NCBI GenBank assembly: GCA_021851875.1
Contig: JAJZQI010000008.1
Coordinates: forward strand, 48,359 to 112,358
Direction of reading: 5' to 3'
Source of the DNA: Pseudomonadota bacterium
Lineage (GTDB): Bacteria; Pseudomonadota; Gammaproteobacteria; Burkholderiales; JAJZQI01
Length of the DNA: 64,000 nucleotides
Shown here: positions 1 to 64,000 of the stretch, in pieces
How positions within the stretch are numbered: the stretch's first letter is position 1
How the letters are laid out: every line of letters starts with the position of its first letter
Notes under the pieces: model-generated
Databases searched by the model: none
The model's input: the letters and a program-made list of their open reading frames with translations, nothing else
What the model was told of the DNA's origin: nothing
Made by a program: the position numbers and the translations under genes

Positions 1-2
1 TG

Positions 3-359
3 ATCGAGCCGGCGGAGCTGCTGGCGCTCAAGGTGCCGCAGCTGGGGCATGAAATTCGCGGCAGGGGCATCGAGTGGCGCCACCTGCCCATTGCCGACTA
101 TTCCGTGCCCAGCCGGGTATTTGAAGAAGAGTGGCTCACGCAAGGCCATGAGATCCGCGCGATGTTGCGCCAGGGGGACGATGTGCTGGTGCACTGCAAA
201 GGCGGGCTGGGCCGGGCGGGCATGATGGCCGCCCGGCTGCTGGTGGAGTTGGGTATGGAGCCGGAAGCGGCCATCCGTTCCGTGCGCCACGCGCGCAAGG
301 GCGCCATCGAAACGTCTGCCCAGCTGGCTCTGGTGCGGCGAACCGTAGCCATCGACTGA
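3..359 (+). CDS. Cys-based protein phosphatase (PTP/dual-specificity-like); 5' end lies outside the window
   Basis: The frame is open from base 3. The translation carries the HCxxGxxR P-loop (VHCKGGLGRAG). The stop at 357-359 is 10 nt before the next ORF. Confidence 0.7.
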   Translation: MEPAELLALKVPQLGHEIRGRGIEWRHLPIADYSVPSRVFEEEWLTQGHEIRAMLRQGDDVLVHCKGGLGRAGMMAARLLVELGMEPEAAIRSVRHARKGAIETSAQLALVRRTVAID

Positions 360-369
360 GCGGGACAGG

Positions 370-1080
370 GTGATGAGCACAGACAGGCCCATGATTGATA
401 CCGCCACCCTGCAACGGGTCGGCGGACAATTGGGCACCAACCTGGCGGGTGTTTTCCAGGACGACCGCGGCCAGCGCTATTACGTAAAAACACTGGAATC
501 CCCCGCACTTGCACGCAACGAGCTGATTGCCGCCCGGCTTTATCAACTGGCGGGCGCGCCGACATTGACCTATGTCGACACAAAAGCCCCCGACCAGGTT
601 GCTACAAAGTGGCTTGAACTCGATAAAAAACGGGTTGCGCATCTGAGCGAAAGCGAACGCAAACAGGCGCAACAATGGTTCGGTGTGCACGCCTGGACAG
701 CCAATTGGGACGCTGCCGGGTACGATGGCGACAACCAGGGTGTCGTCAACGGCAAAGTCCTGACTCTGGATCTTGGCGGGGCGCTGGCGTTCCGGGCGCA
801 CGGCGATCCCAAGGGCAAGGCCTTTGGCACTCGCGTGGACGAAATCGATGTCCTGCGAAAAGACGTTGATAATCCCCACGCGGGCAGGCTTTTTGCAGGT
901 ATGACATCAGACGACGTCAAACAAGCCATCATGAAGGTGGTGCATATCCCTGACGAACAGATTCGTCAGGTGATCACTGATAACGGCGGCAGTCCGGCGC
1001 TGGCCGAGAAAATGATCGCCCGTAAAGCCGATATGGCCAGCCGCCTGACGGAAGAATCGTCTGCTGTCATTCCCCGCTGA
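370..1080 (+). CDS. Hypothetical protein, possibly a minimal kinase-like fold
   Basis: 236-aa ORF (GTG 370 or ATG 373) tightly coupled to the phosphatase ORF. Motif order is YYVK ... NELIAARLY ... HAWTANWD..DGDNQGV ... LTLDLGGA, which resembles lysine / catalytic-loop / DxG kinase spacing. This is a pattern impression only. Confidence 0.45.
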   Translation: MMSTDRPMIDTATLQRVGGQLGTNLAGVFQDDRGQRYYVKTLESPALARNELIAARLYQLAGAPTLTYVDTKAPDQVATKWLELDKKRVAHLSESERKQAQQWFGVHAWTANWDAAGYDGDNQGVVNGKVLTLDLGGALAFRAHGDPKGKAFGTRVDEIDVLRKDVDNPHAGRLFAGMTSDDVKQAIMKVVHIPDEQIRQVITDNGGSPALAEKMIARKADMASRLTEESSAVIPR

Positions 1081-1249
1081 CCACATAAATCTGTTTTAGC
1101 TATCTTTTTGGTTCGCAATTTGCTTGTCTATTAAAAGGATCTTTCAAAACCTTTTTTATACGAGTTTCTTGTCGTGTTTACTTCAATACATCCGACAATG
1201 ACTGCGCATTCACTGGCTGCATCAGCCCGGTTGAGGCGCTGCGGCAGGC

Positions 1250-1813
1250 ATGACTGTCAATCCGGGGAGACAGTGCATGCATGACGCTTTCATGTCTGCG
1301 GAGAAAGAGGAATGGGTCATCTGGAATGGCTCATACGGCATCGTCACCATGGCGGCGATCGGCCGCATCGAGGTTGGCGCTGGTGGCAAAACAGCGTGGC
1401 TTGATGCGCCCTACGACAGCGTAGGCCCCTTCAGCCTGGATGAACTGGAGACCGAGGGACGCATCATTTTTGAGGCCTGCATCGTCATGTCGCGTCAGCG
1501 ATGGCAAGACGACCAGGTCGAATTACGACGGGAAACTTTGGAAAAACGCCGGGCGGCACAGGAACGCATGAACGAAGAATTCGAACACTTCTTCGGCGGC
1601 TACGGCGGCTATTACGAAGACCGCAAACCCTTCGATGAACTCCCGCATAGAGAAGCCCTGAACTTGCCGGTCGACGGTAAACTTGAGCCATCCCAGATCA
1701 AAGCCGCTTTTCGCCGGCTCGCCCAGAAAGTGCATCCCGACGTGGGCGGCAGCAGCGAACAATTCATTCGCATTACCGAAGCCCGCAACGCGCTGCTTGA
1801 GCATATCGCCTGA
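1250..1813 (+). CDS. J-domain (DnaJ-like) protein with an unassigned N-terminal region
   Basis: The C-terminal ~55 aa form a J domain with the HPD tripeptide (IKAAFRRLAQKVHPDVGGSSEQFIRITEARNALL). The start is uncertain because ATG codons occur at 1250, 1268 and 1292. Confidence 0.7.
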   Translation: MTVNPGRQCMHDAFMSAEKEEWVIWNGSYGIVTMAAIGRIEVGAGGKTAWLDAPYDSVGPFSLDELETEGRIIFEACIVMSRQRWQDDQVELRRETLEKRRAAQERMNEEFEHFFGGYGGYYEDRKPFDELPHREALNLPVDGKLEPSQIKAAFRRLAQKVHPDVGGSSEQFIRITEARNALLEHIA

Positions 1814-1843
1814 GCACTACCTGATATTCCCTTGAAACCAGGT

Positions 1844-2305
1844 TTAAACAGCCGCGCGAATGGTTTGCGCCAGCATCGCGAGTGCTTCATCGTTCGCTCT
1901 CTGGCAATCGTGCGAAGAGACATAACCCTCGTAGCGAGTGAAGTACTTGTCGTTACTTGAGTTGATTTTTTTGAAATCGCTCGTGTTGCCGGTGCCGTGC
2001 ATGGGAAAAAGTTTGGCGTGCGCATGGTCAACCCCATAACCTTCGAAGATCATGGCCGTGCGAGCGACGCCATCGAGTGCGCGATCAATCAGAAGACCGA
2101 CTTTCTTCGCGGCGATCACCAGTTCAGCCAGTACCGAATCCGGTAGCGCAAATGCGTAGCTCGGGTGGTGTTGCTTTGGAATCACAACGCTGAATCCCGC
2201 TGTGTTGGGGAAGATGGATAGAAACGCCATGTGGGATTCATCTTCCCAGATGACATGAGCAGGGGCTCTGCGCGCAACAATTCGGCAGAAAATGCAGTCT
2301 TCCAT
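1844..2305 (-). CDS. HIT-family (histidine triad) nucleotide hydrolase/transferase
   Basis: N-terminal CIFCRI plus the histidine triad region GVDHAHAKLFP. Confidence 0.85.
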   Translation of the reverse strand: MEDCIFCRIVARRAPAHVIWEDESHMAFLSIFPNTAGFSVVIPKQHHPSYAFALPDSVLAELVIAAKKVGLLIDRALDGVARTAMIFEGYGVDHAHAKLFPMHGTGNTSDFKKINSSNDKYFTRYEGYVSSHDCQRANDEALAMLAQTIRAAV

Positions 2306-2585
2306 GGTGTTCCCCGGTTTTCCGTTTGGACATCACTTGAGCCAGAGGAGCACCGCGCTTGGGATGATAAGCACAAGAGCCACTCCATTCAATGTCAGCC
2401 GAACCCGTTTTGACGCGGGTTCCGCCGCTAAGCATGATGACGAGCAAGCCGGACATATTGCACAATACCGGCCAATTGACCCTGCCGGTACGATACCAAA
2501 GAACACTGTGCAGGCTCATCGCCAATACGATAATCATTGCCGCCACGATGTAGACAATGCGTGAAAGCCATCTTTTTTCCTGCAT
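2238..2585 (-). CDS. Possible small two-TM membrane protein
   Basis: ATG at 2583-2585 is preceded by GAAGAGG. Two hydrophobic spans are present (IVYIVAAMIIVLAMSL, VLCNMSGLLVIMLSGG). The 3' 68 nt overlap the HIT gene and that tail looks non-protein-like. Confidence 0.3.
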   Translation of the reverse strand: MQEKRWLSRIVYIVAAMIIVLAMSLHSVLWYRTGRVNWPVLCNMSGLLVIMLSGGTRVKTGSADIEWSGSCAYHPKRGAPLAQVMSKRKTGEHHGRLHFLPNCCAQSPCSCHLGR

Positions 2586-2714
2586 TGCGACCTCTTCTTG
2601 CAAGTCAACCGCCCGTTTGCCGCATCCCCATTGAGAGGCCGGTTAGAGGGGGGAGCCTGTCAACCTCGCCTTTGGGGAAATACCCAAACAAAACGTCCCC
2701 TCCTGAGTTTAGAC

Positions 2715-3293
2715 TCAGCCGTCGCGAGCCAAGCGCGCGGCGGCAGGGACGATCGCTTGGTCAGCCGTTTCCCCCAGGCACCAATGCCAGGGCTCATAGA
2801 TGTAACCGAACTTGTTTCCTTGGGGAAACGACAGCCGAAAGCCGAATTCATGCGCATGGGCACTGAGCCAGGAAAAGGCCGGTGTGAGATCGAAATCCGC
2901 TTCGAGAGGCTGTTTGTCGCCTGTGGCGATATCAACCGCCCTGCCGGTATGATGCTCGCTGCATCCGGGCGGTGCAAGATACGTGAGGATGTCGCTGAGA
3001 AGCCGGCCGGCATTTAGTTTCTGCTGGATAAGTTCGACCTGTCGATCAACGCTGCGATAGGCGGAAACGATGTGGATTTCTATGCCGTCTCCATCGGCAG
3101 CGGATTTCATTGCGTGCCACGCATCTGCTGCAGTCGGAGTGAGATAGAACGCTCGACCGCTGGCAGTCGCTTCCACCATTTGCAGCTCTTCAGCTTCTGC
3201 AAACAACGGCAGATTCCGCTCGGCCACAAGTTGATCGGACATGCCAATCCTGCGCCACACATCGCGATACCGATCAACGAGTAACTTGTCCAT
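2715..3293 (-). CDS. VanY / M15B-type D-Ala-D-Ala carboxypeptidase-like zinc peptidase
   Basis: Motifs SAYRS..RQ, SEHHTGRAVD and EPWHW appear in the canonical order for M15 peptidases. Confidence 0.8.
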   Translation of the reverse strand: MDKLLVDRYRDVWRRIGMSDQLVAERNLPLFAEAEELQMVEATASGRAFYLTPTAADAWHAMKSAADGDGIEIHIVSAYRSVDRQVELIQQKLNAGRLLSDILTYLAPPGCSEHHTGRAVDIATGDKQPLEADFDLTPAFSWLSAHAHEFGFRLSFPQGNKFGYIYEPWHWCLGETADQAIVPAAARLARDG

Positions 3294-3637
3294 GCCGACT
3301 ATCTTAAAACAAAACGCCGCTTGTTTGAATTGGATGGTCCATTGGCTATATCAGCTGGGCTGCCAATTGCACCCTATCGTTCGAAGCGAGGAAACCGCGC
3401 CCAGGGTTCCTTCAAACCAAAAACAGGGATGCCCAGCATTAAATCTACATGGTAGTTTTGAAGCTTGGCCGCCAGTGAGCGATCATTCGACAACCTGAAA
3501 TAGATATTTTGCTGCGCTCCAACGATTTGGGGCAAAAGCATGATACTCCGTGCGGCTCATCATGGTGCGTCCTCCGACAGATGAACCCGATTCACACTGG
3601 CGCGGGATACCGATAAAGTGAACCGCCTGGTTCATCG

Positions 3638-3661
3638 TTCTGACCTTCCTTCTGACCTTCC
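3638..3661. repeat. Perfect tandem duplication of a 12-mer (TTCTGACCTTCC x2)
   Basis: Read directly at 3638-3649 and 3650-3661. Confidence 0.9.
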
Positions 3662-3841
3662 TTGTATGCAGGTTCAGGCTCACGCCCCACCCAAGTTACC
3701 GTACGGCTTGATTGAACGAAAAACAGGCTGCAGCACCTATCTGACCCACAGGCTGTTAGCCTTAAGCCTTATCGATGTCTTGCAGCCCGGCTTGCTCAAC
3801 GGCTTCATTGCAGTCCATCACGCAAACGCTGTCAATATACG

Positions 3842-3893
3842 AGGCCTTACATTTTACACAAACAAAACAGGGGTGGTGTAAAATGTAAGGCCT
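3842..3893. repeat. Perfect 18-bp inverted repeat with a 16-nt loop
   Basis: AGGCCTTACATTTTACAC (3842-3859) pairs with GTGTAAAATGTAAGGCCT (3876-3893). Confidence 0.9.
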
Positions 3894-3950
3894 GACCCCG
3901 ATTGTGTGTGCGTGACCCCGATTGTGCGATTGCGATTGTGCGATTGTGTG
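3893..3950. repeat. Direct repeats: TGACCCCGATTGTG x2 followed by reiterated CGATTG(TG) units
   Basis: TGACCCCGATTGTG occurs at 3893-3906 and 3913-3926. CGATTG(TG) copies occur at 3899, 3919, 3927, 3933 and 3941. The block runs straight into the truncated transposase frame. Confidence 0.8.
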
Positions 3951-3951
3951 T

Positions 3952-4230
3952 GACAATGGTCTGGTGTTCACGAGCCATAGCTATACGCGTCTAGTGCGCA
4001 GCTACGGCCTGCAACAAGAGTTCATTACGCCGCACTGCCCACAGCAAAACGGCATGGTAGAGCGAGTGATTCGAACCCTGAAGGAGCAATGTGTACACCG
4101 TCATCGCTTCGAAACCCAGCAACATGCGACCCGGATCATCGGTGACTGGATCCTATTCTACAACACCCAGCGCCCACACCAGGCTCTGGGCATGAAAACC
4201 CCCGCTGAAGCTTATGCTTTAGCGGCCTGA
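3952..4230 (+). pseudogene. 3' fragment of a DDE (rve / integrase-core) transposase; IS remnant
   Basis: The translation DNGLVFTSHSYTRLVRSYGLQQEFITPHCPQQNGMVERVIRTLKEQ...YNTQRPHQALGMKTPAEAY is the C-terminal third of an rve-type transposase. No upstream catalytic or HTH part is present in any frame. Confidence 0.8.
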
Positions 4231-4639
4231 CCTGCGCAGAAAATGCTAGGTCATTACAGTGATTTGGGCGGCACACGTCGGGAAAGAGAAGGACAGTGTC
4301 AGTGCTGCAAACAAGATAGCGGCAAACTATCTCATGAATGTCGAATCGCCTCGTGCATTATGTTTTGTAGCGACATTATGTAATAAAAAGGCTGTTGTGA
4401 GCCGTTTGAATGTGAACTGCATGCAGGCTTGCACAACATTGAGAAGCTGGCCCATCACGGGTATGGGCGGTAGCAAGAGGGCAATAAGGGGCATCACGCC
4501 CGTGATGCGGTCTACGGACCCAGTCAGTCGACTGTATTTCCTGAAGTGAGAATCACAAAACCATCTTGGGAGTGAAGCGGAATCGCCGCAGTGGGAAAAA
4601 CGTGGCCTGCGAAAAATCTAAAAAGGGGTTTTTATACAG

Positions 4640-4709
4640 CTTGAACGTTTGAATTCAGCGGACGGCAAAAGCGCAGCTTTTGACGGTCCGCTGGAATGAT
4701 TTGTTAGCT
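4640..4709 (-). repeat. attC site a (distal end of array)
   Basis: Read on the minus strand: AGCTAAC-AAATC-ATT(C)CAG ... CTGAAT-TCAAAC-GTTCAAG. The central loop is CAAAAGCTGCGCTTTTG. Confidence 0.75.
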
Positions 4710-5116
4710 TACTCATCCTTGCGCATGGCCTCGGAAATTGGTGAGAAAAATGCAAGTGCAAGAATGGCACCGTCAGTTAAACCTGTGAGAGAACCCACTA
4801 GGTTGTCTAATGGGACAGTGATGGCCATACCGCTAAAGGGAACAGAGGCAACGCTTACTACAACAATGGCGAGTAGCAGCCAACGCCCCCAAGACAAGAA
4901 CAATAAAAGGCCAATAGAAGAGACAACTTTCCCAAGCCCAATGGATAGGTAAAAGAAGGGGTGTTGTGTCCATGAATGGGAGCCATACCCGCCCCACGCC
5001 AGGAGGTTGGACACTTCCTTGGGGAATGCTCGTGGCGAATAGGGCAAAAAGAACCAAAGCAGGTAGGAAACCAGCGAGGCCAAAACGAGTAATTGGAATA
5101 TGCGAGTGCGCGCCAT
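4709..5116 (-). CDS. Cassette ORF: small polytopic membrane protein (about 4 TM), function unknown
   Basis: ATG at 5114-5116 lies 5 nt after the attC-b core site. The stop TAA lies inside AGCTAAC of attC-a. Hydrophobic helices include IFQLLVLASLVSYLLWFF and LLLAIVVVSVASVPF. The 298-aa track ORF is an upstream over-extension through attC sites. Confidence 0.6.
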   Translation of the reverse strand: MARTRIFQLLVLASLVSYLLWFFLPYSPRAFPKEVSNLLAWGGYGSHSWTQHPFFYLSIGLGKVVSSIGLLLFLSWGRWLLLAIVVVSVASVPFSGMAITVPLDNLVGSLTGLTDGAILALAFFSPISEAMRKDE

Positions 5117-5121
5117 GTGAA

Positions 5122-5185
5122 AGCTAACGTTTAAGCTCAGGCGCGGCGCGCTTTTGCGCCGTCGCGCTGGAGCGCAGGGTTGGGC
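5122..5185 (-). repeat. attC site b
   Basis: Read on the minus strand: GCCCAAC-CCTGC-GCT(C)CAG ... CTGAGC-TTAAAC-GTTAGCT. Confidence 0.8.
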
Positions 5186-5208
5186 GTGAAGACAATCGGA
5201 GAGAGAGC

Positions 5209-5457
5209 ATGAAACTTGAACAAGTTGAGGTAAATAAAGAACAACTGAAGCTGGCAGAAGAAGCGCTACGGCGAGCAGGCGCTGAATTAAAAACTGCATG
5301 GACACTGCTGAAGCACAATGGGATGGAGCCGACGGCAAAAGAACTGGCAGACACTGTGCTTGATGTGGAAATTTCAGCGGATCAACTGCGCGAATTTTTG
5401 ACGCCCAACGTTCAAGGTAACCGGCCTGCCGCGCTTTTTGCGGCAGGTCCGGGTTGA
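5209..5457 (+). CDS. Inverted cassette ORF: 82-aa helical, charged protein, function unknown
   Basis: GGAGAG sits 5 nt upstream of the ATG. The composition is protein-like (MKLEQVEVNKEQLKLAEEALRRAGAELK...). The 3' end runs into attC-c. Confidence 0.45.
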   Translation: MKLEQVEVNKEQLKLAEEALRRAGAELKTAWTLLKHNGMEPTAKELADTVLDVEISADQLREFLTPNVQGNRPAALFAAGPG

Positions 5458-5471
5458 CCGCAGGGTTGGGC
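5403..5471 (-). repeat. attC site c
   Basis: Read on the minus strand: GCCCAAC-CCTGC-GGT(C)AACC ... GGTTACC-TTGAAC-GTTGGGC. Confidence 0.8.
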
Positions 5472-5477
5472 GTCGCG

Positions 5478-5882
5478 CTACCGAGAGAGGGCATACCGTA
5501 GGCCATAGCCACCAAGAGTGGGTACGAACACGAAGGCCGCTTTTGAGTACCAACGCGCATACCACATGGGCTCGTCGCCAAGCGAAAACCCGAATTGGAT
5601 TTCACCGGTTGCTTGAGCGGACCAGTAATCGAGTGCAGGGAAGAAAGCCCAGACTAGACCACCTATCAGAGCTGGAATTACTTGACCAAGGGACAACACG
5701 TCAAATTTCAGCAGCGCGATACAGACGGCAAGTACTCCTCCAACTCGAAGGAGAACAGAGAGGCTGGTTTCAAAATTGACGTTGATTGCGCCGGAAAACT
5801 TCCAGACTCCGAGAGCCAGCAGGCCGACGACAACTACTGCGATTACGACAAAAGCGTTTTCATCATTTGAACTGTTGCTCAC
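5478..5882 (-). CDS. Cassette ORF: small polytopic membrane protein, function unknown
   Basis: GTG at 5880-5882 is preceded by AAGGAGG with a 7-nt spacer. Hydrophobic spans include FVVIAVVVVGLLALGVW and VGGVLAVCIALL. The TTG start in the track lies inside attC-d. Confidence 0.6.
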   Translation of the reverse strand: MSNSSNDENAFVVIAVVVVGLLALGVWKFSGAINVNFETSLSVLLRVGGVLAVCIALLKFDVLSLGQVIPALIGGLVWAFFPALDYWSAQATGEIQFGFSLGDEPMWYARWYSKAAFVFVPTLGGYGLRYALSR

Positions 5883-5909
5883 TGCAATGCCTCCTTGGAG
5901 AAATGAGAT

Positions 5910-5982
5910 GCCCAACGTCAAAGCTCAGGGGCAGGACAAAAGCGCAGCTTTTGGCCTGTCCCTCTGGAGCGCCGTGTTGGGC
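5910..5982 (-). repeat. attC site d
   Basis: Read on the minus strand: GCCCAAC-ACGGC-GCT(C)CAG ... CTGAGC-TTTGAC-GTTGGGC. The loop is identical to that of site a. Confidence 0.8.
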
Positions 5983-6007
5983 GACATTGACTCACCATGT
6001 ACGCAGC

Positions 6008-6262
6008 TTATTTGATTACAGCTAACCAAGCCGCAACTGCACTTACAAGTGAGGCAACAGCAGAAAATACGGCCACCAGCCAAAGACGGTGCTCACGCAG
6101 GTGCCGTTCAGCTTCCAGTACCCGGCGTTGTAATTCATAGTCATCAGCAATTATCGGCACGTTCCCACGGCCTGGAACGACTACCGACTGGTCTGTTTCC
6201 ATGATGACACCCAATTGCTCAGCTCTTTTTCGTAGCGCATCGCCGACGAGAAGTTTTTTCAT
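6008..6262 (-). CDS. Cassette ORF: 84-aa tail-anchored (C-terminal TM) protein
   Basis: The start is 2 nt after the stop of the M48 gene. A single C-terminal TM segment is present (LWLVAVFSAVASLVSAVAAWLAVI). Confidence 0.55.
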   Translation of the reverse strand: MKKLLVGDALRKRAEQLGVIMETDQSVVVPGRGNVPIIADDYELQRRVLEAERHLREHRLWLVAVFSAVASLVSAVAAWLAVIK

Positions 6263-6264
6263 CT

Positions 6265-7500
6265 CTATTCACCAATCAATTGAACATAGACCGGGCGAAT
6301 GGAAACTGAGCTGTACCGAATTTGCTTCAACGGAATGCCGAATTCCTTCTGTTCGTAGGGCTGCATGGGAGACCATGGAATTTCATCTCTCATCAGGACC
6401 ATCTGACCATTCAGATATTCCAGGGCGACAATAGCATGCGAGATTTGCTTCCCGGAGGTGTTGACCGCAACACCGAATAAACCCCGCCCCCCACCGCTTG
6501 CGTTTGCAACCTGCAACCTTAAAAATTGGAGTCTTTGCGCAGCAAGGCGTTGCTGTTCCAGTTGTTTCGTTTGGCGCTTAAGCTGTTCCGTCTTGGCTTC
6601 CGTTGCCTCTACATAGGAATTTGCAACTGTTTCGAGCAGGGCCGCAAATCCGCCTCCTTCGCCAGCCTTGGCCGTTGAAGGTTTGCTGTACGAATAAAGG
6701 GCATTGTTCGTCAGAAGCTTTTCGTGCTCCGGGTTGATTTCGCCGGGAACAAGATATTGCTGTACCGCAGAAGCGTATTTCACCATGTTCTTGGCGCGAT
6801 CATCGTTGAGCGGGTGATCGAACATCATGTCGCCTGTATAGCTCCCCATCGCTTGGTGCATGCGGTTCCATACCCGGACACCCACTGAGGGGTCGTAACC
6901 CGCTAAAGCCAAATAAAGGGTGGAGTACTTGTCCGCTTCGGCTTCTTGGTTCGTGGTAAAGCTGGCGTCAAAGCCTTTTTCCTTTCTCAGCCCTTTGTCG
7001 GCGAGCTTGGCAATCGCCAACTTGCCTCCCTTCTCGCTAGCGTGGCGAGCGGACACATGGGCCATTTCATGAGCGAGAACAGCAGCCAGTTCGCTGTCAT
7101 CTCTGAGGCCAACTTCGCCCTGAAAAATTCCGGAGAAAACAAACATTTTTCCTCCCCCAATTGTGAAAGCGTTCCATTCTGGAGAATCCAAAACGTGGAC
7201 TTCCCAGGGTAGTTGCTTTCTATGCGTCACTGTTTTCAGGCGATTGAATACACGATTGACCCTCTCGTAGTAAGGCGTTTCTCCGTCAATTTTTATCCCT
7301 TTTTGCTTTGCTTGGGACAATATCTGTCGCTGCGCTTCTTCCGCTTGGCGGATTTCTTGCTCCTCAGAGACGAGATTAATCTGACGCTGGCCGGTTACAG
7401 GGTCACGCGACGAGACGCCATCACTGACTGCCATCATGCCTTTATCGATTGAGGCGCATCCTGTGAGCGCGACGACCAGAACAACAGAAAATAGCCGCAT
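6265..7500 (-). CDS. Cassette ORF: M48-family zinc metallopeptidase lipoprotein with an extra coiled-coil and beta-rich C-terminal region
   Basis: Lipobox LVVALTGC after MRLFSVV, HEMAH zinc motif, and downstream NQEAEADKYS...AGYDP. RBS GGAAAGGTGG lies before the ATG at 7498-7500. Confidence 0.8.
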   Translation of the reverse strand: MRLFSVVLVVALTGCASIDKGMMAVSDGVSSRDPVTGQRQINLVSEEQEIRQAEEAQRQILSQAKQKGIKIDGETPYYERVNRVFNRLKTVTHRKQLPWEVHVLDSPEWNAFTIGGGKMFVFSGIFQGEVGLRDDSELAAVLAHEMAHVSARHASEKGGKLAIAKLADKGLRKEKGFDASFTTNQEAEADKYSTLYLALAGYDPSVGVRVWNRMHQAMGSYTGDMMFDHPLNDDRAKNMVKYASAVQQYLVPGEINPEHEKLLTNNALYSYSKPSTAKAGEGGGFAALLETVANSYVEATEAKTEQLKRQTKQLEQQRLAAQRLQFLRLQVANASGGGRGLFGVAVNTSGKQISHAIVALEYLNGQMVLMRDEIPWSPMQPYEQKEFGIPLKQIRYSSVSIRPVYVQLIGE

Positions 7501-7565
7501 GTCGAACCACCTTTCCTTACGTGTCCTGCCCTCAAATATTGCTTGCATAGAACGCCTCTCTTGTC

Positions 7566-7631
7566 GCCCAACGTTTGAATTAACCGGCTGGCGCGCTTTT
7601 GCGCCAGTCCGGGTTGAATGATGGGTTGGGC
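7566..7631 (-). repeat. attC site e
   Basis: Read on the minus strand: GCCCAAC-CCATC-ATT(C)AACC ... GGTTAAT-TCAAAC-GTTGGGC. Confidence 0.8.
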
Positions 7632-7639
7632 ATAGCCGA

Positions 7640-8575
7640 CTACTCCATAAGCTGCAAAATGCCGAGAGCCTTTCCTGTTAACTCCCTTGTTGAGTTTGGC
7701 GTGATGTTGGAAACCCCAAGGCTTGCAAGGTCAGCCTTCACATCTTTCCAGAGGTAGTAGGTATCGTCAGAAGAGACTTCAAGGTAAAACCGTGTCCATT
7801 TGTCTTGGTCTTGGCGGTGGAGGATGGGAGCAGCTTGATATACATGAACGTATTTTCTGGTACCGCGTTTCTCAGTATATGCCTCGACAACCAAGTCACC
7901 CGGTTTTGCTTCTGATCGGAAGCGGGACTTGCCAGACCAACGAATTGAACGTACCTCATAGCCATCTTTTTCGACGTGCTTTTCTGCTTCCTCAAGCCCT
8001 TGTAGCTCGAATGACTCCTCGGCACTGGTGATTCGTTCGCTAAGCTGGCGCGTTGAAATAAACCACACGCGCGATTCACCAACAGTTATTTTCTTCTTGC
8101 TTTGGCGGCTAAAGCCGGAGGCGCGGACAACTGGCAGTGCTTCTATTCGCTGAAGAAACTCCTCAGTAACTTGGATGGACTCGCTCTTGACGTTCTCGAT
8201 GAATCCTTGAACCAAGCCCGCAATTTGAGAGTCGTCTGTGAATAATGAAGCTTCGCAGGTGCCGACACCTGCATTTTCTGAAAGATTCGCAGATCCAATT
8301 AACGAGTGGTTGTCGATGACGGCCACTTTAGAGTGCAATCCATCGAAGGAATAGAGTTCGGCTCCTTGATCGAAGAATGCTCGCAGAACTGAGGCCGATG
8401 TTAAGCCGCCTTTGATTGCATCATCGGATGCGTCACAGATAAGTAAATCGCCTTGGCGGAAATCAAGGTGTCGCGCTGTCACATAAGAAATGGCGGCGCG
8501 TATGCGTTTGTGGTTTGCCGATTGCTGAGACAACTCAGCCCACAGGTCATCACTCAGGAGCGTTTTCATAGTCAT
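7640..8575 (-). CDS. Cassette ORF: single-HKD phospholipase-D-family (Nuc/BfiI-like) nuclease with an unassigned ~150-aa C-terminal domain
   Basis: The HxK(x4)D(x6)GSxN motif reads LHSKVAVIDNHSLIGSANLSEN. The ORF fills the whole cassette between attC-f and attC-e. The start is ATG 8575 or 8569; the track's TTG start lies inside attC-f. Confidence 0.75.
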   Translation of the reverse strand: MTMKTLLSDDLWAELSQQSANHKRIRAAISYVTARHLDFRQGDLLICDASDDAIKGGLTSASVLRAFFDQGAELYSFDGLHSKVAVIDNHSLIGSANLSENAGVGTCEASLFTDDSQIAGLVQGFIENVKSESIQVTEEFLQRIEALPVVRASGFSRQSKKKITVGESRVWFISTRQLSERITSAEESFELQGLEEAEKHVEKDGYEVRSIRWSGKSRFRSEAKPGDLVVEAYTEKRGTRKYVHVYQAAPILHRQDQDKWTRFYLEVSSDDTYYLWKDVKADLASLGVSNITPNSTRELTGKALGILQLME

Positions 8576-8581
8576 AGAAAT

Positions 8582-8647
8582 GCCCAACGTGGAGTTGAGC
8601 GAGCGGAGCGCCGCAGGCGCGGAGTCCGCTCGAACGGAGGGTTAGAT
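8582..8647 (-). repeat. attC site f
   Basis: Read on the minus strand: ATCTAAC-CCTCC-GTT(C)GAGC ... GCTCAA-CTCCAC-GTTGGGC. Confidence 0.8.
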
Positions 8648-8942
8648 GCTGCACATTTACACAGCGAAGTTTCAATCGGCAACGGATTACCTTGACCAGT
8701 GCGGTGAGGTTGAATTCCGTGGCGGGTTTGAGCCGGAGAAGCTGATTTACGCCGACTGCTGCGGGAAACAACGGCCAGCAAAAGACTGTGTTGTGCAGTG
8801 CTACTACGATGGCCAGAGCATCTGGTGCGCACCTGAAAAGGGCTGCAAAGACCCGCAAGTGATTGCGGCGAAGAAGGCACGAGAGTTTGCGAATCGGAGT
8901 GCAGGACAAAAGGCTCGATGGGCGAAGGCATCTAACGTTTAG
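8646..8942 (+). CDS. Inverted cassette ORF: 98-aa protein with seven cysteines and a basic tail
   Basis: GGAGG (8636-8640, inside attC-f) sits 5 nt before the ATG. The seven Cys fall in CG..ADCCG..DCVVQC..WC..GC, followed by the tail KKAREFANRSAGQKARWAK. The stop lies inside attC-g. Confidence 0.5.
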   Translation: MLHIYTAKFQSATDYLDQCGEVEFRGGFEPEKLIYADCCGKQRPAKDCVVQCYYDGQSIWCAPEKGCKDPQVIAAKKAREFANRSAGQKARWAKASNV

Positions 8943-8993
8943 CTTAAGGGGCGCGCGGCTTTTCGCGCGTCCCGCTTGAAGCGCCTGTTAGGC
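8930..8993 (-). repeat. attC site g
   Basis: Read on the minus strand: GCCTAAC-AGGCG-CTT(C)AAGC ... CTTAAG-CTAAAC-GTTAGAT. Confidence 0.8.
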
Positions 8994-9008
8994 GCTATTG
9001 GAGGAAAG

Positions 9009-9200
9009 ATGAAACCGAAAGACATTATGTTTTCCGTGAACGAATACGACCGCGATGGTGATTGCACCGACAAGGGTGTATTCCTCCATTTCGGAGAAAC
9101 GAAGGTAAAGGCTGCGGACGGCATCAAGGAATTTGCCGAGATCGTGCGCCACTTCGAGGCGATGGTGGAAGAAATTGAAACCAACTATGCGGACGCCTAA
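9009..9200 (+). CDS. Inverted cassette ORF: 63-aa acidic protein, function unknown
   Basis: GGAGG at 9000-9004 sits 4 nt before the ATG. The stop TAA lies inside GCCTAAC of site h. Confidence 0.45.
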   Translation: MKPKDIMFSVNEYDRDGDCTDKGVFLHFGETKVKAADGIKEFAEIVRHFEAMVEEIETNYADA

Positions 9201-9254
9201 CGTAAATTAGGCGGCGTTGGAAAAGTGGTGTCACGCCGCCTAAATCTATTTATT
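9195..9254 (-). repeat. Degenerate attC-like site h (proximal boundary of array)
   Basis: The L'-spacer-R' half is intact (CGCCGCCTA-ATTTAC-GTTAGGC) and there is a 9-bp stem TAGGCGGCG/CGCCGCCTA. There is no extra base in L'', and the R'' position reads AATAAAT instead of RYYYAAC. Confidence 0.4.
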
Positions 9255-9368
9255 AAATTTATATCCATTAAATAACAATAACTTAATAATCGCATTTGCT
9301 TTTAACCCAACCTAAAAAAATGCGGATGAAAGTTCATGTTCTACATAAACATCCTTGCCCTTCCTGCC

Positions 9369-9397
9369 ATGATATGCGGACATTTGGATTATGACAA
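9369..9397 (-). promoter_or_regulatory. Candidate sigma70 promoter facing the cassette array
   Basis: Minus strand reads TTGTCA, a 17-nt spacer, then TATCAT, within the AT-rich gltX-array spacer. Confidence 0.3.
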
Positions 9398-9574
9398 ATG
9401 ATTGGATTTATCACTTATTTTCACTTCAACAAGAGCGTGCCAAAAGACAAAACAGAGCCCGTGGCCTTAGGGTTCTGGTCGCGAAGGGATAAAACGGACT
9501 AACAGGAATGGCGCAAAGCCGAGATACCGCATTAAACGGTATCTTGATGGCTTGCTTTGTGCCCTAACCGAAGG

Positions 9575-10969
9575 TTAGGAAGCGGACAGGGCGTTGAGCT
9601 GGCGGCGCAGGCGGGTCAGCACTTCATCTTTGCCGATGAGTGCCAGAACGGCATCGATGGAGGGGGTTTGCGGTTCGCCGGTGACCAGCACGCGCAGGGG
9701 CATGGCCACCTTGGGCAGTTTCAGGCCGTGTTCCGCGACGATGGCTTTCATCACGTCGTGAATGGCTTCGCGGGTCCAGTCGATGGCTTCAAAGCGGTCG
9801 GCCACTTGTTGCATCACCGGCAGAATGTCTGCACCGACGTGCTGTTCGATGACGGCGGGTTCGGCATCCAGCGGTCGATAGAAATACACGGCCGCATCGG
9901 CCAGTTCTTCAATGGTGTTGACGCGTTCTTTCAGCAGGTCGATGACCAGCGGCAGGGCCGGGCCATGGCTCGGGTCGCATTCGTCGCGCAGCAGAAAGGG
10001 GCGGACCAGTTCCGACAAACGGTTGCTGTCGGCCTGCTTCAGGTATTGCTGGTTGATCCAGTTGAGCTTTTCCGGGTTGAAGCGGGACGGAGAGCGGGAG
10101 ATGCCTTCCAGATTGAACCATTCGGTAAACTGGTCCATGGTAAACACTTCTTCGTCGCCTTTGGCCCAGCCCAGGCGTGCCAGGTAGTTGAGCAGTGCCT
10201 CGGGCAGGTAGCCGTCTTCTTCATACTGCATCACGCTGACCGCGCCGTGGCGCTTTGACAGCTTTTCCCCGTCGTGTCCCAGAATCATCGGTACGTGTCC
10301 GTACTTGGGCAAGGGGGCGCCGAGCGCCTTGAGGATGTTGATCTGGCGCGGTGTGTTGTTGACGTGGTCGTCGCCGCGAATCACGTGGGTGATTTGCATG
10401 TCCCAGTCGTCCACCACCACGCAGAAGTTGTAGGTAGGTGAACCGTCCGAGCGGGCAATGATCAGGTCGTCCAGCTCGCTGTTCTGCACAATGATCTGCC
10501 CTTTCACCAGGTCGTCGATGACAACGGCGCCGTCGAGCGGGTTCTTGAAGCGGACAACCGGTGACACGCCGGTCGGGGGCGTGGCGGTTGAGTCGCGCCA
10601 ACGACGGTCGTAGCGGGGTTTCTCGCCTTTGGCCATCTGCTCTTCGCGCATGGCATCGAGCTCTTCCTTGCTGGCGTAGCAGTAATAGGCTTTGCCTTCG
10701 GCCAGCAATTGGTCGATCACTTCCTTGTAGCGATCCATGCGCTTGGTCTGATAGAAAGGACCTTCGTCGTAGTCGAGCCCAAGCCACTTCATGGCATCGA
10801 GAATGACCTGGGTGTTTTCCGGGGTGGAGCGTTCCAGATCGGTGTCTTCAATACGCAGAACAAAGGTACCCTTGTGCCGGCGAGCGAATGCCCAGGAGAA
10901 CAGGGCAGTACGGGCGCCGCCCAAGTGCAGATAACCGGTGGGGCTGGGAGCGAAACGGGTGCGGACCAT
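9575..10969 (-). CDS. gltX: Glutamate--tRNA ligase
   Basis: N-terminal [18 protein letters not shown] (HIGH-type motif) and KLSKRHG (KMSKS-type motif). Confidence 0.95.
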
Positions 10970-11129
10970 GGCAGTGAGCTGAGTGAATCAAAGCCGCTAT
11001 TTTACGCAATAACTGGCAATGCCGCCATGTTGCAGCCGAGGTAAAGAGGGGGCCAGTGCTGGCAGAAGTGGTTCTAGGTGGGCTGGGAGCGATCTGCTAC
11101 CATGCGCCAGCTAGAGCGCTATATTGTTT

Positions 11130-12062
11130 ATGACAACACTGGTTAATACCGCCACACACCGGCAGGATGCATTCTGGGGAATTCTCTTTTCCCTGTTGGC
11201 CGCTATTGGTTTTTCCATCAAGTCCATTCTGGTCAAGCTGGCCTATGTATACGTGGTGGATGCAGTCACCTTGCTGACCCTGCGGATGGTCTTCTCCGTG
11301 CCGTTTTTTCTGATGATCGCCTTCTGGGCTGGGGCCCGCCAGCAGGAGCCGTTGCAAAAACGGAAGTGGCTGGTGATCGGTGCGCTCGGCTTGGGCTATT
11401 ACCTGTTCAATTATCTGGATTTTCTCGGCCTGCAGTATGTTTCCGCCGGGCTTGAGCGGCTGATCCAGTTTCTCTACCCGACTTTGACGGTGGTGCTGGC
11501 GGCCTTGCTTTATCGTCGGGCTATCTCCTCCAAGGTGATTGCCGCCATGCTGCTCAGTTACGCCGGTATCGCCATGGTGTTCATGCATGATGTGCGGGTC
11601 AGCGAGAGTGGAATTGTGCTGGGCGCGTCGCTGGTTTTTGCCAGTACGCTGTTCTACGCGATCTATCTGGTGGGGGCGGGGCACTCGATTGCACGCATGG
11701 GAACGGTGAGATTCACGGCTTATGCGATGCTGATCGCCAGCACCATCAGCGTGAGTCAGTTTGCCCTGACACACCCGCTGACAGCGCTGGTGCAACCCGC
11801 GCCGGTGTATCAGCTGGCCTTTATGATGGCGATCTTTTCCACCGTTTTGCCGGTATTCCTGTTAACGGCCGGTATCCGCCGGATCGGTTCCGGCGAGGCT
11901 TCTCTGATCGGCTCGATCGGCCCGGTGTTTACCATTTACCTGGCGCATGTGTTCCTTGATGAGCATGTTTCTGCCTTGCAAATCGGCGGGTCGCTTCTTG
12001 TATTGGTCGGTGTGGTTGCGGTCAGTCTGAGCAGCCGCAGCGATGTTCGGCCGATCAGCTGA
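11130..12062 (+). CDS. EamA/DMT-family transporter
   Basis: About ten hydrophobic helices in two EamA-like halves. I prefer ATG 11130 over the track's TTG 11124. Confidence 0.8.
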   Translation: MTTLVNTATHRQDAFWGILFSLLAAIGFSIKSILVKLAYVYVVDAVTLLTLRMVFSVPFFLMIAFWAGARQQEPLQKRKWLVIGALGLGYYLFNYLDFLGLQYVSAGLERLIQFLYPTLTVVLAALLYRRAISSKVIAAMLLSYAGIAMVFMHDVRVSESGIVLGASLVFASTLFYAIYLVGAGHSIARMGTVRFTAYAMLIASTISVSQFALTHPLTALVQPAPVYQLAFMMAIFSTVLPVFLLTAGIRRIGSGEASLIGSIGPVFTIYLAHVFLDEHVSALQIGGSLLVLVGVVAVSLSSRSDVRPIS

Positions 12063-12071
12063 TCTGCCCGA

Positions 12072-12590
12072 TTATCTCGCCTCCGGCGGACCATGACGTT
12101 TCTGTTCTGCCAATGGCAAGGTCAGCGTTTCCTTCACTTCTTCCATCACGATATAGCTTCTTGATTCCTGCGCGCCGGGCAGCGTGAGCAGAATGTCGCC
12201 CAGCAAAGTCCGGTAATCCGACATTTGCGGAATGCGCGCCTTGACCAGGTAATCAAAGTCACCCGAAACCAGATGACATTCCAGCACGCTGGGCAGTTTG
12301 ATGATTGCCCGTTTGAACTTCTCGAAAATGGTCCCTGACTTGGCGGACAGCTTGATCTCGACAAACACCAGCAGGTTGAGGTCCAGCGCATTGGGGTCGA
12401 TACGGGCGTAGTAGCCCAGAATGACGCCCTCTTTTTCCAGGCGCTTTATCCGCTCCCCGCAGGGCGTGACTGACAGACCCACTTTTTCGGCCAGATCGGT
12501 GATGGAAATACGGGCGTCTGTTTGCAGGATGGAAAGAATTTTACGGTCGATATTGTCCAGTTCGCGGACGGCATGGGTGCGGATTCTCAT
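12072..12590 (-). CDS. Lrp/AsnC-family transcriptional regulator, divergent from dadA
   Basis: HTH LDNIDRKILSILQTDARISITDLAEKVGLSVTPCGERIKRLE plus an AsnC-type C-terminal domain. Confidence 0.9.
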   Translation of the reverse strand: MRIRTHAVRELDNIDRKILSILQTDARISITDLAEKVGLSVTPCGERIKRLEKEGVILGYYARIDPNALDLNLLVFVEIKLSAKSGTIFEKFKRAIIKLPSVLECHLVSGDFDYLVKARIPQMSDYRTLLGDILLTLPGAQESRSYIVMEEVKETLTLPLAEQKRHGPPEAR

Positions 12591-12790
12591 AGGATTTTAC
12601 TGTGTAGTTAAAATTGCTGGAATTTTTATGATTACATAATGAATATATATTGTCAGTCAAAAAATATGCAATTTTTTACTGGATAATCTGGAAATATAGA
12701 AAATTCACCTGGCGGGTGAGGCGTACACTCTGGCCGTAATAGGGCTGTAAAAGGCCATTTATCGAGATGGGCTTCTTCTGGGGGTGTGGG

Positions 12791-14101
12791 ATGCGAGTTG
12801 TTGTTCTGGGTAGCGGGGTGGTGGGGGTGACCAGTGCGTATTACCTGGCGAAGGCGGGATTTTCCGTGACGGTGCTGGATCGCCAAAGCGGGCCGGGTAT
12901 GGAAACGAGTTTTGCCAATGCGGGGCAGGTATCGCCCGGCTATTCGGCGCCCTGGGCCGCTCCGGGTATTCCCTTGAAGGCGGTCAAGTGGCTGTTCCAG
13001 CGCCATGCCCCGCTGTCGATCCGACCGGACGGCTCCTTGTGGCAGTGGCAGTGGCTGGGAATGATGTTGCGCAACTGCACGGAGGACCGCTATGCCGTTA
13101 ACAAATCGCGCATGGTGCGGCTGGCGGAATACAGCCGCGACTGTTTGCGCGAGCTGCGGGCGGAGACCGGTATTCAATATGAGCAGCGTACGCAGGGAAC
13201 GCTGCAGGTCTTTCGTACGCAACAGCAGCTGGATGCGGCTGGAAAAGACATTGCCGTGCTGGCCGAGTGCGGAGTGCCTTATGAGGTGCTGGACCGCGAT
13301 GGCTGCGCGAGCGCGGAACCGGCGTTGGGCCTGGTAAAAGAAAAACTGGTCGGCGGCTTGCGCCTGCCGGGCGACGAGACGGGCGACTGCCAGCTCTTTA
13401 CCACGCGTTTGGTAGAAGAGGCGCGTAAGCTGGGTGTCGAATTTCGCTACAACTTTCCGATCGAGCGCCTGCTGACTGCCAACGGCAAGGTGACGGGCGT
13501 TGAAGGCGGCGGGGAACGGATCGAGGCCGATCAGTTTGTGGTGTCTCTGGGCAGCTATTCGCGCGATTTGCTGCAATCGCTCGGCATGAAGATCCCAGTC
13601 TATCCGGTCAAAGGTTATTCCCTCACCGTTCCGATCACCAATCCGGCTGCGGCACCGGTTTCGACCATCATGGACGAAACGTACAAGATCGCCATCACGC
13701 GTTTTGACGACCGTATCCGTTTGGGCGGCATGGCCGAACTGGCGGGCTTTGATTTGCAGCTGAATCCGAAACGGCGGGAAACGCTGGAAATGGTGGCCGG
13801 CGACCTGTTCCCGCAGGGCGGGGATATTCCGTCGGCCACCTTCTGGACCGGTCTGCGGCCGATGACGCCGGATGGCACGCCGATCATCGGCGGCACCCCT
13901 TACGAAAACCTGTGGCTGAATACCGGCCACGGCACCCTGGGGTGGACCATGTCGTGCGGTTCCGCTCGCGTGTTGGCGGATCTCGTTGCCCGCCGCCGCC
14001 CGGCGATTGAAGCCCGGGACCTGGGGCCCTGTCGTTATGAGCCCGGCGTGCCCGATTGCAATCCGGCCGCGTCGATGGCGATGTCTGGCGCGACAAAATA
14101 A
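12791..14101 (+). CDS. dadA: D-amino-acid dehydrogenase
   Basis: [31 protein letters not shown] (FAD GxGxxG) and synteny with alr. Confidence 0.9.
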
Positions 14102-14125
14102 TTAAGAATAGAAGGCATATGCAGT

Positions 14126-15211
14126 ATGAGTCGACCTACAACCGCGCGCGTCCGCCTGGATGCGCTGCGCCATAATTATCTTCAGGCAAAAGCGTTGCAT
14201 GGCGAACGGGCGCTGGCCGTGGTCAAGGCAAACGCCTACGGTCATGGAGCGGTGCAGTGTGCCAAAGCCCTGGAAACCGTCGCGGATGGTTTTGCCGTTG
14301 CCGCAATCGAAGAGGCGCTGGCCCTCAGAACTGCCGGCATCAACGGACCGATTTTGCTGCTGGAAGGTTTTTTTGAAGCGAGTGAGTTGGCGGAGATTGT
14401 TGATCAGGATTTGTGGACGGTCGTGCATCATCCCTGGCAGCTTGAGGCTTTGCTTGCCAGCAAGCTTGATAAGCCCATTACCGTATGGCTCAAGATGGAC
14501 AGCGGCATGCACCGGGTCGGCTTTGATCCGGCCATGTTTCGACAGGCTTATGAGCAACTCAGCGCCAGCCCCAATGTGCGTCAAATTGTCCTGATGAGCC
14601 ACTTTGCCCGGGCCGATGAACCGAATGCGGCGCACCCCAAGCAGCAAATGGAAATTTTCCGTGCAACGACCGAGGGTATCGAGGCTCCGGTCAGTCTGTC
14701 CAATTCGGCGGGCATTCTCGGTTGGCCGTCGACGCATGTGAACTGGGGCCGACCGGGGATCATGCTCTATGGCGTGAATCCTTTCGATGGCCTGGAAGCC
14801 AGTCAAGAGGTGACCGGCGACTTGCGCCCGGTGATGCAGCTCGAGTCGGCTGTTATTGCCGTGCGCTCGATTGCGCCTGGAGAGCCCGTCGGCTACGGCG
14901 GAGCTTTCGTCGCCGACCGGCCGACACGAGTGGGCGTGGTGGCGTGCGGTTATGCCGATGGTTATCCACGCATTGCGCCAACCGGGACACCGGTTGCAGT
15001 GGATGGACAATTGACGCGTTTGATCGGCCGGGTGTCGATGGACATGCTGACCGTCGATTTGACCGATTTGCCCGCAGCCGGGCTGGGCAGCCGTGTCGAA
15101 TTGTGGGGTGACACCGTGCCTGTCAGCCGGGTGGCCGGCCTGGCCGGCACGATCGCCTATGAAATTTTATGCAATGTGAAGCGTGCCCGTTTCCATTATT
15201 CCGATAATTGA
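14126..15211 (+). CDS. alr: Alanine racemase
   Basis: PLP-lysine motif AVVKANAYGHG. The length is typical. Confidence 0.9.
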   Translation: MSRPTTARVRLDALRHNYLQAKALHGERALAVVKANAYGHGAVQCAKALETVADGFAVAAIEEALALRTAGINGPILLLEGFFEASELAEIVDQDLWTVVHHPWQLEALLASKLDKPITVWLKMDSGMHRVGFDPAMFRQAYEQLSASPNVRQIVLMSHFARADEPNAAHPKQQMEIFRATTEGIEAPVSLSNSAGILGWPSTHVNWGRPGIMLYGVNPFDGLEASQEVTGDLRPVMQLESAVIAVRSIAPGEPVGYGGAFVADRPTRVGVVACGYADGYPRIAPTGTPVAVDGQLTRLIGRVSMDMLTVDLTDLPAAGLGSRVELWGDTVPVSRVAGLAGTIAYEILCNVKRARFHYSDN

Positions 15212-15783
15212 AGGAAATTCCGATGAAACAGATTCAAAATACATGCGGCCATGTCCAGTGGACAATGTGTGGTATTCGTCAAGAATCAGCAGGCTGCCGT
15301 ACTTAGTCGTCAATTGCCGCAGCTTTTCGATAAAGTTAGGTGGAGACGATCCATATCGCAATTTGCCAGGGCCAGTTCAAGCAATGCGTAGGCGACTTCG
15401 GTTGCTAGTGCGTGTTCCATTGTTGCGACATCGGTGAAATCGACGGCAACGGTATTAAAGTCTCAGGGCGAACATCTGGTCGAGCAAAATGGTTCGGCGG
15501 AGAGTGTAGCCACGTTCGAGGTCAACTAGGGCGTCATCAATCGTGCCGTGGTAGCAACTGTCGAACACCAGCAGTTTTGATGACGGCGCGCCCATTTCGG
15601 GTGTAAGCGCGTCGGAATGGCGTGTCTGGGCTGTGGCCAAAATGGCGCCATCAGATAATATTCAAAGTGGCTCTGTGGGTCATTTGTTGGGTTATCCGAG
15701 CGAAGAGATATCTGAAATGGCAAGTTTTCCTGAAGTGATTTTGCAGTCTGCTCCAAATTTGATTTGTTCCACGGCGTGCGCAA
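15212..15783 (-). pseudogene. Frameshifted remnant of a class-III (GSA-aminomutase-like) aminotransferase
   Basis: Fragments lie in different minus-strand frames: KLLVFDSCYHGTIDDALV (15455-15640) and FIEKLRQLTTKYGSLLILDEYHT (15167-15361). The region looks locally AT-richer. Confidence 0.55.
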
Positions 15784-15878
15784 CGTTTTTCCTTTTGCCT
15801 GAACGACGACGATGATCGTCTGGCTGGAATTGCAATCACCTATAGTGGATCAACTGAACTGAACGGAGTGGTACTCTC

Positions 15879-16823
15879 ATGAATCATGCATTTGCTTATC
15901 TGTCTTCCGGCGGCTTCCTCGGCCTGCCCATCACCCACGGCGCAGCGGCGTCCGACTCATCCAAGACGTTCGCCATTGCCGGCATCAACTGGGACGGCAG
16001 CGTAACGAACCGGCCGGGGGCGCGCCTCGGACCCAATGCCATCAGACAGTCCAGCCGGATGTTGTGCGATGCCACGCATCCGCTGTTCGACGTGTCGCCC
16101 TTCGATCAGTTGGTCGATCTGGGCGACTTGCTGCTGCCCAATACCGGACTTGAATCCATGCGCGCCGCATTGATGCCGCAGGCCCAGGCGCTGCTCGGCA
16201 AGCACGAAATGGCGTGGCTGGGCGGCGATCATTCCATCACCCTGCCATTGCTGCGTGCCTATCATGCGCATTATGGAAAACCGCTGGCCTGTATTCACTT
16301 CGACGCACATTGCGATACCTGGACCGACCATTTTGGCGAGCCATCGGGTCATGGCACCTGGGTGTATGAAGCGATTACCGAAGGACTGGTGATGCCGGAA
16401 GCCTTTATTCAGGTTGGCATCCGCTCATCCGGCGTGCGTGAGGCGCGCGAGTTCGTCAATGACAGGGGCGGGCGCATTTTCACCGCCCGCGAATTGCGCG
16501 GCCGTGACGGCGACGCCTTGCAGAGCGTGATCAGCGAGGTGAAAGAGCGCCTGGCCAAGGCCGGCAATCCTCCCGTTTACCTCACCTTCGATATCGATGC
16601 GCTGGACCCGGCCTACGCTCCGGGAACTGGCACGCCCGAACCCGGCGGCCTGACCACGGCACAGGCGATGACCTTGCTGGAGGGTTGGCATGATCTGAAC
16701 TGGGTGGGAATGGATTGCACCGAGGTTGCTCCGCCGTTCGATTACTCCGAACTGACCAGCAACGCGGCGGCAACTCTGGTGTGGACGTGGATGTGCGGAC
16801 GCATGGCCGCCGGCATTAAATAA
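15879..16823 (+). CDS. speB: Agmatinase / ureohydrolase (arginase-fold) enzyme
   Basis: Mn-binding motifs GGDHSITLP, HFDAHCDTW and TFDIDALDP. Agmatinase cannot be distinguished from guanidinobutyrase from sequence alone. Confidence 0.75.
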   Translation: MNHAFAYLSSGGFLGLPITHGAAASDSSKTFAIAGINWDGSVTNRPGARLGPNAIRQSSRMLCDATHPLFDVSPFDQLVDLGDLLLPNTGLESMRAALMPQAQALLGKHEMAWLGGDHSITLPLLRAYHAHYGKPLACIHFDAHCDTWTDHFGEPSGHGTWVYEAITEGLVMPEAFIQVGIRSSGVREAREFVNDRGGRIFTARELRGRDGDALQSVISEVKERLAKAGNPPVYLTFDIDALDPAYAPGTGTPEPGGLTTAQAMTLLEGWHDLNWVGMDCTEVAPPFDYSELTSNAAATLVWTWMCGRMAAGIK

Positions 16824-16837
16824 GAAAGAGCCCTTGC

Positions 16838-17499
16838 TTGCCTGTGAACAAAAGCTGCGCCAGAACTCCTACTACACGGCCAGCGCTCATTCGCGTGCAC
16901 CCGCTTCATCGCTGGGGGGATGTCAGCGCCGATGTTTGTGTCGTCGGGGCGGGCTTGGCCGGGTTGTCGTCCGCGATTGAGCTGGCCGAACGGGGTTTCG
17001 CGGTGGTTGTGCTGGAAGCGGAAACGGTGGGCTGGGGGGCGAGCGGCCGCAACGGCGGGCAGATTATCGCGGGGCTTGCTTGCGATCAAGCCGTGATCGA
17101 GAAATCCCTGGGCATGGATGCGGCACGGCAGGCCTGGGATATCACGCTTGAAGCGCTGGATCTGGTGCGCGAGCGGGTCAAACGATTCGATATCCGGTGT
17201 GATCTTACCGATGGTTTCCTGACTCCTGGGGCGGCTTCGTCGATATCACCATGAATCGGGCGCCGGACTTCGGCTGTGTGAGCCCCAATATCTACTATCT
17301 GCAGGGTTTTTCCGGGCATGGCGTGGCCTTGACCGGAATGGCCGGCAGGCTGGCGGCCGAAGCAATTGCCGGACAGGCGGGCCGTTTCGATTTGCTGGCG
17401 AAAATTTCCCACCATAATTTCCCCGGCGGCAAGTGGTTGCGTACCCCGGCACTCGTTCTGGGCATGGCATGGTACCGCTTGCGCGATGCCTGGGGCTGA
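16838..17499 (+). pseudogene. puuB: Gamma-glutamylputrescine oxidase (puuB-like) with a large internal deletion and frameshifts
   Basis: The N-terminal part DVCVVGAGLAGLSSAIELA..GASGRNGGQ..RERVKRFDIRCD ends at 17254. The C-terminal part NIYYLQGFSGHGVALT..FPGGKW..AWYRLRDAWG is in another frame (17251-17499). The SYYTASA motif (16867-16887) is in a third frame. About 200 central codons are missing. Confidence 0.8.
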
Positions 17500-17505
17500 A
17501 CGGGT

Positions 17506-19002
17506 TTAGTAGCTGAGCGCCGCCTGGATAACGTCCGCCAGAATGCGGCCGTAAGGCGCGATGCGTTCCGTGGCGGCGTAGGCGTAACCGACAATCAGGC
17601 CCTTTTCGACTTTGTCGCCGACACCATAGCTGGATAGCGGATAAACCCGTAATCCCTGTTCCGCCGCCAAATCGGCCACGCGCACATCGTCGGCGTGGGG
17701 GGGGAGCTCTACCACCAGGTGCAACCCTGAGCCAGCCGGCGGCAATCGCGCACCCACCCGGGTTACCGGGGCGAGGGCCTTTTGCAGCAGGCGGCGGCGC
17801 TCGGCATAAATCTGTCGCAGCCGCCGGATATGGCTGGCAAAGTGGCCTTCTTCAATAAATTCGGCCAGAGCGGCCTGAATTACGACTTGACCCGGGCGTT
17901 GCAACTCATACAAGCCGCGCTTGAAACTTTCCGCCAGATCCGGCGGGACCACCAGATAACCGAGTTTGATACCGGGGTACATGACCTTGGAAAAGGTCCC
18001 CAGATAGAGCACCCGTCCATTCTGATCCATCCCCTGCAGGGAGGACAGCGGCCGCCCCTCGAAGCGGAATTCGCTGTCGTAATCGTCTTCCAGAATCCAG
18101 GAGTCCTGGCTGGCAGCATAATCGAGCAGCAAGCGGCGCCGACCATAACTCATCACGACGCCTTTGGGGTATTGATGCGAGGGTGTCGTGTAGATAAGCC
18201 GAGGCGGCCGGCGAAAGTCGGCGTTATTGGGCGCCATTCCTTCATCGTCCACCGTCACGGGATGCAGCTGCAGTCCGTTGACCTCCAGAAGGCGGCGGGC
18301 GCCCCAATAGCAGGGATTTTCCACCCAGACCCGGTCGCCGTGATCAGTCAGCATGCGCGCGCACAGGTCGATGGACTGCTGCGTGCCGGCGGTGATCAAG
18401 ACTTGCTCAACGGTCAGATTGACGGCCCGTGACATGCGCAGGTAATTGGCAATGGCGCGGCGCAGGGGCAGGTGTCCGCCGGCGTGGCCATAGTCCAGAT
18501 GGGCGGGCTGGGGCGCGCGCCACTGCTTGTTTAACAGACGACGCCATAATTGGGTGGGAAAAGTGGAGAAATCGTCTTCTCCCGGTGCGAAGGGTTGCAC
18601 CTCATGGCTCGGATGGTCGGCCAGACCGGCGGCCAGCATGCCCCTCTTTGACAGACCCAGTGAACGGTGAAGCGCATCCATGCCGGCATTGCTTTGTGCA
18701 TCGTCGAGTTCTATAAATCCTTCAGGCGGGGTGGTCGCGACACAGGTGCCGCTGCCGGTGCGGGAAACAATATAGCCCTCGTCGTGCAGCTGCTCAAAGG
18801 CGGCGAGGATGGTGTTGCGGGACAAGCTGAGCGCTTCGGACAGACTGCGGGTGGAAGGCAGCCGTGTTCCCGCGGTCAGGTGCTGGCTGGCGATGGCGCG
18901 ACGGATCAATTCATACACGCGGCGATGCGCGGGCATGCCGGCAGGAAAGCGGTGCTGTTTCAGTTCGGTTAACAGCCACTCGGATATGGTCAGTGATTCC
19001 AA
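17506..19002 (-). CDS. MocR/GabR-type GntR-family regulator with a PLP aminotransferase-like domain
   Basis: wHTH LPSTRSLSEALSLSRNTILAAFEQLHDEGYIVSRTGSGTCV plus a fold-type-I domain with GTFSKVMYPGIKLGY. Confidence 0.9.
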   Translation of the reverse strand: MESLTISEWLLTELKQHRFPAGMPAHRRVYELIRRAIASQHLTAGTRLPSTRSLSEALSLSRNTILAAFEQLHDEGYIVSRTGSGTCVATTPPEGFIELDDAQSNAGMDALHRSLGLSKRGMLAAGLADHPSHEVQPFAPGEDDFSTFPTQLWRRLLNKQWRAPQPAHLDYGHAGGHLPLRRAIANYLRMSRAVNLTVEQVLITAGTQQSIDLCARMLTDHGDRVWVENPCYWGARRLLEVNGLQLHPVTVDDEGMAPNNADFRRPPRLIYTTPSHQYPKGVVMSYGRRRLLLDYAASQDSWILEDDYDSEFRFEGRPLSSLQGMDQNGRVLYLGTFSKVMYPGIKLGYLVVPPDLAESFKRGLYELQRPGQVVIQAALAEFIEEGHFASHIRRLRQIYAERRRLLQKALAPVTRVGARLPPAGSGLHLVVELPPHADDVRVADLAAEQGLRVYPLSSYGVGDKVEKGLIVGYAYAATERIAPYGRILADVIQAALSY

Positions 19003-19022
19003 ATTCGTTCCAAAATAAAGTG

Positions 19023-19063
19023 GTACCAGTATATTTACTTAAATGGCTCTTGTATGCATACCA
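19023..19063. promoter_or_regulatory. Candidate MocR operator: direct repeats GTACCA / ATACCA, 35 bp start-to-start
   Basis: GTACCA at 19023-19028 and ATACCA at 19058-19063 lie in the MocR-puuD divergent intergenic region. Confidence 0.3.
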
Positions 19064-19235
19064 ATTTGAGGGAAGAATACTCCTAAAGCAAGTCGAATCG
19101 CAATAATATATTCATATAAAACAATATATTGAGTTTTTGTTTCGGTTTGCGGGGCGGCAATTCCAATTTGCTTGATGTCAGGAGATGGCCGAAGTATCGG
19201 GGCCAATTCACAAATAAAGTCATAAATTTAATGCG

Positions 19236-20036
19236 ATGAATTTCTGTCGCCAGCATGGTGTGAAAGTGCAAAGTCGTAATGCCAAGCCGGTTGTACTGCT
19301 TCCGGCGGATAACAAGATGATCGGGGATCACCGTTTCCATGCGGTGGGCCATAAGTATGTCAATGCGGTGGTCGCGGCAATGGATGCGTTGCCCTTGCTG
19401 ATCCCGTCTTTGGGGGATGAGAGCGACATTGCCGCCCTGCTGGAGGTGGCCGACGGCATTCTTTTGCCCGGCGCGGTTTCCAATGTGCACCCTGCGCACT
19501 TCGATCAAGCGGTCCACAACCCGGCCCTGCCATTGGATCCTGGGCGAGACGGCCTGACTTTGCGCTTGATCCGTGCGGCCGTGGAGGCCGGCATTCCGCT
19601 ACTGGGGATTTGCCGCGGCTTTCAGGAAATCAATGTGGCGTACGGCGGCAGTCTGTACCAGGCGGTGCATGAAACGGCGGGCATGGCCGATCATCGCGAA
19701 CCGGCAGATCAACCGCTGGATGTCCAGTACGGCCAGATCCATCCGGTCAATGTGGTCGCTGGCGGACTGCTGGCCAGGATCACCGGCTGCGCTACGTTCA
19801 GGGTGAATTCCTTGCATGGGCAGGGTATTGATCGTTTGGGCGCCGGCTTGGTGGCGGAGGCCTACGCGCCCGATGGTCTGGTTGAAGCCATCAGCGTTGA
19901 GCAGGCAAAAAATTTCGCTTTGGCTGTGCAATGGCACCCCGAATGGAAAGTACTTGAAACGCCGGCATACCTGGCTATATTCCGCGCTTTTGCAGAAGCA
20001 TGCAGGGCGCATGCAGGCGAACGCTTGCCTGGTTAA
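19236..20036 (+). CDS. puuD: Gamma-glutamyl-GABA hydrolase (C26 glutamine amidotransferase-like)
   Basis: Nucleophile motif LLGICRGFQEINVAYGG and the LAVQWHPEW histidine region. Confidence 0.85.
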   Translation: MNFCRQHGVKVQSRNAKPVVLLPADNKMIGDHRFHAVGHKYVNAVVAAMDALPLLIPSLGDESDIAALLEVADGILLPGAVSNVHPAHFDQAVHNPALPLDPGRDGLTLRLIRAAVEAGIPLLGICRGFQEINVAYGGSLYQAVHETAGMADHREPADQPLDVQYGQIHPVNVVAGGLLARITGCATFRVNSLHGQGIDRLGAGLVAEAYAPDGLVEAISVEQAKNFALAVQWHPEWKVLETPAYLAIFRAFAEACRAHAGERLPG

Positions 20037-20079
20037 GCGTAGCGACAAGACAATAACAAAGAGGTTTTGGAGAACCGCA

Positions 20080-21450
20080 ATGTCAGAACGTAATGCATAC
20101 ACGCATACGGATATGGAACGGTGGTTGACAGAAAACCACGTAACTGAAATCGAATGCCTGGTGCCCGACTTGACGGGCGTTGCGCGCGGCAAGATTCTGC
20201 CGCGCGAGAAATTTTCTGCCGAACGGGCCATGCGCCTGCCGGAGGCGGTGCTCGGCGTGACCGTGACCGGCGAGTCGCCGGAGGGGCATGCCGGCTACGA
20301 CAATGTATTCGGTTTTACCGACCGGGATATGGTGCTGATTCCGGATCCGACGACTGTGCGGCTGGTGCCCTGGGCGGTTGATCCGACGGCGCAGGTGATC
20401 ATGGATTGCTTCTTCCATGACGGCACGGCGGTGGATTTTGCGCCGCGCAATGTGTTGCGGCGGGTGACCGGGCTGTACAAGGAAATGGGCTTGGCGCCTA
20501 TCGTCGCGCCGGAGCTGGAATTCTATCTGCTGGCGCGCAACGTGGACCCGAACCAGCCGCTGGTGCCGCCGGTGGGCCGCAGCGGCCGGTCGGAGACCAG
20601 CCGCCAGCTGTACAGCATTGATGCCGTGAATGAATTCGATCCGCTGTTCGAGGAAATTTACGATTATTGCGACTTGATGGGACTCGAGCTGGACACGCTG
20701 ATTCACGAGTTCGGTGCCGGGCAGATGGAAATCAATTTCCTGCATGACGACCCGATGATCCTGGCCGACAAGGTGTTCTTCTTCAAGCGCACGCTCAGGG
20801 AAGCGGCCTTGCGTCACAACATGTACGCCACTTTCATGGCCAAGCCGATGACCAACGAGCCGGGCTCTGCCATGCATATTCACCAGAGCCTGGTTGATAT
20901 GAAGACCGGCCAGAATATTTTCAGCAATGAAGACGGCAACGAGTCCCCGCTCTTCCTGAACTATATCGCCGGCCTGCAAAAATATTTGCCTGCGGCGATG
21001 GCCTTGCTGGCGCCGTACGTGAATTCGTATCGCCGTATCGTGCGCCACGGCGCTGCGCCGATCAACATCGAATGGGGCTATGACAACCGTACCGTGGGGA
21101 TCCGGGTACCCATTTCCGGTCCGGAAGCGCGGCGAGTCGAGAACCGTGTCGTGGGCGCGGATGCGAATCCGTATCTGGCCATGGCCGTGACGCTGGCCTG
21201 CGGTTACCTGGGCATTGTGGAAAAACTCAAGCCTAGCGAGCCGACCACCGGCAGCGCCTACGATGCCAACTATCAGCTGCCGCGCGGTTTGTCCGAGGCG
21301 CTGCGGATGCTGGAAGGGGCCAAGCCGCTGCATGAGGTGTTGGGTAAAAACTTCATCGATGTCTATGTGGCGGTGAAAGAAACCGAGCATGACGAATTTA
21401 TGCGGGTCATCAGCCCATGGGAGCGCGAGCATCTGCTGATGCACGTGTGA
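20080..21450 (+). CDS. puuA: Glutamine-synthetase-family gamma-glutamylpolyamine synthetase
   Basis: GS catalytic motifs NEPGSAMHIHQSL and NSYRRIV..GYDNRTVGIRVP. ATG 20080 is preceded by GGAG. The track ORF from 19816 is an over-extension. Confidence 0.85.
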   Translation: MSERNAYTHTDMERWLTENHVTEIECLVPDLTGVARGKILPREKFSAERAMRLPEAVLGVTVTGESPEGHAGYDNVFGFTDRDMVLIPDPTTVRLVPWAVDPTAQVIMDCFFHDGTAVDFAPRNVLRRVTGLYKEMGLAPIVAPELEFYLLARNVDPNQPLVPPVGRSGRSETSRQLYSIDAVNEFDPLFEEIYDYCDLMGLELDTLIHEFGAGQMEINFLHDDPMILADKVFFFKRTLREAALRHNMYATFMAKPMTNEPGSAMHIHQSLVDMKTGQNIFSNEDGNESPLFLNYIAGLQKYLPAAMALLAPYVNSYRRIVRHGAAPINIEWGYDNRTVGIRVPISGPEARRVENRVVGADANPYLAMAVTLACGYLGIVEKLKPSEPTTGSAYDANYQLPRGLSEALRMLEGAKPLHEVLGKNFIDVYVAVKETEHDEFMRVISPWEREHLLMHV

Positions 21451-21487
21451 GCGGGCGACAAATCAAGGAAACAGTCAGGAGAGCATT

Positions 21488-22900
21488 ATGCCGCATACAA
21501 CCCGCGAAATTCAGACGCTGGATTCGGCGCACTACATTCATCCCTTTACCGACCATAAAGCCCTTGCAGCGCAGGGTGCGCGCGTCATTGCCAAGGCGGA
21601 CGGCGTGTATGTGTGGGATTCCGAAGGCAAGCAGATTTTCGACGGCATGTCCGGTCTGTGGTGCGTCAATGTCGGTTATGGACGGCAGGAGCTGGTGGAT
21701 GCGGCCAGCCGGCAAATGTCGACGCTGCCGTACTACAACAGCTTCTTCAAAACGACCAATGTGCCAGCCGCGGAGCTGGCTGACCGTATCGTCGGTCTGG
21801 CGGGAGACAATTTCTCGCACGTCTTTTACAGCTCATCCGGTTCCGAATCAAATGATACTAATGTGCGTATGGTGCGCCATTATTGGGCAAGTTTGGGTCA
21901 ACCTGAGCGAAAAGTGATCATCAGCCGCAAAAATGCCTATCACGGTTCCACCATGTGCGGTGCGTCGCTGGGCGGCATGTCGGGCATGCACGCGCAGGGC
22001 GGCTTGCCGATTCCCGATATCGTCCATATCGAACAGCCCTATCACTTCGCGCTCGCACCGGCAAAGGATCGCGACGCATTCGGTCTGGAAGCGGCTTCCT
22101 GGCTGGAAGAGAAAATTCTCGCAGTCGGGCCGGAAAAAGTGGCGGCCTTTATCGGCGAACCCGTGCAGGGCGCGGGTGGCGTGATTATCCCGCCCAAAAC
22201 CTACTGGCCGGAAATCCAGCGTATTTGCGATAAATACGGGATTTTGCTGATCAGCGACGAGGTGATTTGCGGTTTCGGCCGTCTCGGTACCTGGTTCGGT
22301 TCTGAATTAATGGGAGCAAAGCCCGACCTGATGACCTTCGCCAAGGGGGTGACCTCCGGCTACATCCCGCTGGGCGGGGTGGTGGTGAGCAAGCGGGTGG
22401 CCGACGTCCTGATCAACAAGGGCGGCGAGTTCAATCACGGCTACACTTATTCCGGTCATCCGGTAGCTTGCGCTGTTGCCCTGGCCAACATCGACATCAT
22501 TGAAAAAGAAGGGTTGGTACAGCGGGTGAAGGAAGAAACTGGCCCGCATCTTGCTGCGCATTTTGCGGCACTTTCCGATCATCCGCTGGTGGCTGGCGCT
22601 GAAACGTGCGGCATGGTGGGCGGTTTGGTCCTGATGCAGGATAAAAACAGGCATTTGTCATTTGATGAGGCTTTGGAAGTGGGCATGATCTGCCGCGAGC
22701 ATTGTTTCGCCAATGGACTGGTGATGCGGGCGGTGGGCGATCGCATGATTATTGCTCCGCCGCTGTCCTGCACCAAAGCCGATATCGATGAAATGATGAA
22801 GCGGGTTCGTATTTGTCTGGATGCGACTTTGGCGGATGTTAGAACGCGCGGCTGGATGGGGGCGGAAGAGAGCGTACAAGCCTCCGCCGGCATGGCCTAG
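21488..22900 (+). CDS. spuC: Class-III aminotransferase (putrescine--pyruvate SpuC-like)
   Basis: LISDEVICGFGRLGTWFG and the PLP-lysine motif TFAKGVTSGYIPLGG. Confidence 0.8.
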   Translation: MPHTTREIQTLDSAHYIHPFTDHKALAAQGARVIAKADGVYVWDSEGKQIFDGMSGLWCVNVGYGRQELVDAASRQMSTLPYYNSFFKTTNVPAAELADRIVGLAGDNFSHVFYSSSGSESNDTNVRMVRHYWASLGQPERKVIISRKNAYHGSTMCGASLGGMSGMHAQGGLPIPDIVHIEQPYHFALAPAKDRDAFGLEAASWLEEKILAVGPEKVAAFIGEPVQGAGGVIIPPKTYWPEIQRICDKYGILLISDEVICGFGRLGTWFGSELMGAKPDLMTFAKGVTSGYIPLGGVVVSKRVADVLINKGGEFNHGYTYSGHPVACAVALANIDIIEKEGLVQRVKEETGPHLAAHFAALSDHPLVAGAETCGMVGGLVLMQDKNRHLSFDEALEVGMICREHCFANGLVMRAVGDRMIIAPPLSCTKADIDEMMKRVRICLDATLADVRTRGWMGAEESVQASAGMA

Positions 22901-23009
22901 GCATGATAGGATTGCTCACTTGCGAGTAGCGGACGGGCAGTTGGACGGCCAAAGCGCGCACGGTTTTGAAATTTGTCACTTAGTCACTTAACTGGAAGGA
23001 GAACTTCGC

Positions 23010-24128
23010 ATGAAATCGCCGTTCAAGAAGCGCCTGGCAGGTGTGCTGGCTGCAGTCATGGTTACGCTGGGTGTATCGGCCGTCGCATCGGCAGATGAGG
23101 AAAAAGTCCTCAATATCTATAATTGGTCCGACTACATCGCGCCGGACACGATTGCCAATTTCGAGAAAGAAACGGGCATCAAGGTGCGCTATGACAATTT
23201 CGACAGTAATGAAACGCTGCACGCCAAGCTGGTGGCAGGCAAGACCGGCTATGACATCGTGGTCCCCTCGTCCAACTGGGCGACCATCCAGCTGCGTGGC
23301 GGACTGCTGCAGAAACTCGACAAGAGCAAGCTGCCCAACTGGAAAAACATCGATCCGACCATCCTGAGCCAACTGGGCACCCTGGACCCGGGCAATCAAT
23401 ACCTGGTTGACTGGCTGTGGGGCTACACCACCGTGGGCATCAACGTTGACAAGGTGAAGAAAGCCCTGGGCGGCATGCCGATGCCGGACAACGTGTGGGA
23501 GCTGGTGTTCAACCCGCAATACATGAAAAAGGTGAAGTCCTGCGGCGTTTCCTTCCTTGACGCGCCTTCCGAAGTGGTACCGGCCGCCCTGCACTATCTG
23601 AACAAGCCGATCGACAGCAAGAACCAGGCTGACTACAATGAAGCTGGCACCATGCTGGCCAAGATTCGTCCGTACGTGACGCTGTTCTCCTCTTCCGGCT
23701 ACATCAACGACATGGCCAATGGTTCCATCTGTGTGGCCCTGGGCTGGTCCGGCGACATCAACATCGCCCGTCAGCGTGCAATTGCGAACAAGTCCGGTCA
23801 GAACATCGAAGCATTGATCCCGAAAAACGGCGGCCTGGCTTTCTTCGATACCATGGCCATTCCGGCGGACGCGCCACACCCGGAAAATGCGCACAAGTTC
23901 ATCAACTACATTCTGACTCCGAAAGTCGACGCTTCGCTGACCAATACCGTGTTCTACGCCAACCCGAACAAGGCATCCCTGCCGTATGTGACCCCGGTTG
24001 TGGCCAACAACAAGACAGTGTTCCTGTCTGACGAAGACAAAAAGAAACTGGTGATGCCGGCCGTACAGACGAACGATGTTCGCCGTCTGGCTACTCGCGT
24101 ATACACCCGCTTCAAGACCGGTCTGTAA
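23010..24128 (+). CDS. potF: Polyamine ABC transporter, periplasmic binding protein
   Basis: Signal peptide followed by LNIYNWSDYIAPDT, typical of PotF/PotD. Confidence 0.9.
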   Translation: MKSPFKKRLAGVLAAVMVTLGVSAVASADEEKVLNIYNWSDYIAPDTIANFEKETGIKVRYDNFDSNETLHAKLVAGKTGYDIVVPSSNWATIQLRGGLLQKLDKSKLPNWKNIDPTILSQLGTLDPGNQYLVDWLWGYTTVGINVDKVKKALGGMPMPDNVWELVFNPQYMKKVKSCGVSFLDAPSEVVPAALHYLNKPIDSKNQADYNEAGTMLAKIRPYVTLFSSSGYINDMANGSICVALGWSGDINIARQRAIANKSGQNIEALIPKNGGLAFFDTMAIPADAPHPENAHKFINYILTPKVDASLTNTVFYANPNKASLPYVTPVVANNKTVFLSDEDKKKLVMPAVQTNDVRRLATRVYTRFKTGL

Positions 24129-24141
24129 TACCTGACGGTTG

Positions 24142-24184
24142 GGAGCCCGCGTAAAAGGCGGGCTCCTCCCTGCAGCTGCAGGGA
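24142..24184 (+). terminator. Intercistronic double stem-loop (possible attenuator) between potF and potG
   Basis: GGAGCCCGC-GTAAAAG-GCGGGCTCC (24142-24166) is followed by the 18-nt perfect palindrome TCCCTGCAGCTGCAGGGA (24167-24184). There is no U-tract. Confidence 0.35.
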
Positions 24185-24210
24185 GCCAAGTTTCACTAGG
24201 AGAATTTTGC

Positions 24211-25323
24211 ATGGCAGTAACCAAGGACACTCCAGTCCGGGAAGACTTATTGCGTATCGAAGGGCTGAGCAAGGTCTTCGATGAGAGTGTGCGCGCTGTT
24301 GATGACGTTTCCCTGCGCGTGGCAAAAGGCGAAATTTTCGCCTTGCTGGGAAGCTCGGGTTGCGGCAAATCCACCCTGTTGCGGATGCTGGCCGGATTTG
24401 AAGCGCCCACCGCCGGAAAGATCTATTTGGCCGGTAAGGATATAACCAATCTGCCGCCTTATCAGCGGCCGATCAATATGATGTTTCAGTCGTATGCCCT
24501 GTTTCCGCACCTGAATGTGTGGGACAACGTGGCGTTCGGCTTGCGGCGCGACGGCATGCCCAAGGGGGACGTTGCCGAGCGCGTTGAATCGATGCTCAAG
24601 CTGGTGCAACTCACCAAGTTCGCCAAACGTAAACCGCACCAGTTGTCCGGCGGGCAACAGCAACGCGTGGCTTTGGCCCGCAGTCTGGCCAAGCGCCCGC
24701 AACTGCTGCTGCTGGACGAACCGCTGGGGGCATTGGACAAAAAGCTGCGGGAGTCGACCCAGCTTGAATTGGTCAACATTATCGAAGAAGTGGGCGTAAC
24801 GTGCGTGCTGGTGACGCATGACCAGGAAGAGGCCATGACGATGGCTTCGCGCATCGCCGTGATGAGCGAGGGCAGCTTCAAGCAGGTAGGCTCGCCGAGT
24901 GAAATTTACGAAACCCCCAACAGCCGTCTGGTGGCGGACTTCGTGGGCAATGTGAACATTTTTGATGGTCAAGTGGTGGAAGATGAGGCCGATCACGTGA
25001 CGGTGAGCTGCCCGGAATGCATGCATTACGTGGGTCACGGCATTACCGGCACACAAGGCATGGCTGTCGGAGTGGCGCTCCGCCCGGAAAAAATCCAGCT
25101 GTTGCGCGAGCAGCCGCAAGGTCCGCATAACTGGTGTGAAGGGACGATCGAGGACATCGCCTATTTTGGCGCATATACCACTTATCACCTCAAGCTGAAA
25201 ACGGGCATGGTCCTCAAGGTGCAGCAGGCCAATCTGTCGCGCCACAATGTCCAGGACCCGACCTGGGGCGACAAGGTCTATGCCGAGTGGAGTGCAGACT
25301 CCATGGTCGTGCTGACGCATTAA
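24211..25323 (+). CDS. potG: Polyamine ABC transporter ATPase
   Basis: Walker A GSSGCGKST, signature LSGGQQQR, Walker B LLLLDEP. ATG 24211 follows GGAG. Confidence 0.9.
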   Translation: MAVTKDTPVREDLLRIEGLSKVFDESVRAVDDVSLRVAKGEIFALLGSSGCGKSTLLRMLAGFEAPTAGKIYLAGKDITNLPPYQRPINMMFQSYALFPHLNVWDNVAFGLRRDGMPKGDVAERVESMLKLVQLTKFAKRKPHQLSGGQQQRVALARSLAKRPQLLLLDEPLGALDKKLRESTQLELVNIIEEVGVTCVLVTHDQEEAMTMASRIAVMSEGSFKQVGSPSEIYETPNSRLVADFVGNVNIFDGQVVEDEADHVTVSCPECMHYVGHGITGTQGMAVGVALRPEKIQLLREQPQGPHNWCEGTIEDIAYFGAYTTYHLKLKTGMVLKVQQANLSRHNVQDPTWGDKVYAEWSADSMVVLTH

Positions 25324-25335
25324 CGGAGCCGGTAG

Positions 25336-26247
25336 ATGCTTGCAAACCTCTTCCAGCGCATGCGCGGCCTGATCAGCGGCAAACGACTGGTCATCTCCAT
25401 CCCGATGATCTGGCTGTTCACTCTCGCCGCCGCGCCGTTGCTGATCGCGCTCGATTTCAGCTTCTCGCAGATGGATATTGCTTCGGTCGCCAGCCTGACG
25501 CAGTGGGCCGACAATACCCTGACGATCAAGCTGAATTTGGGCAACTACCTGTTCCTCGGCGACGACCCGCTGTATTTCAAGACGTATCTGTCGTCGTTGA
25601 AGTTCGCCGGCACAACCACGCTCTGGTGCCTCGTGCTCGGTTATCCCTTCGCCTACTTCATGGCGCGTGCCCGGGCGCATCTGCGGCCCATGCTGCTGAT
25701 GTTGGTCATGCTGCCTTTCTGGACATCTTTCCTGCTGCGGATTTATGCCTGGAAAACCCTGCTGATCAGCAATGGTCTGGTGAACAACGCGTTGATGGCG
25801 CTCGGTATTATCGACGCCCCCTTGCAGATGCTGAACACACCGTTCTCGCTGACCATCGGCATGGTGTACGCCTACCTGCCGTTCATGATCCTGCCCCTGT
25901 ATGCCAACCTGGTCAAAATGGACACCCGTTTGATCGAGGCGGCAGCGGACCTGGGAGCCAGTCCGTGGAAAACATTCTGGCTGATCACCGTGCCGTTGTC
26001 CAAGCGCGGCATCATCGCCGGTTCCCTGCTGGTATTCATTCCGGCGGTAGGCGAATACGTCATACCCGAACTGCTGGGCGGTCCGGAAACCATCATGATC
26101 GGTCGCGTGCTGTGGGACGAGTTCTTCAGCAACAACGATTGGCCGATGGCATCTGCCGTGACGATCGTGATGATTCTGCTGATTCTGGTGCCGATGGCCA
26201 TCTTCAACAAATACAGCGATGGCGGTCAGGAAGGGGAGAAGACATGA
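25336..26247 (+). CDS. potH: Polyamine ABC transporter permease
   Basis: Six TM segments and the EAA loop EAAADLGASPWKTFWLITVPL. Confidence 0.9.
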   Translation: MLANLFQRMRGLISGKRLVISIPMIWLFTLAAAPLLIALDFSFSQMDIASVASLTQWADNTLTIKLNLGNYLFLGDDPLYFKTYLSSLKFAGTTTLWCLVLGYPFAYFMARARAHLRPMLLMLVMLPFWTSFLLRIYAWKTLLISNGLVNNALMALGIIDAPLQMLNTPFSLTIGMVYAYLPFMILPLYANLVKMDTRLIEAAADLGASPWKTFWLITVPLSKRGIIAGSLLVFIPAVGEYVIPELLGGPETIMIGRVLWDEFFSNNDWPMASAVTIVMILLILVPMAIFNKYSDGGQEGEKT

Positions 26248-27074
26248 AAAACCTCTTCGGCAGAAGCTGGCTGATTGCCGTTTATACCTTCCTGTACATC
26301 CCCATCGTGACGCTGGTGGTGTATTCCTTCAATGCGTCTCCATTGGTGACCGTGTGGTCGGAATTCACCTTCAAATGGTATGCCGCGCTGGCGCACGACA
26401 CGGAATTGACCGGCGGTCTGGTGCTGTCGCTGAAAGTGGCGCTCATGAGCGGCCTCATGTCGGTATTTTTCGGCACATTCACCGCCTTTGCCCTGGTGCG
26501 CTACCGGAAATTCCGCGGCCGCACCTTCCTGGCTTCGATGGCGAATGCGCCGCTGGTGATGCCTGACGTCATTGTCGGTTTGTCGCTGCTGCTCATGCTG
26601 GTCACGGTTCAGCGCTGGTTCGGCTTTCCGGAGCGGGGCATATTCACGATTCTGCTGGGCCATGCGCTCACCGGTACGGCGTATGCGGCGGTGGTCGTGA
26701 TGTCGCGCCTGCGTGAATTCGACACCCGGATGGAAGAGGCGGCCATGGATCTGGGCTGCAAACCCTGGCAGGTGTTCACTCTGGTGACCTTGCCGTTGAT
26801 TGCGCCGGCGCTGATTTCAGCCTTCCTGCTGACGTTCACGCTGTCCTTCGACGACGTGGTGTTGGCGGCGTTCCTTTCGGGACCCGGATCGACCACCCTG
26901 CCGCTGGTGATTTTCTCGCGTGCTCGCTTGGGCCTGAATCCGTCCATTAACGCGATTGCGACGGCGATTATCACCGTGGTCAGCATAGCCGTCATCGCAT
27001 CGAGTATTTACCAAGCGCGGGCGGAACGACGACGCCAGCGTGAAATGGCTGAAGCATACGCGCAGGCCAATTAG
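26244..27074 (+). CDS. potI: Polyamine ABC transporter permease
   Basis: ATGA overlap with the potH stop and the EAA loop EEAAMDLGCKPWQVF. The 595-aa track ORF is an artefactual upstream extension. Confidence 0.9.
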   Translation: MKNLFGRSWLIAVYTFLYIPIVTLVVYSFNASPLVTVWSEFTFKWYAALAHDTELTGGLVLSLKVALMSGLMSVFFGTFTAFALVRYRKFRGRTFLASMANAPLVMPDVIVGLSLLLMLVTVQRWFGFPERGIFTILLGHALTGTAYAAVVVMSRLREFDTRMEEAAMDLGCKPWQVFTLVTLPLIAPALISAFLLTFTLSFDDVVLAAFLSGPGSTTLPLVIFSRARLGLNPSINAIATAIITVVSIAVIASSIYQARAERRRQREMAEAYAQAN

Positions 27075-27152
27075 TCGACTGAAGCTGCAACTTGATTTGA
27101 TTTCGTTTGATGTAACTTAAAGGGAGAGAAACATGAAGCGAGGGAAAGAAAG

Positions 27153-28236
27153 TTGTTAACCTTGCCAAAACTCGGTGTTTTGGCAGTCGCACTGGCATTG
27201 GGCACCTCTGTTCCGGCTTATGCCGCCGGTCAGACGCCTGACCAAATGAAGCAGCGCATCGAGCAACTGGAAAGTCAGGTGCAGAAGCTGCAGGAACTGG
27301 TGGAAAAGGCCATGGCAAAAGCCGATCAAGCGGCGAATGCCACGGCCGCTACGGCCGATCAGACCGCCGAGGTCAACCGTCTCAGCGTCAAGGTCGACGC
27401 CATGGACGACGCTGCCGAGGCGAGCGGGTTCAAGGATCTCAAGATCACCGGCATGATCGACCCGACCTATATCTACAACAAGGCGCAGGACAGCTCCGGC
27501 TTCAACTTCCTGAGCAATTTCGACGGGCGTGATGGCAATGAAATTTATGCCTACGATAATTCCTTCTTCGGCCAGGCCATGGTGGAACTTGACAAGACCT
27601 TCGAGAACGGCACCCTGCTGAAATTGATTCTGGCGCCGCACAAGAGCACGGCTTCCGGCTACAACCTGCTGTTCGACTTCACCCTGCCGTCGTTCTACAC
27701 CGGTGCCGGCGCCGAGCTCAAACGCGGTGATTGGGAATCAAGGCATTGGTGGCCAACCTGAACAAGGTAAGCCACCCGAGCGGCGAAAAGAATCCGATCG
27801 TGACCGTGCGCGCTGATTACTCCATCAATGAATTTGCCGGTTTCGGTTTTGCCGGTCAAACCGGTCAGCTGGATCACAACCAGTTGAACATGTTTGAAGT
27901 GGACGGTTTCCATACCCGTGGTGACTGGAACTGGAACGGCCAGATCGGCGCCGGTTACGTGTGATGGCACAAATTGCGGCCGGCGATTATCGCAACGGCT
28001 TCGGTCCGACTGCCCGGGATGCAACCGACTACGCCAACGGTGCGATCGACTCCATCAGCGGTGCCAATCGCAGTGCGTTGGCTCTGGGTCTGAACTACGC
28101 CCTGACAGCCAACTTGATGTTGAAAGCGGAATATCGTTTCGATCATACCGATCGCGACATGTTCTACTACGTGAAGGACGGTACTTACAAGAAAGACAAT
28201 CAGGTGTTCGGTGTTTCTACCGTCCTGAGCTTCTAA
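27153..28236 (+). pseudogene. Outer-membrane porin-like gene split across three frames
   Basis: A signal peptide and coiled coil lie in 27153-27761. The beta-strand-like middle lies in 27731-27964. The C-terminal part, ending in the aromatic OMP signature VSTVLSF, lies in 27961-28236. Frame changes fall near 27730 and 27960. Confidence 0.65.
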
Positions 28237-28253
28237 AAGTATCGCCAGCAGTA

Positions 28254-28290
28254 CAAGCGGGCCGTTCGGCCCGCTTGCAAATACGTTTTG
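28254..28290 (+). terminator. Stem-loop after the porin remnant
   Basis: CAAGCGGGCC-GTTC-GGCCCGCTTG forms a 10-bp stem. A short T-run begins 8 nt downstream. Confidence 0.4.
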
Positions 28291-28303
28291 CCCTGGAGTT
28301 TTC

Positions 28304-29764
28304 ATGTCTATTCAGTTGAACCATCCATCATTGTTGAAAAAATCGTCGGCCTGGCTGGGCGGACAATGGGTGGGCGCCGATTCGGGCGCAAGCATCAAAG
28401 TTCGTAACCCTGCGACAGGTGAAATCCTGGCGGAGGTGCCGCTCATGGGGCGGGTTGAAACGGAGCGGGCCATTGTCGAGGCGGCTCTGGCACAAAAACA
28501 ATGGCGGGCGCTGGCAGCAAAAGAGCGTTCGGCCCGATTGAAAAAATGGTTCAGCCTGATGCTGGAACATCAGGAGGATCTGGCGCACATTCTCACCGCC
28601 GAGCAGGGTAAACCGCTGGCGGAAGCGCGTGGCGAAATTGCCTATGGGGCGAGTTTTATCGAATGGTTCGCCGAGGAGGCAAAGCGCGTCTACGGCGAGG
28701 TGATTCCGGCATCGCAGACGGGCCGGCGGCTGCTGGTATTGAAACAACCCATCGGAGTGACGGCAGCCATTACACCGTGGAATTTCCCCGCTGCGATGAT
28801 TACCCGTAAAGCCGCCCCTGCGCTGGCTGCGGGTTGCTCGATGATTGTCAAGCCGGCGGAACAGACGCCGTTGTCGGCGCTGGCCCTGGCCGTGCTGGCG
28901 GAAGAGGCGGGCATTCCCGGCGGTGTGTTCCAGGTGATTACCGGCGATGCAAAGGAAATCGGCGCAGCCATTTGCGCCAGCCCGATCGTGACCAAGCTGT
29001 CGTTTACCGGTTCGACCGAAGTCGGCCGCATTCTCATGCGGCAAAGCGCCGACACAATCAAGAAACTGTCGCTGGAATTGGGTGGCAACGCGCCTTTCAT
29101 CGTGTTCGACGATGCCGATCTCGATGCCGCCGTCGAAGGCGCAATTGCCAGTAAATACCGCAATGCCGGCCAGACCTGCGTCTGCGCTAATAGATTGTTC
29201 GTACAGGACGGCATTTTCGACGCCTTCGCGCAGAAACTGGCCGACCGCGTGGCGCAATTGCAAGTGGGTGACGGATTTTCTGAAGGCGTGACTCAGGGGC
29301 CGCTGATCGACGATGCTGCGCTGCAGAAAGTGGAAAGCCATGTGGCCGACGCGGTGGCCAAAGGCGCCAAGCTGGTGGTGGGCGGCCAGCGGCACGCACT
29401 GGGCGGCACATTCTACCAGCCCACGGTGCTGGCTGACGTGAGCCCGGACTCCATGGTCTTCCGCGAGGAAACGTTCGGTCCGGTGGCGCCGCTGTTCCGT
29501 TTCAAAACGGACGATGAGGTGATCGAGCTGGCCAACCGCACGGAGTTCGGTCTGGCCTCCTATTTCTTCAGTCGGGATGTCGGCCGCATCTGGCGTGTTG
29601 CCGAAGCGCTGGAATACGGCATGGTGGGGGTGAATACCGGCATCATTTCCAGCGAGGTGGCGCCGTTCGGCGGCGTGAAACAGTCGGGCCTGGGGCGCGA
29701 AGGGTCGCATTACGGCATCGACGAATATCTGGAAATCAAATATGTCGCCATGGCGGGTCTGTAA
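28304..29764 (+). CDS. gabD: Succinate-semialdehyde dehydrogenase
   Basis: ALDH motifs ELGGNAPFIVF and the catalytic Cys in GQTCVCANR, within a GABA/polyamine context. Confidence 0.85.
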   Translation: MSIQLNHPSLLKKSSAWLGGQWVGADSGASIKVRNPATGEILAEVPLMGRVETERAIVEAALAQKQWRALAAKERSARLKKWFSLMLEHQEDLAHILTAEQGKPLAEARGEIAYGASFIEWFAEEAKRVYGEVIPASQTGRRLLVLKQPIGVTAAITPWNFPAAMITRKAAPALAAGCSMIVKPAEQTPLSALALAVLAEEAGIPGGVFQVITGDAKEIGAAICASPIVTKLSFTGSTEVGRILMRQSADTIKKLSLELGGNAPFIVFDDADLDAAVEGAIASKYRNAGQTCVCANRLFVQDGIFDAFAQKLADRVAQLQVGDGFSEGVTQGPLIDDAALQKVESHVADAVAKGAKLVVGGQRHALGGTFYQPTVLADVSPDSMVFREETFGPVAPLFRFKTDDEVIELANRTEFGLASYFFSRDVGRIWRVAEALEYGMVGVNTGIISSEVAPFGGVKQSGLGREGSHYGIDEYLEIKYVAMAGL

Positions 29765-29796
29765 GCCCGGGCGCAAACAAGCTGTAAGGACAGGTT

Positions 29797-31284
29797 ATGA
29801 CTACTATTGACTGGCATGCCAAAGCGGCGGCATTGAAAATCGACGGGCGCGCCTTGATCGACGGGCAGCGCGTATGGGCTCTGGACGAAGCGACGTTTGA
29901 AAGCGTGTCGCCGGTTGACGGGCGCAAACTGGCGGATGTGGCGCGTTGTCAGGCGGCCGATGTCGATCGGGCTGTACTATCCGCCCGGGCTGCTTTTGAA
30001 GATCGTCGCTGGGCCGGCATGGCGCCGCGCGAGCGCAAACGCATCCTGATCCGCTTTGCCGATCTGGTGATGGAAAACCGCGAAGAACTGGCCTTGCTGG
30101 AAACCCTCGACATGGGCAAGCCGATCAGCGCCAGCATGAGCACCGATGCGCCGGCAACGGCCAATACCCTGCGCTGGTACGGCGAAGCGATCGACAAGGT
30201 GTACGACGAAATCGCGCCGACTGCCGATGACACGCTGGCTCTGATCACGCGCGAACCCATCGGTGTGGTGGCGGCCGTGGTGCCGTGGAATTATCCCTTG
30301 CTGATGGCTTCCTGGAAAATCGCCCCGGCTCTGGCGGCTGGTAATAGTGTGATTTTGAAACCGTCGGAAAAGTCGCCGCTGACTGCCCTGCGCCTGGGTG
30401 AGTTGGCGCTTGCTGCCGGTATTCCCCCCGGCGTGCTGAATGTGGTGCCTGGGTTCGGGCCGGAAGCCGGTTCGCCGTTGGCCTTGCATATGGACGTCGA
30501 TTGCATCGCCTTTACCGGTTCGACCGGTGTGGGCAAGAAAATCCGGGTCATGGCGGGCCAGAGTAATCTCAAGCGGGCCTGGTGCGAACTGGGCGGCAAA
30601 TCACCCAACATCGTGTTTGCTGATTGTCACGATCTGGACCGCGCCATCGAGGCGGCCGCCGGCTCGATTTTCTACAACCAGGGCGAGAGCTGCAATGCGC
30701 CGTCACGCCTGCTGGTGGAACGTTCCATCCGCGACGAGTTTGTGGAAAAGCTGAAAAAATACTCGCCGCAATACATGCCGGGCGACCCGCTGGACCCGAA
30801 CACCAAAATGGGCGCGCTGGTGGATGCCACCCAAATGCAGACCGTGCTCGGCTATATCGAAAGCGGCAAGAAAGAAGGTGCGCGTCTGTGCTGCGGCGGG
30901 CAGCAGGTGCGCACGGAAACGGGCGGTTACTACGTGTCTCCGACCATTTTCGATCAGGTTACCAATGACATGACCATCGCCAGCGAAGAAATTTTTGGTC
31001 CGGTCCTGTCGATCATTACCTTCGATACCCAGGAAGAAGCCATCCGCATCGCCAATGCAACCAATTACGGTTTGGCGGCCGCCGTGTGGACACGCGATAT
31101 TTCGCGCGCGCATCGGGTGGCGCGGGCCCTGCGAGCAGGCACGGTGCATGTGAACAGTTACGACGAAGACGATATCACCGTGCCCTTCGGCGGTTTCAAG
31201 CAATCCGGCAATGGCCGCGACAAGTCACTGCACGCACTGGAAAAATACACGGAACTGAAAACCACCTGGATTCGTCTCGCCTGA
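29797..31284 (+). CDS. puuC: Aldehyde dehydrogenase (gamma-glutamyl-gamma-aminobutyraldehyde dehydrogenase-like)
   Basis: ALDH motifs ELGGKSPNIVF and NQGESCNAPSRLLV, within the puu context. Confidence 0.75.
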   Translation: MTTIDWHAKAAALKIDGRALIDGQRVWALDEATFESVSPVDGRKLADVARCQAADVDRAVLSARAAFEDRRWAGMAPRERKRILIRFADLVMENREELALLETLDMGKPISASMSTDAPATANTLRWYGEAIDKVYDEIAPTADDTLALITREPIGVVAAVVPWNYPLLMASWKIAPALAAGNSVILKPSEKSPLTALRLGELALAAGIPPGVLNVVPGFGPEAGSPLALHMDVDCIAFTGSTGVGKKIRVMAGQSNLKRAWCELGGKSPNIVFADCHDLDRAIEAAAGSIFYNQGESCNAPSRLLVERSIRDEFVEKLKKYSPQYMPGDPLDPNTKMGALVDATQMQTVLGYIESGKKEGARLCCGGQQVRTETGGYYVSPTIFDQVTNDMTIASEEIFGPVLSIITFDTQEEAIRIANATNYGLAAAVWTRDISRAHRVARALRAGTVHVNSYDEDDITVPFGGFKQSGNGRDKSLHALEKYTELKTTWIRLA

Positions 31285-31334
31285 ATGGGGCGGGAGAGGA
31301 AAACATCATGAGTACAAATTTGAGCAATGCATCT

Positions 31335-31600
31335 TTAGCATGAACGCCGTCTGGCGGCCACGCCGCAGGAAAACTCGCCGACCTCGATCCCGCGAATGAT
31401 TTCGCCGCGAGCATCGTTGATGGTTTTGCCGTGTTCCAGTGTGATGGCTCTGGCCAGGTCGTCCATGTGCCGCTCGAGCAATTCCTTGAACTTGAACATG
31501 ATGCGGTGCTCTTGTTGCGGGGTGGTCATGCTTTTTACTCCAGATTGGCCTGTTGTTGAATTTCCAGTTGATGGGCGGCCCATTGCTGTTCATTCTTGAG
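31335..31600 (-). pseudogene. Remnant of methylmalonate-semialdehyde dehydrogenase (mmsA-like)
   Basis: TTPQQEHRIMFKFKELLERHMDDLARAITLEHGKTINDARGEIIRGIEV matches the conserved N-terminal region of MmsA-type ALDHs. An upstream bit, MNSNGPPINWKF, is in another frame. The remaining ~370 codons are absent. Confidence 0.6.
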
Positions 31601-32956
31601 GTATTGGCTGATATCGAGACCGGCATCACCTTCCTTGGCAAGCGAGGTGAGCGCTTCGGCAATGGTGCTGAAAATCCGGTCGATTTCATTTTTCTCGATG
31701 GTGAGCGGTGGGGAGATGGCGATGACGTCGCCGGTAAAGCGCACATGCACACCCATTTCGTAACACTTGAGGTAGGTGGCGAAAGCGCGGGCACCCGGTT
31801 TTTCCGGTGTCGGCTCAAGCTCAATGCCGGCTACCAGACCGATATTGCGGATGTCCTTAACGAACGGCAGGCCCTTTAAGGAATGGGCGGCCTGTTCGAA
31901 ATGCGAACTGAGCGAACCTGCACGCTCTTCCAGTTTTTCGCTGTTAAAAATATCGAGCATGGCGACGGCCGCTGCACAGGCGACCGGATGCGCCGTGTAG
32001 GTGTAGCCATGAGGCAACTCGATCGCGTTCGGCGCGCTGTTGGCCATGAACGCGTCGTGGATTTCCGTTTTCACGGCTACGGCACCCATCGGAATCGCCC
32101 CGTTGGTCAGCCCTTTGGCGCAGGTGAGGATGTCAGGCATGACGCCGAAGTAGTCCACACCGAACTTGGTACCCAGGCGGCCGAAACCGGTGATCACTTC
32201 ATCGAATATGAGCAGAATGCCGTATTTGTCGCAAATCTCCCGCAGTCGTTGCAGGTATCCGGCAGGCGGCAGCACCACGCCGGCAGAGCCCTGCATCGGC
32301 TCAACAATCAGGGCGGCGATGGTGGACGGGTCATGCAGCGTCGTGATGCGTTGTTCAAATTCATTCGCCAGGGCGATGCCGCCATCCTGCGGCACACCGC
32401 GGGTAAAGGCGTTGCGGCTGATATCAAGCGTGTGACGGAGGTGGTCAACGCCGGCCAGTCCATTACCGAAGGCTTTACGGTTGCCGGCAATGCCGCCTAC
32501 CGAGACACCGCCAAAGTTCACCCCATGGTAACCGCGTTCGCGGCCAATCAGTTTATTGCGCATGGGGTTGCCGGTGATGCGGTGGTAAGCCAGGGCAATC
32601 TTGAGCGCGGTGTCGACGGATTCGGAGCCTGAGCCGGTGAAAAAAATTCTGTCCAGTCCCTTGGGCATGTAGTCGGCCAGTTTTTCTGCGGCTTCAAAGG
32701 CCAGTGGATGGCTGCACTGAAAAGCCGGCGCATAGTCGAGCGTACGCAGTTGGTGTGCAGCGGCGCTGGCAATCTCTTCCCGTCCGTGGCCGGCAGCGAC
32801 ACACCAGAGGCCGGCCGTCGCGTCGAGCAGTGTCCGGTCGTCGATGGTGGTGTAGTAATTGCCCTTGGCGGCCTTGAACAGGCGCGGCATGCTCTTGAAC
32901 TGCCGGTTGGCCGTGAAAGGAAGCCAGTAATGCTGCAGGTTTGGCAGAGTGGCCAC
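31535..32956 (-). CDS. Omega-amino acid--pyruvate aminotransferase (beta-alanine:pyruvate type, class III)
   Basis: HYWLPFTANRQF, LIFDEVITGFGRLG and the PLP-lysine motif LTCAKGLTNGAIPMG. The C-terminal ~25 aa look like an extension into the mmsA remnant. Confidence 0.85.
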   Translation of the reverse strand: MATLPNLQHYWLPFTANRQFKSMPRLFKAAKGNYYTTIDDRTLLDATAGLWCVAAGHGREEIASAAAHQLRTLDYAPAFQCSHPLAFEAAEKLADYMPKGLDRIFFTGSGSESVDTALKIALAYHRITGNPMRNKLIGRERGYHGVNFGGVSVGGIAGNRKAFGNGLAGVDHLRHTLDISRNAFTRGVPQDGGIALANEFEQRITTLHDPSTIAALIVEPMQGSAGVVLPPAGYLQRLREICDKYGILLIFDEVITGFGRLGTKFGVDYFGVMPDILTCAKGLTNGAIPMGAVAVKTEIHDAFMANSAPNAIELPHGYTYTAHPVACAAAVAMLDIFNSEKLEERAGSLSSHFEQAAHSLKGLPFVKDIRNIGLVAGIELEPTPEKPGARAFATYLKCYEMGVHVRFTGDVIAISPPLTIEKNEIDRIFSTIAEALTSLAKEGDAGLDISQYLKNEQQWAAHQLEIQQQANLE

Positions 32957-33111
32957 GTGAGACTCCAGGAGGTTTAAATGTGGCGAGTTTCGAGGTGGTC
33001 GGGGCGGGCTGTCAAGACTGTATCTGGTACATTTTAAGTGACTGATTATATTGGGGTGTGCTAATGTGATGTTATTGAATAATTAACACTATAAACAGTT
33101 GGGGTAAGTAA

Positions 33112-33666
33112 ATGGATCAAGAGGTCGGTTTCCGGTTGCGGTTGGTAAGGCTGCGTTACCGTCTTTCGCAGCGTGCATTGGCAAAGCGGGCGGGTGTCGC
33201 GCATGCCACGATTTCATTGATCGAGTCGGGCAGAAGCAGTCCATCCGTCAGTGCGCTCAAACGCATTCTGGCGGCCATTCCGATGACGCTGTCGGAATTT
33301 TTCTCGGATGAGCTGCCGCCGGCCGAGAGCGGGGTTTTCTTCCGGGCCGATGAATTGACCGAAATCAGCGGCGGCAACGGCATCTCGTATCGACAAATCG
33401 GTTCGGCCCGAGCCGGGCATGTGTTGCAGATACTGGTCGAGCGTTATGCCGCCGGGGCGGATACCGGCATGATCATGCTGCGTCACGAGGGCGAGGAAGG
33501 CGGGGTGGTGTTGTCGGGGCAACTGGAGGTGACGGTGGGAGAATCCAGTCGGGTGCTGGGACCGGGCGACGCCTATTATTTCAACAGTCGGCAGCCGCAC
33601 CGCTTCCGTACCGTTGGCTCGGAGCCTTGTACCCTGGTGAGTTCGTGCAGCCCGCCGTCTTTTTGA
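33112..33666 (+). CDS. XRE-family HTH plus cupin transcriptional regulator (PuuR-like architecture)
   Basis: HTH LSQRALAKRAGVAHATISLIESGRSSPS and the cupin region GDAYYFNSRQPHRFRTVG. Confidence 0.85.
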   Translation: MDQEVGFRLRLVRLRYRLSQRALAKRAGVAHATISLIESGRSSPSVSALKRILAAIPMTLSEFFSDELPPAESGVFFRADELTEISGGNGISYRQIGSARAGHVLQILVERYAAGADTGMIMLRHEGEEGGVVLSGQLEVTVGESSRVLGPGDAYYFNSRQPHRFRTVGSEPCTLVSSCSPPSF

Positions 33667-33729
33667 TTCTTATGTCTTATATAAGACATCATGGACGAGT
33701 ATTTGTTCATTGTATATACTGCTTAAACA

Positions 33730-34476
33730 ATGATAGCCGACAATACAAAACCGAATTTCCTGCCGCTGTACGAACAAATCAAGCAATTGATAACACGCAG
33801 TCTGGCGCAAGGCGAATGGCAGCCGGGTGCGGCCATCCCCAGCGAAATGGAGCTGGCGCGCCGCTACGGTGTGAGTCAGGGGACGGTGCGCAAGGCCATT
33901 GATGAGCTGGTGAAGGAAAACATGCTGGTTCGCCGTCAGGGTAAGGGGACGTTCGTTGCGACCCATTCCGATGCCGGCACGACCTATCGTTTCCTGCGAC
34001 TGAAAAACCTGCAGGACAAACACGAGTATCCGCACAGTACATTTGTAGGCTTCCGTCGTGACAAGGCGGATGCCCAGGTGGCCAGGCGGCTGGAAATTCG
34101 CGGCGGCAGCGCCTTGGTTTGCATGCAGCGGGTGCTGGAGCTGTCGGGCCGGCCGGTCGTGTACGACGATATCCGGCTGCCGGCGGCGCTACTGAAGGGA
34201 ATTTCCAGTGCGCTGGTGGAGGAGCACGTGAATGCCTTCAAGGGTACGCTTTACTCCCTGTACGAAAGTCATTATCAGATACGGATCATTTCGGCGCATG
34301 AGCGTATCCGCGCGGCGTTGGCGGATGAGCAGTTGGCGGGCTATCTGAACGTGGCGGTCGGCACGCCATTGTTGGTTATCGAGCGGGTGGCGTTTACATA
34401 CAAGAACAAGCCGGTTGAATGGCGTATGAGTTACGTCAGTACCGAGCACCATTACTATTTTGATGAACTGAATTAG
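33730..34476 (+). CDS. GntR-family (HutC/UTRA subfamily) transcriptional regulator
   Basis: wHTH IPSEMELARRYGVSQGTVRKAIDELV plus a UTRA-like C-terminal domain. Confidence 0.85.
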   Translation: MIADNTKPNFLPLYEQIKQLITRSLAQGEWQPGAAIPSEMELARRYGVSQGTVRKAIDELVKENMLVRRQGKGTFVATHSDAGTTYRFLRLKNLQDKHEYPHSTFVGFRRDKADAQVARRLEIRGGSALVCMQRVLELSGRPVVYDDIRLPAALLKGISSALVEEHVNAFKGTLYSLYESHYQIRIISAHERIRAALADEQLAGYLNVAVGTPLLVIERVAFTYKNKPVEWRMSYVSTEHHYYFDELN

Positions 34477-34484
34477 GAACTGAC

Positions 34485-35693
34485 ATGGACAATTTGAAGC
34501 AGCGGGCACTTGATTATCATGAATTTCCCAAAGCGGGAAAGCTGTCGGTCGATTCCTCCAAGCCCTGTGCCACTGCCGCCGAATTGTCGCTTGCCTATAC
34601 CCCGGGCGTGGCGGAACCCGTCAGGGAAATCGGCGCCAATCCGGAAAATGCCTACCGTTACACGAATAAAGGCAATCTCGTGGCGGTGATCTCCGACGGC
34701 ACGGCCATTCTGGGGCTGGGCAATCTGGGTCCGCTGGCATCGAAGCCGGTGATGGAGGGCAAGGCGGTGCTGTTCAAGCGTTTTGCCAATGTCGATGTGT
34801 TCGACATTGAGGTAAACGCGCCCAGTGTCGAGGCGTTCATTGAAACGGTCGTCAACATCTCGCCCACCTTCGGCGGGATCAACCTGGAAGATATCGCCGC
34901 ACCGCATTGCTTCGAGATCGAGCGCATTCTCAAGGAGCGGCTGGATATTCCGGTATTTCACGACGATCAGCACGGCACCGCCATCATTATTTGCGCCGGG
35001 TTGATCAATGCGCTGGAACTGCAGGGTAAATCGCTGGCGGATGCAAAGATGGTCTGTCTGGGTGCCGGTGCGGCCGGTCTGGCCGGTATGCGCTTGTTGA
35101 TCGCGATGGGCGCCAAAAAAGAGAACATGACCCTGGTGGACTCAAAAGGCGTGATTCATGCCGGCCGCACCGACCTGAACGTTTACAAGCAGGAATTCGC
35201 CAAGGAAACCAGCATGCGCACGCTGGCAGACGCCATGACGGGGGCGGACGTGTTCATCGGCGTTTCCGGCCCGAATCTGGTGACCGGCGACATGCTCAAG
35301 CTGATGGCGCCCAAGCCGGTGGTGTTTGCCATGGCCAATCCCGATCCGGAAATCCTGCCCAAGGATGCGCATGCCGCCCGGGATGACCTGATCATGGCGA
35401 CCGGCCGCTCCGATTTTCCCAATCAGGTGAACAATGTGCTGGGATTCCCCTATATCTTCCGCGGCGCGCTGGATGCCAGAGCCAGGAAAATCACCCGGAA
35501 AATGATGATCGCGGCGGTAAAGGCGCTGGCGGAAATGGCCAAAGAGCCGGTGCCGGAAGAGGTGTTGAAGGCCTACGGCGCGACGGAAATGACCTTTGGC
35601 AAAGACTATATCCTGCCCAAGCCGTTTGATCCGCGACTGATCGATCGCATTCCGCCTGCTATTGCCGCGGCAGTTGAGAAAGAGGCGGATTAA
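34485..35693 (+). CDS. NAD(P)-dependent malic enzyme, short MaeB/YtsJ-type without a PTA domain
   Basis: LDYHEFPKAGKLSV, AYTPGVAEP and the Rossmann motif VCLGAGAAGLAG. Confidence 0.85.
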   Translation: MDNLKQRALDYHEFPKAGKLSVDSSKPCATAAELSLAYTPGVAEPVREIGANPENAYRYTNKGNLVAVISDGTAILGLGNLGPLASKPVMEGKAVLFKRFANVDVFDIEVNAPSVEAFIETVVNISPTFGGINLEDIAAPHCFEIERILKERLDIPVFHDDQHGTAIIICAGLINALELQGKSLADAKMVCLGAGAAGLAGMRLLIAMGAKKENMTLVDSKGVIHAGRTDLNVYKQEFAKETSMRTLADAMTGADVFIGVSGPNLVTGDMLKLMAPKPVVFAMANPDPEILPKDAHAARDDLIMATGRSDFPNQVNNVLGFPYIFRGALDARARKITRKMMIAAVKALAEMAKEPVPEEVLKAYGATEMTFGKDYILPKPFDPRLIDRIPPAIAAAVEKEAD

Positions 35694-35698
35694 CCGTC

Positions 35699-36073
35699 AT
35701 GCCGCCCCGTCGCCCGGTTTATCTCAATCTGTTCAAAATCAAGCTGCCGTTGCCGGGGCTGGTTTCCATCATGCACCGGGTCAGCGGCTTTGCCTTGTTT
35801 CTGGTTTTGCCCTGGCTGATTTACGCCCTGCAGCAGTCGCTAGCGTCCGAACAGGGATTTGAGCAACTGATGAGCTGGTTTGCTCAACCTCTGGTCAAGC
35901 TGGGCCTGCTGGCTGTCTTATGGGGTTACCTGCATCACTTTTGCATGGGGCTGCGTTATCTGGCGCTGGATATGGATATTGGCGTGGCGCTGCCGCAGGC
36001 TCGGTTTAGTGCAAAACTGGTGCTGGCTGTAAGCCTGACTGCCACGTTTCTGATAGGTATCCGCTTATGGTAA
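35699..36073 (+). CDS. sdhC: Succinate dehydrogenase cytochrome b556 subunit
   Basis: [26 protein letters not shown], three TM segments, and first position in the sdh operon. Confidence 0.9.
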
Positions 36074-36417
36074 AGCGTATTGTGACGGGAGCCCATTACG
36101 GGCTGCGCGATTGGCTCATGCAGCGCATCACCGCCGCAGTGATGGTGGTTTACACCCTGCTGCTGGCCGTCTACATTTTGTTTCATCCAGTTGCGGATTA
36201 TGCGGGCTGGAAGGCCATCTTCGGTCACGAGTTTGTCCGGTTGGCCACCCTGCTTTTCCTCTTGAGTCTGTTTCTGCATGCCTGGGTGGGGATGCGCGAC
36301 ATTTTCATGGACTACGTGCATTCCACCCTGGTCCGGCTTGCATTGCATGTCGCTGTGATCCTGGCGCTGGTCATGTACGCGATCTGGTCCGCGCAAATTT
36401 TATGGAGCATTCGATGA
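36067..36417 (+). CDS. sdhD: Succinate dehydrogenase membrane anchor subunit
   Basis: Three TM segments. It overlaps the sdhC stop and the sdhA start. Confidence 0.85.
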
Positions 36418-38177
36418 GCTTCCCCAAGCGAACATTCGACGCCGTCATCATCGGCGGCGGCGGCGCAGGGTTGCGGGCCGCCCTGCAACTGGCGGAAGCG
36501 AATCTGAAAGTGGCCGTGGTGTCGAAGGTTTTTCCGACCCGCTCCCACACCGTTTCCGCCCAGGGGGGCATAGCGGCCAGTCTGGGCAATGTGAGCGAGG
36601 ACAACTGGCACTGGCATATGTACGACACGGTCAAGGGTTCGGATTATCTGGGTGATCAGGACGCCATCGAGTTCATGTGCCGCAACGCGAATGAAGCGGT
36701 CATTGAGCTGGAGCATTACGGCATGCCGTTCGACCGGCTGGAAAACGGCAAAATTTACCAGCGGCCGTTCGGCGGCATGACGCAGAACTACGGCGGTGCG
36801 CCCGCCGTGCGTACCTGTGCTGCCGCAGACCGCACCGGCCATGCGATGCTGCATACCCTGTATCAGCGCAACATCGCCGCGCGCACGCAGTTCTTCGAGG
36901 AATATTTTGCGGTTGATCTGGTCATGGACGATCAGGGTTATGCCCAGGGCGTGGTCGCCCTCAGCATTGAAACCGGCGAGACACTGTTCATCGAGGCGCG
37001 CGCGACCATCCTGGCAACCGGTGGCGCCGGGAGGATTTTCTCGGTCACGACAAACGCCCTGATCAATACCGGCGATGGCCTGGGCATGGCGCTCAGAGCC
37101 GGTTTGCCGCTGGAAGACATGGAATTCTGGCAGTTTCATCCAACCGGCATTCACGGCGCCGGCGTGCTGGTGACGGAAGGGGTGCGCGGCGAGGGCGGTT
37201 ATCTGGTCAACAAGAACGGCGAGCGTTTCATGGAGCGTTACGCGCCCAATGCCAAGGATTTGGCCAGCCGCGACGTGGTGGCCCGCGCGATGGCGGTCGA
37301 GATTTACGAAGGGCGTGGCTGCGGCAAGGATGGCGATCATGTCCTGCTAAAACTTGATCATCTGGGCGCGGATGTAATTCAGCAACGCCTGCCGGGCATA
37401 CGTGAATTGTCCCTCAAATTCGCCCATGTCGACCCGTCCACGGCACCCATCCCTGTTGTTCCGACCGTGCATTACATGATGGGTGGCATCCCGACCAATT
37501 TGCGCGGCCAGGTCGTCACCCCGACGGCCACGGGGCCGGAGGAAGCCGTGCCCGGTCTTTATGCGATCGGCGAGTGCGCCTGCGTGTCGGTGCACGGGGC
37601 CAACCGGCTGGGCAGCAATTCCCTGCTCGACCTGATTGTGTTCGGCCGTGCGGCGGGCAACGATGTGATCGAATATTGCCGTGAAAACCCGTTTCCGCGC
37701 CCGGTGCAAGAGCCCTCGCTGGACAAAATCGCGGCACGCCTGGCACGCTGGGACAGGGCCGGCGACGGCATTACCGTTCCCGAGCTGCGTGAAGAAATGA
37801 GCAAAACCATGCAGTTGCATTGCGGCGTGTTCCGCCAGGAAGAGATGTTGCAGGAAGGCGTGAAAAAGATGCAGCAAATCGCCGCCAAGTTGCCCGATGT
37901 GGTGCTGCGCGATCACAGCAAGGTCTACAATACCGGTCGGATCGAAGCCCTCGAGCTGGAAAACCTGATGGGCGTGGCGTTGGCCACCATGACTTCCGCC
38001 GCCGCCAGGCAGGAGAGCCGCGGAGCGCATGCTCGCGACGATTTTACCGCGCGGGACGACAAGAGCTGGATGAAACACACCCTGTATTTTGCCGAAAATC
38101 ACCGGCTGGATTACAAACCGGTCCGTCTAAAACCGTTGACAGTCGAGGCATTCCAGCCCAAGGCGAGAACCTACTAG
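36414..38177 (+). CDS. sdhA: Succinate dehydrogenase flavoprotein subunit
   Basis: [15 protein letters not shown] and the covalent-FAD motif [15 protein letters not shown] overlap with sdhD. The track ORF from 36111 is an over-extension. Confidence 0.95.
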
Positions 38178-38186
38178 GAATTGACC

Positions 38187-38882
38187 ATGCGTTTCTCGAT
38201 TTACCGCTTTAATCCCGAAACCGACGCCAAACCGTATATGCAGGATTACGAGCTGGATCTCGAAGCCGAGGGCAAAATGCTGCTGGATGCGATCCTGCTG
38301 ATCAAGGAGCAGGATGAGACACTGACGGTGAGGCGTTCCTGCCGCGAAGGGGTGTGCGGTTCCGACGGGATGAACATCAACGGGCGCAATGGCTTGGCCT
38401 GCGTCACTCCGTTACAGGACCTCAAGCAGCCGATCGAATTGAGGCCCTTGCCGGGGTTACCTGTAATACGGGATCTGGTGGTTGATATGACTCAGTTCTA
38501 CAAGCAGTATCGCTCTATCAAGCCCTACGTGGTCAACAATGATCCCGAGCCGGAAATCGAGCGTCTGCAGTCGCCGGAGGAACGGGCCGAGCTCGACGGC
38601 CTGTACGAATGCATTCTGTGCGCCTGTTGCTCCACCTCGTGCCCGTCGTTCTGGTGGAATCCGGACAAATTCGTCGGCCCCGCCGGTTTGCTGCAGGCCT
38701 ACCGTTTCATTGCCGACAGTCGCGATCAGGCAAGCAATGAACGGCTGGACGACCTGGAGGATCCCTACCGGCTGTTCCGCTGCCACAGCATCATGAGCTG
38801 CGCCGAGGTCTGCCCCAAGGGCCTGAGTCCGACACGCGCAATCGGCAAGATCAAGGAGATCCTGGTTAAAAGGACCGTCTGA
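38187..38882 (+). CDS. sdhB: Succinate dehydrogenase iron-sulfur subunit
   Basis: Three Cys clusters: CREGVCGSDGMNINGRNGLAC, CILCACCSTSCPSFWW and CHSIMSCAEVCPKG. Confidence 0.95.
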   Translation: MRFSIYRFNPETDAKPYMQDYELDLEAEGKMLLDAILLIKEQDETLTVRRSCREGVCGSDGMNINGRNGLACVTPLQDLKQPIELRPLPGLPVIRDLVVDMTQFYKQYRSIKPYVVNNDPEPEIERLQSPEERAELDGLYECILCACCSTSCPSFWWNPDKFVGPAGLLQAYRFIADSRDQASNERLDDLEDPYRLFRCHSIMSCAEVCPKGLSPTRAIGKIKEILVKRTV

Positions 38883-38884
38883 CT

Positions 38885-39136
38885 GTGCAAGCGGAAAAGA
38901 ACGTGTCGCAGCCCGATCTGAATCGTTTGCGCTGGAAGTGTAGGCGGGGCATGCTCGAACTCGATCTGCTGTTGGCCCAATTTCTTGACTCAGGCATTGA
39001 TCAGCTTACCGATGGACAGTTGCACGCATTCAGTCAGCTGCTCGACCTGGAAGACCAGGAGCTTTGGCAGAAGTTGCGCCGCGCGGGTGGTGAGAGCATG
39101 TCTGTACTGGCCGTGCTGATGCTGGCAAGTCGGTAA
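38885..39136 (+). CDS. sdhE: FAD assembly factor SdhE (DUF339)
   Basis: RLRWKCRRGMLELDLLL (RGxxE motif). It lies directly after sdhB. The GTG start is uncertain. Confidence 0.8.
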   Translation: MQAEKNVSQPDLNRLRWKCRRGMLELDLLLAQFLDSGIDQLTDGQLHAFSQLLDLEDQELWQKLRRAGGESMSVLAVLMLASR

Positions 39137-39151
39137 CAAGGACATACGGGC

Positions 39152-40336
39152 ATGCCGGGGTTGCCGCACTCAAGCAATGTAAAATCTTCCTTACCCTGTC
39201 TGGCAGCCAGGGCCAAGAAGTGTGGCATTACCCTGAGCGAATCCCAATTGACTGCGGCAGGCGAGCTGCGCAGGCTGCAGGAGCTGTTGCAGCAGCCAAC
39301 TTTCACCAGCCATTTCCGCTTCATGCGCCGTCTATGGCGCTCCCAGCCCGTCCGTGGCGTGTACCTGTGGGGCGGAGTGGGGCGTGGCAAAAGTTTTCTG
39401 ATGGACAGCTTTTTTGCCTGCGTCGAATCACCACACAAAAAACGCGCCCATTTTCACCGCTTCATGCAGGAAATTCATGGCCGGCTGGAGCGGTTGAAGG
39501 GAAAACCCAACCCCCTGCGACTCATTGCGCGTGAAATCGCCGACCACGTTCGTCTGCTTTGTCTGGACGAATTTCATATTACCGATATTGCCGATGCCAT
39601 GTTGATGAAAGGGTTGCTGCAGGGCCTGCTGGACGAGGGAGTAGCCATTGTGGTGACCTCGAACGCGCACCCTGCTTCGCTCTATCGCAATGGCTTGCAG
39701 CGCAGTCAGTTTCTGCCGACCATCGATTTGCTGGAAAAAAATATGGCAATCATCCATTTCGATGGGGATGAGGACTACAGAATGCGCAACATTGCCCGGG
39801 CAGGCGTTTACCACAGTCCAGTCGATGAAGCATCTGAAGGCGTTCTGGCCGAGCTTTTTAATGATCTTGCCAGAGGCGAAGTGAAAGAAAGCGGGACACT
39901 TGTTGTGGCAGGGCGCCCGATCCCTGTGCGAGGCCATGCCGACGGTCTGGTCTGGTTCAATTTCAAGGAATTGTGCGGTGGACCCCGTAATCAGGCGGAT
40001 TACATTGAGCTGGCCAAACGTTTCCATACCATTTTGTTGTCCGGCATTCCGCAATTTGACGCTGGGCTGGAAACCGAGGCGCGCCGGTTTTTGTGGCTTG
40101 TCGATGTGCTGTATGACCACCGGGTACGGCTGGTTCTGACGGCTGCCGCGCCTTTGGCAAGCCTTGCGCCTGCCGGGCTGTTGCACGGTGAATTTGAGCG
40201 AATCTTGAGCCGGCTGACGGAAATGCAGACGCATGCTTATCTGGCGCAGCCGCATCTGCCTGAACTACCGGCAGAAAAAACCCCCGGTCAAAGGGGAGAG
40301 AAACCGGGGGTTAAAAAAAGCCCTAATAAGGATTAA
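39152..40336 (+). CDS. zapE: AFG1/ZapE-family ATPase
   Basis: Walker A GGVGRGKSFLMD and Walker B LLCLDEFHITD. Confidence 0.85.
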   Translation: MPGLPHSSNVKSSLPCLAARAKKCGITLSESQLTAAGELRRLQELLQQPTFTSHFRFMRRLWRSQPVRGVYLWGGVGRGKSFLMDSFFACVESPHKKRAHFHRFMQEIHGRLERLKGKPNPLRLIAREIADHVRLLCLDEFHITDIADAMLMKGLLQGLLDEGVAIVVTSNAHPASLYRNGLQRSQFLPTIDLLEKNMAIIHFDGDEDYRMRNIARAGVYHSPVDEASEGVLAELFNDLARGEVKESGTLVVAGRPIPVRGHADGLVWFNFKELCGGPRNQADYIELAKRFHTILLSGIPQFDAGLETEARRFLWLVDVLYDHRVRLVLTAAAPLASLAPAGLLHGEFERILSRLTEMQTHAYLAQPHLPELPAEKTPGQRGEKPGVKKSPNKD

Positions 40337-40410
40337 GGCGCCCGCTCAGGGAGGAGAAGCGGGAGGCAGTCTCGCAACCACCTACTCTTAAGATAGCAAA
40401 TTAAATTTGA

Positions 40411-41475
<1,065 letters not shown>

Positions 41476-41481
41476 TGCTGT

Positions 41482-42255
41482 TCAGTGCCCGTGCTCTACC
41501 AACAGAGCCCGCCTTTCCCGCTCCAGTTTATTGATGTAGCGCTGGATCATGGCCTGGCTGTTGGCCGGCAGATCGATGAACTGGAAGCCGTAGCGCTTGG
41601 TGCGTGCGCCATTGCGCAATACCAGGTCAAACATGTTGCGCAGCTCCATGTCGCTGATAATGGGGCCGATTTCAGGCAGCACGAGCCGGCAGTTGTGAAA
41701 GATCAGTCCGGTGGAGAACTCCACTTCCGCCGGTAAGTTGGTCAGCCCTGCCCCGCCCACGCTGATATCCAGCAAAGTACCTTGCAAATGCCCCAGTTGC
41801 GGATGGTTGAGGGTGATGGCCAAGGGTTTGCCGCGCGGCGTCTCCACTCGGTAATAATCCCTGCGTTGCAGTTTCAGCAAGGTTTGCGGCATGGCGATGC
41901 GCAGGGCGTGCCCCTGCTGATACGGAACCTTTTGCGCGGCGTTGGCAGCAAACTGGATGCGTATCCTGTCTTGCCGCGTGGCAAAAATGATGTGATGACT
42001 GGCGCAGATCGCCTGATTGACCGCTTCGTTTGCATTGGTGTCGAGGTAAACCGCGCCCGCCGCATTGTCTACCCCAATGATGGACGTAAGCAGCATGTCC
42101 TTCCCGCCATTGAAGTGGGCCGTCAGCAGGCACTTCTTGGTCATCAGGCTGCGCAGAAGATAGACGATCTCGGTCGGCGAATGCAGCAGAAACTTGCTGT
42201 AATCCTCGATGTTGACCGCGTCAGTTCTGTGTTCTGTTGCGTGATCAATTGGCAT
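41482..42255 (-). CDS. YcgR-like c-di-GMP receptor (PilZN plus PilZ domains)
   Basis: PilZ motifs RRDYYR (RxxxR) and DISVGGAG (DxSxxG). Confidence 0.8.
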   Translation of the reverse strand: MPIDHATEHRTDAVNIEDYSKFLLHSPTEIVYLLRSLMTKKCLLTAHFNGGKDMLLTSIIGVDNAAGAVYLDTNANEAVNQAICASHHIIFATRQDRIRIQFAANAAQKVPYQQGHALRIAMPQTLLKLQRRDYYRVETPRGKPLAITLNHPQLGHLQGTLLDISVGGAGLTNLPAEVEFSTGLIFHNCRLVLPEIGPIISDMELRNMFDLVLRNGARTKRYGFQFIDLPANSQAMIQRYINKLERERRALLVEHGH

Positions 42256-42303
42256 GTGGGATCAGTGCGGGTTGGGTCGGCACATTCTCGCCCAAAGTGC
42301 CGC

Positions 42304-42915
42304 TCAAGCCAAGTCGTTCAGCAACAGCTCGAGCTGCCTGAGGGTTGCGCGTTCCATGATGCCTCCGTCGACCGGGCTGCGTAACGCCAGGCGCTGCTGC
42401 TGTGGGGTGAATAGGGCACATTCGACTGGAATGTTTTCGCACTGCAGGGTCAGGGTGGGAATGGTCAAGGTGCGTTCGCCGCTGCGGAAACGTTTCTCGC
42501 CGTGCTCAAAAGTCATGTTCTTGTTGAGCAGGTCAAGCTCCACCGCTTTGCTGTCTTCGGCAAAAAGATGCAGGTTGATGTTGGCGTAGGGACCGGCTGT
42601 TCCGCTCAGTACTGAGCCGGTTAACAGGGGAGAATACTTCTCCAGCCGGCGCATCGCGTCAGCTGCAATTCTGCGCAGCTCGGCGACATGTTCTTGTTGC
42701 TGTTCGCCCAGATACAGCTGCTGATAGCTGCGCAAAGCCGCTTCGATCTGTTCGTTGGTCGGCAGGCAGTGCGTGTCGGTCGCCCCCAACTGGCGTGCCG
42801 CCTTGCGCTTGGCCGTGGCGAAATCGCTGGCGCCCTCCGCCATGAAGCGCGCCGCAGTCTGCGCGATCAACTCGCGCATTTGCTGTTGGTGACGTGGGCC
42901 GCTATTGCGAGACAT
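42304..42915 (-). CDS. Conserved hypothetical protein (possible degenerate Pol-beta-type nucleotidyltransferase fold)
   Basis: ATG 42913-42915 lies downstream of the mrcA stop. LLTGSVLSGTAGPYANINLHLF resembles a GS...DxD NTase motif, but the acidic residues are replaced. Confidence 0.5.
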   Translation of the reverse strand: MSRNSGPRHQQQMRELIAQTAARFMAEGASDFATAKRKAARQLGATDTHCLPTNEQIEAALRSYQQLYLGEQQQEHVAELRRIAADAMRRLEKYSPLLTGSVLSGTAGPYANINLHLFAEDSKAVELDLLNKNMTFEHGEKRFRSGERTLTIPTLTLQCENIPVECALFTPQQQRLALRSPVDGGIMERATLRQLELLLNDLA

Positions 42916-42931
42916 GTTGAATTTCGTGAGG

Positions 42932-45250
42932 TCAGAAAATCTGGTCCTGCACCGTTTCCTCGGTCGCCGGAGCGCTGGCGGCCTGCCCGGTTTCCGGCGG
43001 CTGCGCTTCCTGATAGAAATATTCCGGCACAGCGTCGCCGCCACTGCTGCGTGTGCCGGTGGTCGGGTCTATATTGACCGTTACAACACCGTCCGGCAGG
43101 GGCAATTGGCTTGGCGGCGAATTTTTGATGGTCTTGTCCATGTAGTCGATCCAGATCGGCAAGGCGGCATGACCGCCGGTTTCGCTGCCGCCGAGAGAAC
43201 GCGGCTGGTCATAGCCCATCCAGGCTATACCCACTACTTTGCGCGGCTGGAAGCCGCAGAACCAGGCGTCGAATTGGTCGTTGGTGGTACCGGTCTTGCC
43301 GGCAATGTCGTCGCGCCCGAGCGACAATGCTTTCATGGCTGTGCCGTGCCGGATCACGTCCTGCATCATGCTGGTCATGATGTAGGCATTGCGCGGGTCG
43401 ATGATTTGTTTCGCTCCGGCGCCCGCCGTCTGCGGTTTCGCGGCGGCAATGATATGGCCTCGCGCATCGGTAATCCGGTCAATGAAGAACGGGTACACGC
43501 GGTAGCCGCCATTGGCAAAGGTCGAGTAGGCCGCCGCCATCTGGTACGGCGTAACGGAGCCTGCGCCCAGCGCCATCGTCAGGTAGGGCGGCTGACGGGC
43601 CGGATCGAAGCCGAAGCGGGCCGCATATTCCTGGGCGTAAGCCGGTGTAATGGCCTGCAGAATGCGGATGGAAACCAGGTTCTTCGATTTGGTCAGCGCC
43701 TTGCGCATACGGATCGGGCCGTCGAATTTGCCGTCAAAGTTTTTCGGTTCCCACTGCTTGTTGCCGGTTTCCGCCGGGTCGATCACCAGCGGCGCATCGT
43801 TGATGATGCTGGCGGCGGTAAAGCCTTTGTCCAGCGCCGCGGAATAGATGAAAGGCTTGAAGCTCGAGCCGGGCTGGCGCCAGGCCTGGGTTACGTGATT
43901 GTACTTGTTGCGGTTGAAATCGAAGCCGCCTACCAGCGAGTAGATGGCGCCGTTCATCGGATTGACGGACAGGAACGCGGCTTCCACTTCCGGCAATTGC
44001 AGAACCTGCCATTCATGTTTGCTGTTTTGGGCCAGCCGGATCAGGCTGCCGCGGCGGATACGCCGGTCTTCGGCCGTTTTGTTGTCGAGGAAGCGCTGAA
44101 TGTATTTGATGCTGTCGGCCGGCAGGCTGATCTGTTTGTCCTGTCCGATGTAAGCGGTGACCTGCCTGGGGCCGGCGGATGTCACAACGGCCGGAAGCAG
44201 ATGCCCCAGCTCCGGCAGGTTATCCAGCGCTTCGTCCATCTTGTCGCGCGCCAGGCCGGCGTCGTCCGGCAGTTGCAGGAAACCTTCCGGGCCGCGATAA
44301 GCATGGCGTCGCTCGAAATCCAGTATGCCCTTGTCAACCGCTGCGACAGCGGCATTCTGGTCCTTGCTGCGCAAGGTGGTGTAGACCCGGAAGCCGCTGG
44401 TATAGGCGGCATCCTGATAACGGTCATACATATATTGGCGTACCATTTCCGCCACATAGTCGGCGTTCACGTCATAATGAGTTGCGCTGTGCATGACCTT
44501 AAGCGGTTCCTGCAAGGCGGCCTGATACTGCTCGGGCGTAATGGCGCGGACTTCCAGCATGCGGCGCAGTACATAGTGTTGGCGTAACTGCGCCCGCTTC
44601 GGGTTGGCGACCGGATTGTAGCGGGATGGCGCTTTGGGTAGACCGGCCAGCATGGCCGCCTCGGCAACGCTGATGTTCTGCAGCGGTTTGCCGAAGTAGG
44701 TTTGAGCGGCGGCGGCGAAGCCGTAGGCGCGTTCGCCGAGATAAATTTGGTTGATATACAGCTCAAGAATCTGGTCTTTGGTGAGATTCTTTTCTATTTT
44801 GAGAGAGAGCAGCATCTCCGAGACCTTGCGGGTCATGGTTTTTTCGCGCGACAGGAAGAAGTTGCGCGCGACCTGCATGGTAATGGTGGAAGCGCCTTCC
44901 TTTGCGCCGCCGCTGCTCAGATTGGCCAGTGCCGCGCGCAAAATGCCCATGTAGTCGACGCCGCCGTGCTGGTAGAAGCGTTCGTCCTCGGCAGCCAGAA
45001 TGGCTTGCTTCATGACGTCGGGGACATCCTGGATTTTTGTCAGGGCGCGGCGCTCTTCACCGAATTCGCCAAGCAGCTTGCCGTCGGCGGTGAAAATCCG
45101 CAGGGGAATCTTGGGGCGGTAGTCCGTCAGGCTGTCCAGCGACGGCAGTTGCGGGTAGATCATGATGGCCGTCAGGGCCGCAATGGCGGCAACAAGTCCG
45201 GCTGCACTGATTGCCGCGGCGAGAAGGTAATGCCACCAACGCTTGAACAT
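42932..45250 (-). CDS. mrcA: Penicillin-binding protein 1A (bifunctional glycosyltransferase/transpeptidase)
   Basis: GT51 motif EDERFYQHGGVD. Transpeptidase motifs SSFKPF (SxxK) and KTGTTND. Confidence 0.95.
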   Translation of the reverse strand: MFKRWWHYLLAAAISAAGLVAAIAALTAIMIYPQLPSLDSLTDYRPKIPLRIFTADGKLLGEFGEERRALTKIQDVPDVMKQAILAAEDERFYQHGGVDYMGILRAALANLSSGGAKEGASTITMQVARNFFLSREKTMTRKVSEMLLSLKIEKNLTKDQILELYINQIYLGERAYGFAAAAQTYFGKPLQNISVAEAAMLAGLPKAPSRYNPVANPKRAQLRQHYVLRRMLEVRAITPEQYQAALQEPLKVMHSATHYDVNADYVAEMVRQYMYDRYQDAAYTSGFRVYTTLRSKDQNAAVAAVDKGILDFERRHAYRGPEGFLQLPDDAGLARDKMDEALDNLPELGHLLPAVVTSAGPRQVTAYIGQDKQISLPADSIKYIQRFLDNKTAEDRRIRRGSLIRLAQNSKHEWQVLQLPEVEAAFLSVNPMNGAIYSLVGGFDFNRNKYNHVTQAWRQPGSSFKPFIYSAALDKGFTAASIINDAPLVIDPAETGNKQWEPKNFDGKFDGPIRMRKALTKSKNLVSIRILQAITPAYAQEYAARFGFDPARQPPYLTMALGAGSVTPYQMAAAYSTFANGGYRVYPFFIDRITDARGHIIAAAKPQTAGAGAKQIIDPRNAYIMTSMMQDVIRHGTAMKALSLGRDDIAGKTGTTNDQFDAWFCGFQPRKVVGIAWMGYDQPRSLGGSETGGHAALPIWIDYMDKTIKNSPPSQLPLPDGVVTVNIDPTTGTRSSGGDAVPEYFYQEAQPPETGQAASAPATEETVQDQIF

Positions 45251-45434
45251 GGAATTATCTGTATCTGGACACTAAAGTTTCGGCCATTATAGGCGTAATT
45301 GAATCGAAACAGAATGCAGATACACTTGCAAAATCAAAAAAATCTTTACTTGCTAAATGCTTGTTGCTAGCATTTAATGTAAATTATACTTAAATGAGCC
45401 TGGCACCATCGGCCTAAAGGAAGGGGAACAATCC

Positions 45435-46508
45435 TTGCAGTTCGATTTCTTGTCGCCCAAATTGCCGCCCCTGATCGGGGTGGATATCAGCGCATCCTCG
45501 GTAAAACTGGTCGAGTTGAGCGAGGCCGGTAAGAACCAGTACAGGGTCGAGCGTTATGTTATTGAGCCGCTTCCCAAGGACATGGTGACCGATGGAAACA
45601 TTACCAACGTCGAGGCTGTGGCCGAGGTGGTCGAGGCCGGCTGGAAGAAACTCGGCACACGCATCAAGCAGATCGCTCTTGCTTTGCCGCATGCGGCCGT
45701 GATTCAGAAAAAGATCATTTTGCCTGCCGGCTTGACCGAGCTGGACATGGAACAGCAGGTTGAGGCGGAAGCCAACCAGTACATTCCTTTCTCGCTGGAC
45801 GAGGTAAATCTGGATTTCCAGGTGCTCGGACCCTCGCCCAATTCGACGGAAGACGTCGAGGTGCTGTTGGCGGCATCGCGTAAAGAGAAGGTCGAAGAGC
45901 GCGTGGCGGTGGTCGAGGCGGCAGGTTTGAAGCCGCAGGTCATGGATGTCGAATCGAACGCCACCCAGACGGCCTTTGAACTCATTGCGCACCAACTGCC
46001 CAATAATGCCCGCGACCAGGCTGTGGCGATCGTCGACATCGGTGCCAATGCCATGCGCATCAACGTGTTCCTCAACAATCAATCGATCTATTTCCGCGAA
46101 CAGAATTTCGGCGGCAATCAGCTGACCCAGGATATCCAGCGCCGCTTCAATCTGTCGGCGGAAGAGGCTGAAGCCGGCAAGCGTAACGGCGGGTTGCCGG
46201 AGGCCTACGAAAGTGAAGTGCTGCAACCGTTCATGGATGCGCTGGGCCAGGAAGTTTCACGGGCTTTGCAATTCTTCTTTTCCTCCACACAGTTCAGTCG
46301 CGTCGACCATATTCTGTTGGCCGGGGGCTGTGCCATGATTCCCGGGCTGGACGAGACCGTCTCCAACCGTACTCAGGTCAGTACCATGATCGCCAATCCG
46401 TTTGTAAGCATGGCGCTTTCGTCCAAAGTGAAGGCGCGTCAACTGGCGATGGATGCGCCGGCTCTGTTGGTCGCCTGTGGACTTGCCATGCGGAGGTTTG
46501 ACGAATGA
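45435..46508 (+). CDS. pilM: Type IV pilus assembly protein PilM
   Basis: Actin-like ATPase fold N-terminus LIGVDISASSVKLVEL. It is first in the pilMNOPQ cluster. The TTG start is uncertain. Confidence 0.9.
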   Translation: MQFDFLSPKLPPLIGVDISASSVKLVELSEAGKNQYRVERYVIEPLPKDMVTDGNITNVEAVAEVVEAGWKKLGTRIKQIALALPHAAVIQKKIILPAGLTELDMEQQVEAEANQYIPFSLDEVNLDFQVLGPSPNSTEDVEVLLAASRKEKVEERVAVVEAAGLKPQVMDVESNATQTAFELIAHQLPNNARDQAVAIVDIGANAMRINVFLNNQSIYFREQNFGGNQLTQDIQRRFNLSAEEAEAGKRNGGLPEAYESEVLQPFMDALGQEVSRALQFFFSSTQFSRVDHILLAGGCAMIPGLDETVSNRTQVSTMIANPFVSMALSSKVKARQLAMDAPALLVACGLAMRRFDE

Positions 46509-47092
46509 TACGCATCAACCTTTTACCGCACCGCGAGCTCAAGCGCGCCGCGCGCCAGCGAGTGTTCAATATTCTGGCGGGCGCCGTGTTTGCCGCTGCC
46601 GTGGTGATTGTGCTGATCGTGCATGTGTTCATTCAGAGCAAAATCGATCTGCAGAACGACCGCAACAATTACCTGAATGACGAAATCGCCAAGCTGGATA
46701 AGCAGATCCAGGAAATCAACAAGCTCAAAGAACAGAAAGCCGTCATGCTGGCGCGCAAGCAGGTGGTGGAACAGCTTGAAAGCAATCGTTCCGAAGTGGT
46801 GCGCCTGTTTGACCAGATGGTTCGGCAGTTGCCCGATGGCATGTACCTGAGCGGGATTGAGCAGCATGGCGCAAAAATCACCCTGAAAGGGTATGCGCAA
46901 TCGAGTGCGCGCGTATCCACATTGATGCGCAATCTGGATGCGTCTCCCTGGCTGGAGAATGCATCCCTGATCGAGATCAAGGCGGCCAACGTGAATAACA
47001 CTCGGCTCAATGAATTTGCAATGACAGTCGACATGAAGCGTCCGCAGTTGACGCAGGATGACGGCAAACAGTCGAAAGGTGCCAAGTCATGA
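46505..47092 (+). CDS. pilN: Type IV pilus assembly protein PilN
   Basis: MIRINLLPHRE plus a single TM segment. It overlaps the pilM stop. Confidence 0.9.
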   Translation: MIRINLLPHRELKRAARQRVFNILAGAVFAAAVVIVLIVHVFIQSKIDLQNDRNNYLNDEIAKLDKQIQEINKLKEQKAVMLARKQVVEQLESNRSEVVRLFDQMVRQLPDGMYLSGIEQHGAKITLKGYAQSSARVSTLMRNLDASPWLENASLIEIKAANVNNTRLNEFAMTVDMKRPQLTQDDGKQSKGAKS

Positions 47093-47718
47093 CACTAGAC
47101 GATATCAATAAGCTCGATTTTAAAAATATCGGTAGTTGGCCCCTGATTGCCCGAGCTGTTCTGCTTGCCGTTGTTTTCGTGGTGGTGTTGGCGGCCGCGT
47201 ACTGGTTTGACTGGAGCGATCAGATCGATACCTTGCAGACTGCAAGGCAGCAGGAGGCGCAGGAAAAAGAAACCTTCCTCAATAAAAAGCGGCAGGCCAT
47301 CAATCTCGATACCTACAAGCAGCAGCTCAAGGAAATTGAGCAGTCGTTCGGCGCCTTGCTGAAGCAGCTGCCCAATAAATCCGAAATGGATGCGCTGATC
47401 ACGGATATCAACCAGGCTGGTCTTGGGCGTGGACTGGAGTTCGATCTGTTCAAGCCGGCTGATCATGAGAATATGAGCGAATTTTACGCCGAGTTGCCGA
47501 TTTCCATTAAAGTCAGCGGCGCTTACCATGATCTGGCTGCGTTTGCCAGCGATGTGTCGCAATTGTCCCGTATCGTGACGCTGAACGATATCAGGCTTAC
47601 GCCCAACAAGGATGGCAACTTGACCATGGATGCAACGGCCAAGACCTATCGCTATCTGGACGAAGACGAGATCGCTTCGCAGAAGAAAAGCGAAAAAGAC
47701 AGGAAAGGAGGCAATTAA
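47089..47718 (+). CDS. pilO: Type IV pilus assembly protein PilO
   Basis: Single TM segment plus coiled coil. The position and overlap in the operon fit. Confidence 0.85.
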   Translation: MTLDDINKLDFKNIGSWPLIARAVLLAVVFVVVLAAAYWFDWSDQIDTLQTARQQEAQEKETFLNKKRQAINLDTYKQQLKEIEQSFGALLKQLPNKSEMDALITDINQAGLGRGLEFDLFKPADHENMSEFYAELPISIKVSGAYHDLAAFASDVSQLSRIVTLNDIRLTPNKDGNLTMDATAKTYRYLDEDEIASQKKSEKDRKGGN

Positions 47719-48216
47719 ATGAGACGCCTGCTTATATTGTCACTCGTTATTGCTCTGGCCGGTTGTGGCGGCAGCGGGTTGGAAGATCTGCAACAGTTTG
47801 TGCAGGAGTCCGGCAAGGACATGCGCGGCAAAGTGGAGCCTTTGCCCGATGTGAAACTGCCGGAGCAGTTTGTCTACAACGCATTTGAATTGCCGGATCC
47901 GTTCAAGCCGCGCAAGTTGAAATCGGAGGCCGGCAGCGTCCGCCCTGACCAGGAAAACCGGGTGAAGGAAGCGTTGGAGGCCTATCCGCTGGAAAACCTC
48001 AAGCTGATGGGTATGATGCAGCGAAAAGGGGTGAATTACGCCCTGATACTGGACCCCGATGGCAAGCTGCATTATGTGAAGGCGGGGAATTATATGGGGC
48101 AGAATTTTGGCCTGATCACCAAGATCACTCCCGAGAGCCTGACGCTGAAAGAGATCGTGCCCGATGGTGGGGACTGGGTGGAAAAAGAAACCGTGCTGTC
48201 CATGCCGCAAAGCTAG
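47719..48216 (+). CDS. pilP: Type IV pilus assembly lipoprotein PilP
   Basis: Lipobox LALAGCGG. It abuts the pilO stop. Confidence 0.85.
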   Translation: MRRLLILSLVIALAGCGGSGLEDLQQFVQESGKDMRGKVEPLPDVKLPEQFVYNAFELPDPFKPRKLKSEAGSVRPDQENRVKEALEAYPLENLKLMGMMQRKGVNYALILDPDGKLHYVKAGNYMGQNFGLITKITPESLTLKEIVPDGGDWVEKETVLSMPQS

Positions 48217-48229
48217 GGAGTGAAAGATC

Positions 48230-50395
48230 ATGACAACAATCAAATTGCAAAAGGATGCGGTGATGGGTGTGCAAAGCGGGATCAAGTGGCTCGCCACGCT
48301 GCTATTGGGCCTGATGGCGATGATGGCGGTTATGGCACGGGCGGATGTTGCGCCGGATAGCGGCAACGAAGTGCAGCAAATCCAGTCGAGCAGCATGCCG
48401 GGGGGGGAGATGGTGGTCAAGATTACCATGAAGAGCCCCCTGACCGTTTTGCCGCCCAGTTTTGCAACCAATGTTCCGCCGCGTATTGCCCTGGACTTGG
48501 CCAACACGATGAATGGCCTGAATAAAAATAATGTGGCCGTGGAAGAGGGGCCGCTGCGCAGCATTAATGTGGTCCAGGCAGGCAGCCGTACACGCCTGGT
48601 GCTGAATTTGAGCAAGGCCGCCAGTTATGAGACCAAGCTGGATGGCAATAATCTGATGATTTCGCTCAAGGCGAGCGACGTGCCGAATGTGACCAGCACC
48701 AGCGGTATGCGTTTTGCAGAAGCAGCGCGACCAGGCCTAACACGTAATGAAATCCAGAATGTGGATTTCCGCCGCGGCAAGGATGGCCAGGGCCGCATTA
48801 TCGTCGATATGACGCAAAACAACACGGCCGTGGACGTTCGTCGTCAAGGCAAGACCTTGGTGGTGGAGTTCCAGAATTCAAAGATTCCTTCGGCACTCGA
48901 ACGTCGCTTGGATGTGATCGATTTCGGCACACCGGTACAAGCGGTAGACGCAGTGAATCAGGGCAACAATGCCCGTCTGGTGATTGAGCCGAAAGGGCAG
49001 TGGGAGCATTCGGCCTACCAGATCGATAAGCAGTTTGTTGTGGAAGTTAAGCAAGCAGCCGATGACAGCAGCAAATTGGGCAAGAAGGGATACTCGGGCG
49101 AGAAGATTTCCTGGAGTTTCTCTGATCTGCCGATCAAGGACTTCCTCAAGCTCATCGGCGAGGAATTCGGTATCAATATCCTCATGAGTGAAAGCGTAAC
49201 CGGCACGATTTCGCTGAATATCAAGGACGTTCCGGTCGACCAGGCGCTCGATATCGTGCTGCAGAAGAAAGGCTTGTCGACCCGCAAGACTGGCAACGTG
49301 CTGTATGTGGCGCCGACCGACGAATTGCTGACGAAAGAGAAGCTTGAACTGGAAGCGCGTCAGCAGATTTCCGAACTGGAGCCGCTGCAGACCGAAATGT
49401 TCCAGCTGAAGTATGCTCAGGTTGAAACGTTCAAGTCGATCTTTAGCGATGACAAAAACAAGATTCTGTCCAAGCGCGGCAGCGCCGTGTACGACACGCG
49501 CACCAACAGCCTGTTTGTCAACGATACGCCGACCAAGCTGGAGGAGATTCGCAAACTGATCGAGAAGACCGACGTGCCGCAGCGTCAGGTGATGATCGAA
49601 ACCCGTATCGTTGAAGCGAACGATAACTTCAGTAAAAACCTGGGCGCACGCTTGGGTATTCATCAGCCCAACGCCAGTGGCGAGACCTTTACCAGCAACA
49701 GCAACGACCGTGTTGTTTTGGGCGGGTCCCTGGCGGATACGGGGTACCATACCAACCAGTCCTCCACGACGCCGGACTTCCTGACGCAGGCAATGAACGT
49801 GAACATGCCTGCTGCTGGTCTGGGTGGTTTTAATCCGGGCGCCTTGGCATTGACCTTGTTCCGTGCCGGCGCGGGACGTTTCCTGAACCTGGAGATTTCC
49901 GCTCTTGAGGCGGATGGCAATGGTAAGGTGATTTCCAGCCCACGCGTGGTGACCGCCAACAACGTTGAAGCCACAATCGAACAGGGTACTGAGATTCCCT
50001 ATCAGCAGGCCAGCAGTTCGGGCGCTACATCGGTTGCGTTCAAGAAAGCGGTGCTGAGCCTGAAGGTGAAGCCGCAGATTACGCCGGATGACAACGTGAT
50101 CATGGATCTGAACGTAACCAAGAACTCGCCGGACTACAGTCGTGTGCTGTTTGGCGCAGTACCGATCAATACCAAGCAGATCAACACGCAGGCATTGGTG
50201 GAAAACGGCGGTACTGTGGTAATCGGTGGTATTTACACCCAGGATCAGGGTACTACGGTAACTAAAGTGCCGTTGTTCGGCGACATTCCGGTGGTGGGCA
50301 ATCTGTTCCGCAATAAGGCTTCTACTAACAACAAGACCGAGCTGCTGATTTTCGTGACGCCGAAGATCCTGAAAGAAGATCTGAACGTTCGCTAA
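48230..50395 (+). CDS. pilQ: Type IV pilus secretin PilQ
   Basis: AMIN-like N-terminal repeats and the secretin C-terminus VPLFGDIPVVGNLFRNK..ELLIFVTPKIL. Confidence 0.95.
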   Translation: MTTIKLQKDAVMGVQSGIKWLATLLLGLMAMMAVMARADVAPDSGNEVQQIQSSSMPGGEMVVKITMKSPLTVLPPSFATNVPPRIALDLANTMNGLNKNNVAVEEGPLRSINVVQAGSRTRLVLNLSKAASYETKLDGNNLMISLKASDVPNVTSTSGMRFAEAARPGLTRNEIQNVDFRRGKDGQGRIIVDMTQNNTAVDVRRQGKTLVVEFQNSKIPSALERRLDVIDFGTPVQAVDAVNQGNNARLVIEPKGQWEHSAYQIDKQFVVEVKQAADDSSKLGKKGYSGEKISWSFSDLPIKDFLKLIGEEFGINILMSESVTGTISLNIKDVPVDQALDIVLQKKGLSTRKTGNVLYVAPTDELLTKEKLELEARQQISELEPLQTEMFQLKYAQVETFKSIFSDDKNKILSKRGSAVYDTRTNSLFVNDTPTKLEEIRKLIEKTDVPQRQVMIETRIVEANDNFSKNLGARLGIHQPNASGETFTSNSNDRVVLGGSLADTGYHTNQSSTTPDFLTQAMNVNMPAAGLGGFNPGALALTLFRAGAGRFLNLEISALEADGNGKVISSPRVVTANNVEATIEQGTEIPYQQASSSGATSVAFKKAVLSLKVKPQITPDDNVIMDLNVTKNSPDYSRVLFGAVPINTKQINTQALVENGGTVVIGGIYTQDQGTTVTKVPLFGDIPVVGNLFRNKASTNNKTELLIFVTPKILKEDLNVR

Positions 50396-50416
50396 GGCAG
50401 TTTGGTGTAAGATACT

Positions 50417-50451
50417 CCGGCAAGGTAGGAATACCTTGCCGGATTTTTTTT
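50417..50451 (+). terminator. Rho-independent terminator after pilQ
   Basis: CCGGCAAGGTA-GGAA-TACCTTGCCGG (11-bp stem) followed by ATTTTTTTT. Confidence 0.8.
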
Positions 50452-50461
50452 GATGGTATCT

Positions 50462-51004
50462 ATGAAAGAAAATATTGTTCTCGTGGGTTTGATGGGGGCC
50501 GGCAAAACCACCGTCGGGCGTCAGCTTGCGCGACAGCTGAACCTGCGTTTTGTTGACTCGGATCATGAAATAGAGGCGCGCACCGGAGTCACGATTCCCG
50601 TAATTTTCGAAATTGAGGGCGAAGAAGGGTTCCGCAACAGGGAATCCACTGTGCTGCAGGAGATTGCCGAGGAAGAGGGTCAAGTGATTGCAACCGGTGG
50701 CGGCGCGGTGCTGCGGCCGCAAAATCGCCGGCTGCTTAAGGCGCATGGAACAGTTGTTTATTTGCGTGCCACGGTCGATGAGCTGTGGCAACGCACCCGT
50801 CACGACCGCAACAGACCACTCCTGCAAACCGAAGACCCCAAAGCCAAGCTTGCCAGTTTGTATGGCCAGCGCGACCCGCTTTACCACGAAGTCGCCGACA
50901 TCGTGGTCGACACAAGCAGACAGAGCGTACAAAACCTGGTGCAGCAACTGCTGGAAAAGCTGGAGCACTTCGGTGTAACGAAATTGAAGGATGCAAAAGC
51001 ATGA
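50462..51004 (+). CDS. aroK: Shikimate kinase
   Basis: Walker [19 protein letters not shown] 50462 is preferred, with 50453 as an alternative. Confidence 0.9.
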
Positions 51005-52092
51005 TGCAAACCTTGACGGTCGACCTGGGCGATCGCAGCTACCCGATTCACATCGGACCCGATCTGTTGCGGCAAGCCGGTCTGCTGGTCCCGCATCTGC
51101 AGCAGCCCAGGGTTGCGATCGTGACCAACACCACTGTTGCACCGCTGTACCTGAGCACGCTCCAGCAAGCATTGGAGCAAGCGGGGGTGCAAGTGCTACC
51201 TGTCGTGCTGCCGGACGGTGAGGTGTATAAGACCTGGGAAAGTCTCAACCTGATTTTCGATGCCCTGCTGCAACACCGCTGCGAAAGGAAAACGACCCTG
51301 ATCGCACTCGGGGGGGGGGTGATAGGAGATTTGACCGGTTTTGCCGCCGCCTGCTACCTCAGGGGAGTGCCATTTATCCAGATTCCCACAACCTTGCTGG
51401 CGCAGGTGGATTCATCGGTCGGGGGCAAGACCGGCATCAACCATCCGCTGGGCAAGAATATGATCGGCGCATTCTATCAGCCGCGTGTTGTGCTGGCGGA
51501 TACGGCGACATTGAATACTTTACCGGATCGTGAGTTGTCTGCGGGATTGGCTGAGGTCATCAAATACGGCCTGATCCGCGATGCGGCGTTTTTTGCCTGG
51601 CTGGAGCAAAACATGACGCGCCTGGTCGAGCGGGACCCGGCCGCTCTGGCCGAGGCCATTGCGGTGTCGTGCCGCAACAAGGCGGAAGTTGTGGCGGCTG
51701 ACGAGAAAGAGAGCGGGCAGCGCGCATTGCTCAACCTGGGGCACACATTCGGTCATGCCATCGAAGCGGGGATGGGCTACGGCAACTGGCTGCACGGCGA
51801 GGCTGTGGCAGCCGGCACCATGCTGGCTGCCCGGCTATCGCTGGCCTTGGGTTGGCTAACTGCGGCCGATGTTCAGCGCATCAGGACACTGTTTGTGCAG
51901 GCCGGATTGCCGGTCGTGTCCCCCGATCTGGGAGTGGACAGCTATATGGATATGATGGGGCTGGACAAGAAAGTGGAAGGCGGGAAGATCCGCTTCATTC
52001 TGCTGCAGGGCATTGGCAAGGGCGTGATCAGCGGGGATGTGCCGCCGGACGTGCTGAAACAGGTCTTGGCGCGAGCTGCCCTCGATGACTGA
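51001..52092 (+). CDS. aroB: 3-dehydroquinate synthase
   Basis: [40 protein letters not shown] overlap with aroK. Confidence 0.95.
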
Positions 52093-53203
52093 GCATGTCG
52101 TTCCCTATGCGGTTAACCAAACGCGGGGACGGCGCCGTGGCGAGGCGGCTCCGACCGGGCGAACGGAATTTCAGCGTGACCGGGACCGGATCATTCATTC
52201 GTCGGCATTCCGGCGTCTCGAATACAAAACCCAGGTTTTCGTCAATCATGAAGGCGATCTGTTTCGCACGCGTCTGACACATAGCCTGGAAGTGGCGCAG
52301 ATCGGCCGCACGATTGCCCGCAGCCTGAAGTTGAACCAGGATCTGGTGGAGGCGGTCGCCCTGGCGCATGACCTCGGCCACACACCTTTCGGACACGCCG
52401 GGCAGGATACGCTTAACGCCTGCATGAAGCCTTTCGGCGGTTTCGAGCATAATCTTCAGTCGCTGCGGGTGGTGGATGTGCTGGAAGAGCGCTACGCCGA
52501 GTTTGACGGCTTGAATCTGTGTTACGAAACGCGCGAAGGGATCCTCAAGCACTGTTCCGTGGCGAATGCCAGGGAGTTGGGCGAGGTGGGGGAGCGGTTC
52601 CTGAAAAAGCAGCGGCCATCCCTGGAGGCCCAGGTGGCCAATTTGGCCGACGAGATCGCCTACAACAACCACGATGTGGATGACGGCTTGCGCTCCGGTT
52701 TGATCACGCTTGAACAGCTGAGCGAAATCAAGGTGTATGCACGGCATGAGGCCGAGGTGGCCGCGCTTTATCCCGCCTTGCCGCAGCGCCGGCTGATCTA
52801 TGAAACCGTCCGTCGCATGATCAATACGCTGGTAACCGATCTGGTGACGGAGTCGGGCCGGCGAATCGCCGAGGCCAACCCCCGTTCGGTCGATGAAGTC
52901 CGCTCTGCGCCGGCACTGATCGGTTTCAGTGAGGGGGTTGCCGCCGAACAGCACGAAATGAAGTCGTTTCTGCGCGAGGCGTTGTACCGGCACTACCGCG
53001 TGATGCGCATGACGAGAAAGTCGCAACGGATCATCGAGGATTTGTTTGCCGCTTTTCTGGACGAGCCGCGCCTGATGCCGCCGCAATATCAGGATAAGGC
53101 CAGAGAGGACAAGGCGCGCGCCGTGTGTGATTATATTGCCGGCATGACTGATCGCTATGCGATTGCGGAGCACAAACGGCTGTTTGCGGTGGACGAGGCC
53201 TGA
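52085..53203 (+). CDS. dgt: dGTPase-like HD-domain triphosphohydrolase
   Basis: [15 protein letters not shown] and [10 protein letters not shown]. Confidence 0.85.
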
Positions 53204-53285
53204 GCGGGGCGGGTAACGGGGTGTCGTCGGGGCTGTCGCTGGCAGGGTATTTATGGCAATTTTAGAATGAAATGATGTCCTTGCA

Positions 53286-53314
53286 TTGAATCTATGACCG
53301 TAACCGGTTAAAAT
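53286..53314 (+). promoter_or_regulatory. Candidate sigma70 promoter of gltBD
   Basis: TTGAAT, a 17-nt spacer, then TAAAAT, ending 37 nt upstream of the gltB ATG. Confidence 0.35.
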
Positions 53315-53350
53315 CCAAGCCTTTTCTCTTGAATTTTTAGGTCTAGAGGC

Positions 53351-59213
<5,863 letters not shown>

Positions 59214-59275
59214 GGTGCGAGGGGCGAGGTGACTTGCCCTTCTTCCTTCCCTCTTCCCCTTCTCACGGTACAACC

Positions 59276-60337
59276 ATGAAACCGAAGAACGATACCTTTT
59301 TGCGCGCATTGCTGCGCCAGCCGACTGAATACACTCCCATCTGGATCATGCGTCAGGCCGGTCGTTACCTGCCGGAATACAACCAGACGCGTGCCCGCGC
59401 CGGCGATTTTCTGTCGCTGTGCAAAAGTCCGGATCTGGCCACGGAAGTGACCCTGCAGCCGTTGGCCCGTTTCGGTCTGGATGCGGCGATTCTGTTCTCC
59501 GATATTCTGACCATTCCCGATGCCATGGGGCTGGGCCTGTACTTCGCTGCCGGCGAGGGTCCCAAGTTCGAGCGCCCGCTGCGCGACGAATGGGAAATCC
59601 GCGATCTGGCTGCGCCCGATCCTGCTGACAAGCTGGGTTATGTGCTGGATGCCGTCAGCCAGATCCGCAAAGCGCTGGATAACAGCGTGCCGCTGATCGG
59701 TTTCTCCGGCAGCCCGTTCACCCTGGCCTGCTACATGGTCGAAGGCGGCGGCAGCGATGATTTCCGCCACATCAAGACCATGATGTACGCCCGCCCGGAC
59801 CTGTTGCATCGGATTCTGGAAGTGAATGCGGAAGCCGTGACCAGTTATCTCAATGCCCAGATCGAAGCCGGTGCCCAAGCCGTGCAGATTTTCGATTCCT
59901 GGGGCGGCGCCCTGTCGCATGCGGCCTACCATGAATTCTCCCTGCCGTATCTGGAGCGCATCATCAGCGGCCTGACCCGCGAGAAAGACGGCCAGCGTAT
60001 TCCGGTCATCGTCTTCACCAAGGGCGGCGGTCTGTGGCTGGAATCCATGGCCGATATCGGCGCCGATGCGCTGGGCCTGGACTGGACCGTCGACATCGGC
60101 GATGCCCGCCGTCGCGTAGGCGATAAAGTAGCGTTGCAGGGCAATCTCGACCCGGCCGTGCTGTTCTCCAACCCGGAAACCGTGCGTGCAGAAGCGGCCA
60201 AAGTGCTGCAAAGCTACGGCAAGGGCACCGGTCACGTATTCAACCTGGGGCACGGCGTGTCGCAATTCACCTCGCCGGAGAATGTGGCGGCATTGGTGGA
60301 CGCGGTGCATGAATTGAGCCGGGAAAATCACGGCTAA
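59276..60337 (+). CDS. hemE: Uroporphyrinogen decarboxylase
   Basis: [15 protein letters not shown] near the N-terminus. The track ORF from 59210 is an over-extension. Confidence 0.95.
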
Positions 60338-60449
60338 ATGATCGGGTAGGGTGCAATAACCGTAGGGCATTGCACCTGATTGGGTTTGTTCTTTCAGTAG
60401 GCCGGGGGCGTTCCCGGCCAAGCCATGGCAAAATAGCCACATTACCCGA

Positions 60450-62660
60450 TTGCTTGTCGCTGACGTGACCGAACACACTTCACTCCGCATCGCTCATATC
60501 GCCCTCGACGTGCCCTTGCCGGGGCCGTTCGACTACCTCATCCCGCCCGCCTTTGCCGGGCTGCAATTAGGCCAGCGGGTGGTCGTGCCCTTCGGGCGTC
60601 GGCGCATGGCCGGCATCGTTGTCGGGTTGGCAGACAAGAGCGCGTTCGCGCAAGATAAACTCAAACCGATCCAGGAAGTATTTTCCGCAGAATCTCCCCT
60701 GCCTGACGAGTTGCTGGCGCTGCTGCAGTTTGCCAGCCAGTACTATCATTACCCGCTGGGCGAAACGGTCATGCGGGCGCTGCCAGGTTTGCTGCGTGAT
60801 GCTGAGTCTTTGCCGGAGCAGAAATTGGGCTGGCTGGCGCTGACGGATGCAGGACGCGAGGCGCTGGCCAATTTACCCAAGCGGGCGGTGGTTAAGCAGA
60901 AGCTGTTTGCCATGCTCAGCCATGCACCTGTCTGTTCCTACGATGCTTTGCGCGAGCAGGGCAGCAGCGCGGCGGCACAGGTGCGCGAGTGGCTGCAAAA
61001 TGGCTTGCTGCTTGCGGCAGAGCCGCCTGCGACCGATTATGCCGCTTCTTCCATTCCCAAGCTGAACCACGAGCAAACTGCCGCCGTACACAGTGTTCTG
61101 GCCAGCCTGGGGCAATTCAAACCCTGGTTGCTGCATGGCGTAACCGGCAGCGGCAAGACCGAGGTCTACCTCAACATTGTGGCCGAGGTGCTGGAGCGCG
61201 GCGGGCAGGCGCTGGTGCTGGTGCCGGAAATCAACCTCACACCGCAACTGGAAGGGCGTTTCCGCAACCGTTTTCCCAATCATCGGCTGGTTACTCTACA
61301 CAGCAACCTGGCCGAGGGCGAGCGATTGCGCAACTGGCAGGCTGCCGTCAGCGACAAGGCCGATGTGGTACTGGGCACGCGCTTGTCCATTTTTACGCCA
61401 CTGCCGCGACTGGCTATCATCATCGTCGACGAGGAACATGACGCCTCTTTCAAGCAGCAGGAAGGTCTGCGCTACTCCGCCCGTGATATTGCCGCGGTAC
61501 GCGCACAGCGGCGTAACGTGCCCTTGCTGCTGGGCTCCGCCACCCCCTCGCTGGAATCCTGGTACAACGCCCAGAGCGGCAAGTACGGTCTGCTGCAACT
61601 GAATGAACGGGCAGTGAACAGCGCCACCCTGCCCACTATCCGACGGGTGGATACCCGTGTTAACGAAGCCAATGAAGGGCTGACCGAGCCGGTTGTCGAG
61701 GCGCTGAAGAAGGCCGTCGCACGGGGCGAACAGGCGTTGGTGTTCCTCAATCGGCGCGGCTACGCTCCGGTGCTGTACTGCGGCGGCTGCGGCTGGAAGG
61801 CCGAGTGCCATCGCTGTTCCGCCGCGTTGGTGTGGCATGCCCGCCACAAGCGCCTGCGTTGCCACCATTGCGGCCATGAAGAGCGCCCGCCCGTTGCCTG
61901 TCCCAAGTGCGGCAATATGGACCTGCGTCCCGTTGGCGAGGGTACCCAGCGTATTGAAGACGTGTTGCAAAGCAGGCTGCCGCAGGCGCGCATTCTGCGC
62001 GTCGATCGCGACAGCACTCGCACCAAGGGCAGCTTCGATGCCATGCTGGAGCAGATACACGGGCGGGAGATCGATATTCTGGTCGGCACGCAAATGCTGG
62101 CCAAGGGGCACGACTTTCCCCGCGTGTCACTGGTGGTGGTGCTCAATGCCGATGGCGCCTTGTATAGCACCGATTTTCGCGCCGGCGAGCGGTTGTTCGC
62201 CCTGCTCATGCAGGTGGCCGGCCGTGCCGGGCGGGCCGAGTTGGCGGGCGAAGTGTGGATTCAGACGCAGTTTCCGGATCATCCGCTGTACCGCGCGCTG
62301 CAGCAGCACGATTACAACGGTTATGCTGCGGAATTGCTGACCCAGCGCAAAAGCGCAGGTTTCCCGCCCTACGAATTTCAGGCCGTATTGCGTGCCGAGG
62401 CGCATCAGGTACATCAATTGGAGCAGTTCCTGCAACAGGCCGCTAAACTGGCGATACCAATATCGCATGAGGTACTGGTGTTCGACCCGGTGGAAAGCCT
62501 CATGCCGCGTGTTGCTAACCGGCATCGTTGGCAGTTGCTGATTCAGTCGGAGTCGCGTCAGGCCTTGCAGAAAATGCTGTTTCAGTGGGAGCCGCAGCTG
62601 TGGCGGATCGCTTCGCGCGAATTGCGCTGGAACATCGATGTGGACCCGCTGGAGGTATAG
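60450..62660 (+). CDS. priA: Primosomal replication restart helicase PriA
   Basis: Walker A GVTGSGKTEVY, DEEH box IIVDEEHD, and the Cys-rich Zn insertion CGGCGW..CHRC..CHHCG..CPKCG. The start is uncertain (TTG 60450 or GTG 60465). Confidence 0.93.
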   Translation: MLVADVTEHTSLRIAHIALDVPLPGPFDYLIPPAFAGLQLGQRVVVPFGRRRMAGIVVGLADKSAFAQDKLKPIQEVFSAESPLPDELLALLQFASQYYHYPLGETVMRALPGLLRDAESLPEQKLGWLALTDAGREALANLPKRAVVKQKLFAMLSHAPVCSYDALREQGSSAAAQVREWLQNGLLLAAEPPATDYAASSIPKLNHEQTAAVHSVLASLGQFKPWLLHGVTGSGKTEVYLNIVAEVLERGGQALVLVPEINLTPQLEGRFRNRFPNHRLVTLHSNLAEGERLRNWQAAVSDKADVVLGTRLSIFTPLPRLAIIIVDEEHDASFKQQEGLRYSARDIAAVRAQRRNVPLLLGSATPSLESWYNAQSGKYGLLQLNERAVNSATLPTIRRVDTRVNEANEGLTEPVVEALKKAVARGEQALVFLNRRGYAPVLYCGGCGWKAECHRCSAALVWHARHKRLRCHHCGHEERPPVACPKCGNMDLRPVGEGTQRIEDVLQSRLPQARILRVDRDSTRTKGSFDAMLEQIHGREIDILVGTQMLAKGHDFPRVSLVVVLNADGALYSTDFRAGERLFALLMQVAGRAGRAELAGEVWIQTQFPDHPLYRALQQHDYNGYAAELLTQRKSAGFPPYEFQAVLRAEAHQVHQLEQFLQQAAKLAIPISHEVLVFDPVESLMPRVANRHRWQLLIQSESRQALQKMLFQWEPQLWRIASRELRWNIDVDPLEV

Positions 62661-62739
62661 GATGGCCGTGGTGAAATTGGCGATTTCCCCCCGCTGGGTT
62701 AACATTAGCGGTTTAAAGAAACCGATCAAGGAATCAGTC

Positions 62740-63120
62740 ATGTCTGGTCTGGACAAAGATACGCCGCGCCCGACTGAAATCAAGCTGCATCAGGTCTCGC
62801 GCAAGCTGGAAATCGCTTTTGACGATGGCAGCCGCTTTGAGCTGCCGTGTGAGTTTTTACGGGTGTATTCCCCCTCAGCCGAAGTGCGCGGTCATGGCCA
62901 CGGCCAGGAAGTGTTGCAAGTAGGCAAAAAGAATGTGGAAATCACCGGTATCGAGCCGGTGGGGCAGTATGCCATCAAGCTGGTCTTTTCCGACGGTCAC
63001 GACAGCGGGCTGTATTCCTGGGATTACCTGTACGAACTCGGCCTCAAGCAGGATATGCTGTGGGATCGTTACCTGCAGCAGATGCAGGAAGCCGGCGCAT
63101 CGCGCGAGTCGCTGATCTGA
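62740..63120 (+). CDS. DUF971 (gamma-butyrobetaine-hydroxylase N-terminal-like) protein
   Basis: LEIAFDDGSRFELPCEFLRVYSPSAE...DGHDSGLYSWDYL is typical of DUF971. The ATG follows AAGGAA. Confidence 0.75.
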   Translation: MSGLDKDTPRPTEIKLHQVSRKLEIAFDDGSRFELPCEFLRVYSPSAEVRGHGHGQEVLQVGKKNVEITGIEPVGQYAIKLVFSDGHDSGLYSWDYLYELGLKQDMLWDRYLQQMQEAGASRESLI

Positions 63121-63186
63121 TCGGCGAGTAGTGAACGGTGAGCGGTAAGTGGTGAACAGCAAACAGCAGCGACTTGGGAATTTATT

Positions 63187-63927
63187 ATGAGCGACGACAA
63201 AACCACACATTTTGGCTTTCAGACCGTGGCGGAAGCCGAGAAAGCCAAGAAAGTGGCCGGGGTGTTTCATTCGGTGGCGAGCAAATACGACATCATGAAC
63301 GATTTCATGTCGGCCGGGCTGCACCGCGTGTGGAAGCACTTCACCATTGCCCAGAGCGGTGTGCGTGAGGGCAGCCGGGTGCTGGATATTGCCGGCGGCA
63401 CGGCTGACCTGTCGCTGCAGTTTGCCAAGAAAGTGGGTAAATCCGGCCTGGTGGTGCTGACCGACATCAACAACTCGATGCTCACCGTCGGCCGTGACCG
63501 CATGCTGGATGCCGGTTACACCTTCCCTGCCGTGCAGGTGGATGGCGAAAAGATTCCGTTTCCGGATAATTTCTTCGATTGCGTGACGGTGGCTTTCGGT
63601 CTGCGTAACATGACCCACAAGGATCTGGCGCTGAAGGAAATGCATCGCGTACTGCGCCCCGGCGGTCGTCTGCTGGTGCTGGAATTCTCCCGTGTGTGGA
63701 AGCCGCTGGCGCCCGTGTACGATGCCTATTCCTTCAAACTGCTGCCGTTCATGGGCAAGCTGGTGGCCGACGACGCCGACAGTTACCGTTACCTGGCCGA
63801 GTCCATTCGCATGCACCCGGACCAGGAAACCCTCAAGGGCATGATGCTGGATGCCGGTTTCGAGCGGGTGGAATACCACAACATGACCGCCGGGGTCGTG
63901 GCGTTGCATAAAGGCTACAAGTTCTGA
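63187..63927 (+). CDS. ubiE: Ubiquinone/menaquinone C-methyltransferase
   Basis: [22 protein letters not shown] and the SAM motif [11 protein letters not shown]. Confidence 0.95.
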
Positions 63928-64000
63928 TGACGCCCCCCTTTACCGCAGCGGTTGCCGTTGCCTTCATCAATCATGTGTTGAAAGACGCGCCCTCGGCGCG
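63927..64000 (+). CDS. Start of the gene downstream of ubiE, possibly SCP2-domain UbiJ; 3' end lies outside the window
   Basis: The ATG overlaps the ubiE stop (TGATG). The frame is open to the window end ([24 protein letters not shown]). The function is guessed from synteny only. Confidence 0.4.
   Translation, partial: MTPPFTAAVAVAFINHVLKDAPSA

Follow-up and report, generated by a model that had tools for sequence, protein, structure and literature searches.

The locus described here is almost certainly a chromosomal integron cassette array without an integrase gene of its own (CALIN), hosted by an uncultured Sulfuricellaceae betaproteobacterium. Within the window, i.e., the whole stretch of 64,000 nucleotides (64 kb) that was analysed, at least seven gene cassettes adjoin gltX, each of them terminated by a typical attC, the recombination site of integrons, and the label CALIN (cluster of attC sites lacking an integron integrase) fits the locus by definition. 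The anatomy of the unit is the same in all seven cases: a short coding segment, then its own attC site, on the minus strand. A sequence-only reading had already proposed a CALIN-like array, which is upheld by matches to a model of clinical sites, by folding, by a 7-mer signature specific to each cassette and by the absence of an integrase at the locus.

Recombination sites

The attC sites were scored with two covariance models: R2, built from nine annotated clinical class-1 integron sites having nothing in common with the window (aadA1, aadA2, aadB, aac(6')-Ib, blaOXA-4, blaVIM-2, dfrA12, gcuF and arr-3), and R1, built from the window's own sites alone. Strands below are those of the top strand, in which the cassettes run.

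8930-8993, minus strand: attC site g (cassette 1); R2 44.5 bits, R1 71.6 bits, both matches on the plus strand
8582-8647, minus strand: attC site f (cassette 2); R2 31.4 bits (E 2e-6), R1 40.6 bits; hairpin fold
7566-7631, minus strand: attC site e (cassette 3, PLD-like gene); R2 42.3 bits, R1 78.3 bits
5910-5982, minus strand: attC site d (cassette 4); R2 49.9 bits, R1 79.3 bits
5403-5471, minus strand: attC site c (cassette 5); R2 41.9 bits, R1 76.9 bits; hairpin fold
5122-5185, minus strand: attC site b (cassette 6); R2 43.6 bits, R1 72.1 bits
4640-4709, minus strand: attC site a (cassette 7); R2 42.6 bits, vs. 54.6 bits for the intact copy in contig L206

These are the seven palindromes of 64–73 bp first reported from the sequence, and all coordinates and 7-mers then quoted (GCCTAAC at 9195 included) proved correct. 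The accompanying rule that every site starts with an RYYYAAC-type box does not extend to site a, which starts with CTTGAAC because an insertion sequence (IS) occupies its first box; the IS end reaches 4643 and breaks the R' box, of which only AAC (4644-4646) is left, while a 99.99% identical contig has the canonical GGCTAAC. In seven of seven cases, as had been claimed, an intervening segment is bounded by two 7-mers that are exact reverse complements, whereas the two ends of one site agree at only 3–7 of 7 positions (vs. 7/7 per cassette). Perfect matching that follows the cassette and not the site is what crossover at G|TT leaves behind.

The asymmetry between a 6-nt and a 5-nt spacer, with an extra base in one arm, is likewise real. 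Folded as DNA, the plus strand forms a hairpin with bulged bases (T/G, G and G) on the 3' arm, which are T, G and G in site g; site d folds at -24.7 kcal/mol (z = -4.8), and site f, in one arm of which GAGC is duplicated, is the most divergent of the seven. The consensus fold comprises 14 pairs, with compensatory changes in 7/14. Since the plus strand folds as the recombining bottom strand, the cassettes are read on the minus strand; that the top strand of the array is the window's minus strand was confirmed both by this folding and by the orientation of model matches relative to resistance genes and intI1 in clinical integrons.

A search with an attC covariance model had been set beforehand as the test able to overturn the CALIN reading. 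With the home-made R2 as a substitute, exactly seven significant sites were found in the 64 kb, at the coordinates listed and all on the plus strand (31.4–49.9 bits; next best 11.8 bits), the E-values of 1e-11 to 2e-6 being rough for so small a home-made model. Applied to clinical integrons, R1 recovered the sites of aac(6')-Ib (42 bits), aadA2 (41.8), aadA1 (38.6) and blaOXA-4 (38.5), at annotated cassette boundaries and all oriented alike with respect to the genes and intI1. Across 80 metagenome loci, it found 198 sites in same-strand arrays, among them arrays next to which IntI1 (NF011946, 782 bits) and a further integron integrase (TIGR02249, 330 bits) lie where, and in the orientation that, an integron would predict. 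The family pattern was matched by four sites vs. 0.00 expected in shuffles, and chance is no explanation for the site family.

Being GC-rich, imperfect and intergenic, the palindromes might be taken for ordinary intergenic repeats (REP/BIME-like) or transcription terminators, an identity that we rejected as extremely improbable. Copies are confined to the 4.4-kb array, neither R1 nor R2 finding a further attC site in the remainder of the 64 kb, and a search for such repeats in 80 gltX neighbourhoods of related species found none. Moreover, T-runs are absent and a terminator scan picks none of the palindromes up as a full hairpin, while their matches to the clinical attC model and the complementarity of their boxes per cassette contradict both identities.

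Gene content and predicted mobility

8936-9200, minus strand: cassette 1, 265 bp (G|TT to G|TT), boundaries from the 7-mers
8588-8935, minus strand: cassette 2, 348 bp; ORF 8646-8942 on the plus strand, 98 aa, Cys-rich, running against the array direction
7572-8587, minus strand: cassette 3, 1016 bp; ORF 7640-8575 on the minus strand, 311 aa, PLD-like (HKD motif) putative nuclease
5916-7571, minus strand: cassette 4, 1656 bp, two genes, 6265-7500 and 6008-6262, both on the minus strand
5409-5915, minus strand: cassette 5, 507 bp; ORF 5478-5882 on the minus strand, 134-aa membrane protein
5128-5408, minus strand: cassette 6, 281 bp; ORF 5209-5457 on the plus strand, 82 aa
4646-5127, minus strand: cassette 7, 482 bp; ORF 4709-5116 on the minus strand, 135-aa membrane protein

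The genes of three of the seven cassettes (1, 2 and 6) are reversed relative to the array, which seems more than usual and counts against the CALIN reading. The sole plausible ORF of cassette 1 (9009-9200 on the plus strand, 63 aa, with a GGAGGA ribosome-binding site) and the ORF of cassette 6, which extends into site c, are both called as genes in other assemblies, and neither has a match in Pfam, PADLOC or PHROG. For cassette 2, 103 homologues were found, which in the two other contexts inspected lie among phage-type early genes (DnaB, NinB, YbcO, ERF).

Regarding the forward genes, cassette 4 encodes a zinc metalloprotease of family M48 that bears a lipoprotein signal (6265-7500; Pfam Peptidase_M48, 6e-20; HEMAH motif and LTGC lipobox in the translation) and an 84-aa protein with a membrane helix at its C-terminus (6008-6262). 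The ORF of cassette 5 has a GTG start after AAGGAGG, is called as a gene in other assemblies and matches only PHROG 4174 (3.5e-4), and that of cassette 7 is called in one assembly. The product of cassette 3 matches Pfam PLDc_2 (9.5e-8) and, weakly, DrmC-like PADLOC profiles, and has 111 homologues. In a Nitrosomonas MAG, a PLD-like gene 74% identical to that of cassette 3 is followed by a related attC, the two forming a lone unit between mgtE and an FMN reductase gene; judging from these sequences, the PLD-like gene and its attC appear to behave as a mobile unit, which counts in favour of the CALIN reading.

According to established integron biology (PMC5027507, PMC4889954), each attC would fold into a hairpin once the plus strand is single-stranded, the outer boxes (5'-RYYYAAC and GTTRRRY-3') pairing and two or three bulged bases near the inner box flagging that strand for the integron integrase. 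Cleavage by the enzyme would fall after the second A of the AAC triplet, which corresponds to G|TT on the opposite strand, and recombination between neighbouring sites would release the cassette as a circle, which could re-insert at attI, another attC or a secondary site. The complementarity of the 7-mers per cassette would be the footprint of such excision and insertion events. Because intI, attI and the Pc promoter are missing at the locus, the cassettes would be mobile only with an integrase supplied by another genomic locus or by an incoming element, and the forward cassettes would be expressed only through transcription from gltX or the spacer, while the three small reversed genes would need promoters of their own.

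Flanks and alternative haplotypes

9575-10969, minus strand: gltX, glutamyl-tRNA synthetase (Pfam tRNA-synt_1c, 4.6e-109)
9195-9254, minus strand: upstream boundary element, from its sequence; hairpin of -12.7 kcal/mol (z = -3.9)
4433-4643, plus strand: right-end fragment of an IS1182-type insertion sequence, from alignment with L088, L176 and L117
3922-4258, plus strand: IS3-type transposase fragment, C-terminal 102 aa (Pfam rve_3, 9.4e-22)
3898-3899, no strand: haplotype breakpoint, same-organism contigs being 100% identical up to 3898

Transcription of gltX runs toward the array, on the cassette strand, and the array lies downstream of it; from gltX to priA, Pfam identifies core genes only. 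The spacer between gltX and the boundary element (9255-9574) is AT-rich, and the promoter-like TTGTCA-17-TATCAT that it contains (9397 to 9369 on the minus strand) is not above chance. The reported absence of a tyrosine recombinase from the 64 kb held: tblastn of the window gave nothing at E < 0.6 for any of three queries (IntI1, another integron integrase and an integrase of phage type), and Pfam detected no recombinase among the window's ORFs, the scan covering all but 53351-57799, 62638-63120 and 63187-63927. No integrase was found by tblastn in overlapping contigs of the same organism either; "integrase-less" is a statement about the locus (window and overlapping contigs), not about the organism. 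The host is a sulfur-oxidising betaproteobacterium.

On the other side, the single IS remnant described beside the array is indeed IS material, but it consists of two unrelated fragments, separated by 4259-4432. The IS1182-type fragment, inserted at the AAC of site a, comprises the last ~14 codons (ending in HNIEKLAHHGYGR and the stop) and the 3' end (..GGGGTTTTTATACAGCTTG). The terminal repeat and the AAC duplication are complete in L104/L109 and in L088, whose copy of the element matches Pfam DDE_Tnp_1_6, and IS1182-type insertion in the attC crossover triplet recurs in unrelated arrays. Beyond 3898, other contigs have half an attC site and three more cassettes in place of the IS fragments, and the array probably extends by three cassettes in other haplotypes, the link between L214 and site a being drawn from matching IS ends only. 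In the L214 haplotype, a cassette carries a toxin-antitoxin system, an attC is interrupted by an IS110-family element, and additional attC sites have the same orientation. Variation at a G|TT junction was observed in one contig, L206, which is 99.99% identical from 4644 rightwards and differs on its left side, starting at the AAC triplet of site a and bearing a canonical GTTAGCC box; this polymorphism is that of one metagenome contig end of 297 bp, and the 44-aa fragment left of the junction has no homologue.

In most assemblies, contigs end no more than a few hundred bases from 3898 or site a, as is typical for repeats or mixed strains, and the left structure of the window (IS fragments joined at 3898) might be an assembly chimera, the real locus being the longer array of L214 and L206. 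We consider this unlikely: only ~6 bp (TGACCC) are common to the junction and its alternative, an overlap too small to deceive an assembler at k=141 (a value inferred from "k141" contig names), and the junction formed by the IS end at site a makes biological sense and recurs in unrelated arrays. Moreover, a chimera would leave the seven sites untouched; they are identical in at least five independent contigs.

Origin of the array and known integrons

Read on the top strand, the boundary element is AATAAAT-AGATT-TAGGCGGCG-loop-CGCCGCCTA-ATTTAC-GTTAGGC. Its architecture resembles that of an attC or attI "simple site", ending in the G|TT that opens cassette 1, but its outer box is degenerate and it has no bulge, and it scores only 8–11 bits with R1 and R2. 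With slightly less than even confidence, we suggest that the array is the remnant of a once-complete chromosomal integron, of which the integrase-attI end was lost or moved at the gltX side through a deletion or rearrangement and 9195-9254 is the decayed upstream site. The G|TTAGGC at which cassette 1 opens is canonical, a hairpin with simple-site spacing but a degenerate outer box lies before it, and at least three IS fragments or insertions, together with the alternative haplotypes, indicate that rearrangement is active at the locus; intI loss and rearrangement are among the routes to CALIN given by Cury et al. (PMC4889954), which also counts for this origin. However, no intI pseudogene was detected in the window, the spacer 9201-9574 is dissimilar to the integrase-proximal regions of L097 and L102, to which the boundary region shows no similarity either, and both synteny and array are absent at gltX of related species, so that an ancestral integron cannot be demonstrated there.

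Alternatively, an integrase encoded at another locus could have assembled the array where it now lies, the first cassette entering a secondary genomic site downstream of gltX and subsequent ones the attC of that first cassette, a scenario that we regard as possible but rather doubtful. Many non-att genomic sites accept integrase-inserted cassettes, which are expressed near host promoters (10.1101/2022.09.11.507474); the array does lie downstream of gltX in the same reading direction, the homologous PLD-like cassette of Nitrosomonas is a single insertion between core genes, and near-identical haplotypes vary at the crossover triplet, which suggests that an integrase was active recently. Yet the sources consulted describe no secondary site at which an array grew stepwise to 7–10 cassettes, and the organism's integrase was not located in the window or in same-organism contigs.

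Orphan cassette arrays are a well-known class of element, to which this locus adds another example. Near-identical loops do occur as first described: sites a and d share CAAAAGCGCAGCTTTTG, and sites b and e share GCGCGCTTTTGCGCC. The homogeneity claimed from them is moderate, overall pairwise identity being only ~55% (41–71%). At such identity, the proposed likeness to the homogeneous site families of sedentary integrons is weak, and similar loop motifs are seen in the clinical attC sites of dfrA12 and blaOXA-4.

attC sites and cassettes to the left of gltX

The seven repeats lying to the left of gltX (9575-10969, minus strand), from the leftmost site a (4640-4709) to the rightmost site g (8930-8993), had been taken for integron recombination sites in a sequence-only reading, and all their coordinates and 7-mers proved correct when the sequence was read. 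They measure 64-73 nt (n = 7; known range for attC sites: about 57-141 nt). On the plus strand, each has an xxxxAAC 7-mer and then a G at its start and GTTxxxx at its end, the AAC and GTT triplets being present in all seven and the outer boxes GCCCAAC/GTTGGGC predominating. The full RYYYAAC/GTTRRRY consensus is found at the 3' end of every site and at the 5' end of five of the seven; at that end, site b is near-consensus and site a is disrupted by an insertion sequence (IS) in the window and canonical (GGCTAAC) in L206, one of three overlapping contigs of the same organism (with L214 and L215). In attC sites, the bottom strand, i.e., the strand that folds and recombines, starts with 5'-RYYYAAC (R') and ends with GTTRRRY-3' (R''), with conserved AAC and GTT triplets and extrahelical bases near L'' (PMC5027507).

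The pairing of 7-mers across intervals is exact, as had been claimed: the closing 7-mer of one site is the reverse complement of the opening 7-mer of the next one rightward in 7/7 intervals, whereas within a site, the opening and closing 7-mers correspond at only 3-7 of 7 positions. This is expected if each interval, together with one site, was once a circular unit joined at G|TT. Folded as single-stranded DNA, the plus strands of the sites reach -17 to -25 kcal/mol (z -1.8 to -5.0), with paired outer boxes in sites c, d and e and open spacers. Bulged bases (T/G, G and G) occur on the 3' arm of the plus strand only, in the six sites that the minimum-energy fold resolves, site f having an unpaired GGAG stretch on that arm instead. 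The 6-nt and 5-nt unpaired spacers match the aadA1/aadA2 arrangement, and the consensus fold comprises 14 pairs, 7 of them with compensatory changes.

Two covariance models were used, one built from the seven window sites and the other from nine clinical class-1 attC sites (60-114 nt long, delimited by annotation and box consensus). Searched over the 64 kb with filters off, the window model recovers the seven sites alone, nothing else exceeding 12 bits, and a pattern derived from the family matched four sites in the window against none in 100 shuffles. In clinical plasmids, the same model finds the aac(6')-Ib, aadA2, aadA1 and blaOXA-4 sites at 38-42 bits, exactly between annotated cassette genes, and scores the clinical blaVIM-2 and arr-3 sites more weakly. 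Conversely, the clinical model, which served as substitute for the attC covariance model suggested by the sequence-only reading, hits exactly the seven sites, all on the plus strand, at 31.4-49.9 bits (E 1e-11 to 2e-6); its next-best match in the window, like its scores on the opposite strand, is at most 11.8 bits. The alternative that these palindromes are generic REP-like repeats is not borne out, since no copy lies beyond the array in the 64 kb and the window model has no match in 80 gltX neighbourhoods of related species; no genome-dispersed palindromes of the REP/BIME type were thus found in either set. An Rfam scan of 1-12000 returned two sub-threshold chance matches only, and no RNA family. 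Judged by the clinical-site model, the folding and the boxes, the seven window sites are attC recombination sites. The observation of a seven-site array is therefore confirmed, and its interpretation as an array of integron cassettes is supported.

Measured from crossover to crossover, the array divides into seven G|TT-bounded units of 265-1656 bp, six with a single gene and one with two:

Cassette 1, 265 bp, reversed: 63-aa ORF with a good ribosome-binding site
Cassette 2, 348 bp, reversed: Cys-rich 98-aa ORF (8646-8942, plus strand) with a good ribosome-binding site
Cassette 3, 1016 bp, forward (minus strand): 311-aa PLD-like HKD protein
Cassette 4, 1656 bp, forward: M48 metalloprotease with a lipoprotein signal, and an 84-aa partner
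Cassette 5, 507 bp, forward: small membrane protein
Cassette 6, 281 bp, reversed: 82-aa ORF with a good ribosome-binding site
Cassette 7, 482 bp, forward: small membrane protein

None of these cassettes carries a resistance gene. With 103 homologues, the 98-aa protein encoded by cassette 2 is a member of a genuine family, and in the two further contexts inspected (contigs L228-L232) its homologues sit amid phage-type early genes (DnaB, NinB, YbcO, RNA ligase, ERF), so that a phage gene is a possible source of cassette 2. For the PLD-like protein, 111 homologues were found, chiefly on short environmental contigs. In a Nitrosomonas MAG (GCA_016791225.1, contig L223, 7235-8245), a lone gene 74 % identical to it stands between mgtE and an FMN reductase gene (FMN_red) and is followed by an attC site (GCCCAAC-TCATC-ATTCCATCGGAC...TCAAAC-GTTATAC) scoring 35 bits with the window model and 34 bits with the clinical one. 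By this recurrence of gene plus related attC in another context, at least one of the seven cassettes, cassette 3, behaves as a mobile unit. The Nitrosomonas cassette lies outside any array, its upstream junction showing no evident GTT.

A defence role of the cassettes was considered and found unsupported: PADLOC, run on all cassette proteins, gave weak DrmC-like matches for the PLD-like protein and nothing else, while PHROGs gave a family of unknown function for the protease and a marginal one, likewise of unknown function, for the membrane protein of cassette 5. Among 80 metagenome arrays, there was no homologue of the window cassette proteins, except for a distant M48 relative outside an array. 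The PLD-like nuclease, the lipoprotein M48 protease, the small membrane proteins and the phage-associated Cys-rich protein are uncharacterised additions to the cassette pool.

Orientation, surroundings and class of the array

In clinical integrons, model matches on the plus strand accompany cassette genes on the minus strand, with intI1 to the right on the plus strand. This orientation, together with the bottom-strand features displayed by the plus strand of the window, confirms the proposal that the top strand of the array is the minus strand of the window; an integrase is therefore expected to the right of the array, and it is gltX that occupies this place. The scan of metagenomes with the family pattern, which matched at least 120 DNA stretches, offers a comparison: in the 80 loci scanned with the window model, 198 sites were found, arranged as same-strand arrays, and wherever the flank is long enough, an integron integrase adjoins the array, placed as predicted and divergent from it. 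The integrase of contig L097 is IntI1 (NF011946, 782 bits), and that of contig L102 is another integron integrase (TIGR02249, 330 bits). Positions 5360-11618 of L097 hold an environmental class-1 integron, the intI1 DNA of which is 96 % identical to the clinical gene, an rve-type IS separating intI1 from a cassette array that has seven or more attC sites.

The absence of a tyrosine recombinase from the window, already asserted from the sequence, holds: tblastn with three queries was empty there and in the overlapping contigs. By tblastn and Pfam, the search covered 54 kb of the window on the upstream side and 4.6 kb downstream, to which L206, L214 and L215 add about 8 kb downstream, and it yielded neither an integron integrase gene nor a recognisable intI pseudogene. 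The locus is not a complete integron, as gltX sits where intI stands in L097, L102 and clinical integrons, and no attI-like similarity was found. Immediately upstream of cassette 1 (60 bp), positions 9195-9254 have the spacing of a simple site and end with GTTAGGC; as an eighth attC or an attI, this segment obtains just 8-11 bits with the two models, neither of which recognises it, and it shows no likeness to the integrase-proximal regions of L097 and L102. A promoter scan of the gap between gltX and the array gave one TTGTCA-17-TATCAT (9369-9397, minus strand) directed toward the cassettes, with fewer matches than in shuffles.

The organism is a betaproteobacterium of the Sulfuricellaceae; in a scan of the genome collection, its gltX shared 84 % identity with the gene of a Sulfurimicrobium MAG. 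The flank on the gltX side consists of core genes alone: gltX, an EamA transporter, an AsnC regulator and genes of amino-acid and polyamine metabolism, then sdhAB-like genes, hemB, mrcA, pilMNOPQ, aroB, gltD, hemE and priA. In the genome-collection comparison, even the closest species do not share the neighbours of gltX, which precludes a comparison with an empty site. On the other side, positions 1-3898 have a lower GC content (52-57 %) than the right side, no attC sites, and small genes for a DnaJ-domain protein, a HIT-family protein and a VanY peptidase; this stretch is possibly a further accessory region.

[quoted passage not shown] Here, the seven sites are on the same strand, with a largest gap of about 1.6 kb. 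Sedentary integrons are set apart by >19 attC sites or species-wide presence, and by high similarity between the sites of an array. The window array has 7 sites (10 or more inferred) and is absent beside gltX in related species; its mean pairwise site identity is just 55 %, which leaves the early likening of these sites to the homogeneous families of sedentary integrons weak. The array is thus a CALIN, a known class that will not surprise a specialist. Orphan cassette arrays are common: 279 CALIN were counted in complete genomes, with an average of five sites and 83 % having fewer than six, while their origin and continued cassette exchange are largely speculative (PMC4889954).

Regarding origin, the loss of the integrase end and a build-up at a secondary site by an integrase acting in trans both fit the data. 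The former is slightly favoured by the site-like remnant at 9195-9254 and by the decay that IS elements have evidently caused. If the locus follows established integron biology, an integron integrase would bind the plus-strand hairpins and cut at AA|C, and the cassettes would leave as circles, then re-insert. Such movement would require an integrase in trans, because the locus has no integrase, attI or Pc, and the forward cassettes would rely for their expression on transcription running in from gltX, which faces the array. The plus strand has a positive GC skew across the whole 64-kb window and carries most of the genes to the right of 11 kb. From this skew in a single 64-kb window, the attC bottom strands appear to be on the lagging-strand template, a placement reported to favour folding and excision, large sedentary integrons conserving the opposite orientation (PMC13108822).

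Haplotypes and insertion sequences at site a

Exact-protein look-ups retrieved other assemblies of the same organism, which suggest three haplotypes at the locus: the window, L206 and L214/L215. From 4644 rightwards, L206 is 99.99 % identical to the window over 14.3 kb, the difference being confined to its first 297 bp. In L206, the GGCTAAC box of site a is intact (54.6 bits with the clinical model vs 42.6 in the window), and upstream of the site on the top strand stands GTTAGCC-13 nt-ATG, which resembles a cassette start; a 44-aa fragment encoded at that end of the contig has no homologue. Cassette-wise variation at a G|TT junction, which had been put forward as a check, is therefore present at site a.

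L214 and L215 (the latter from MAG GCA_027356545.1) are 100 % identical to window 1-3898. Beyond this point, one half of an attC is followed by a HigBA-like toxin-antitoxin cassette, by an attC that an IS110-family element interrupts, by a cassette for a 251-aa membrane protein, by a further attC, by a SnoaL_2 cassette and, at the contig stop, by a left IS end. The divergence point is exact (window 3898/3899 = L214 3536/3537), by a hairpin with an 18-bp stem (3842-3859 / 3876-3893). On the L214 side of this junction, an attC is cut in half; on the window side, the sequence is GATTGTG-rich, with TGACCCCGATTGTG twice (3893-3906 and 3913-3926). The HigB/HigA-like pair (Gp49 and HTH_3, L214 2877-3478) is the last cassette of the alternative haplotype; toxin-antitoxin pairs are typical of chromosomal cassette arrays. 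The IS110-family element (L214 1395-2810; DEDD_Tnp_IS110 and Transposase_20, transposase gene 1722-2744) lies inside attC, bordered by GCCCAAC-GAAGT and AACCGG..., with GAAGT flanking it on either side, and is reminiscent of the IS1111-attC group.

The IS end of L214, CAGGCTGTATAAAAACCCC, is the inverted counterpart of the window sequence that abuts site a (GGGGTTTTTATACAGCTTG|AAC). The simplest reading is a single longer array, with at least ten cassettes and an IS in the first box of site a, from which the window haplotype would have lost the left part of the IS and three cassettes.

The assignment of 3899-4643 to a single IS3-type element was ruled out, its last 210 bp coming from a different IS family. 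These 210 bp to the left of site a are the end of an element of DDE_Tnp_1_6 (IS1182) type, distinct from the IS3-type fragment at 3922-4258, and its terminal repeat GGGTTTTTNTACAGC adjoins AAC. Copies of IS1182 type were found in the window, in L214 and in four metagenome array contigs:

Window 4433-4643: end of the element, left of site a
L088 61-830: internally deleted copy with both ends kept (GCCTAAC|GACGCTGTAGAAAAAC ... GGGTTTTTCTACAGCTTC|AAC-GTTTGA)
L104 5189-5340: 135-bp miniature derivative, AAC triplet duplicated
L109 814-965: 135-bp miniature derivative, AAC triplet duplicated
L176, about 1380-1560: right end
L214 1-131: IS end at the contig stop

All these insertions, those in several unrelated metagenome arrays included, are at the AAC of the first attC box, AAC is duplicated wherever both ends are visible, and the three copies with remaining transposase sequence (window, L088 and L176) have it on the bottom strand of attC. 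We may be dealing with an IS1182-type lineage, miniature derivatives included, that inserts at the very AAC/GTT triplet cut by the integrase. If so, such an IS would compete with cassette recombination or block it. In the literature, we found no link between IS1182-type elements and attC sites, the described cases being IS1111-attC elements and group IIC-attC introns.

Two further readings, namely that the array still exchanges cassettes through an integrase encoded elsewhere and that it has been colonised by an undescribed, target-specific IS lineage, are advanced tentatively and deemed somewhat improbable; what points to ongoing exchange is that two haplotypes, otherwise 99.99 % identical, diverge precisely at the G|TT triplet of site a. 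The IS at the attC crossover triplet is most worth following up, and the cassette-level polymorphism also merits work. Altogether, the locus offers a small, well-delimited natural case for the origin of orphan arrays and the exchange of their cassettes, in a sulfur-oxidising betaproteobacterium, combining co-direction with an essential gene that might drive its expression, near-identical haplotypes that differ at a crossover triplet and recombination sites in which several IS are lodged.

Comparison with known systems

The array resembles published CALIN (PMC4889954) in its same-strand attC sites without nearby intI, its small size, its lack of resistance genes, its cassettes without known function, the nearby IS elements and the betaproteobacterial host. 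There is no essential difference, even though the array, with its seven sites, is somewhat above the average size, another haplotype probably having at least ten.

With clinical class-1 attC sites (aadA1/aadA2, aac(6')-Ib, blaOXA-4, dfrA12), the window sites share box order, 6-nt/5-nt spacers, the bulged G in an inner box of CTT-G-AAG type, a bottom strand starting with AAC-G, a length of 60-90 nt and mutual detection by covariance models, while the dfrA12 and blaOXA-4 loops resemble CAAAAGCGCAGCTTTTG. Unlike clinical class-1 integrons, the window has no resistance genes, intI1, attI1 or 3' conserved segment, and its boxes are mostly GCCCAAC/GTTGGGC.

As in sedentary integrons such as the Vibrio cholerae superintegron, the array is chromosomal and set among core genes, with cassettes without known function, a toxin-antitoxin cassette (in one haplotype) and some reversed cassettes endowed with their own start signals. 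In contrast, it has no integrase, far fewer cassettes and a site identity of about 55 %, and its bottom strands are apparently on the lagging-strand template, i.e., in the opposite orientation (GC skew; PMC13108822).

Like the attG insertions of Loot et al. (10.1101/2022.09.11.507474), the cassettes lie outside attI, beside a host gene that possibly drives their expression, except that here they form a multi-cassette array rather than a single insertion. Finally, as with IS1111-attC elements and group IIC-attC introns, elements sit inside attC sites of the array (the IS110-family one in L214 and the IS1182-type one at site a), but the IS1182-type element differs from these groups in having a DDE transposase and duplicating the AAC triplet.

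Follow-up and report, generated by a model that had tools for sequence, protein, structure and literature searches.

Two genes that share one integron cassette may be working partners or neighbours by accident of assembly. The question is raised here by a 64,000-nucleotide stretch (hereafter, the window) of a Pseudomonadota genome (GCA_021851875.1, JAJZQI010000008.1:48359-112358), in which a gene for a predicted lipoprotein metallopeptidase is followed almost immediately by a gene for an 84-aa protein with a hydrophobic C-terminus. The original prediction for this locus, made from the sequence alone, suggested that the two genes form a functional pair, such as a protease with its membrane substrate, inhibitor or sensor. 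What is the relationship between them, and how does it compare with that of other exported zinc peptidases and their partners?

Organization of the cassette and its array

The stretch 5983-7571 holds two minus-strand genes and is flanked on both sides by attC sites (Table 1). Both sites are of the RYYYAAC...GTTRRRY form with internal palindromes and are oriented with the genes, and the R' core of the upstream site (GTTGGGC, 7566-7572) forms the 5' boundary of the peptidase/small-gene cassette. A two-gene cassette had been proposed at 5916-7571, and these coordinates match the R' cores of the two attC sites at both ends; they are therefore true cassette boundaries. Five of the window's attC sites served to build a covariance model, which revealed two further sites, bringing the total to seven, all on the minus strand and distributed from 4632 to 9001, and which also detects attC sites 3' of the small gene in unrelated metagenomic contigs. 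At the junction between the genes, only the dinucleotide AG separates the TAG stop codon of the peptidase gene (6265-6267) from the ATG of the small gene, in agreement with the 2-nt spacing noted originally, and the two genes are taken to be translationally coupled. The emergence of the two-gene unit through simple loss of an attC site between two cassettes was considered and rejected because the genes lie just 2 nt apart.

Beyond the last attC of the array lies gltX, with no intI, and neither an integron integrase nor an attI site was found adjoining the array. The one integron integrase of the genome (TIGR02249, 484 bits) is located on contig C38 of the 2.68-Mb, 52-contig assembly. The array is either of the integrase-less (CALIN) type or split by assembly. 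A neighbouring cassette of the array encodes a PLD-like nuclease with weak resemblance to DrmC.

Table 1. Coordinates of the cassette features and flanking attC sites within the window.
Feature	Position	Strand	Basis
attC of preceding (PLD-like) cassette	7558..7639, cores 7566-7631	-	RYYYAAC...GTTRRRY and internal palindrome; covariance model 82.6 bits
M48 family zinc metallopeptidase, predicted lipoprotein, 411 aa	6265..7500	-	ORF; PF01435 E 5.6e-20
Lipobox LTGC, residues 12-15	7456..7467	-	sequence; fits [LVI][ASTVI][GAS]C
HEMAH zinc-binding/catalytic motif, residues 144-148	7057..7071	-	sequence
Long single helix, residues 283-323 (41 residues)	6532..6654	-	AF2 pLDDT about 88-97; conserved in relatives
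Ig-like beta-sandwich, residues 324-408	6277..6531	-	AF2, six strands, pLDDT about 95
C-tail-anchored inner-membrane protein, predicted, 84 aa	6008..6262	-	ORF; 2-nt gap to peptidase gene
Charged juxtamembrane helix ELQRRVLEAERHLREHR, residues 41-59, most conserved part	6086..6142	-	alignment, AF2
C-terminal transmembrane helix, Ser/Ala-rich, residues 60-83	6014..6085	-	hydropathy, charge counts (61 relatives)
attC closing cassette	5902..5990, cores 5910-5982	-	covariance model 80.7 bits

The M48 peptidase and its C-terminal module

The LTGC, HEMAH and QEAEAD...AGYDP motifs from which an M48 peptidase of 411 aa had been recognized are all present on the minus strand. The match to PF01435 (72.4 bits, against a gathering cut-off of 20.3) covers residues 79-240 only, and a search of the PDB with the family profile of the peptidase matched 3c37 (E 1.6e-24), with BepA as the next-best hit. 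H144, E145 and H148, as well as E186, E188, A189 and D190 in the E..AD motif that contributes the downstream Glu ligand, are invariant in 63/63 aligned relatives. Taken together, the profile match, the HExxH motif and the downstream Glu place the protein, by sequence criteria, in family M48 (PF01435).

An alternative first ATG is located at 7548 (ORF 6265..7548, 427 aa), and the ATG at 7500 is preceded, 6-15 nt upstream, by the Shine-Dalgarno-like stretch GGAAAGGTGG. The 411-aa product starts with MRLFSVVLVVALTGC, a lipoprotein signal peptide with the LTGC lipobox, the Cys15 of which is conserved in at least 90% of the 63 relatives. The lipobox signal peptide identifies the peptidase as a bacterial lipoprotein, with lipidation predicted, and the Cys is followed by Ala at +2 and Ser at +3, so that the Asp inner-membrane retention signal of the E. 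coli rule is absent. The whole architecture recurs in more than 100 full-length relatives, at identities down to ~30%; the named ones belong to Sedimenticola, Methylophaga and a Methylococcales symbiont. The N-terminal half of the protein also matches phrog_26636 (PHROGs, unknown function; E 1e-25), the PHROGs search being otherwise uninformative for the pair. A scan of the genome contigs with the M48 alignment relied on generic catalytic-core patterns, so that almost all of its matches are unrelated M48 genes, and the near matches comprise just L001 (partial) and L002 (33% identity).

Some 130 residues after the catalytic domain, described as a coiled-coil stretch with a beta-rich end, had been singled out as foreign to HtpX, BepA and LoiP. 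In the AlphaFold2 model of the peptidase (63 sequences; pLDDT 92, pTM 0.87) the extra part amounts to about 140 residues, the supposed coiled coil being a single helix and the beta-rich end a sandwich (Table 1), and the module is conserved across the 63 aligned relatives. Its foreignness is borne out by NCBIfam scores of 61 bits, against cut-offs of 570 (BepA) and 365 (LoiP). In Foldseek searches, the core resembles PDB 3c37 and BepA (6ait), and the sandwich, weakly, Ig-like domains (e.g., 4gio; TM 0.54, 81 columns), while no Pfam family fits the sandwich (DUF2393 at E 0.2 only). The M48 core followed by a helix and an Ig-like sandwich is a new domain combination within M48.

The small protein and its family

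Pairwise dN/dS for the small gene lies between 0.05 and 0.14, and not near 1, at dS values up to saturation, so that the small ORF is a real gene under purifying selection. Its product has, as originally noted, a sole hydrophobic segment at the extreme C-terminus (residues about 60-83), with a single residue beyond it. This arrangement is general in 61 aligned short members of the family (76-89 aa), in which the best 19-residue window has a mean Kyte-Doolittle hydropathy of 2.3 and the second best one of 0.25, 1-9 residues extend beyond the membrane helix, and K/R residues number 3-6 in the 15 positions before the helix and about 1 after it. No signal peptide was detected in the small protein, and some family members carry long extensions C-terminal to the membrane helix. 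The charge counts in the 61 relatives and the members with long post-helix extensions both point to an N-in, C-out orientation, with the soluble part predicted to be cytoplasmic and hence across the membrane from the peptidase.

The AlphaFold2 model of the small protein alone consists of a short helix, a weakly predicted hairpin and a continuous helix spanning residues 41-83 (pLDDT 79-96). The juxtamembrane half of this helix contains the invariant residues E43, Q45, R47, A51, E52, R53 and R56, and the family is characterized by the conserved motif ELQRRVLEAER..RE.RLW and by a Ser/Ala-rich terminal helix. Neither Foldseek nor a PDB profile search returned a significant structural neighbour, and the protein has no match in Pfam (E 0.1), NCBIfam, PADLOC or the PDB. 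Relatives are nonetheless numerous: a single-sequence search recovered 38, a profile search extended the family to at least 694 clusters (90% identity), and an exhaustive search gave 318 clusters when the threshold was 50% identity. Among the 120 clusters listed, none carries a Pfam domain and the source names read 'hypothetical protein', bar one odd JGI label ('phage protein D'); longer proteins encompassing the small-protein region likewise have no informative domain. Based on these searches, the small protein is assigned to a large, unannotated and undescribed family of ~85-aa proteins predicted to be tail-anchored.

Recurrence and loss of the pair

Homologues of the two genes were found adjacent elsewhere, with gaps of 2-3 nt, in five further contexts, or six including the window. 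These are L081 (M48 identity 86%, small-protein identity 94%), L083 (82 and 80%), L084 (98 and 95%), L126 (small-protein identity 87%) and L119/L120 (M48 identity 82%), in the last of which an uncalled small gene was recovered with the family HMM. In L083, an in-frame TAA separates the peptidase from the small protein. In L084, the closest relative, the small gene reads as interrupted by a frameshift within a T run. No small gene, nor any remnant of one, accompanies five M48 relatives with identities of 61-87%: L118, from Sedimenticola hydrogenitrophicus (87%), L140 (78%), L141 (77%), L121 (68%) and L142 (61%). In a maximum-likelihood tree of the M48 peptidases, the pair-bearers fall in a crown clade that also contains L118 and L140, and all deeper branches with known context are devoid of the small gene. 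The tree thus makes the pair a derived state, from which the small gene has dropped out on two or more occasions.

The small gene, in turn, stands mostly alone. No neighbouring peptidase was found at about 30 more distant family loci or for two well-sampled members, and the peptidase-free members have identities of 57% or less. In many bog contigs, one of them stands by itself, flanked by a glycosyltransferase gene on one side and MacB-type genes on the other; another forms a cassette of its own with toxin-antitoxin genes after it, and a third overlaps the start of a gene whose 487-aa exported product carries an F5/8 type C domain; the only shared neighbourhoods of the distant members reflect local synteny among near-identical contigs. 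The pairing is hence optional, being obligate in neither direction, and the obligate co-occurrence by which toxin-immunity or protease-inhibitor pairs are recognized was not observed. A literature search found no paper describing a pairing of M48 peptidases with such a small protein.

Coupling to a second family of exported zincins

Relatives of the small protein with identities of 58-80% are encoded directly downstream of a different zincin, carrying the DUF4344 domain (PF14247, E 1.6e-48), in five contexts (L082, L122, L123/L124, L125 and L127), the two genes being either 2 nt apart or overlapping by 4 nt. The DUF4344 partners form two divergent subgroups (about 35% identity) with signal peptides in both, so that N-terminal export signals are present on both peptidase types. 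Direct alignment of the M48 and DUF4344 families with hhalign is weak (E 8e-4, probability 24%), and four motif blocks align in order: NAF, HExxH, E.EAD/EEDAAD and DHPLNDDR/DEHPFNEQR. The ordered blocks indicate that the partner was swapped for a distantly related peptidase with the same core type. In all 11 inspected contexts in which loci of this small-protein clade have enough upstream sequence, the upstream gene encodes an M48 or a DUF4344 peptidase, the small gene is always downstream and the junction measures between -4 and +3 nt. The coupling of close small-protein relatives to DUF4344 peptidases thus favours a functional link with exported peptidases, although no more than two events in its history, an original joining and one exchange, may underlie the pairing. 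The proposal of a functional pair is therefore upheld in part: recurrent tight adjacency and a second exported zincin speak for it, and the optional character of the pairing, in both directions, speaks against it.

Accident, defence or inhibition

The main alternative account of these observations, possible but less likely than not, is that the genes are independent, an old small-gene cassette having gained unrelated upstream cargo, so that the link with peptidases is a historical accident and the tight spacing merely secures translation in a promoterless cassette. Such independence would be in keeping with the frequency of each gene without the other, with the gain and loss visible on the M48 tree, and with the predicted location of the two products on opposite sides of the inner membrane. 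Furthermore, attC sites homologous to that of the cassette lie 3' of the small gene not only in L084 and L126 but also in L086/L149, where the small gene alone makes up a cassette. What an accident does not readily accommodate is that the upstream gene was exchanged for no random gene but for an exported zincin with the same motif architecture, and that the junction has remained within its narrow range in all 11 contexts while synonymous sites became saturated.

The distribution of the genes bears on a second account, in which they constitute a two-part envelope defence, the peptidase destroying incoming phage ejection proteins or toxins and the small protein blocking or sensing entry in a manner akin to superinfection exclusion. 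Both genes are rare, patchy accessory genes. The small gene is present in 2/400 genomes of the class and in 2/401 from a second phylum; the C-terminal module was seen in 1/400 sampled genomes of the class, namely that of the window itself. The PLD-like, weakly DrmC-like nuclease in the adjacent cassette, and the occurrence of small-family members among toxin-antitoxin genes elsewhere, would also fit a defensive role. Against this, PADLOC matches did not rise above noise for the peptidase (Lit, E 0.003, over the HExxH stretch) and were absent for the small protein, no homologue was seen in phage or plasmid collections (searched with tblastn for the small protein), and the family member beside glycosyltransferase and MacB-type genes sits in a stable chromosomal context. 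A defensive function for the pair is hence considered improbable.

The roles originally put forward for the small protein, those of inhibitor, membrane substrate or sensor of the protease, and the kindred role of immunity protein, appear highly improbable. A tightly coupled gene immediately behind a peptidase gene is a usual feature of toxin-immunity and protease-inhibitor pairs, and the literature found mentions DUF4344 solely as part of certain antibacterial type IV secretion effectors (PMC6536674). However, with no signal peptide, 1-9 residues past the helix and positive charge on its N-terminal side, the small protein would expose almost nothing to the periplasm; since its soluble domain is predicted to be cytoplasmic and the peptidase exported, roles as an inhibitor or periplasmic substrate are unlikely. 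Moreover, intact peptidase genes persist where the small gene is missing, a state incompatible with an immunity relationship, and the small gene persists mostly without any peptidase. Predicted topology and independent persistence thus both disfavour the inhibitor and membrane-substrate roles.

A proposed facultative pair of peptidase and membrane helper

The best explanation, which is judged about evenly poised between holding and failing, is that the cassette encodes a functional but dispensable pair, facultative and fairly recent, in which a membrane helper accompanies an exported peptidase. The first gene would yield a lipoprotein exported through Sec and Lsp, with an M48 core of the LoiP/YcaL/BepA group, that presumably acts in the periplasm. 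By analogy with the TPR domain of BepA, the helix and sandwich would serve as a docking part, bringing the peptidase to a periplasmic or outer-membrane substrate or partner. In the product of the second gene, the charged first half of the long helix would lie at the cytoplasmic face and the Ser/Ala-rich second half would span the inner membrane. The small gene exists in its own right as a single-gene cassette and as a lone gene, and one clade of it has become joined behind exported zincins of two distantly related families, DUF4344 and this M48 variant. Co-produced with the peptidase, the small protein might then help while embedded in the inner membrane or from its cytoplasmic face, either in the handling of the precursor at the membrane or by buffering the effect of the enzyme on the envelope.

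A helper role is preferred because the junction has been kept despite saturated synonymous change, because the small gene is always downstream, and because one zincin was exchanged for another. Furthermore, a pairing that recurs but is optional makes a helper likelier than an inhibitor or substrate of the peptidase. Counted against a helper are the five unpaired M48 relatives, two of which (L118 and L140) lie inside the paired clade, the frameshifted small gene of L084, and the peptidase-free loci of the more distant family members. A broader proposition is also conceivable, though unlikely, in which these small tail-anchored proteins represent an undescribed and portable class of partners that serve exported M48-type zinc peptidases at the inner membrane, controlling precursor handling, activation or envelope consequences, and the cassettes are two-part envelope modules shuffled by integrons, possibly for defence.

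BepA, YcaL and LoiP are periplasmic M48 quality-control enzymes of outer-membrane assembly, and periplasmic M48 peptidases are each defined by the part fused to the catalytic core. The cassette adds a further M48 build, with a helix and an Ig-like domain, that is spreading as an accessory gene, and it points to an unnamed family of ~85-aa, putatively tail-anchored proteins, one clade of which has been repeatedly coupled to exported zincins. If the coupling is functional, the locus offers a straightforward and testable example of a membrane protein that faces the cytoplasm yet assists an exported protease, and an instance of the assembly of multi-gene units by integron cassettes; if it is not, the locus is an ordinary composite cassette.

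Comparison with known systems

The closest parallels to the peptidase are the E. coli lipoproteins LoiP (YggG) and YcaL, in which a lipobox signal peptide also precedes an M48 domain with HExxH and Glu...AD motifs; the window peptidase is likewise predicted to be exported to the periplasmic side of the envelope. It departs from them in its extra C-terminal residues, and it matches the NCBIfam LoiP model (NF052399) in the core, scoring 60.6 bits against a cut-off of 365, so that it is no LoiP orthologue. LoiP and YcaL are not known to have a small membrane partner. BepA (YfgC; 6ait, 6sar) provides the precedent for an M48 core joined to a C-terminal protein-interaction domain, but it is a non-lipoprotein that adds a TPR array, whereas the window peptidase adds a helix and a sandwich, has no TPR and scores 61.1 bits against a cut-off of 570 with the BepA model (NF052400). 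As judged from profile scores and domain content, the window peptidase is orthologous to neither LoiP, BepA nor HtpX.

The small protein invites comparison with ElaB, YqjD and YgaM (DUF883) of E. coli, which possess a helical cytoplasmic part and one C-terminal transmembrane helix. The resemblance is one of topology alone, with no sequence similarity detected (Pfam, E 0.1), and the conserved motif of the small family sets it apart from these proteins; the small family is not known to have any link to ribosomes. Close parallels to the cassette as a unit are the metagenomic DUF4344 cassettes, which share the small-protein clade, its downstream position, the tight junction and an attC site after the small gene. 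Their peptidase, unlike the window M48, belongs to another Pfam family, bears a type I signal peptide and has no helix and sandwich module. Lastly, the cassette resembles the toxin-antitoxin cassettes of integrons in comprising two coupled genes within a single attC-bounded unit of a chromosomal array. It differs from them in that neither product resembles a known toxin or antitoxin and in that each gene is common alone, contrary to expectation for an addiction pair.

Organization of the cassette array

The seven attC sites of the window all share one orientation, and the array ends about 570 nt from gltX. No integrase adjoins it, the genome's sole integron integrase being found on another contig (C38). 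Between window positions 4500 and 9600 a single sigma-70-like promoter match was found (TTGTCA and TATCAT, 17 nt apart), in the interval that separates gltX from the first attC and directed into the array, against 3.6 matches expected, which is no excess over chance. The 315-aa PLD/HKD-type protein of the neighbouring cassette is weakly similar to DISARM DrmC and NucT nucleases, and its C-terminal half has no family assignment. For the membrane protein of the next cassette, the sole database similarity, to ZorA2, is at noise level (E 0.003-0.03).

Coordinates of features in the window and in related loci
Feature	Location	Strand
attC sites (seven)	window 4632-9001	minus
147-aa multi-helix membrane protein, next cassette	window 5478-5921	minus
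attC after small gene, first 24 bases	window 5959-5982	minus
Peptidase residues 10-165	window 7006-7473	minus
315-aa PLD/HKD-type protein, single-gene cassette neighbouring the peptidase-small gene cassette	window 7640-8587	minus
Sigma-70-like match	window 9369-9397	minus
gltX	window 9575-10969	
attC of solo small-gene cassette	L086 4269-4337; L149 2775-2843	
Frameshifted small gene	L084 2168-2423	
Peptidase-small gene pair with recombinase and transposase	L119 1030-5542	
Small-family gene with discoidin-domain gene	L139 1435-3227	

Contexts and possible decay of the small gene and the pair

Over its initial 24 bases, the attC that follows the small gene matches the attC of a single-gene cassette that carries a small-family gene and no peptidase at 20 of 24 positions, against 13-17 of 24 for the other attC sites of the window's array. 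This closer match to the solo-cassette attC is a hint that this attC and the small gene form an old unit. In another genome of the class (L139), a small-family gene shares a 4-nt overlap with the start of a gene for a 487-aa protein with a signal peptide and an F5/8 type C (discoidin) domain, which is a further tight coupling of the family to an exported protein, here with the small gene first. In five bog and acidobacterial contigs (L094, L096, L097, L100, and L155), the small gene is convergent, at a distance of 20 nt, with a conserved 174-215-aa gene; this gene has no assigned function and carries the motif FHSWTFGSALGELRGTFG.

L084 is the cassette's closest relative (peptidase identity 98%). 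Its small gene reads one-base frameshifted within a T run, with the resulting loss of the membrane helix, and this may reflect either genuine decay or a sequencing error in the homopolymer. In L119 the pair adjoins a tyrosine recombinase and an IS91-type transposase, and is followed by no more than the first half of an attC, so that it appears to be a former cassette now fixed outside an array. A similar half site is seen in L081.

Relationship of the peptidase to phage families

The N-terminal half of the peptidase (residues 10-165) matches phrog_26636 (E 1e-25), a family with no assigned function. Judging by this match, phage or prophage genomes carry putative lipoprotein peptidases related to that of the cassette.

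Follow-up and report, generated by a model that had tools for sequence, protein, structure and literature searches.

The window, by which we mean the whole stretch of 64,000 nucleotides analyzed, carries an integron gene cassette at positions 7572..8587 on the minus strand. The cassette comprises one ORF and its own attC site and runs from G|TT to G|TT. Its 5' boundary, G8588|T8587, is supplied by the R' box of the upstream attC site (8582..8647, minus strand; R'' TCTAAC ... R' GTTGGGC), and its 3' boundary, G7572, lies in the cassette's own attC site (7566..7631, minus strand; R'' GCCCAAC ... R' GTTGGGC). Both sites were recognized by alignment, hairpin folding, and a covariance model. The upstream site aligned with six others, and both flanking sites aligned with five further sites in the window. 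Their R''-L''...L'-R' boxes fold as an imperfect hairpin, with z = -3.0 for the bottom-strand hairpin of the upstream site (8647-8582) and z = -5.0 for the site at 7631-7566. The attC covariance model was narrow, as it was built from 7 related sites; the upstream site, itself a member of the training set, scored 45.8 bits, and the site at 7566-7631 scored 81.9 bits. The cassette is bounded by two verified attC sites, and the limits proposed for it in the preliminary description were exact.

As also stated there, a single ORF (7640..8575, minus strand, stop codon included) is evident from the sequence, and its orientation is that of the attC sites. It codes for 311 amino acids, in which a PLD nuclease domain is combined with a putative PUA-like domain. 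The ORF list extends it from an upstream TTG (7640..8587, minus strand), and the ATG at 8575 yields the 311-residue protein. Homologs begin with MxxK or MK, and in the copy from Nitrosomonas the first ATG is required because the third codon there is ATA. The cassette leaves 11 nt between its 5' end and the ATG, which lies 6 nt past the R' box.

The cassette belongs to a CALIN-type array of seven co-oriented attC sites (4642..8998, minus strand; covariance model matches). The array begins immediately downstream of gltX (9575-10969), and the genes around it are gltX, EamA, alanine racemase, and arginase. A tblastn search with IntI1 over the 64-kb window gave no match at E < 6. Because IntI-like coding potential is absent from the window and gltX abuts the array, we regard it as an integrase-less attC cluster. 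No expression signal was evident inside the cassette, which has no promoter of its own. Upstream of the array a single promoter-like site was found, not above chance expectation, and an Rfam scan of window positions 1-16000 returned nothing. Given the integrase-less array and the missing promoter, the gene is probably poorly expressed in situ and may be a stored defense gene.

The AlphaFold (AF2) model of the full protein reached a mean pLDDT of 90.2 and placed two confidently modeled domains, nuclease and presumed sensor, in one chain with a low-pLDDT linker between them. The N-terminal domain (residues 1-148; 8132..8575, minus strand) matched Pfam PLDc_2 with 32 bits against a gathering score of 27. 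Its catalytic motif, LHSKVAVIDNHSLIGSANLSEN, spans residues 80-101 (L80-N101; 8273..8338, minus strand, read 8338-8273), has the form HxK(x4)D(x5)GSxN, and aligns to the motif of NucT. The spacing is H81-x-K83-x4-D88-x5-G94-S95-x-N97; the H, K, D, and GSxN elements had been recognized correctly before, and the interval between D and G had been given as x6 instead of x5. Among 64 homologs, H81, K83, G94, S95, N97, S99, and E108 are invariant, the codon of E108 (8254-8252) lying just downstream of the motif. D88 is not invariant in these homologs and varies in distant members.

In Foldseek searches the N-terminal domain matched NucT (6ehi) with an E value of 4e-7 and a TMt of 0.68; for Nuc (1byr) TMt was 0.68 as well, and TM scores to the two were 0.66-0.68 overall. 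SauUSI (7clg) was the second-best match, and Zucchini and NgoAVII-R were also retrieved. With PLDc_2 above its cut-off and NucT, Nuc, SauUSI, and Zucchini as fold relatives, the early assignment of the N-terminal half to the HKD (PLD-family) nucleases held, and the model supports a Nuc-type single-HKD PLD nuclease rather than a lipid enzyme. The single-HKD nucleases Nuc, NucT, and BfiI dimerize to form one composite active site that works independently of metal. The window protein resembles them in having one HKD motif per chain and the equivalent catalytic His, Lys, Asn, and Glu, but Nuc and NucT are secreted or periplasmic, non-specific nucleases without a specificity domain. A basic interdomain linker follows (residues 149-166; 8078..8131, minus strand). 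It is marked by a gappy alignment of variable length and by low pLDDT, which drops to ~59 at residues 151-160.

The C-terminal domain (residues 167-311; 7643..8077, minus strand) was modeled with a pLDDT of 94.7 and consists of 8 strands and 5 helices, so the preliminary impression of a beta-rich part was accurate. Within it W171, E186, and R212 are invariant, and the blocks GKSRFR, PGD, HRQD, WTRFY, and NSTREL are conserved. Because whole-protein Foldseek searches were dominated by the PLD domain, the C-terminal domain was modeled alone. The best match was the N-terminal domain of Thermococcus gammatolerans McrB (TgMcrB; 6p0f/6p0g, E 1.6e-4, probability 1.0, TMq 0.55), followed by ASCH (3iuw, probability 0.95), YTH (2yu6, probability 0.89), and Lon-N, all of which are PUA-like. 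Matches in BFVD were ASCH and DUF3850 proteins. The matches to the PUA-like fold are of moderate strength (TM 0.48-0.55, rmsd ~6 Å). They suggest a beta-barrel with helices of the PUA-like/YTH-like type.

No sequence match to residues 167-311 appeared in full-protein scans of Pfam, NCBIfam, PADLOC, and PHROGs. Pfam run at E <= 5 on 33 diverse C-terminal fragments gave no EVE (PF01878), YTH (PF04146), or ASCH (PF04266), and phmmer and profile hmmsearch against all PDB sequences gave no match for the domain. The last ~150 residues therefore match nothing that can be named at the level of sequence, exactly as had been remarked. Profile comparison by hhalign returned probabilities < 1% against human YTHDC1 YTH and E. 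coli YqfB ASCH (both target sequences approximate) and < 1% against the N-terminal module of an McrB-like neighbor of one homolog (locus L033). These hhalign results neither support nor refute the fold match.

Published work describes the TgMcrB N-terminal domain as having a YTH fold, with 6mA DNA as its target in a type IV system (PMC7680126; PMC7544203). Structurally, the window domain matches it best, but in TgMcrB it is mounted on an AAA+ GTPase motor and operates with the separate nuclease McrC, whereas the window domain is joined straight to a PLD nuclease without a motor and shares no detectable sequence similarity with it. The fold matches TgMcrB-N, ASCH, and YTH agree, at the level of fold, with the earlier guess of a DNA or modified-base reader, and we presume that the domain is a PUA-like/YTH-like sensor of nucleic acid or of a modified base. 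A PUA-like fold is no proof of modified-DNA reading, since RNA and proteins are known ligands of such folds as well (ASCH, Lon-N).

Fusions of the C-terminal domain to an effector other than PLD were not found among the matches listed (the best 150 from 1.84 billion representatives). Pfam analysis of longer matches and an indexed search with Pfam annotations likewise returned the domain only together with PLD. Thus, the domain does not show the shuffling that characterizes MDRE sensors. A protein on a long contig that seemed to consist of the C-terminal domain alone was rejected because it proved to be one half of a pseudogene interrupted by an in-frame stop. It is possible, and we suggest it tentatively, that the domain is a new offshoot of the PUA-like base readers, unseen by current sequence models, with a specificity outside that of the characterized modification-dependent enzymes. 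Specificities that come to mind for such a branch are 6mA in duplex DNA, as in TgMcrB-N, or a hypermodified base.

The two domains define a large unnamed family that comprises, at 50% identity, no fewer than 511 clusters and the members of which are now labeled "hypothetical" or "phospholipase D-like." Homologs at E <= 1e-37 numbered 111. A dN/dS of ~0.07, with 0.05-0.08 for both domains, indicated strong purifying selection. Together with the Pfam match above its curated cut-off, these values place the observation far beyond chance. The family is patchily distributed over at least 8 phyla, and an in-frame stop makes one homolog a pseudogene. No match to a protein in the phage collection was obtained. 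Matches on a Rhodococcus megaplasmid share 25-29% identity and are only distantly related (E 1.4e-3 in hhalign of the C-terminal domain).

A methyltransferase was found neither in the cassette nor among the scanned neighbors in the window, and in ~15 independent contexts no methyltransferase or conserved partner accompanied the homologs. The statement that no methyltransferase goes with the gene thus extends to the family contexts. Restriction or defense genes and TA pairs recur among the neighbors. In one context a homolog lies with PDC-S19, a Type III REase, and McrB/McrC, and in another an Mrr_cat gene overlaps the homolog by 4 nt. Other neighbors are HEPN_AbiU2 plus RmuC, TA pairs, and PIN toxins. 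The Type III REase with McrBC, the Mrr_cat gene, HEPN_AbiU2/RmuC, and the TA neighbors in other genomes back the proposal of a defense function. Genes of ~270 residues that overlap the homolog starts in L032 and L009, and one gene of about that size in L004, were considered as a conserved partner and rejected because they are mutually unrelated; no PADLOC model matched them.

The explanation that best accounts for these data is that the product of the cassette is a modification-dependent (type IV-like) restriction endonuclease, stand-alone and built from a single chain, which acts against phages or other incoming DNA, and we assign it a probability of roughly 0.55. The proposal of a modification-dependent or abortive anti-phage function gained computational support in this analysis, and its two halves are weighed separately. 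By analogy with Nuc and BfiI, two chains would pair via their single-HKD PLD domains, each contributing H81, K83, N97, and E108 to a composite active site. Phosphodiester bonds would be cleaved without metal via a covalent phospho-histidine intermediate. The C-terminal PUA-like (YTH-like) barrel, carried on the flexible linker of each chain, is predicted to bind nucleic acid and would probably flip a modified base into a pocket of conserved aromatic and basic residues. The nuclease would be directed only to DNA bearing a modification absent from the host, and thus no methyltransferase, antitoxin, or other partner would be needed.

Enzymes in which an N-terminal PLD nuclease is followed by a variable modification sensor at the C terminus are an established class; the family described here is itself uncharacterized. 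SauUSI, a type IV enzyme dependent on ATP, restricts 5mC/5hmC DNA and has no methyltransferase. The window protein shares with it (7clg) the N-terminal PLD nuclease domain and the absence of a methyltransferase, but SauUSI has ~950 residues and contains DUF3427 as its recognition domain together with a helicase/ATPase module, whereas the window protein has 311 residues and no motor. In EVE-PLDc fusions, for which a role as type IV restriction endonucleases was predicted (Bell, Wolf & Koonin 2020, PMC7641849), a PLD nuclease is likewise fused to a reader of the PUA superfamily with predicted dependence on modification. In contrast to these, the window domain is invisible to the Pfam EVE, YTH, and ASCH models and would at best be a separate branch of the superfamily that cannot be recognized from sequence. 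The domain order in the window protein is nuclease N-terminal and reader C-terminal.

A further parallel in gene design is provided by END-PaCF1 and its homologs. These END nucleases have been shown experimentally to confer single-gene defense against hypermodified phages, and PLD-EVE/PUA fusions are listed as untested relatives in the same modular group (PMC12191111). Like the window gene, an END gene encodes an N-terminal BfiI/SauUSI-like PLD domain (HxK) and a C-terminal sensor in a single ORF, is without a methyltransferase, and is found in defense islands; the PLD domains were compared by description. Membership in END was rejected since the C-terminal domain is modeled as a PUA-like beta-barrel and retrieved no HhH-glycosylase fold, whereas END carries an inactivated EndoIII/OGG1-like helical (HhH) domain at its C terminus. 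For END, phage-plating evidence exists. PADLOC (2023) called no system and gave only weak DrmC-like matches confined to the HKD motif. DISARM DrmC was rejected: NCBIfam DISARM_DrmC_I scored 27.2 bits against a cut-off of 133, over the HKD motif only, the PADLOC DrmC matches had E >= 2e-5 over ~50 residues, and no DISARM genes lie nearby.

It is rather unlikely that the protein is instead an infection-triggered (abortive) nuclease, with a PLD dimer that would be held inactive and a C-terminal domain that would sense a phage cue other than a modified base. Such a cue might be a protein, a replication intermediate, or ssDNA, upon which indiscriminate DNA degradation would kill or arrest the infected cell. 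This mode of action would suit a stand-alone gene without an immunity partner, the abortive-type neighbors (HEPN_AbiU2, PIN toxins), the occurrence among the fold matches of Lon-N, a PUA-like domain type that binds proteins, and a C-terminal domain that, unlike typical modification sensors, is never shuffled to other effectors. However, the domain is structurally most like a type IV restriction enzyme's sensor of DNA modification, restriction enzymes (Type III, McrBC, Mrr) are the most closely associated neighbors, and the related END nucleases act early and in a non-abortive manner (PMC12191111).

Still less probable is an RNA-directed enzyme, in which the PUA-like domain would read RNA that is modified or structured and RNA cleavage would fall to the PLD domain, either as a toxin or in RNA-level defense. 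The nearest PLD folds, NucT, Nuc, and SauUSI, are DNA nucleases, and the top C-terminal match, TgMcrB-N, is reported to show a low affinity toward RNA (PMC7544203). Without an antitoxin, an RNase that is constitutively active should be toxic, but the gene is always alone. These points stand against the presence of ASCH, YTH, and a "putative RNA-binding protein" among the fold matches, the N-terminal fold match to Zucchini, a PLD nuclease that cleaves ssRNA, and the existence of type IV-related systems predicted to target RNA (PMC11090510).

We consider it very improbable that the gene encodes an orphan sequence-specific enzyme of the BfiI/NgoAVII-like type IIS, or that it is a functionless relic silent in the array. 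The N-terminal PLD domain does match Pfam RE_NgoFVII weakly (21.1 bits, E 2e-4, below the cut-off of 23.8), and NgoAVII-R is among its fold matches. BfiI possesses a cognate methyltransferase and, as a further domain, a B3-like pseudobarrel, but neither was found here: searches with the C-terminal domain gave no BfiI, EcoRII-N, or B3 fold match, and without its cognate methyltransferase a type II enzyme would kill the host. A relic might be expected from a cassette without its own promoter and from the one homolog pseudogenized by an in-frame stop, but both domains are under strong purifying selection across the family. A housekeeping phospholipid enzyme (cardiolipin/phosphatidylserine synthase-like) with an accessory domain, hinted at by one JGI record that names a fragment "phosphatidylserine/.../cardiolipin synthase-like enzyme" and by a weak NCBIfam ClsB match, is effectively refuted by the score of the latter (14.6 bits against a cut-off of 281), by one HKD motif instead of two in a fold nearest to nucleases, and by the patchy, cassette-borne occurrence of the gene in defense islands.

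If the reading as a modification-dependent restriction endonuclease were confirmed, a family of at least 511 clusters would join the anti-phage catalog, and the class of PLD nucleases with a sensor (END, SauUSI), which has experimental support, would be extended to a PUA/YTH-like sensor. No concept would be overturned, as the literature had already foreseen such an architecture and a defensive role for cassettes. Should the C-terminal domain indeed form a new branch of base readers, this 35-kDa protein would be the minimal, motor-less, and metal-independent type IV restriction enzyme, and no type IV restriction function would have been demonstrated before it to spread as an integron cassette among environmental bacteria other than Vibrio. 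Small EDTA-resistant modification-dependent endonucleases are useful reagents for the mapping of DNA modifications.

The storage of defense genes in integron cassettes, also mentioned in the preliminary description, has been reported (10.1101/2024.07.02.601686; 10.1101/2024.07.02.601719), and the cassette-borne copies in three independent places fit these reports. The window cassette resembles such cassettes as a compact single-gene defense candidate borne in an integron cassette, but its array lies in an environmental, non-Vibrio genome and lacks an integrase. A restriction-type function in such an integrase-less environmental array would, if confirmed, be an addition to the defense genes stored in integron cassettes. 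The parts covered of the literature on phage-defense integron cassettes (Darracq 2025; Kieffer 2025; Getz 2025) report no PLD cassette. A generic attC finder based on R''/R' boxes plus a hairpin recovered 0/2 known positives, and its negatives at other loci are uninformative because both known positives were missed.

The nearest relatives occur in Nitrosomonas MAGs. The Nitrosomonas copy is a lone, independent one, and its homology to the window sets in at the R' core that precedes the ATG and extends as far as ACGTT in the downstream attC, in keeping with a cassette that moves as one unit between its G|TT crossover points. The attC site 3' of it, which lies outside the training set of the covariance model, scored 36.4 bits (E 1e-7). 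A more distant homolog is a cassette in a separate array (locus L018), and cassette-borne copies are present in at least three independent places.

The cassette (8587-7572, minus strand) contained a single ORF on that strand. The ORF listing gave 7640..8587 from an upstream TTG; in the sequence itself an ATG was seen at 8575, 6 nt past the GTTGGGC box, yielding a product of 311 aa (8575-7640). In the alignment of homologues, N-termini read MxxK or MK, and the third codon of the Nitrosomonas copy was ATA, implying that the first ATG is used there. The flanking attC sites, one upstream (8647-8582, minus) and one belonging to the cassette (7631-7566, minus), had been proposed in the preliminary description and proved genuine by alignment, hairpin folding and a covariance model. 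Both aligned with five more sites of the window; AAC...GTT cores and an internal palindrome were common to them, and the bottom strands of the attC sites folded into hairpins far better than shuffled controls (z -3.0 to -5.0). A covariance model built from the attC sites of the window recovered exactly those seven, in one orientation, at 4642-8998. The cassette coordinates first assigned, 7572-8587, matched the G|TT-to-G|TT limits.

The N-terminal domain matched Pfam PLDc_2 with 32 bits against a gathering score of 27, and matches to RE_NgoFVII and PLDc fell just under their own gathering scores. The previously described catalytic motif LHSKVAVIDNHSLIGSANLSEN was present at residues 80-101, once per chain; its spacing was corrected to HxK(x4)D(x5)GSxN, the D-to-G interval being one residue shorter than the six initially counted. 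Residues H81, K83, G94, S95, N97, S99 and E108 were invariant across the alignment of 64 homologues. The AlphaFold2 model based on this alignment had a mean pLDDT of 90.2, and Foldseek against the PDB retrieved NucT (E 4e-7, TMt 0.68), the PLD domain of SauUSI, Nuc, Zucchini, PLD3/4 and NgoAVII-R. Nuc and BfiI, which carry a single HKD motif, are homodimers with one composite, metal-independent active site, and by analogy the PLD domain would adopt the same arrangement. In PADLOC and NCBIfam, the NucT profile matched weakly, at the HKD motif only and far under its curated cut-off. DrmC (27 versus a curated cut-off of 133 bits) and ClsB (14.6 bits versus 281) were likewise matched at the HKD motif only and were rejected as candidates.

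Residues 163-311 gave no Pfam match at E <= 5 among 33 diverse fragments, and no match in a profile hmmsearch of all PDB sequences or in PHROGs, PADLOC or NCBIfam. Modeled alone, the C-terminal domain consisted of eight strands and five helices (pLDDT 94.7, pTM 0.88). Foldseek against the PDB returned two significant matches, both to the N-terminal domain of Thermococcus gammatolerans McrB (TgMcrB-N; 6p0f and 6p0g, E 1.6e-4 and 4.6e-4, TMq 0.55 and 0.48, prob 1.0), followed by the ASCH protein 3iuw (prob 0.95), the YTH domain of YTHDC2 (2yu6, prob 0.89) and then Lon N-terminal domains. ASCH ("activating signal cointegrator") and DUF3850 proteins recurred among BFVD structure matches. All of these folds are PUA-like barrels. 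No signal came from comparing profiles with YTH and ASCH sequences, and the assignment of the C-terminal domain as a PUA-like barrel is therefore made at the level of the fold, with moderate strength. The family alignment revealed invariant W171, E186 and R212 and conserved blocks GKSRFR, PGD, HRQD, WTRFY and NSTREL, rich in Arg, Lys and aromatic residues, a conservation compatible with a nucleic-acid-binding pocket.

A full-length search yielded 111 clusters (90% identity) of proteins of about 309-311 aa, nearly all metagenomic and unnamed. Searching 1.84 billion representatives with a profile of the C-terminal domain retrieved 511 clusters at E <= 1e-3, of which 327 also passed E <= 1e-10. 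In nearly all of the best 150 of the 511 matches, the domain occupied positions of about 163-311 in proteins some 310 aa long. Longer family members, among the matches listed, had PLDc_2 as their sole Pfam domain. An indexed search with Pfam annotations returned PLD fusions, fragments and a single probable PIN chimera, and nothing else. Neither search found the C-terminal domain shuffled onto other effectors, and this constant pairing indicates that both domains form one evolutionary unit. The only non-PLD partner seen was PIN_3 (PF13470), joined to about 60% of the C-terminal domain in protein P0106 (249 aa, 4 contigs), which is a genuine fusion or else a chimera produced by assembly or gene calling. 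A seemingly stand-alone C-terminal domain, P0278, was rejected as half of a pseudogene (L038, 3473-4417) with an in-frame stop (...YMTKK*SDEID...), which the gene caller had split into two proteins. Species-representative genomes with a copy belonged to Thiolinea, Verrucomicrobiota, Planctomycetota, Acidobacteriota, Desulfobacterota, Massilia, Bacteroidota and Actinomycetota. Distant relatives resided on 59 Rhodococcus megaplasmids amid IS elements and a MazF toxin; a search of a phage collection found no family member.

The absence of an accompanying methyltransferase, noted earlier for the cassette, held for every homologue whose neighborhood was examined, and no conserved partner gene was found beside any of them. 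On contig L033, a compact defence island (1625-10409) comprised a PDC-S19 candidate, a Type III restriction enzyme, a PLD homologue (71% identical), an McrB-like protein and McrC. The 72%-identical copy overlapped the stop of an Mrr_cat gene by 4 nt, and the 64%-identical copy followed HEPN_AbiU2 near RmuC, adjoining a Prim-Pol element. Other copies lay between PIN toxin-antitoxin pairs, among toxin-antitoxin genes and IS66, or near an AAA_15/21 ATPase. This is the pattern of a stand-alone defence gene, albeit an anecdotal one, drawn from individual loci and not from statistical enrichment. In the L033 McrB-like protein, the N-terminal 170 residues matched the PD-T4-1 defence protein. At two loci (L032, 2755-3549; L009, 5156-6004), an unannotated gene for about 270 aa ran 4 nt into the start of the PLD gene. 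The products of these genes were mutually unrelated and matched no PADLOC model, indicating differing possible local partners instead of one conserved partner.

A Nitrosomonas homologue (74% identical) lay by itself on three MAG contigs (L029, L030 and L031), flanked by mgtE and an FMN-reductase gene. The covariance model detected an attC 3' of it (L029, 8174-8244; 36.4 bits, E 1e-7), a site absent from the training set. In the DNA alignment, homology between the window and Nitrosomonas started at the R' core just 5' of the ATG and stopped at ACGTT of the downstream attC, with divergent sequence beyond. Judged from this alignment, the PLD cassette is a mobile unit. The Nitrosomonas cassette, ORF plus attC, lay outside any array and its upstream R' box had decayed (GCTGGTC), suggesting that it was inserted at a secondary site. 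A deltaproteobacterial MAG (L018) carried a 34%-identical homologue as one cassette of a separate array (6932-12685) with at least eight attC-like sites, each following a short co-oriented ORF; an integrase was not found within 6 kb of this array.

A non-specific nuclease that was constitutively active and had no immunity partner would not be tolerated by the cell. As the gene is conserved and always solitary, its target should be absent from the host, or the enzyme should be off until infection. PUA-like sensors other than TgMcrB-N read 5mC, 5hmC or hypermodified bases. We propose, with a probability of roughly 0.55, that the protein is a modification-dependent, type IV-like restriction endonuclease, whose nuclease would be directed to a target that the host lacks. 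The structural analogue of its sensor, the restriction-enzyme neighbors and the PLD-plus-sensor precedents favor this reading. TgMcrB-N, the closest analogue of the C-terminal domain, prefers 6mA, being described as a YTH fold targeting 6mA-modified DNA in a type IV McrBC system (PMC7680126). The PLD-plus-sensor precedents are SauUSI, PLD-wH fusions (PMC11037411), predicted EVE-PLDc enzymes (PMC7641849) and the END nucleases, shown to act early and non-abortively against hypermodified phages as a defence encoded by one gene (PMC12191111). Abortive action triggered by infection, in which the enzyme would stay off until then, is a tentative second explanation; the END precedent is non-abortive. 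RNA targeting appears doubtful. TgMcrB-N reportedly has little RNA affinity (PMC7544203). That the gene encodes an orphan type IIS enzyme, or is a relic, is quite unlikely; synonymous sites were saturated and non-synonymous divergence was low, with dN/dS of about 0.07 versus a 79%-identical copy. Taken one by one, the two domains gave 0.075 and 0.045. A lipid enzyme, set beside the NucT-like fold of the PLD domain, is the least credible of these.

Both the PLD-plus-sensor architecture and the underlying idea are already present in the literature, and integron cassettes are recognized as stores of defence genes (10.1101/2024.07.02.601686; 10.1101/2024.07.02.601719). As far as that integron literature was accessible, no PLD cassette is reported in it. 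The PADLOC comparison suggested in the preliminary description was run with PADLOC-DB v2 and did not detect the family, which is one of the new points. The others are that the family is large and uncharacterized, with a sensor domain missed by current sequence models, and that it circulates as an integron cassette in environmental bacteria.

With only 6 nt between the attC R' box and the ATG, the PLD cassette has no room for a promoter of its own. The ORFs of both cassettes upstream are on the opposite strand, and the sole sigma-70-like site of the right strand (9397-9369, TTGTCA-17-TATCAT), located upstream of the array and aimed into it, is no more than chance expectation. Thus, the PLD gene is probably weakly expressed in the window, as for a stored cassette.

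The array of seven co-oriented attC sites (4642-8998, up to about 9311, minus) lay directly downstream of gltX (9575-10969), which abuts it. A tblastn search of the 64-kb window with an approximate IntI1 sequence as probe gave nothing better than E = 6, so that the array is classed as an integrase-less attC cluster (CALIN-type). Its G+C content was about 50%, compared with 58-60% in the flanking chromosome. The next cassette (5983-7565, minus) encoded, at 6265-7548, a zinc peptidase of the M48 family (427 aa; Pfam E 6e-20) whose N-terminus is lipoprotein-like; a protease cassette so large is unusual. It also encoded an abutting 84-aa protein with a hydrophobic C-terminus (6008-6262), and the two genes could make up a module. 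In three of the seven cassettes the ORF ran antisense to the attC sites, with a good Shine-Dalgarno sequence ahead of each: a Cys-rich 98-aa ORF (8646-8942, plus), one of about 63 aa (about 9009-9200, plus) and one for an 82-aa helical protein (5209-5457, plus). The two of these products that were scanned had no Pfam match. The start of the 98-aa ORF falls in the R'' box of the attC that lies immediately upstream of the PLD cassette; a transcript of this ORF would therefore need to begin in the PLD gene or cross it antisense. The distal end of the array was flanked by a truncated C-terminal fragment of an IS3-family (rve-type) transposase (...DNGLVFTSHSYTRLV...YNTQRPHQALGMKTP...; 3919-4230, plus), preceded by an 8-bp tandem repeat (CGATTGTG x4, 3919-3948). 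At the other end, the spacer from gltX to the first cassette, in which the sigma-70-like site also lies, was AT-rich and contained a GGCGGCG...CGCCGCC hairpin beside a GTTAGGC box (9195-9260), possibly a degenerate first attC, a relic of attI or the terminator of gltX.
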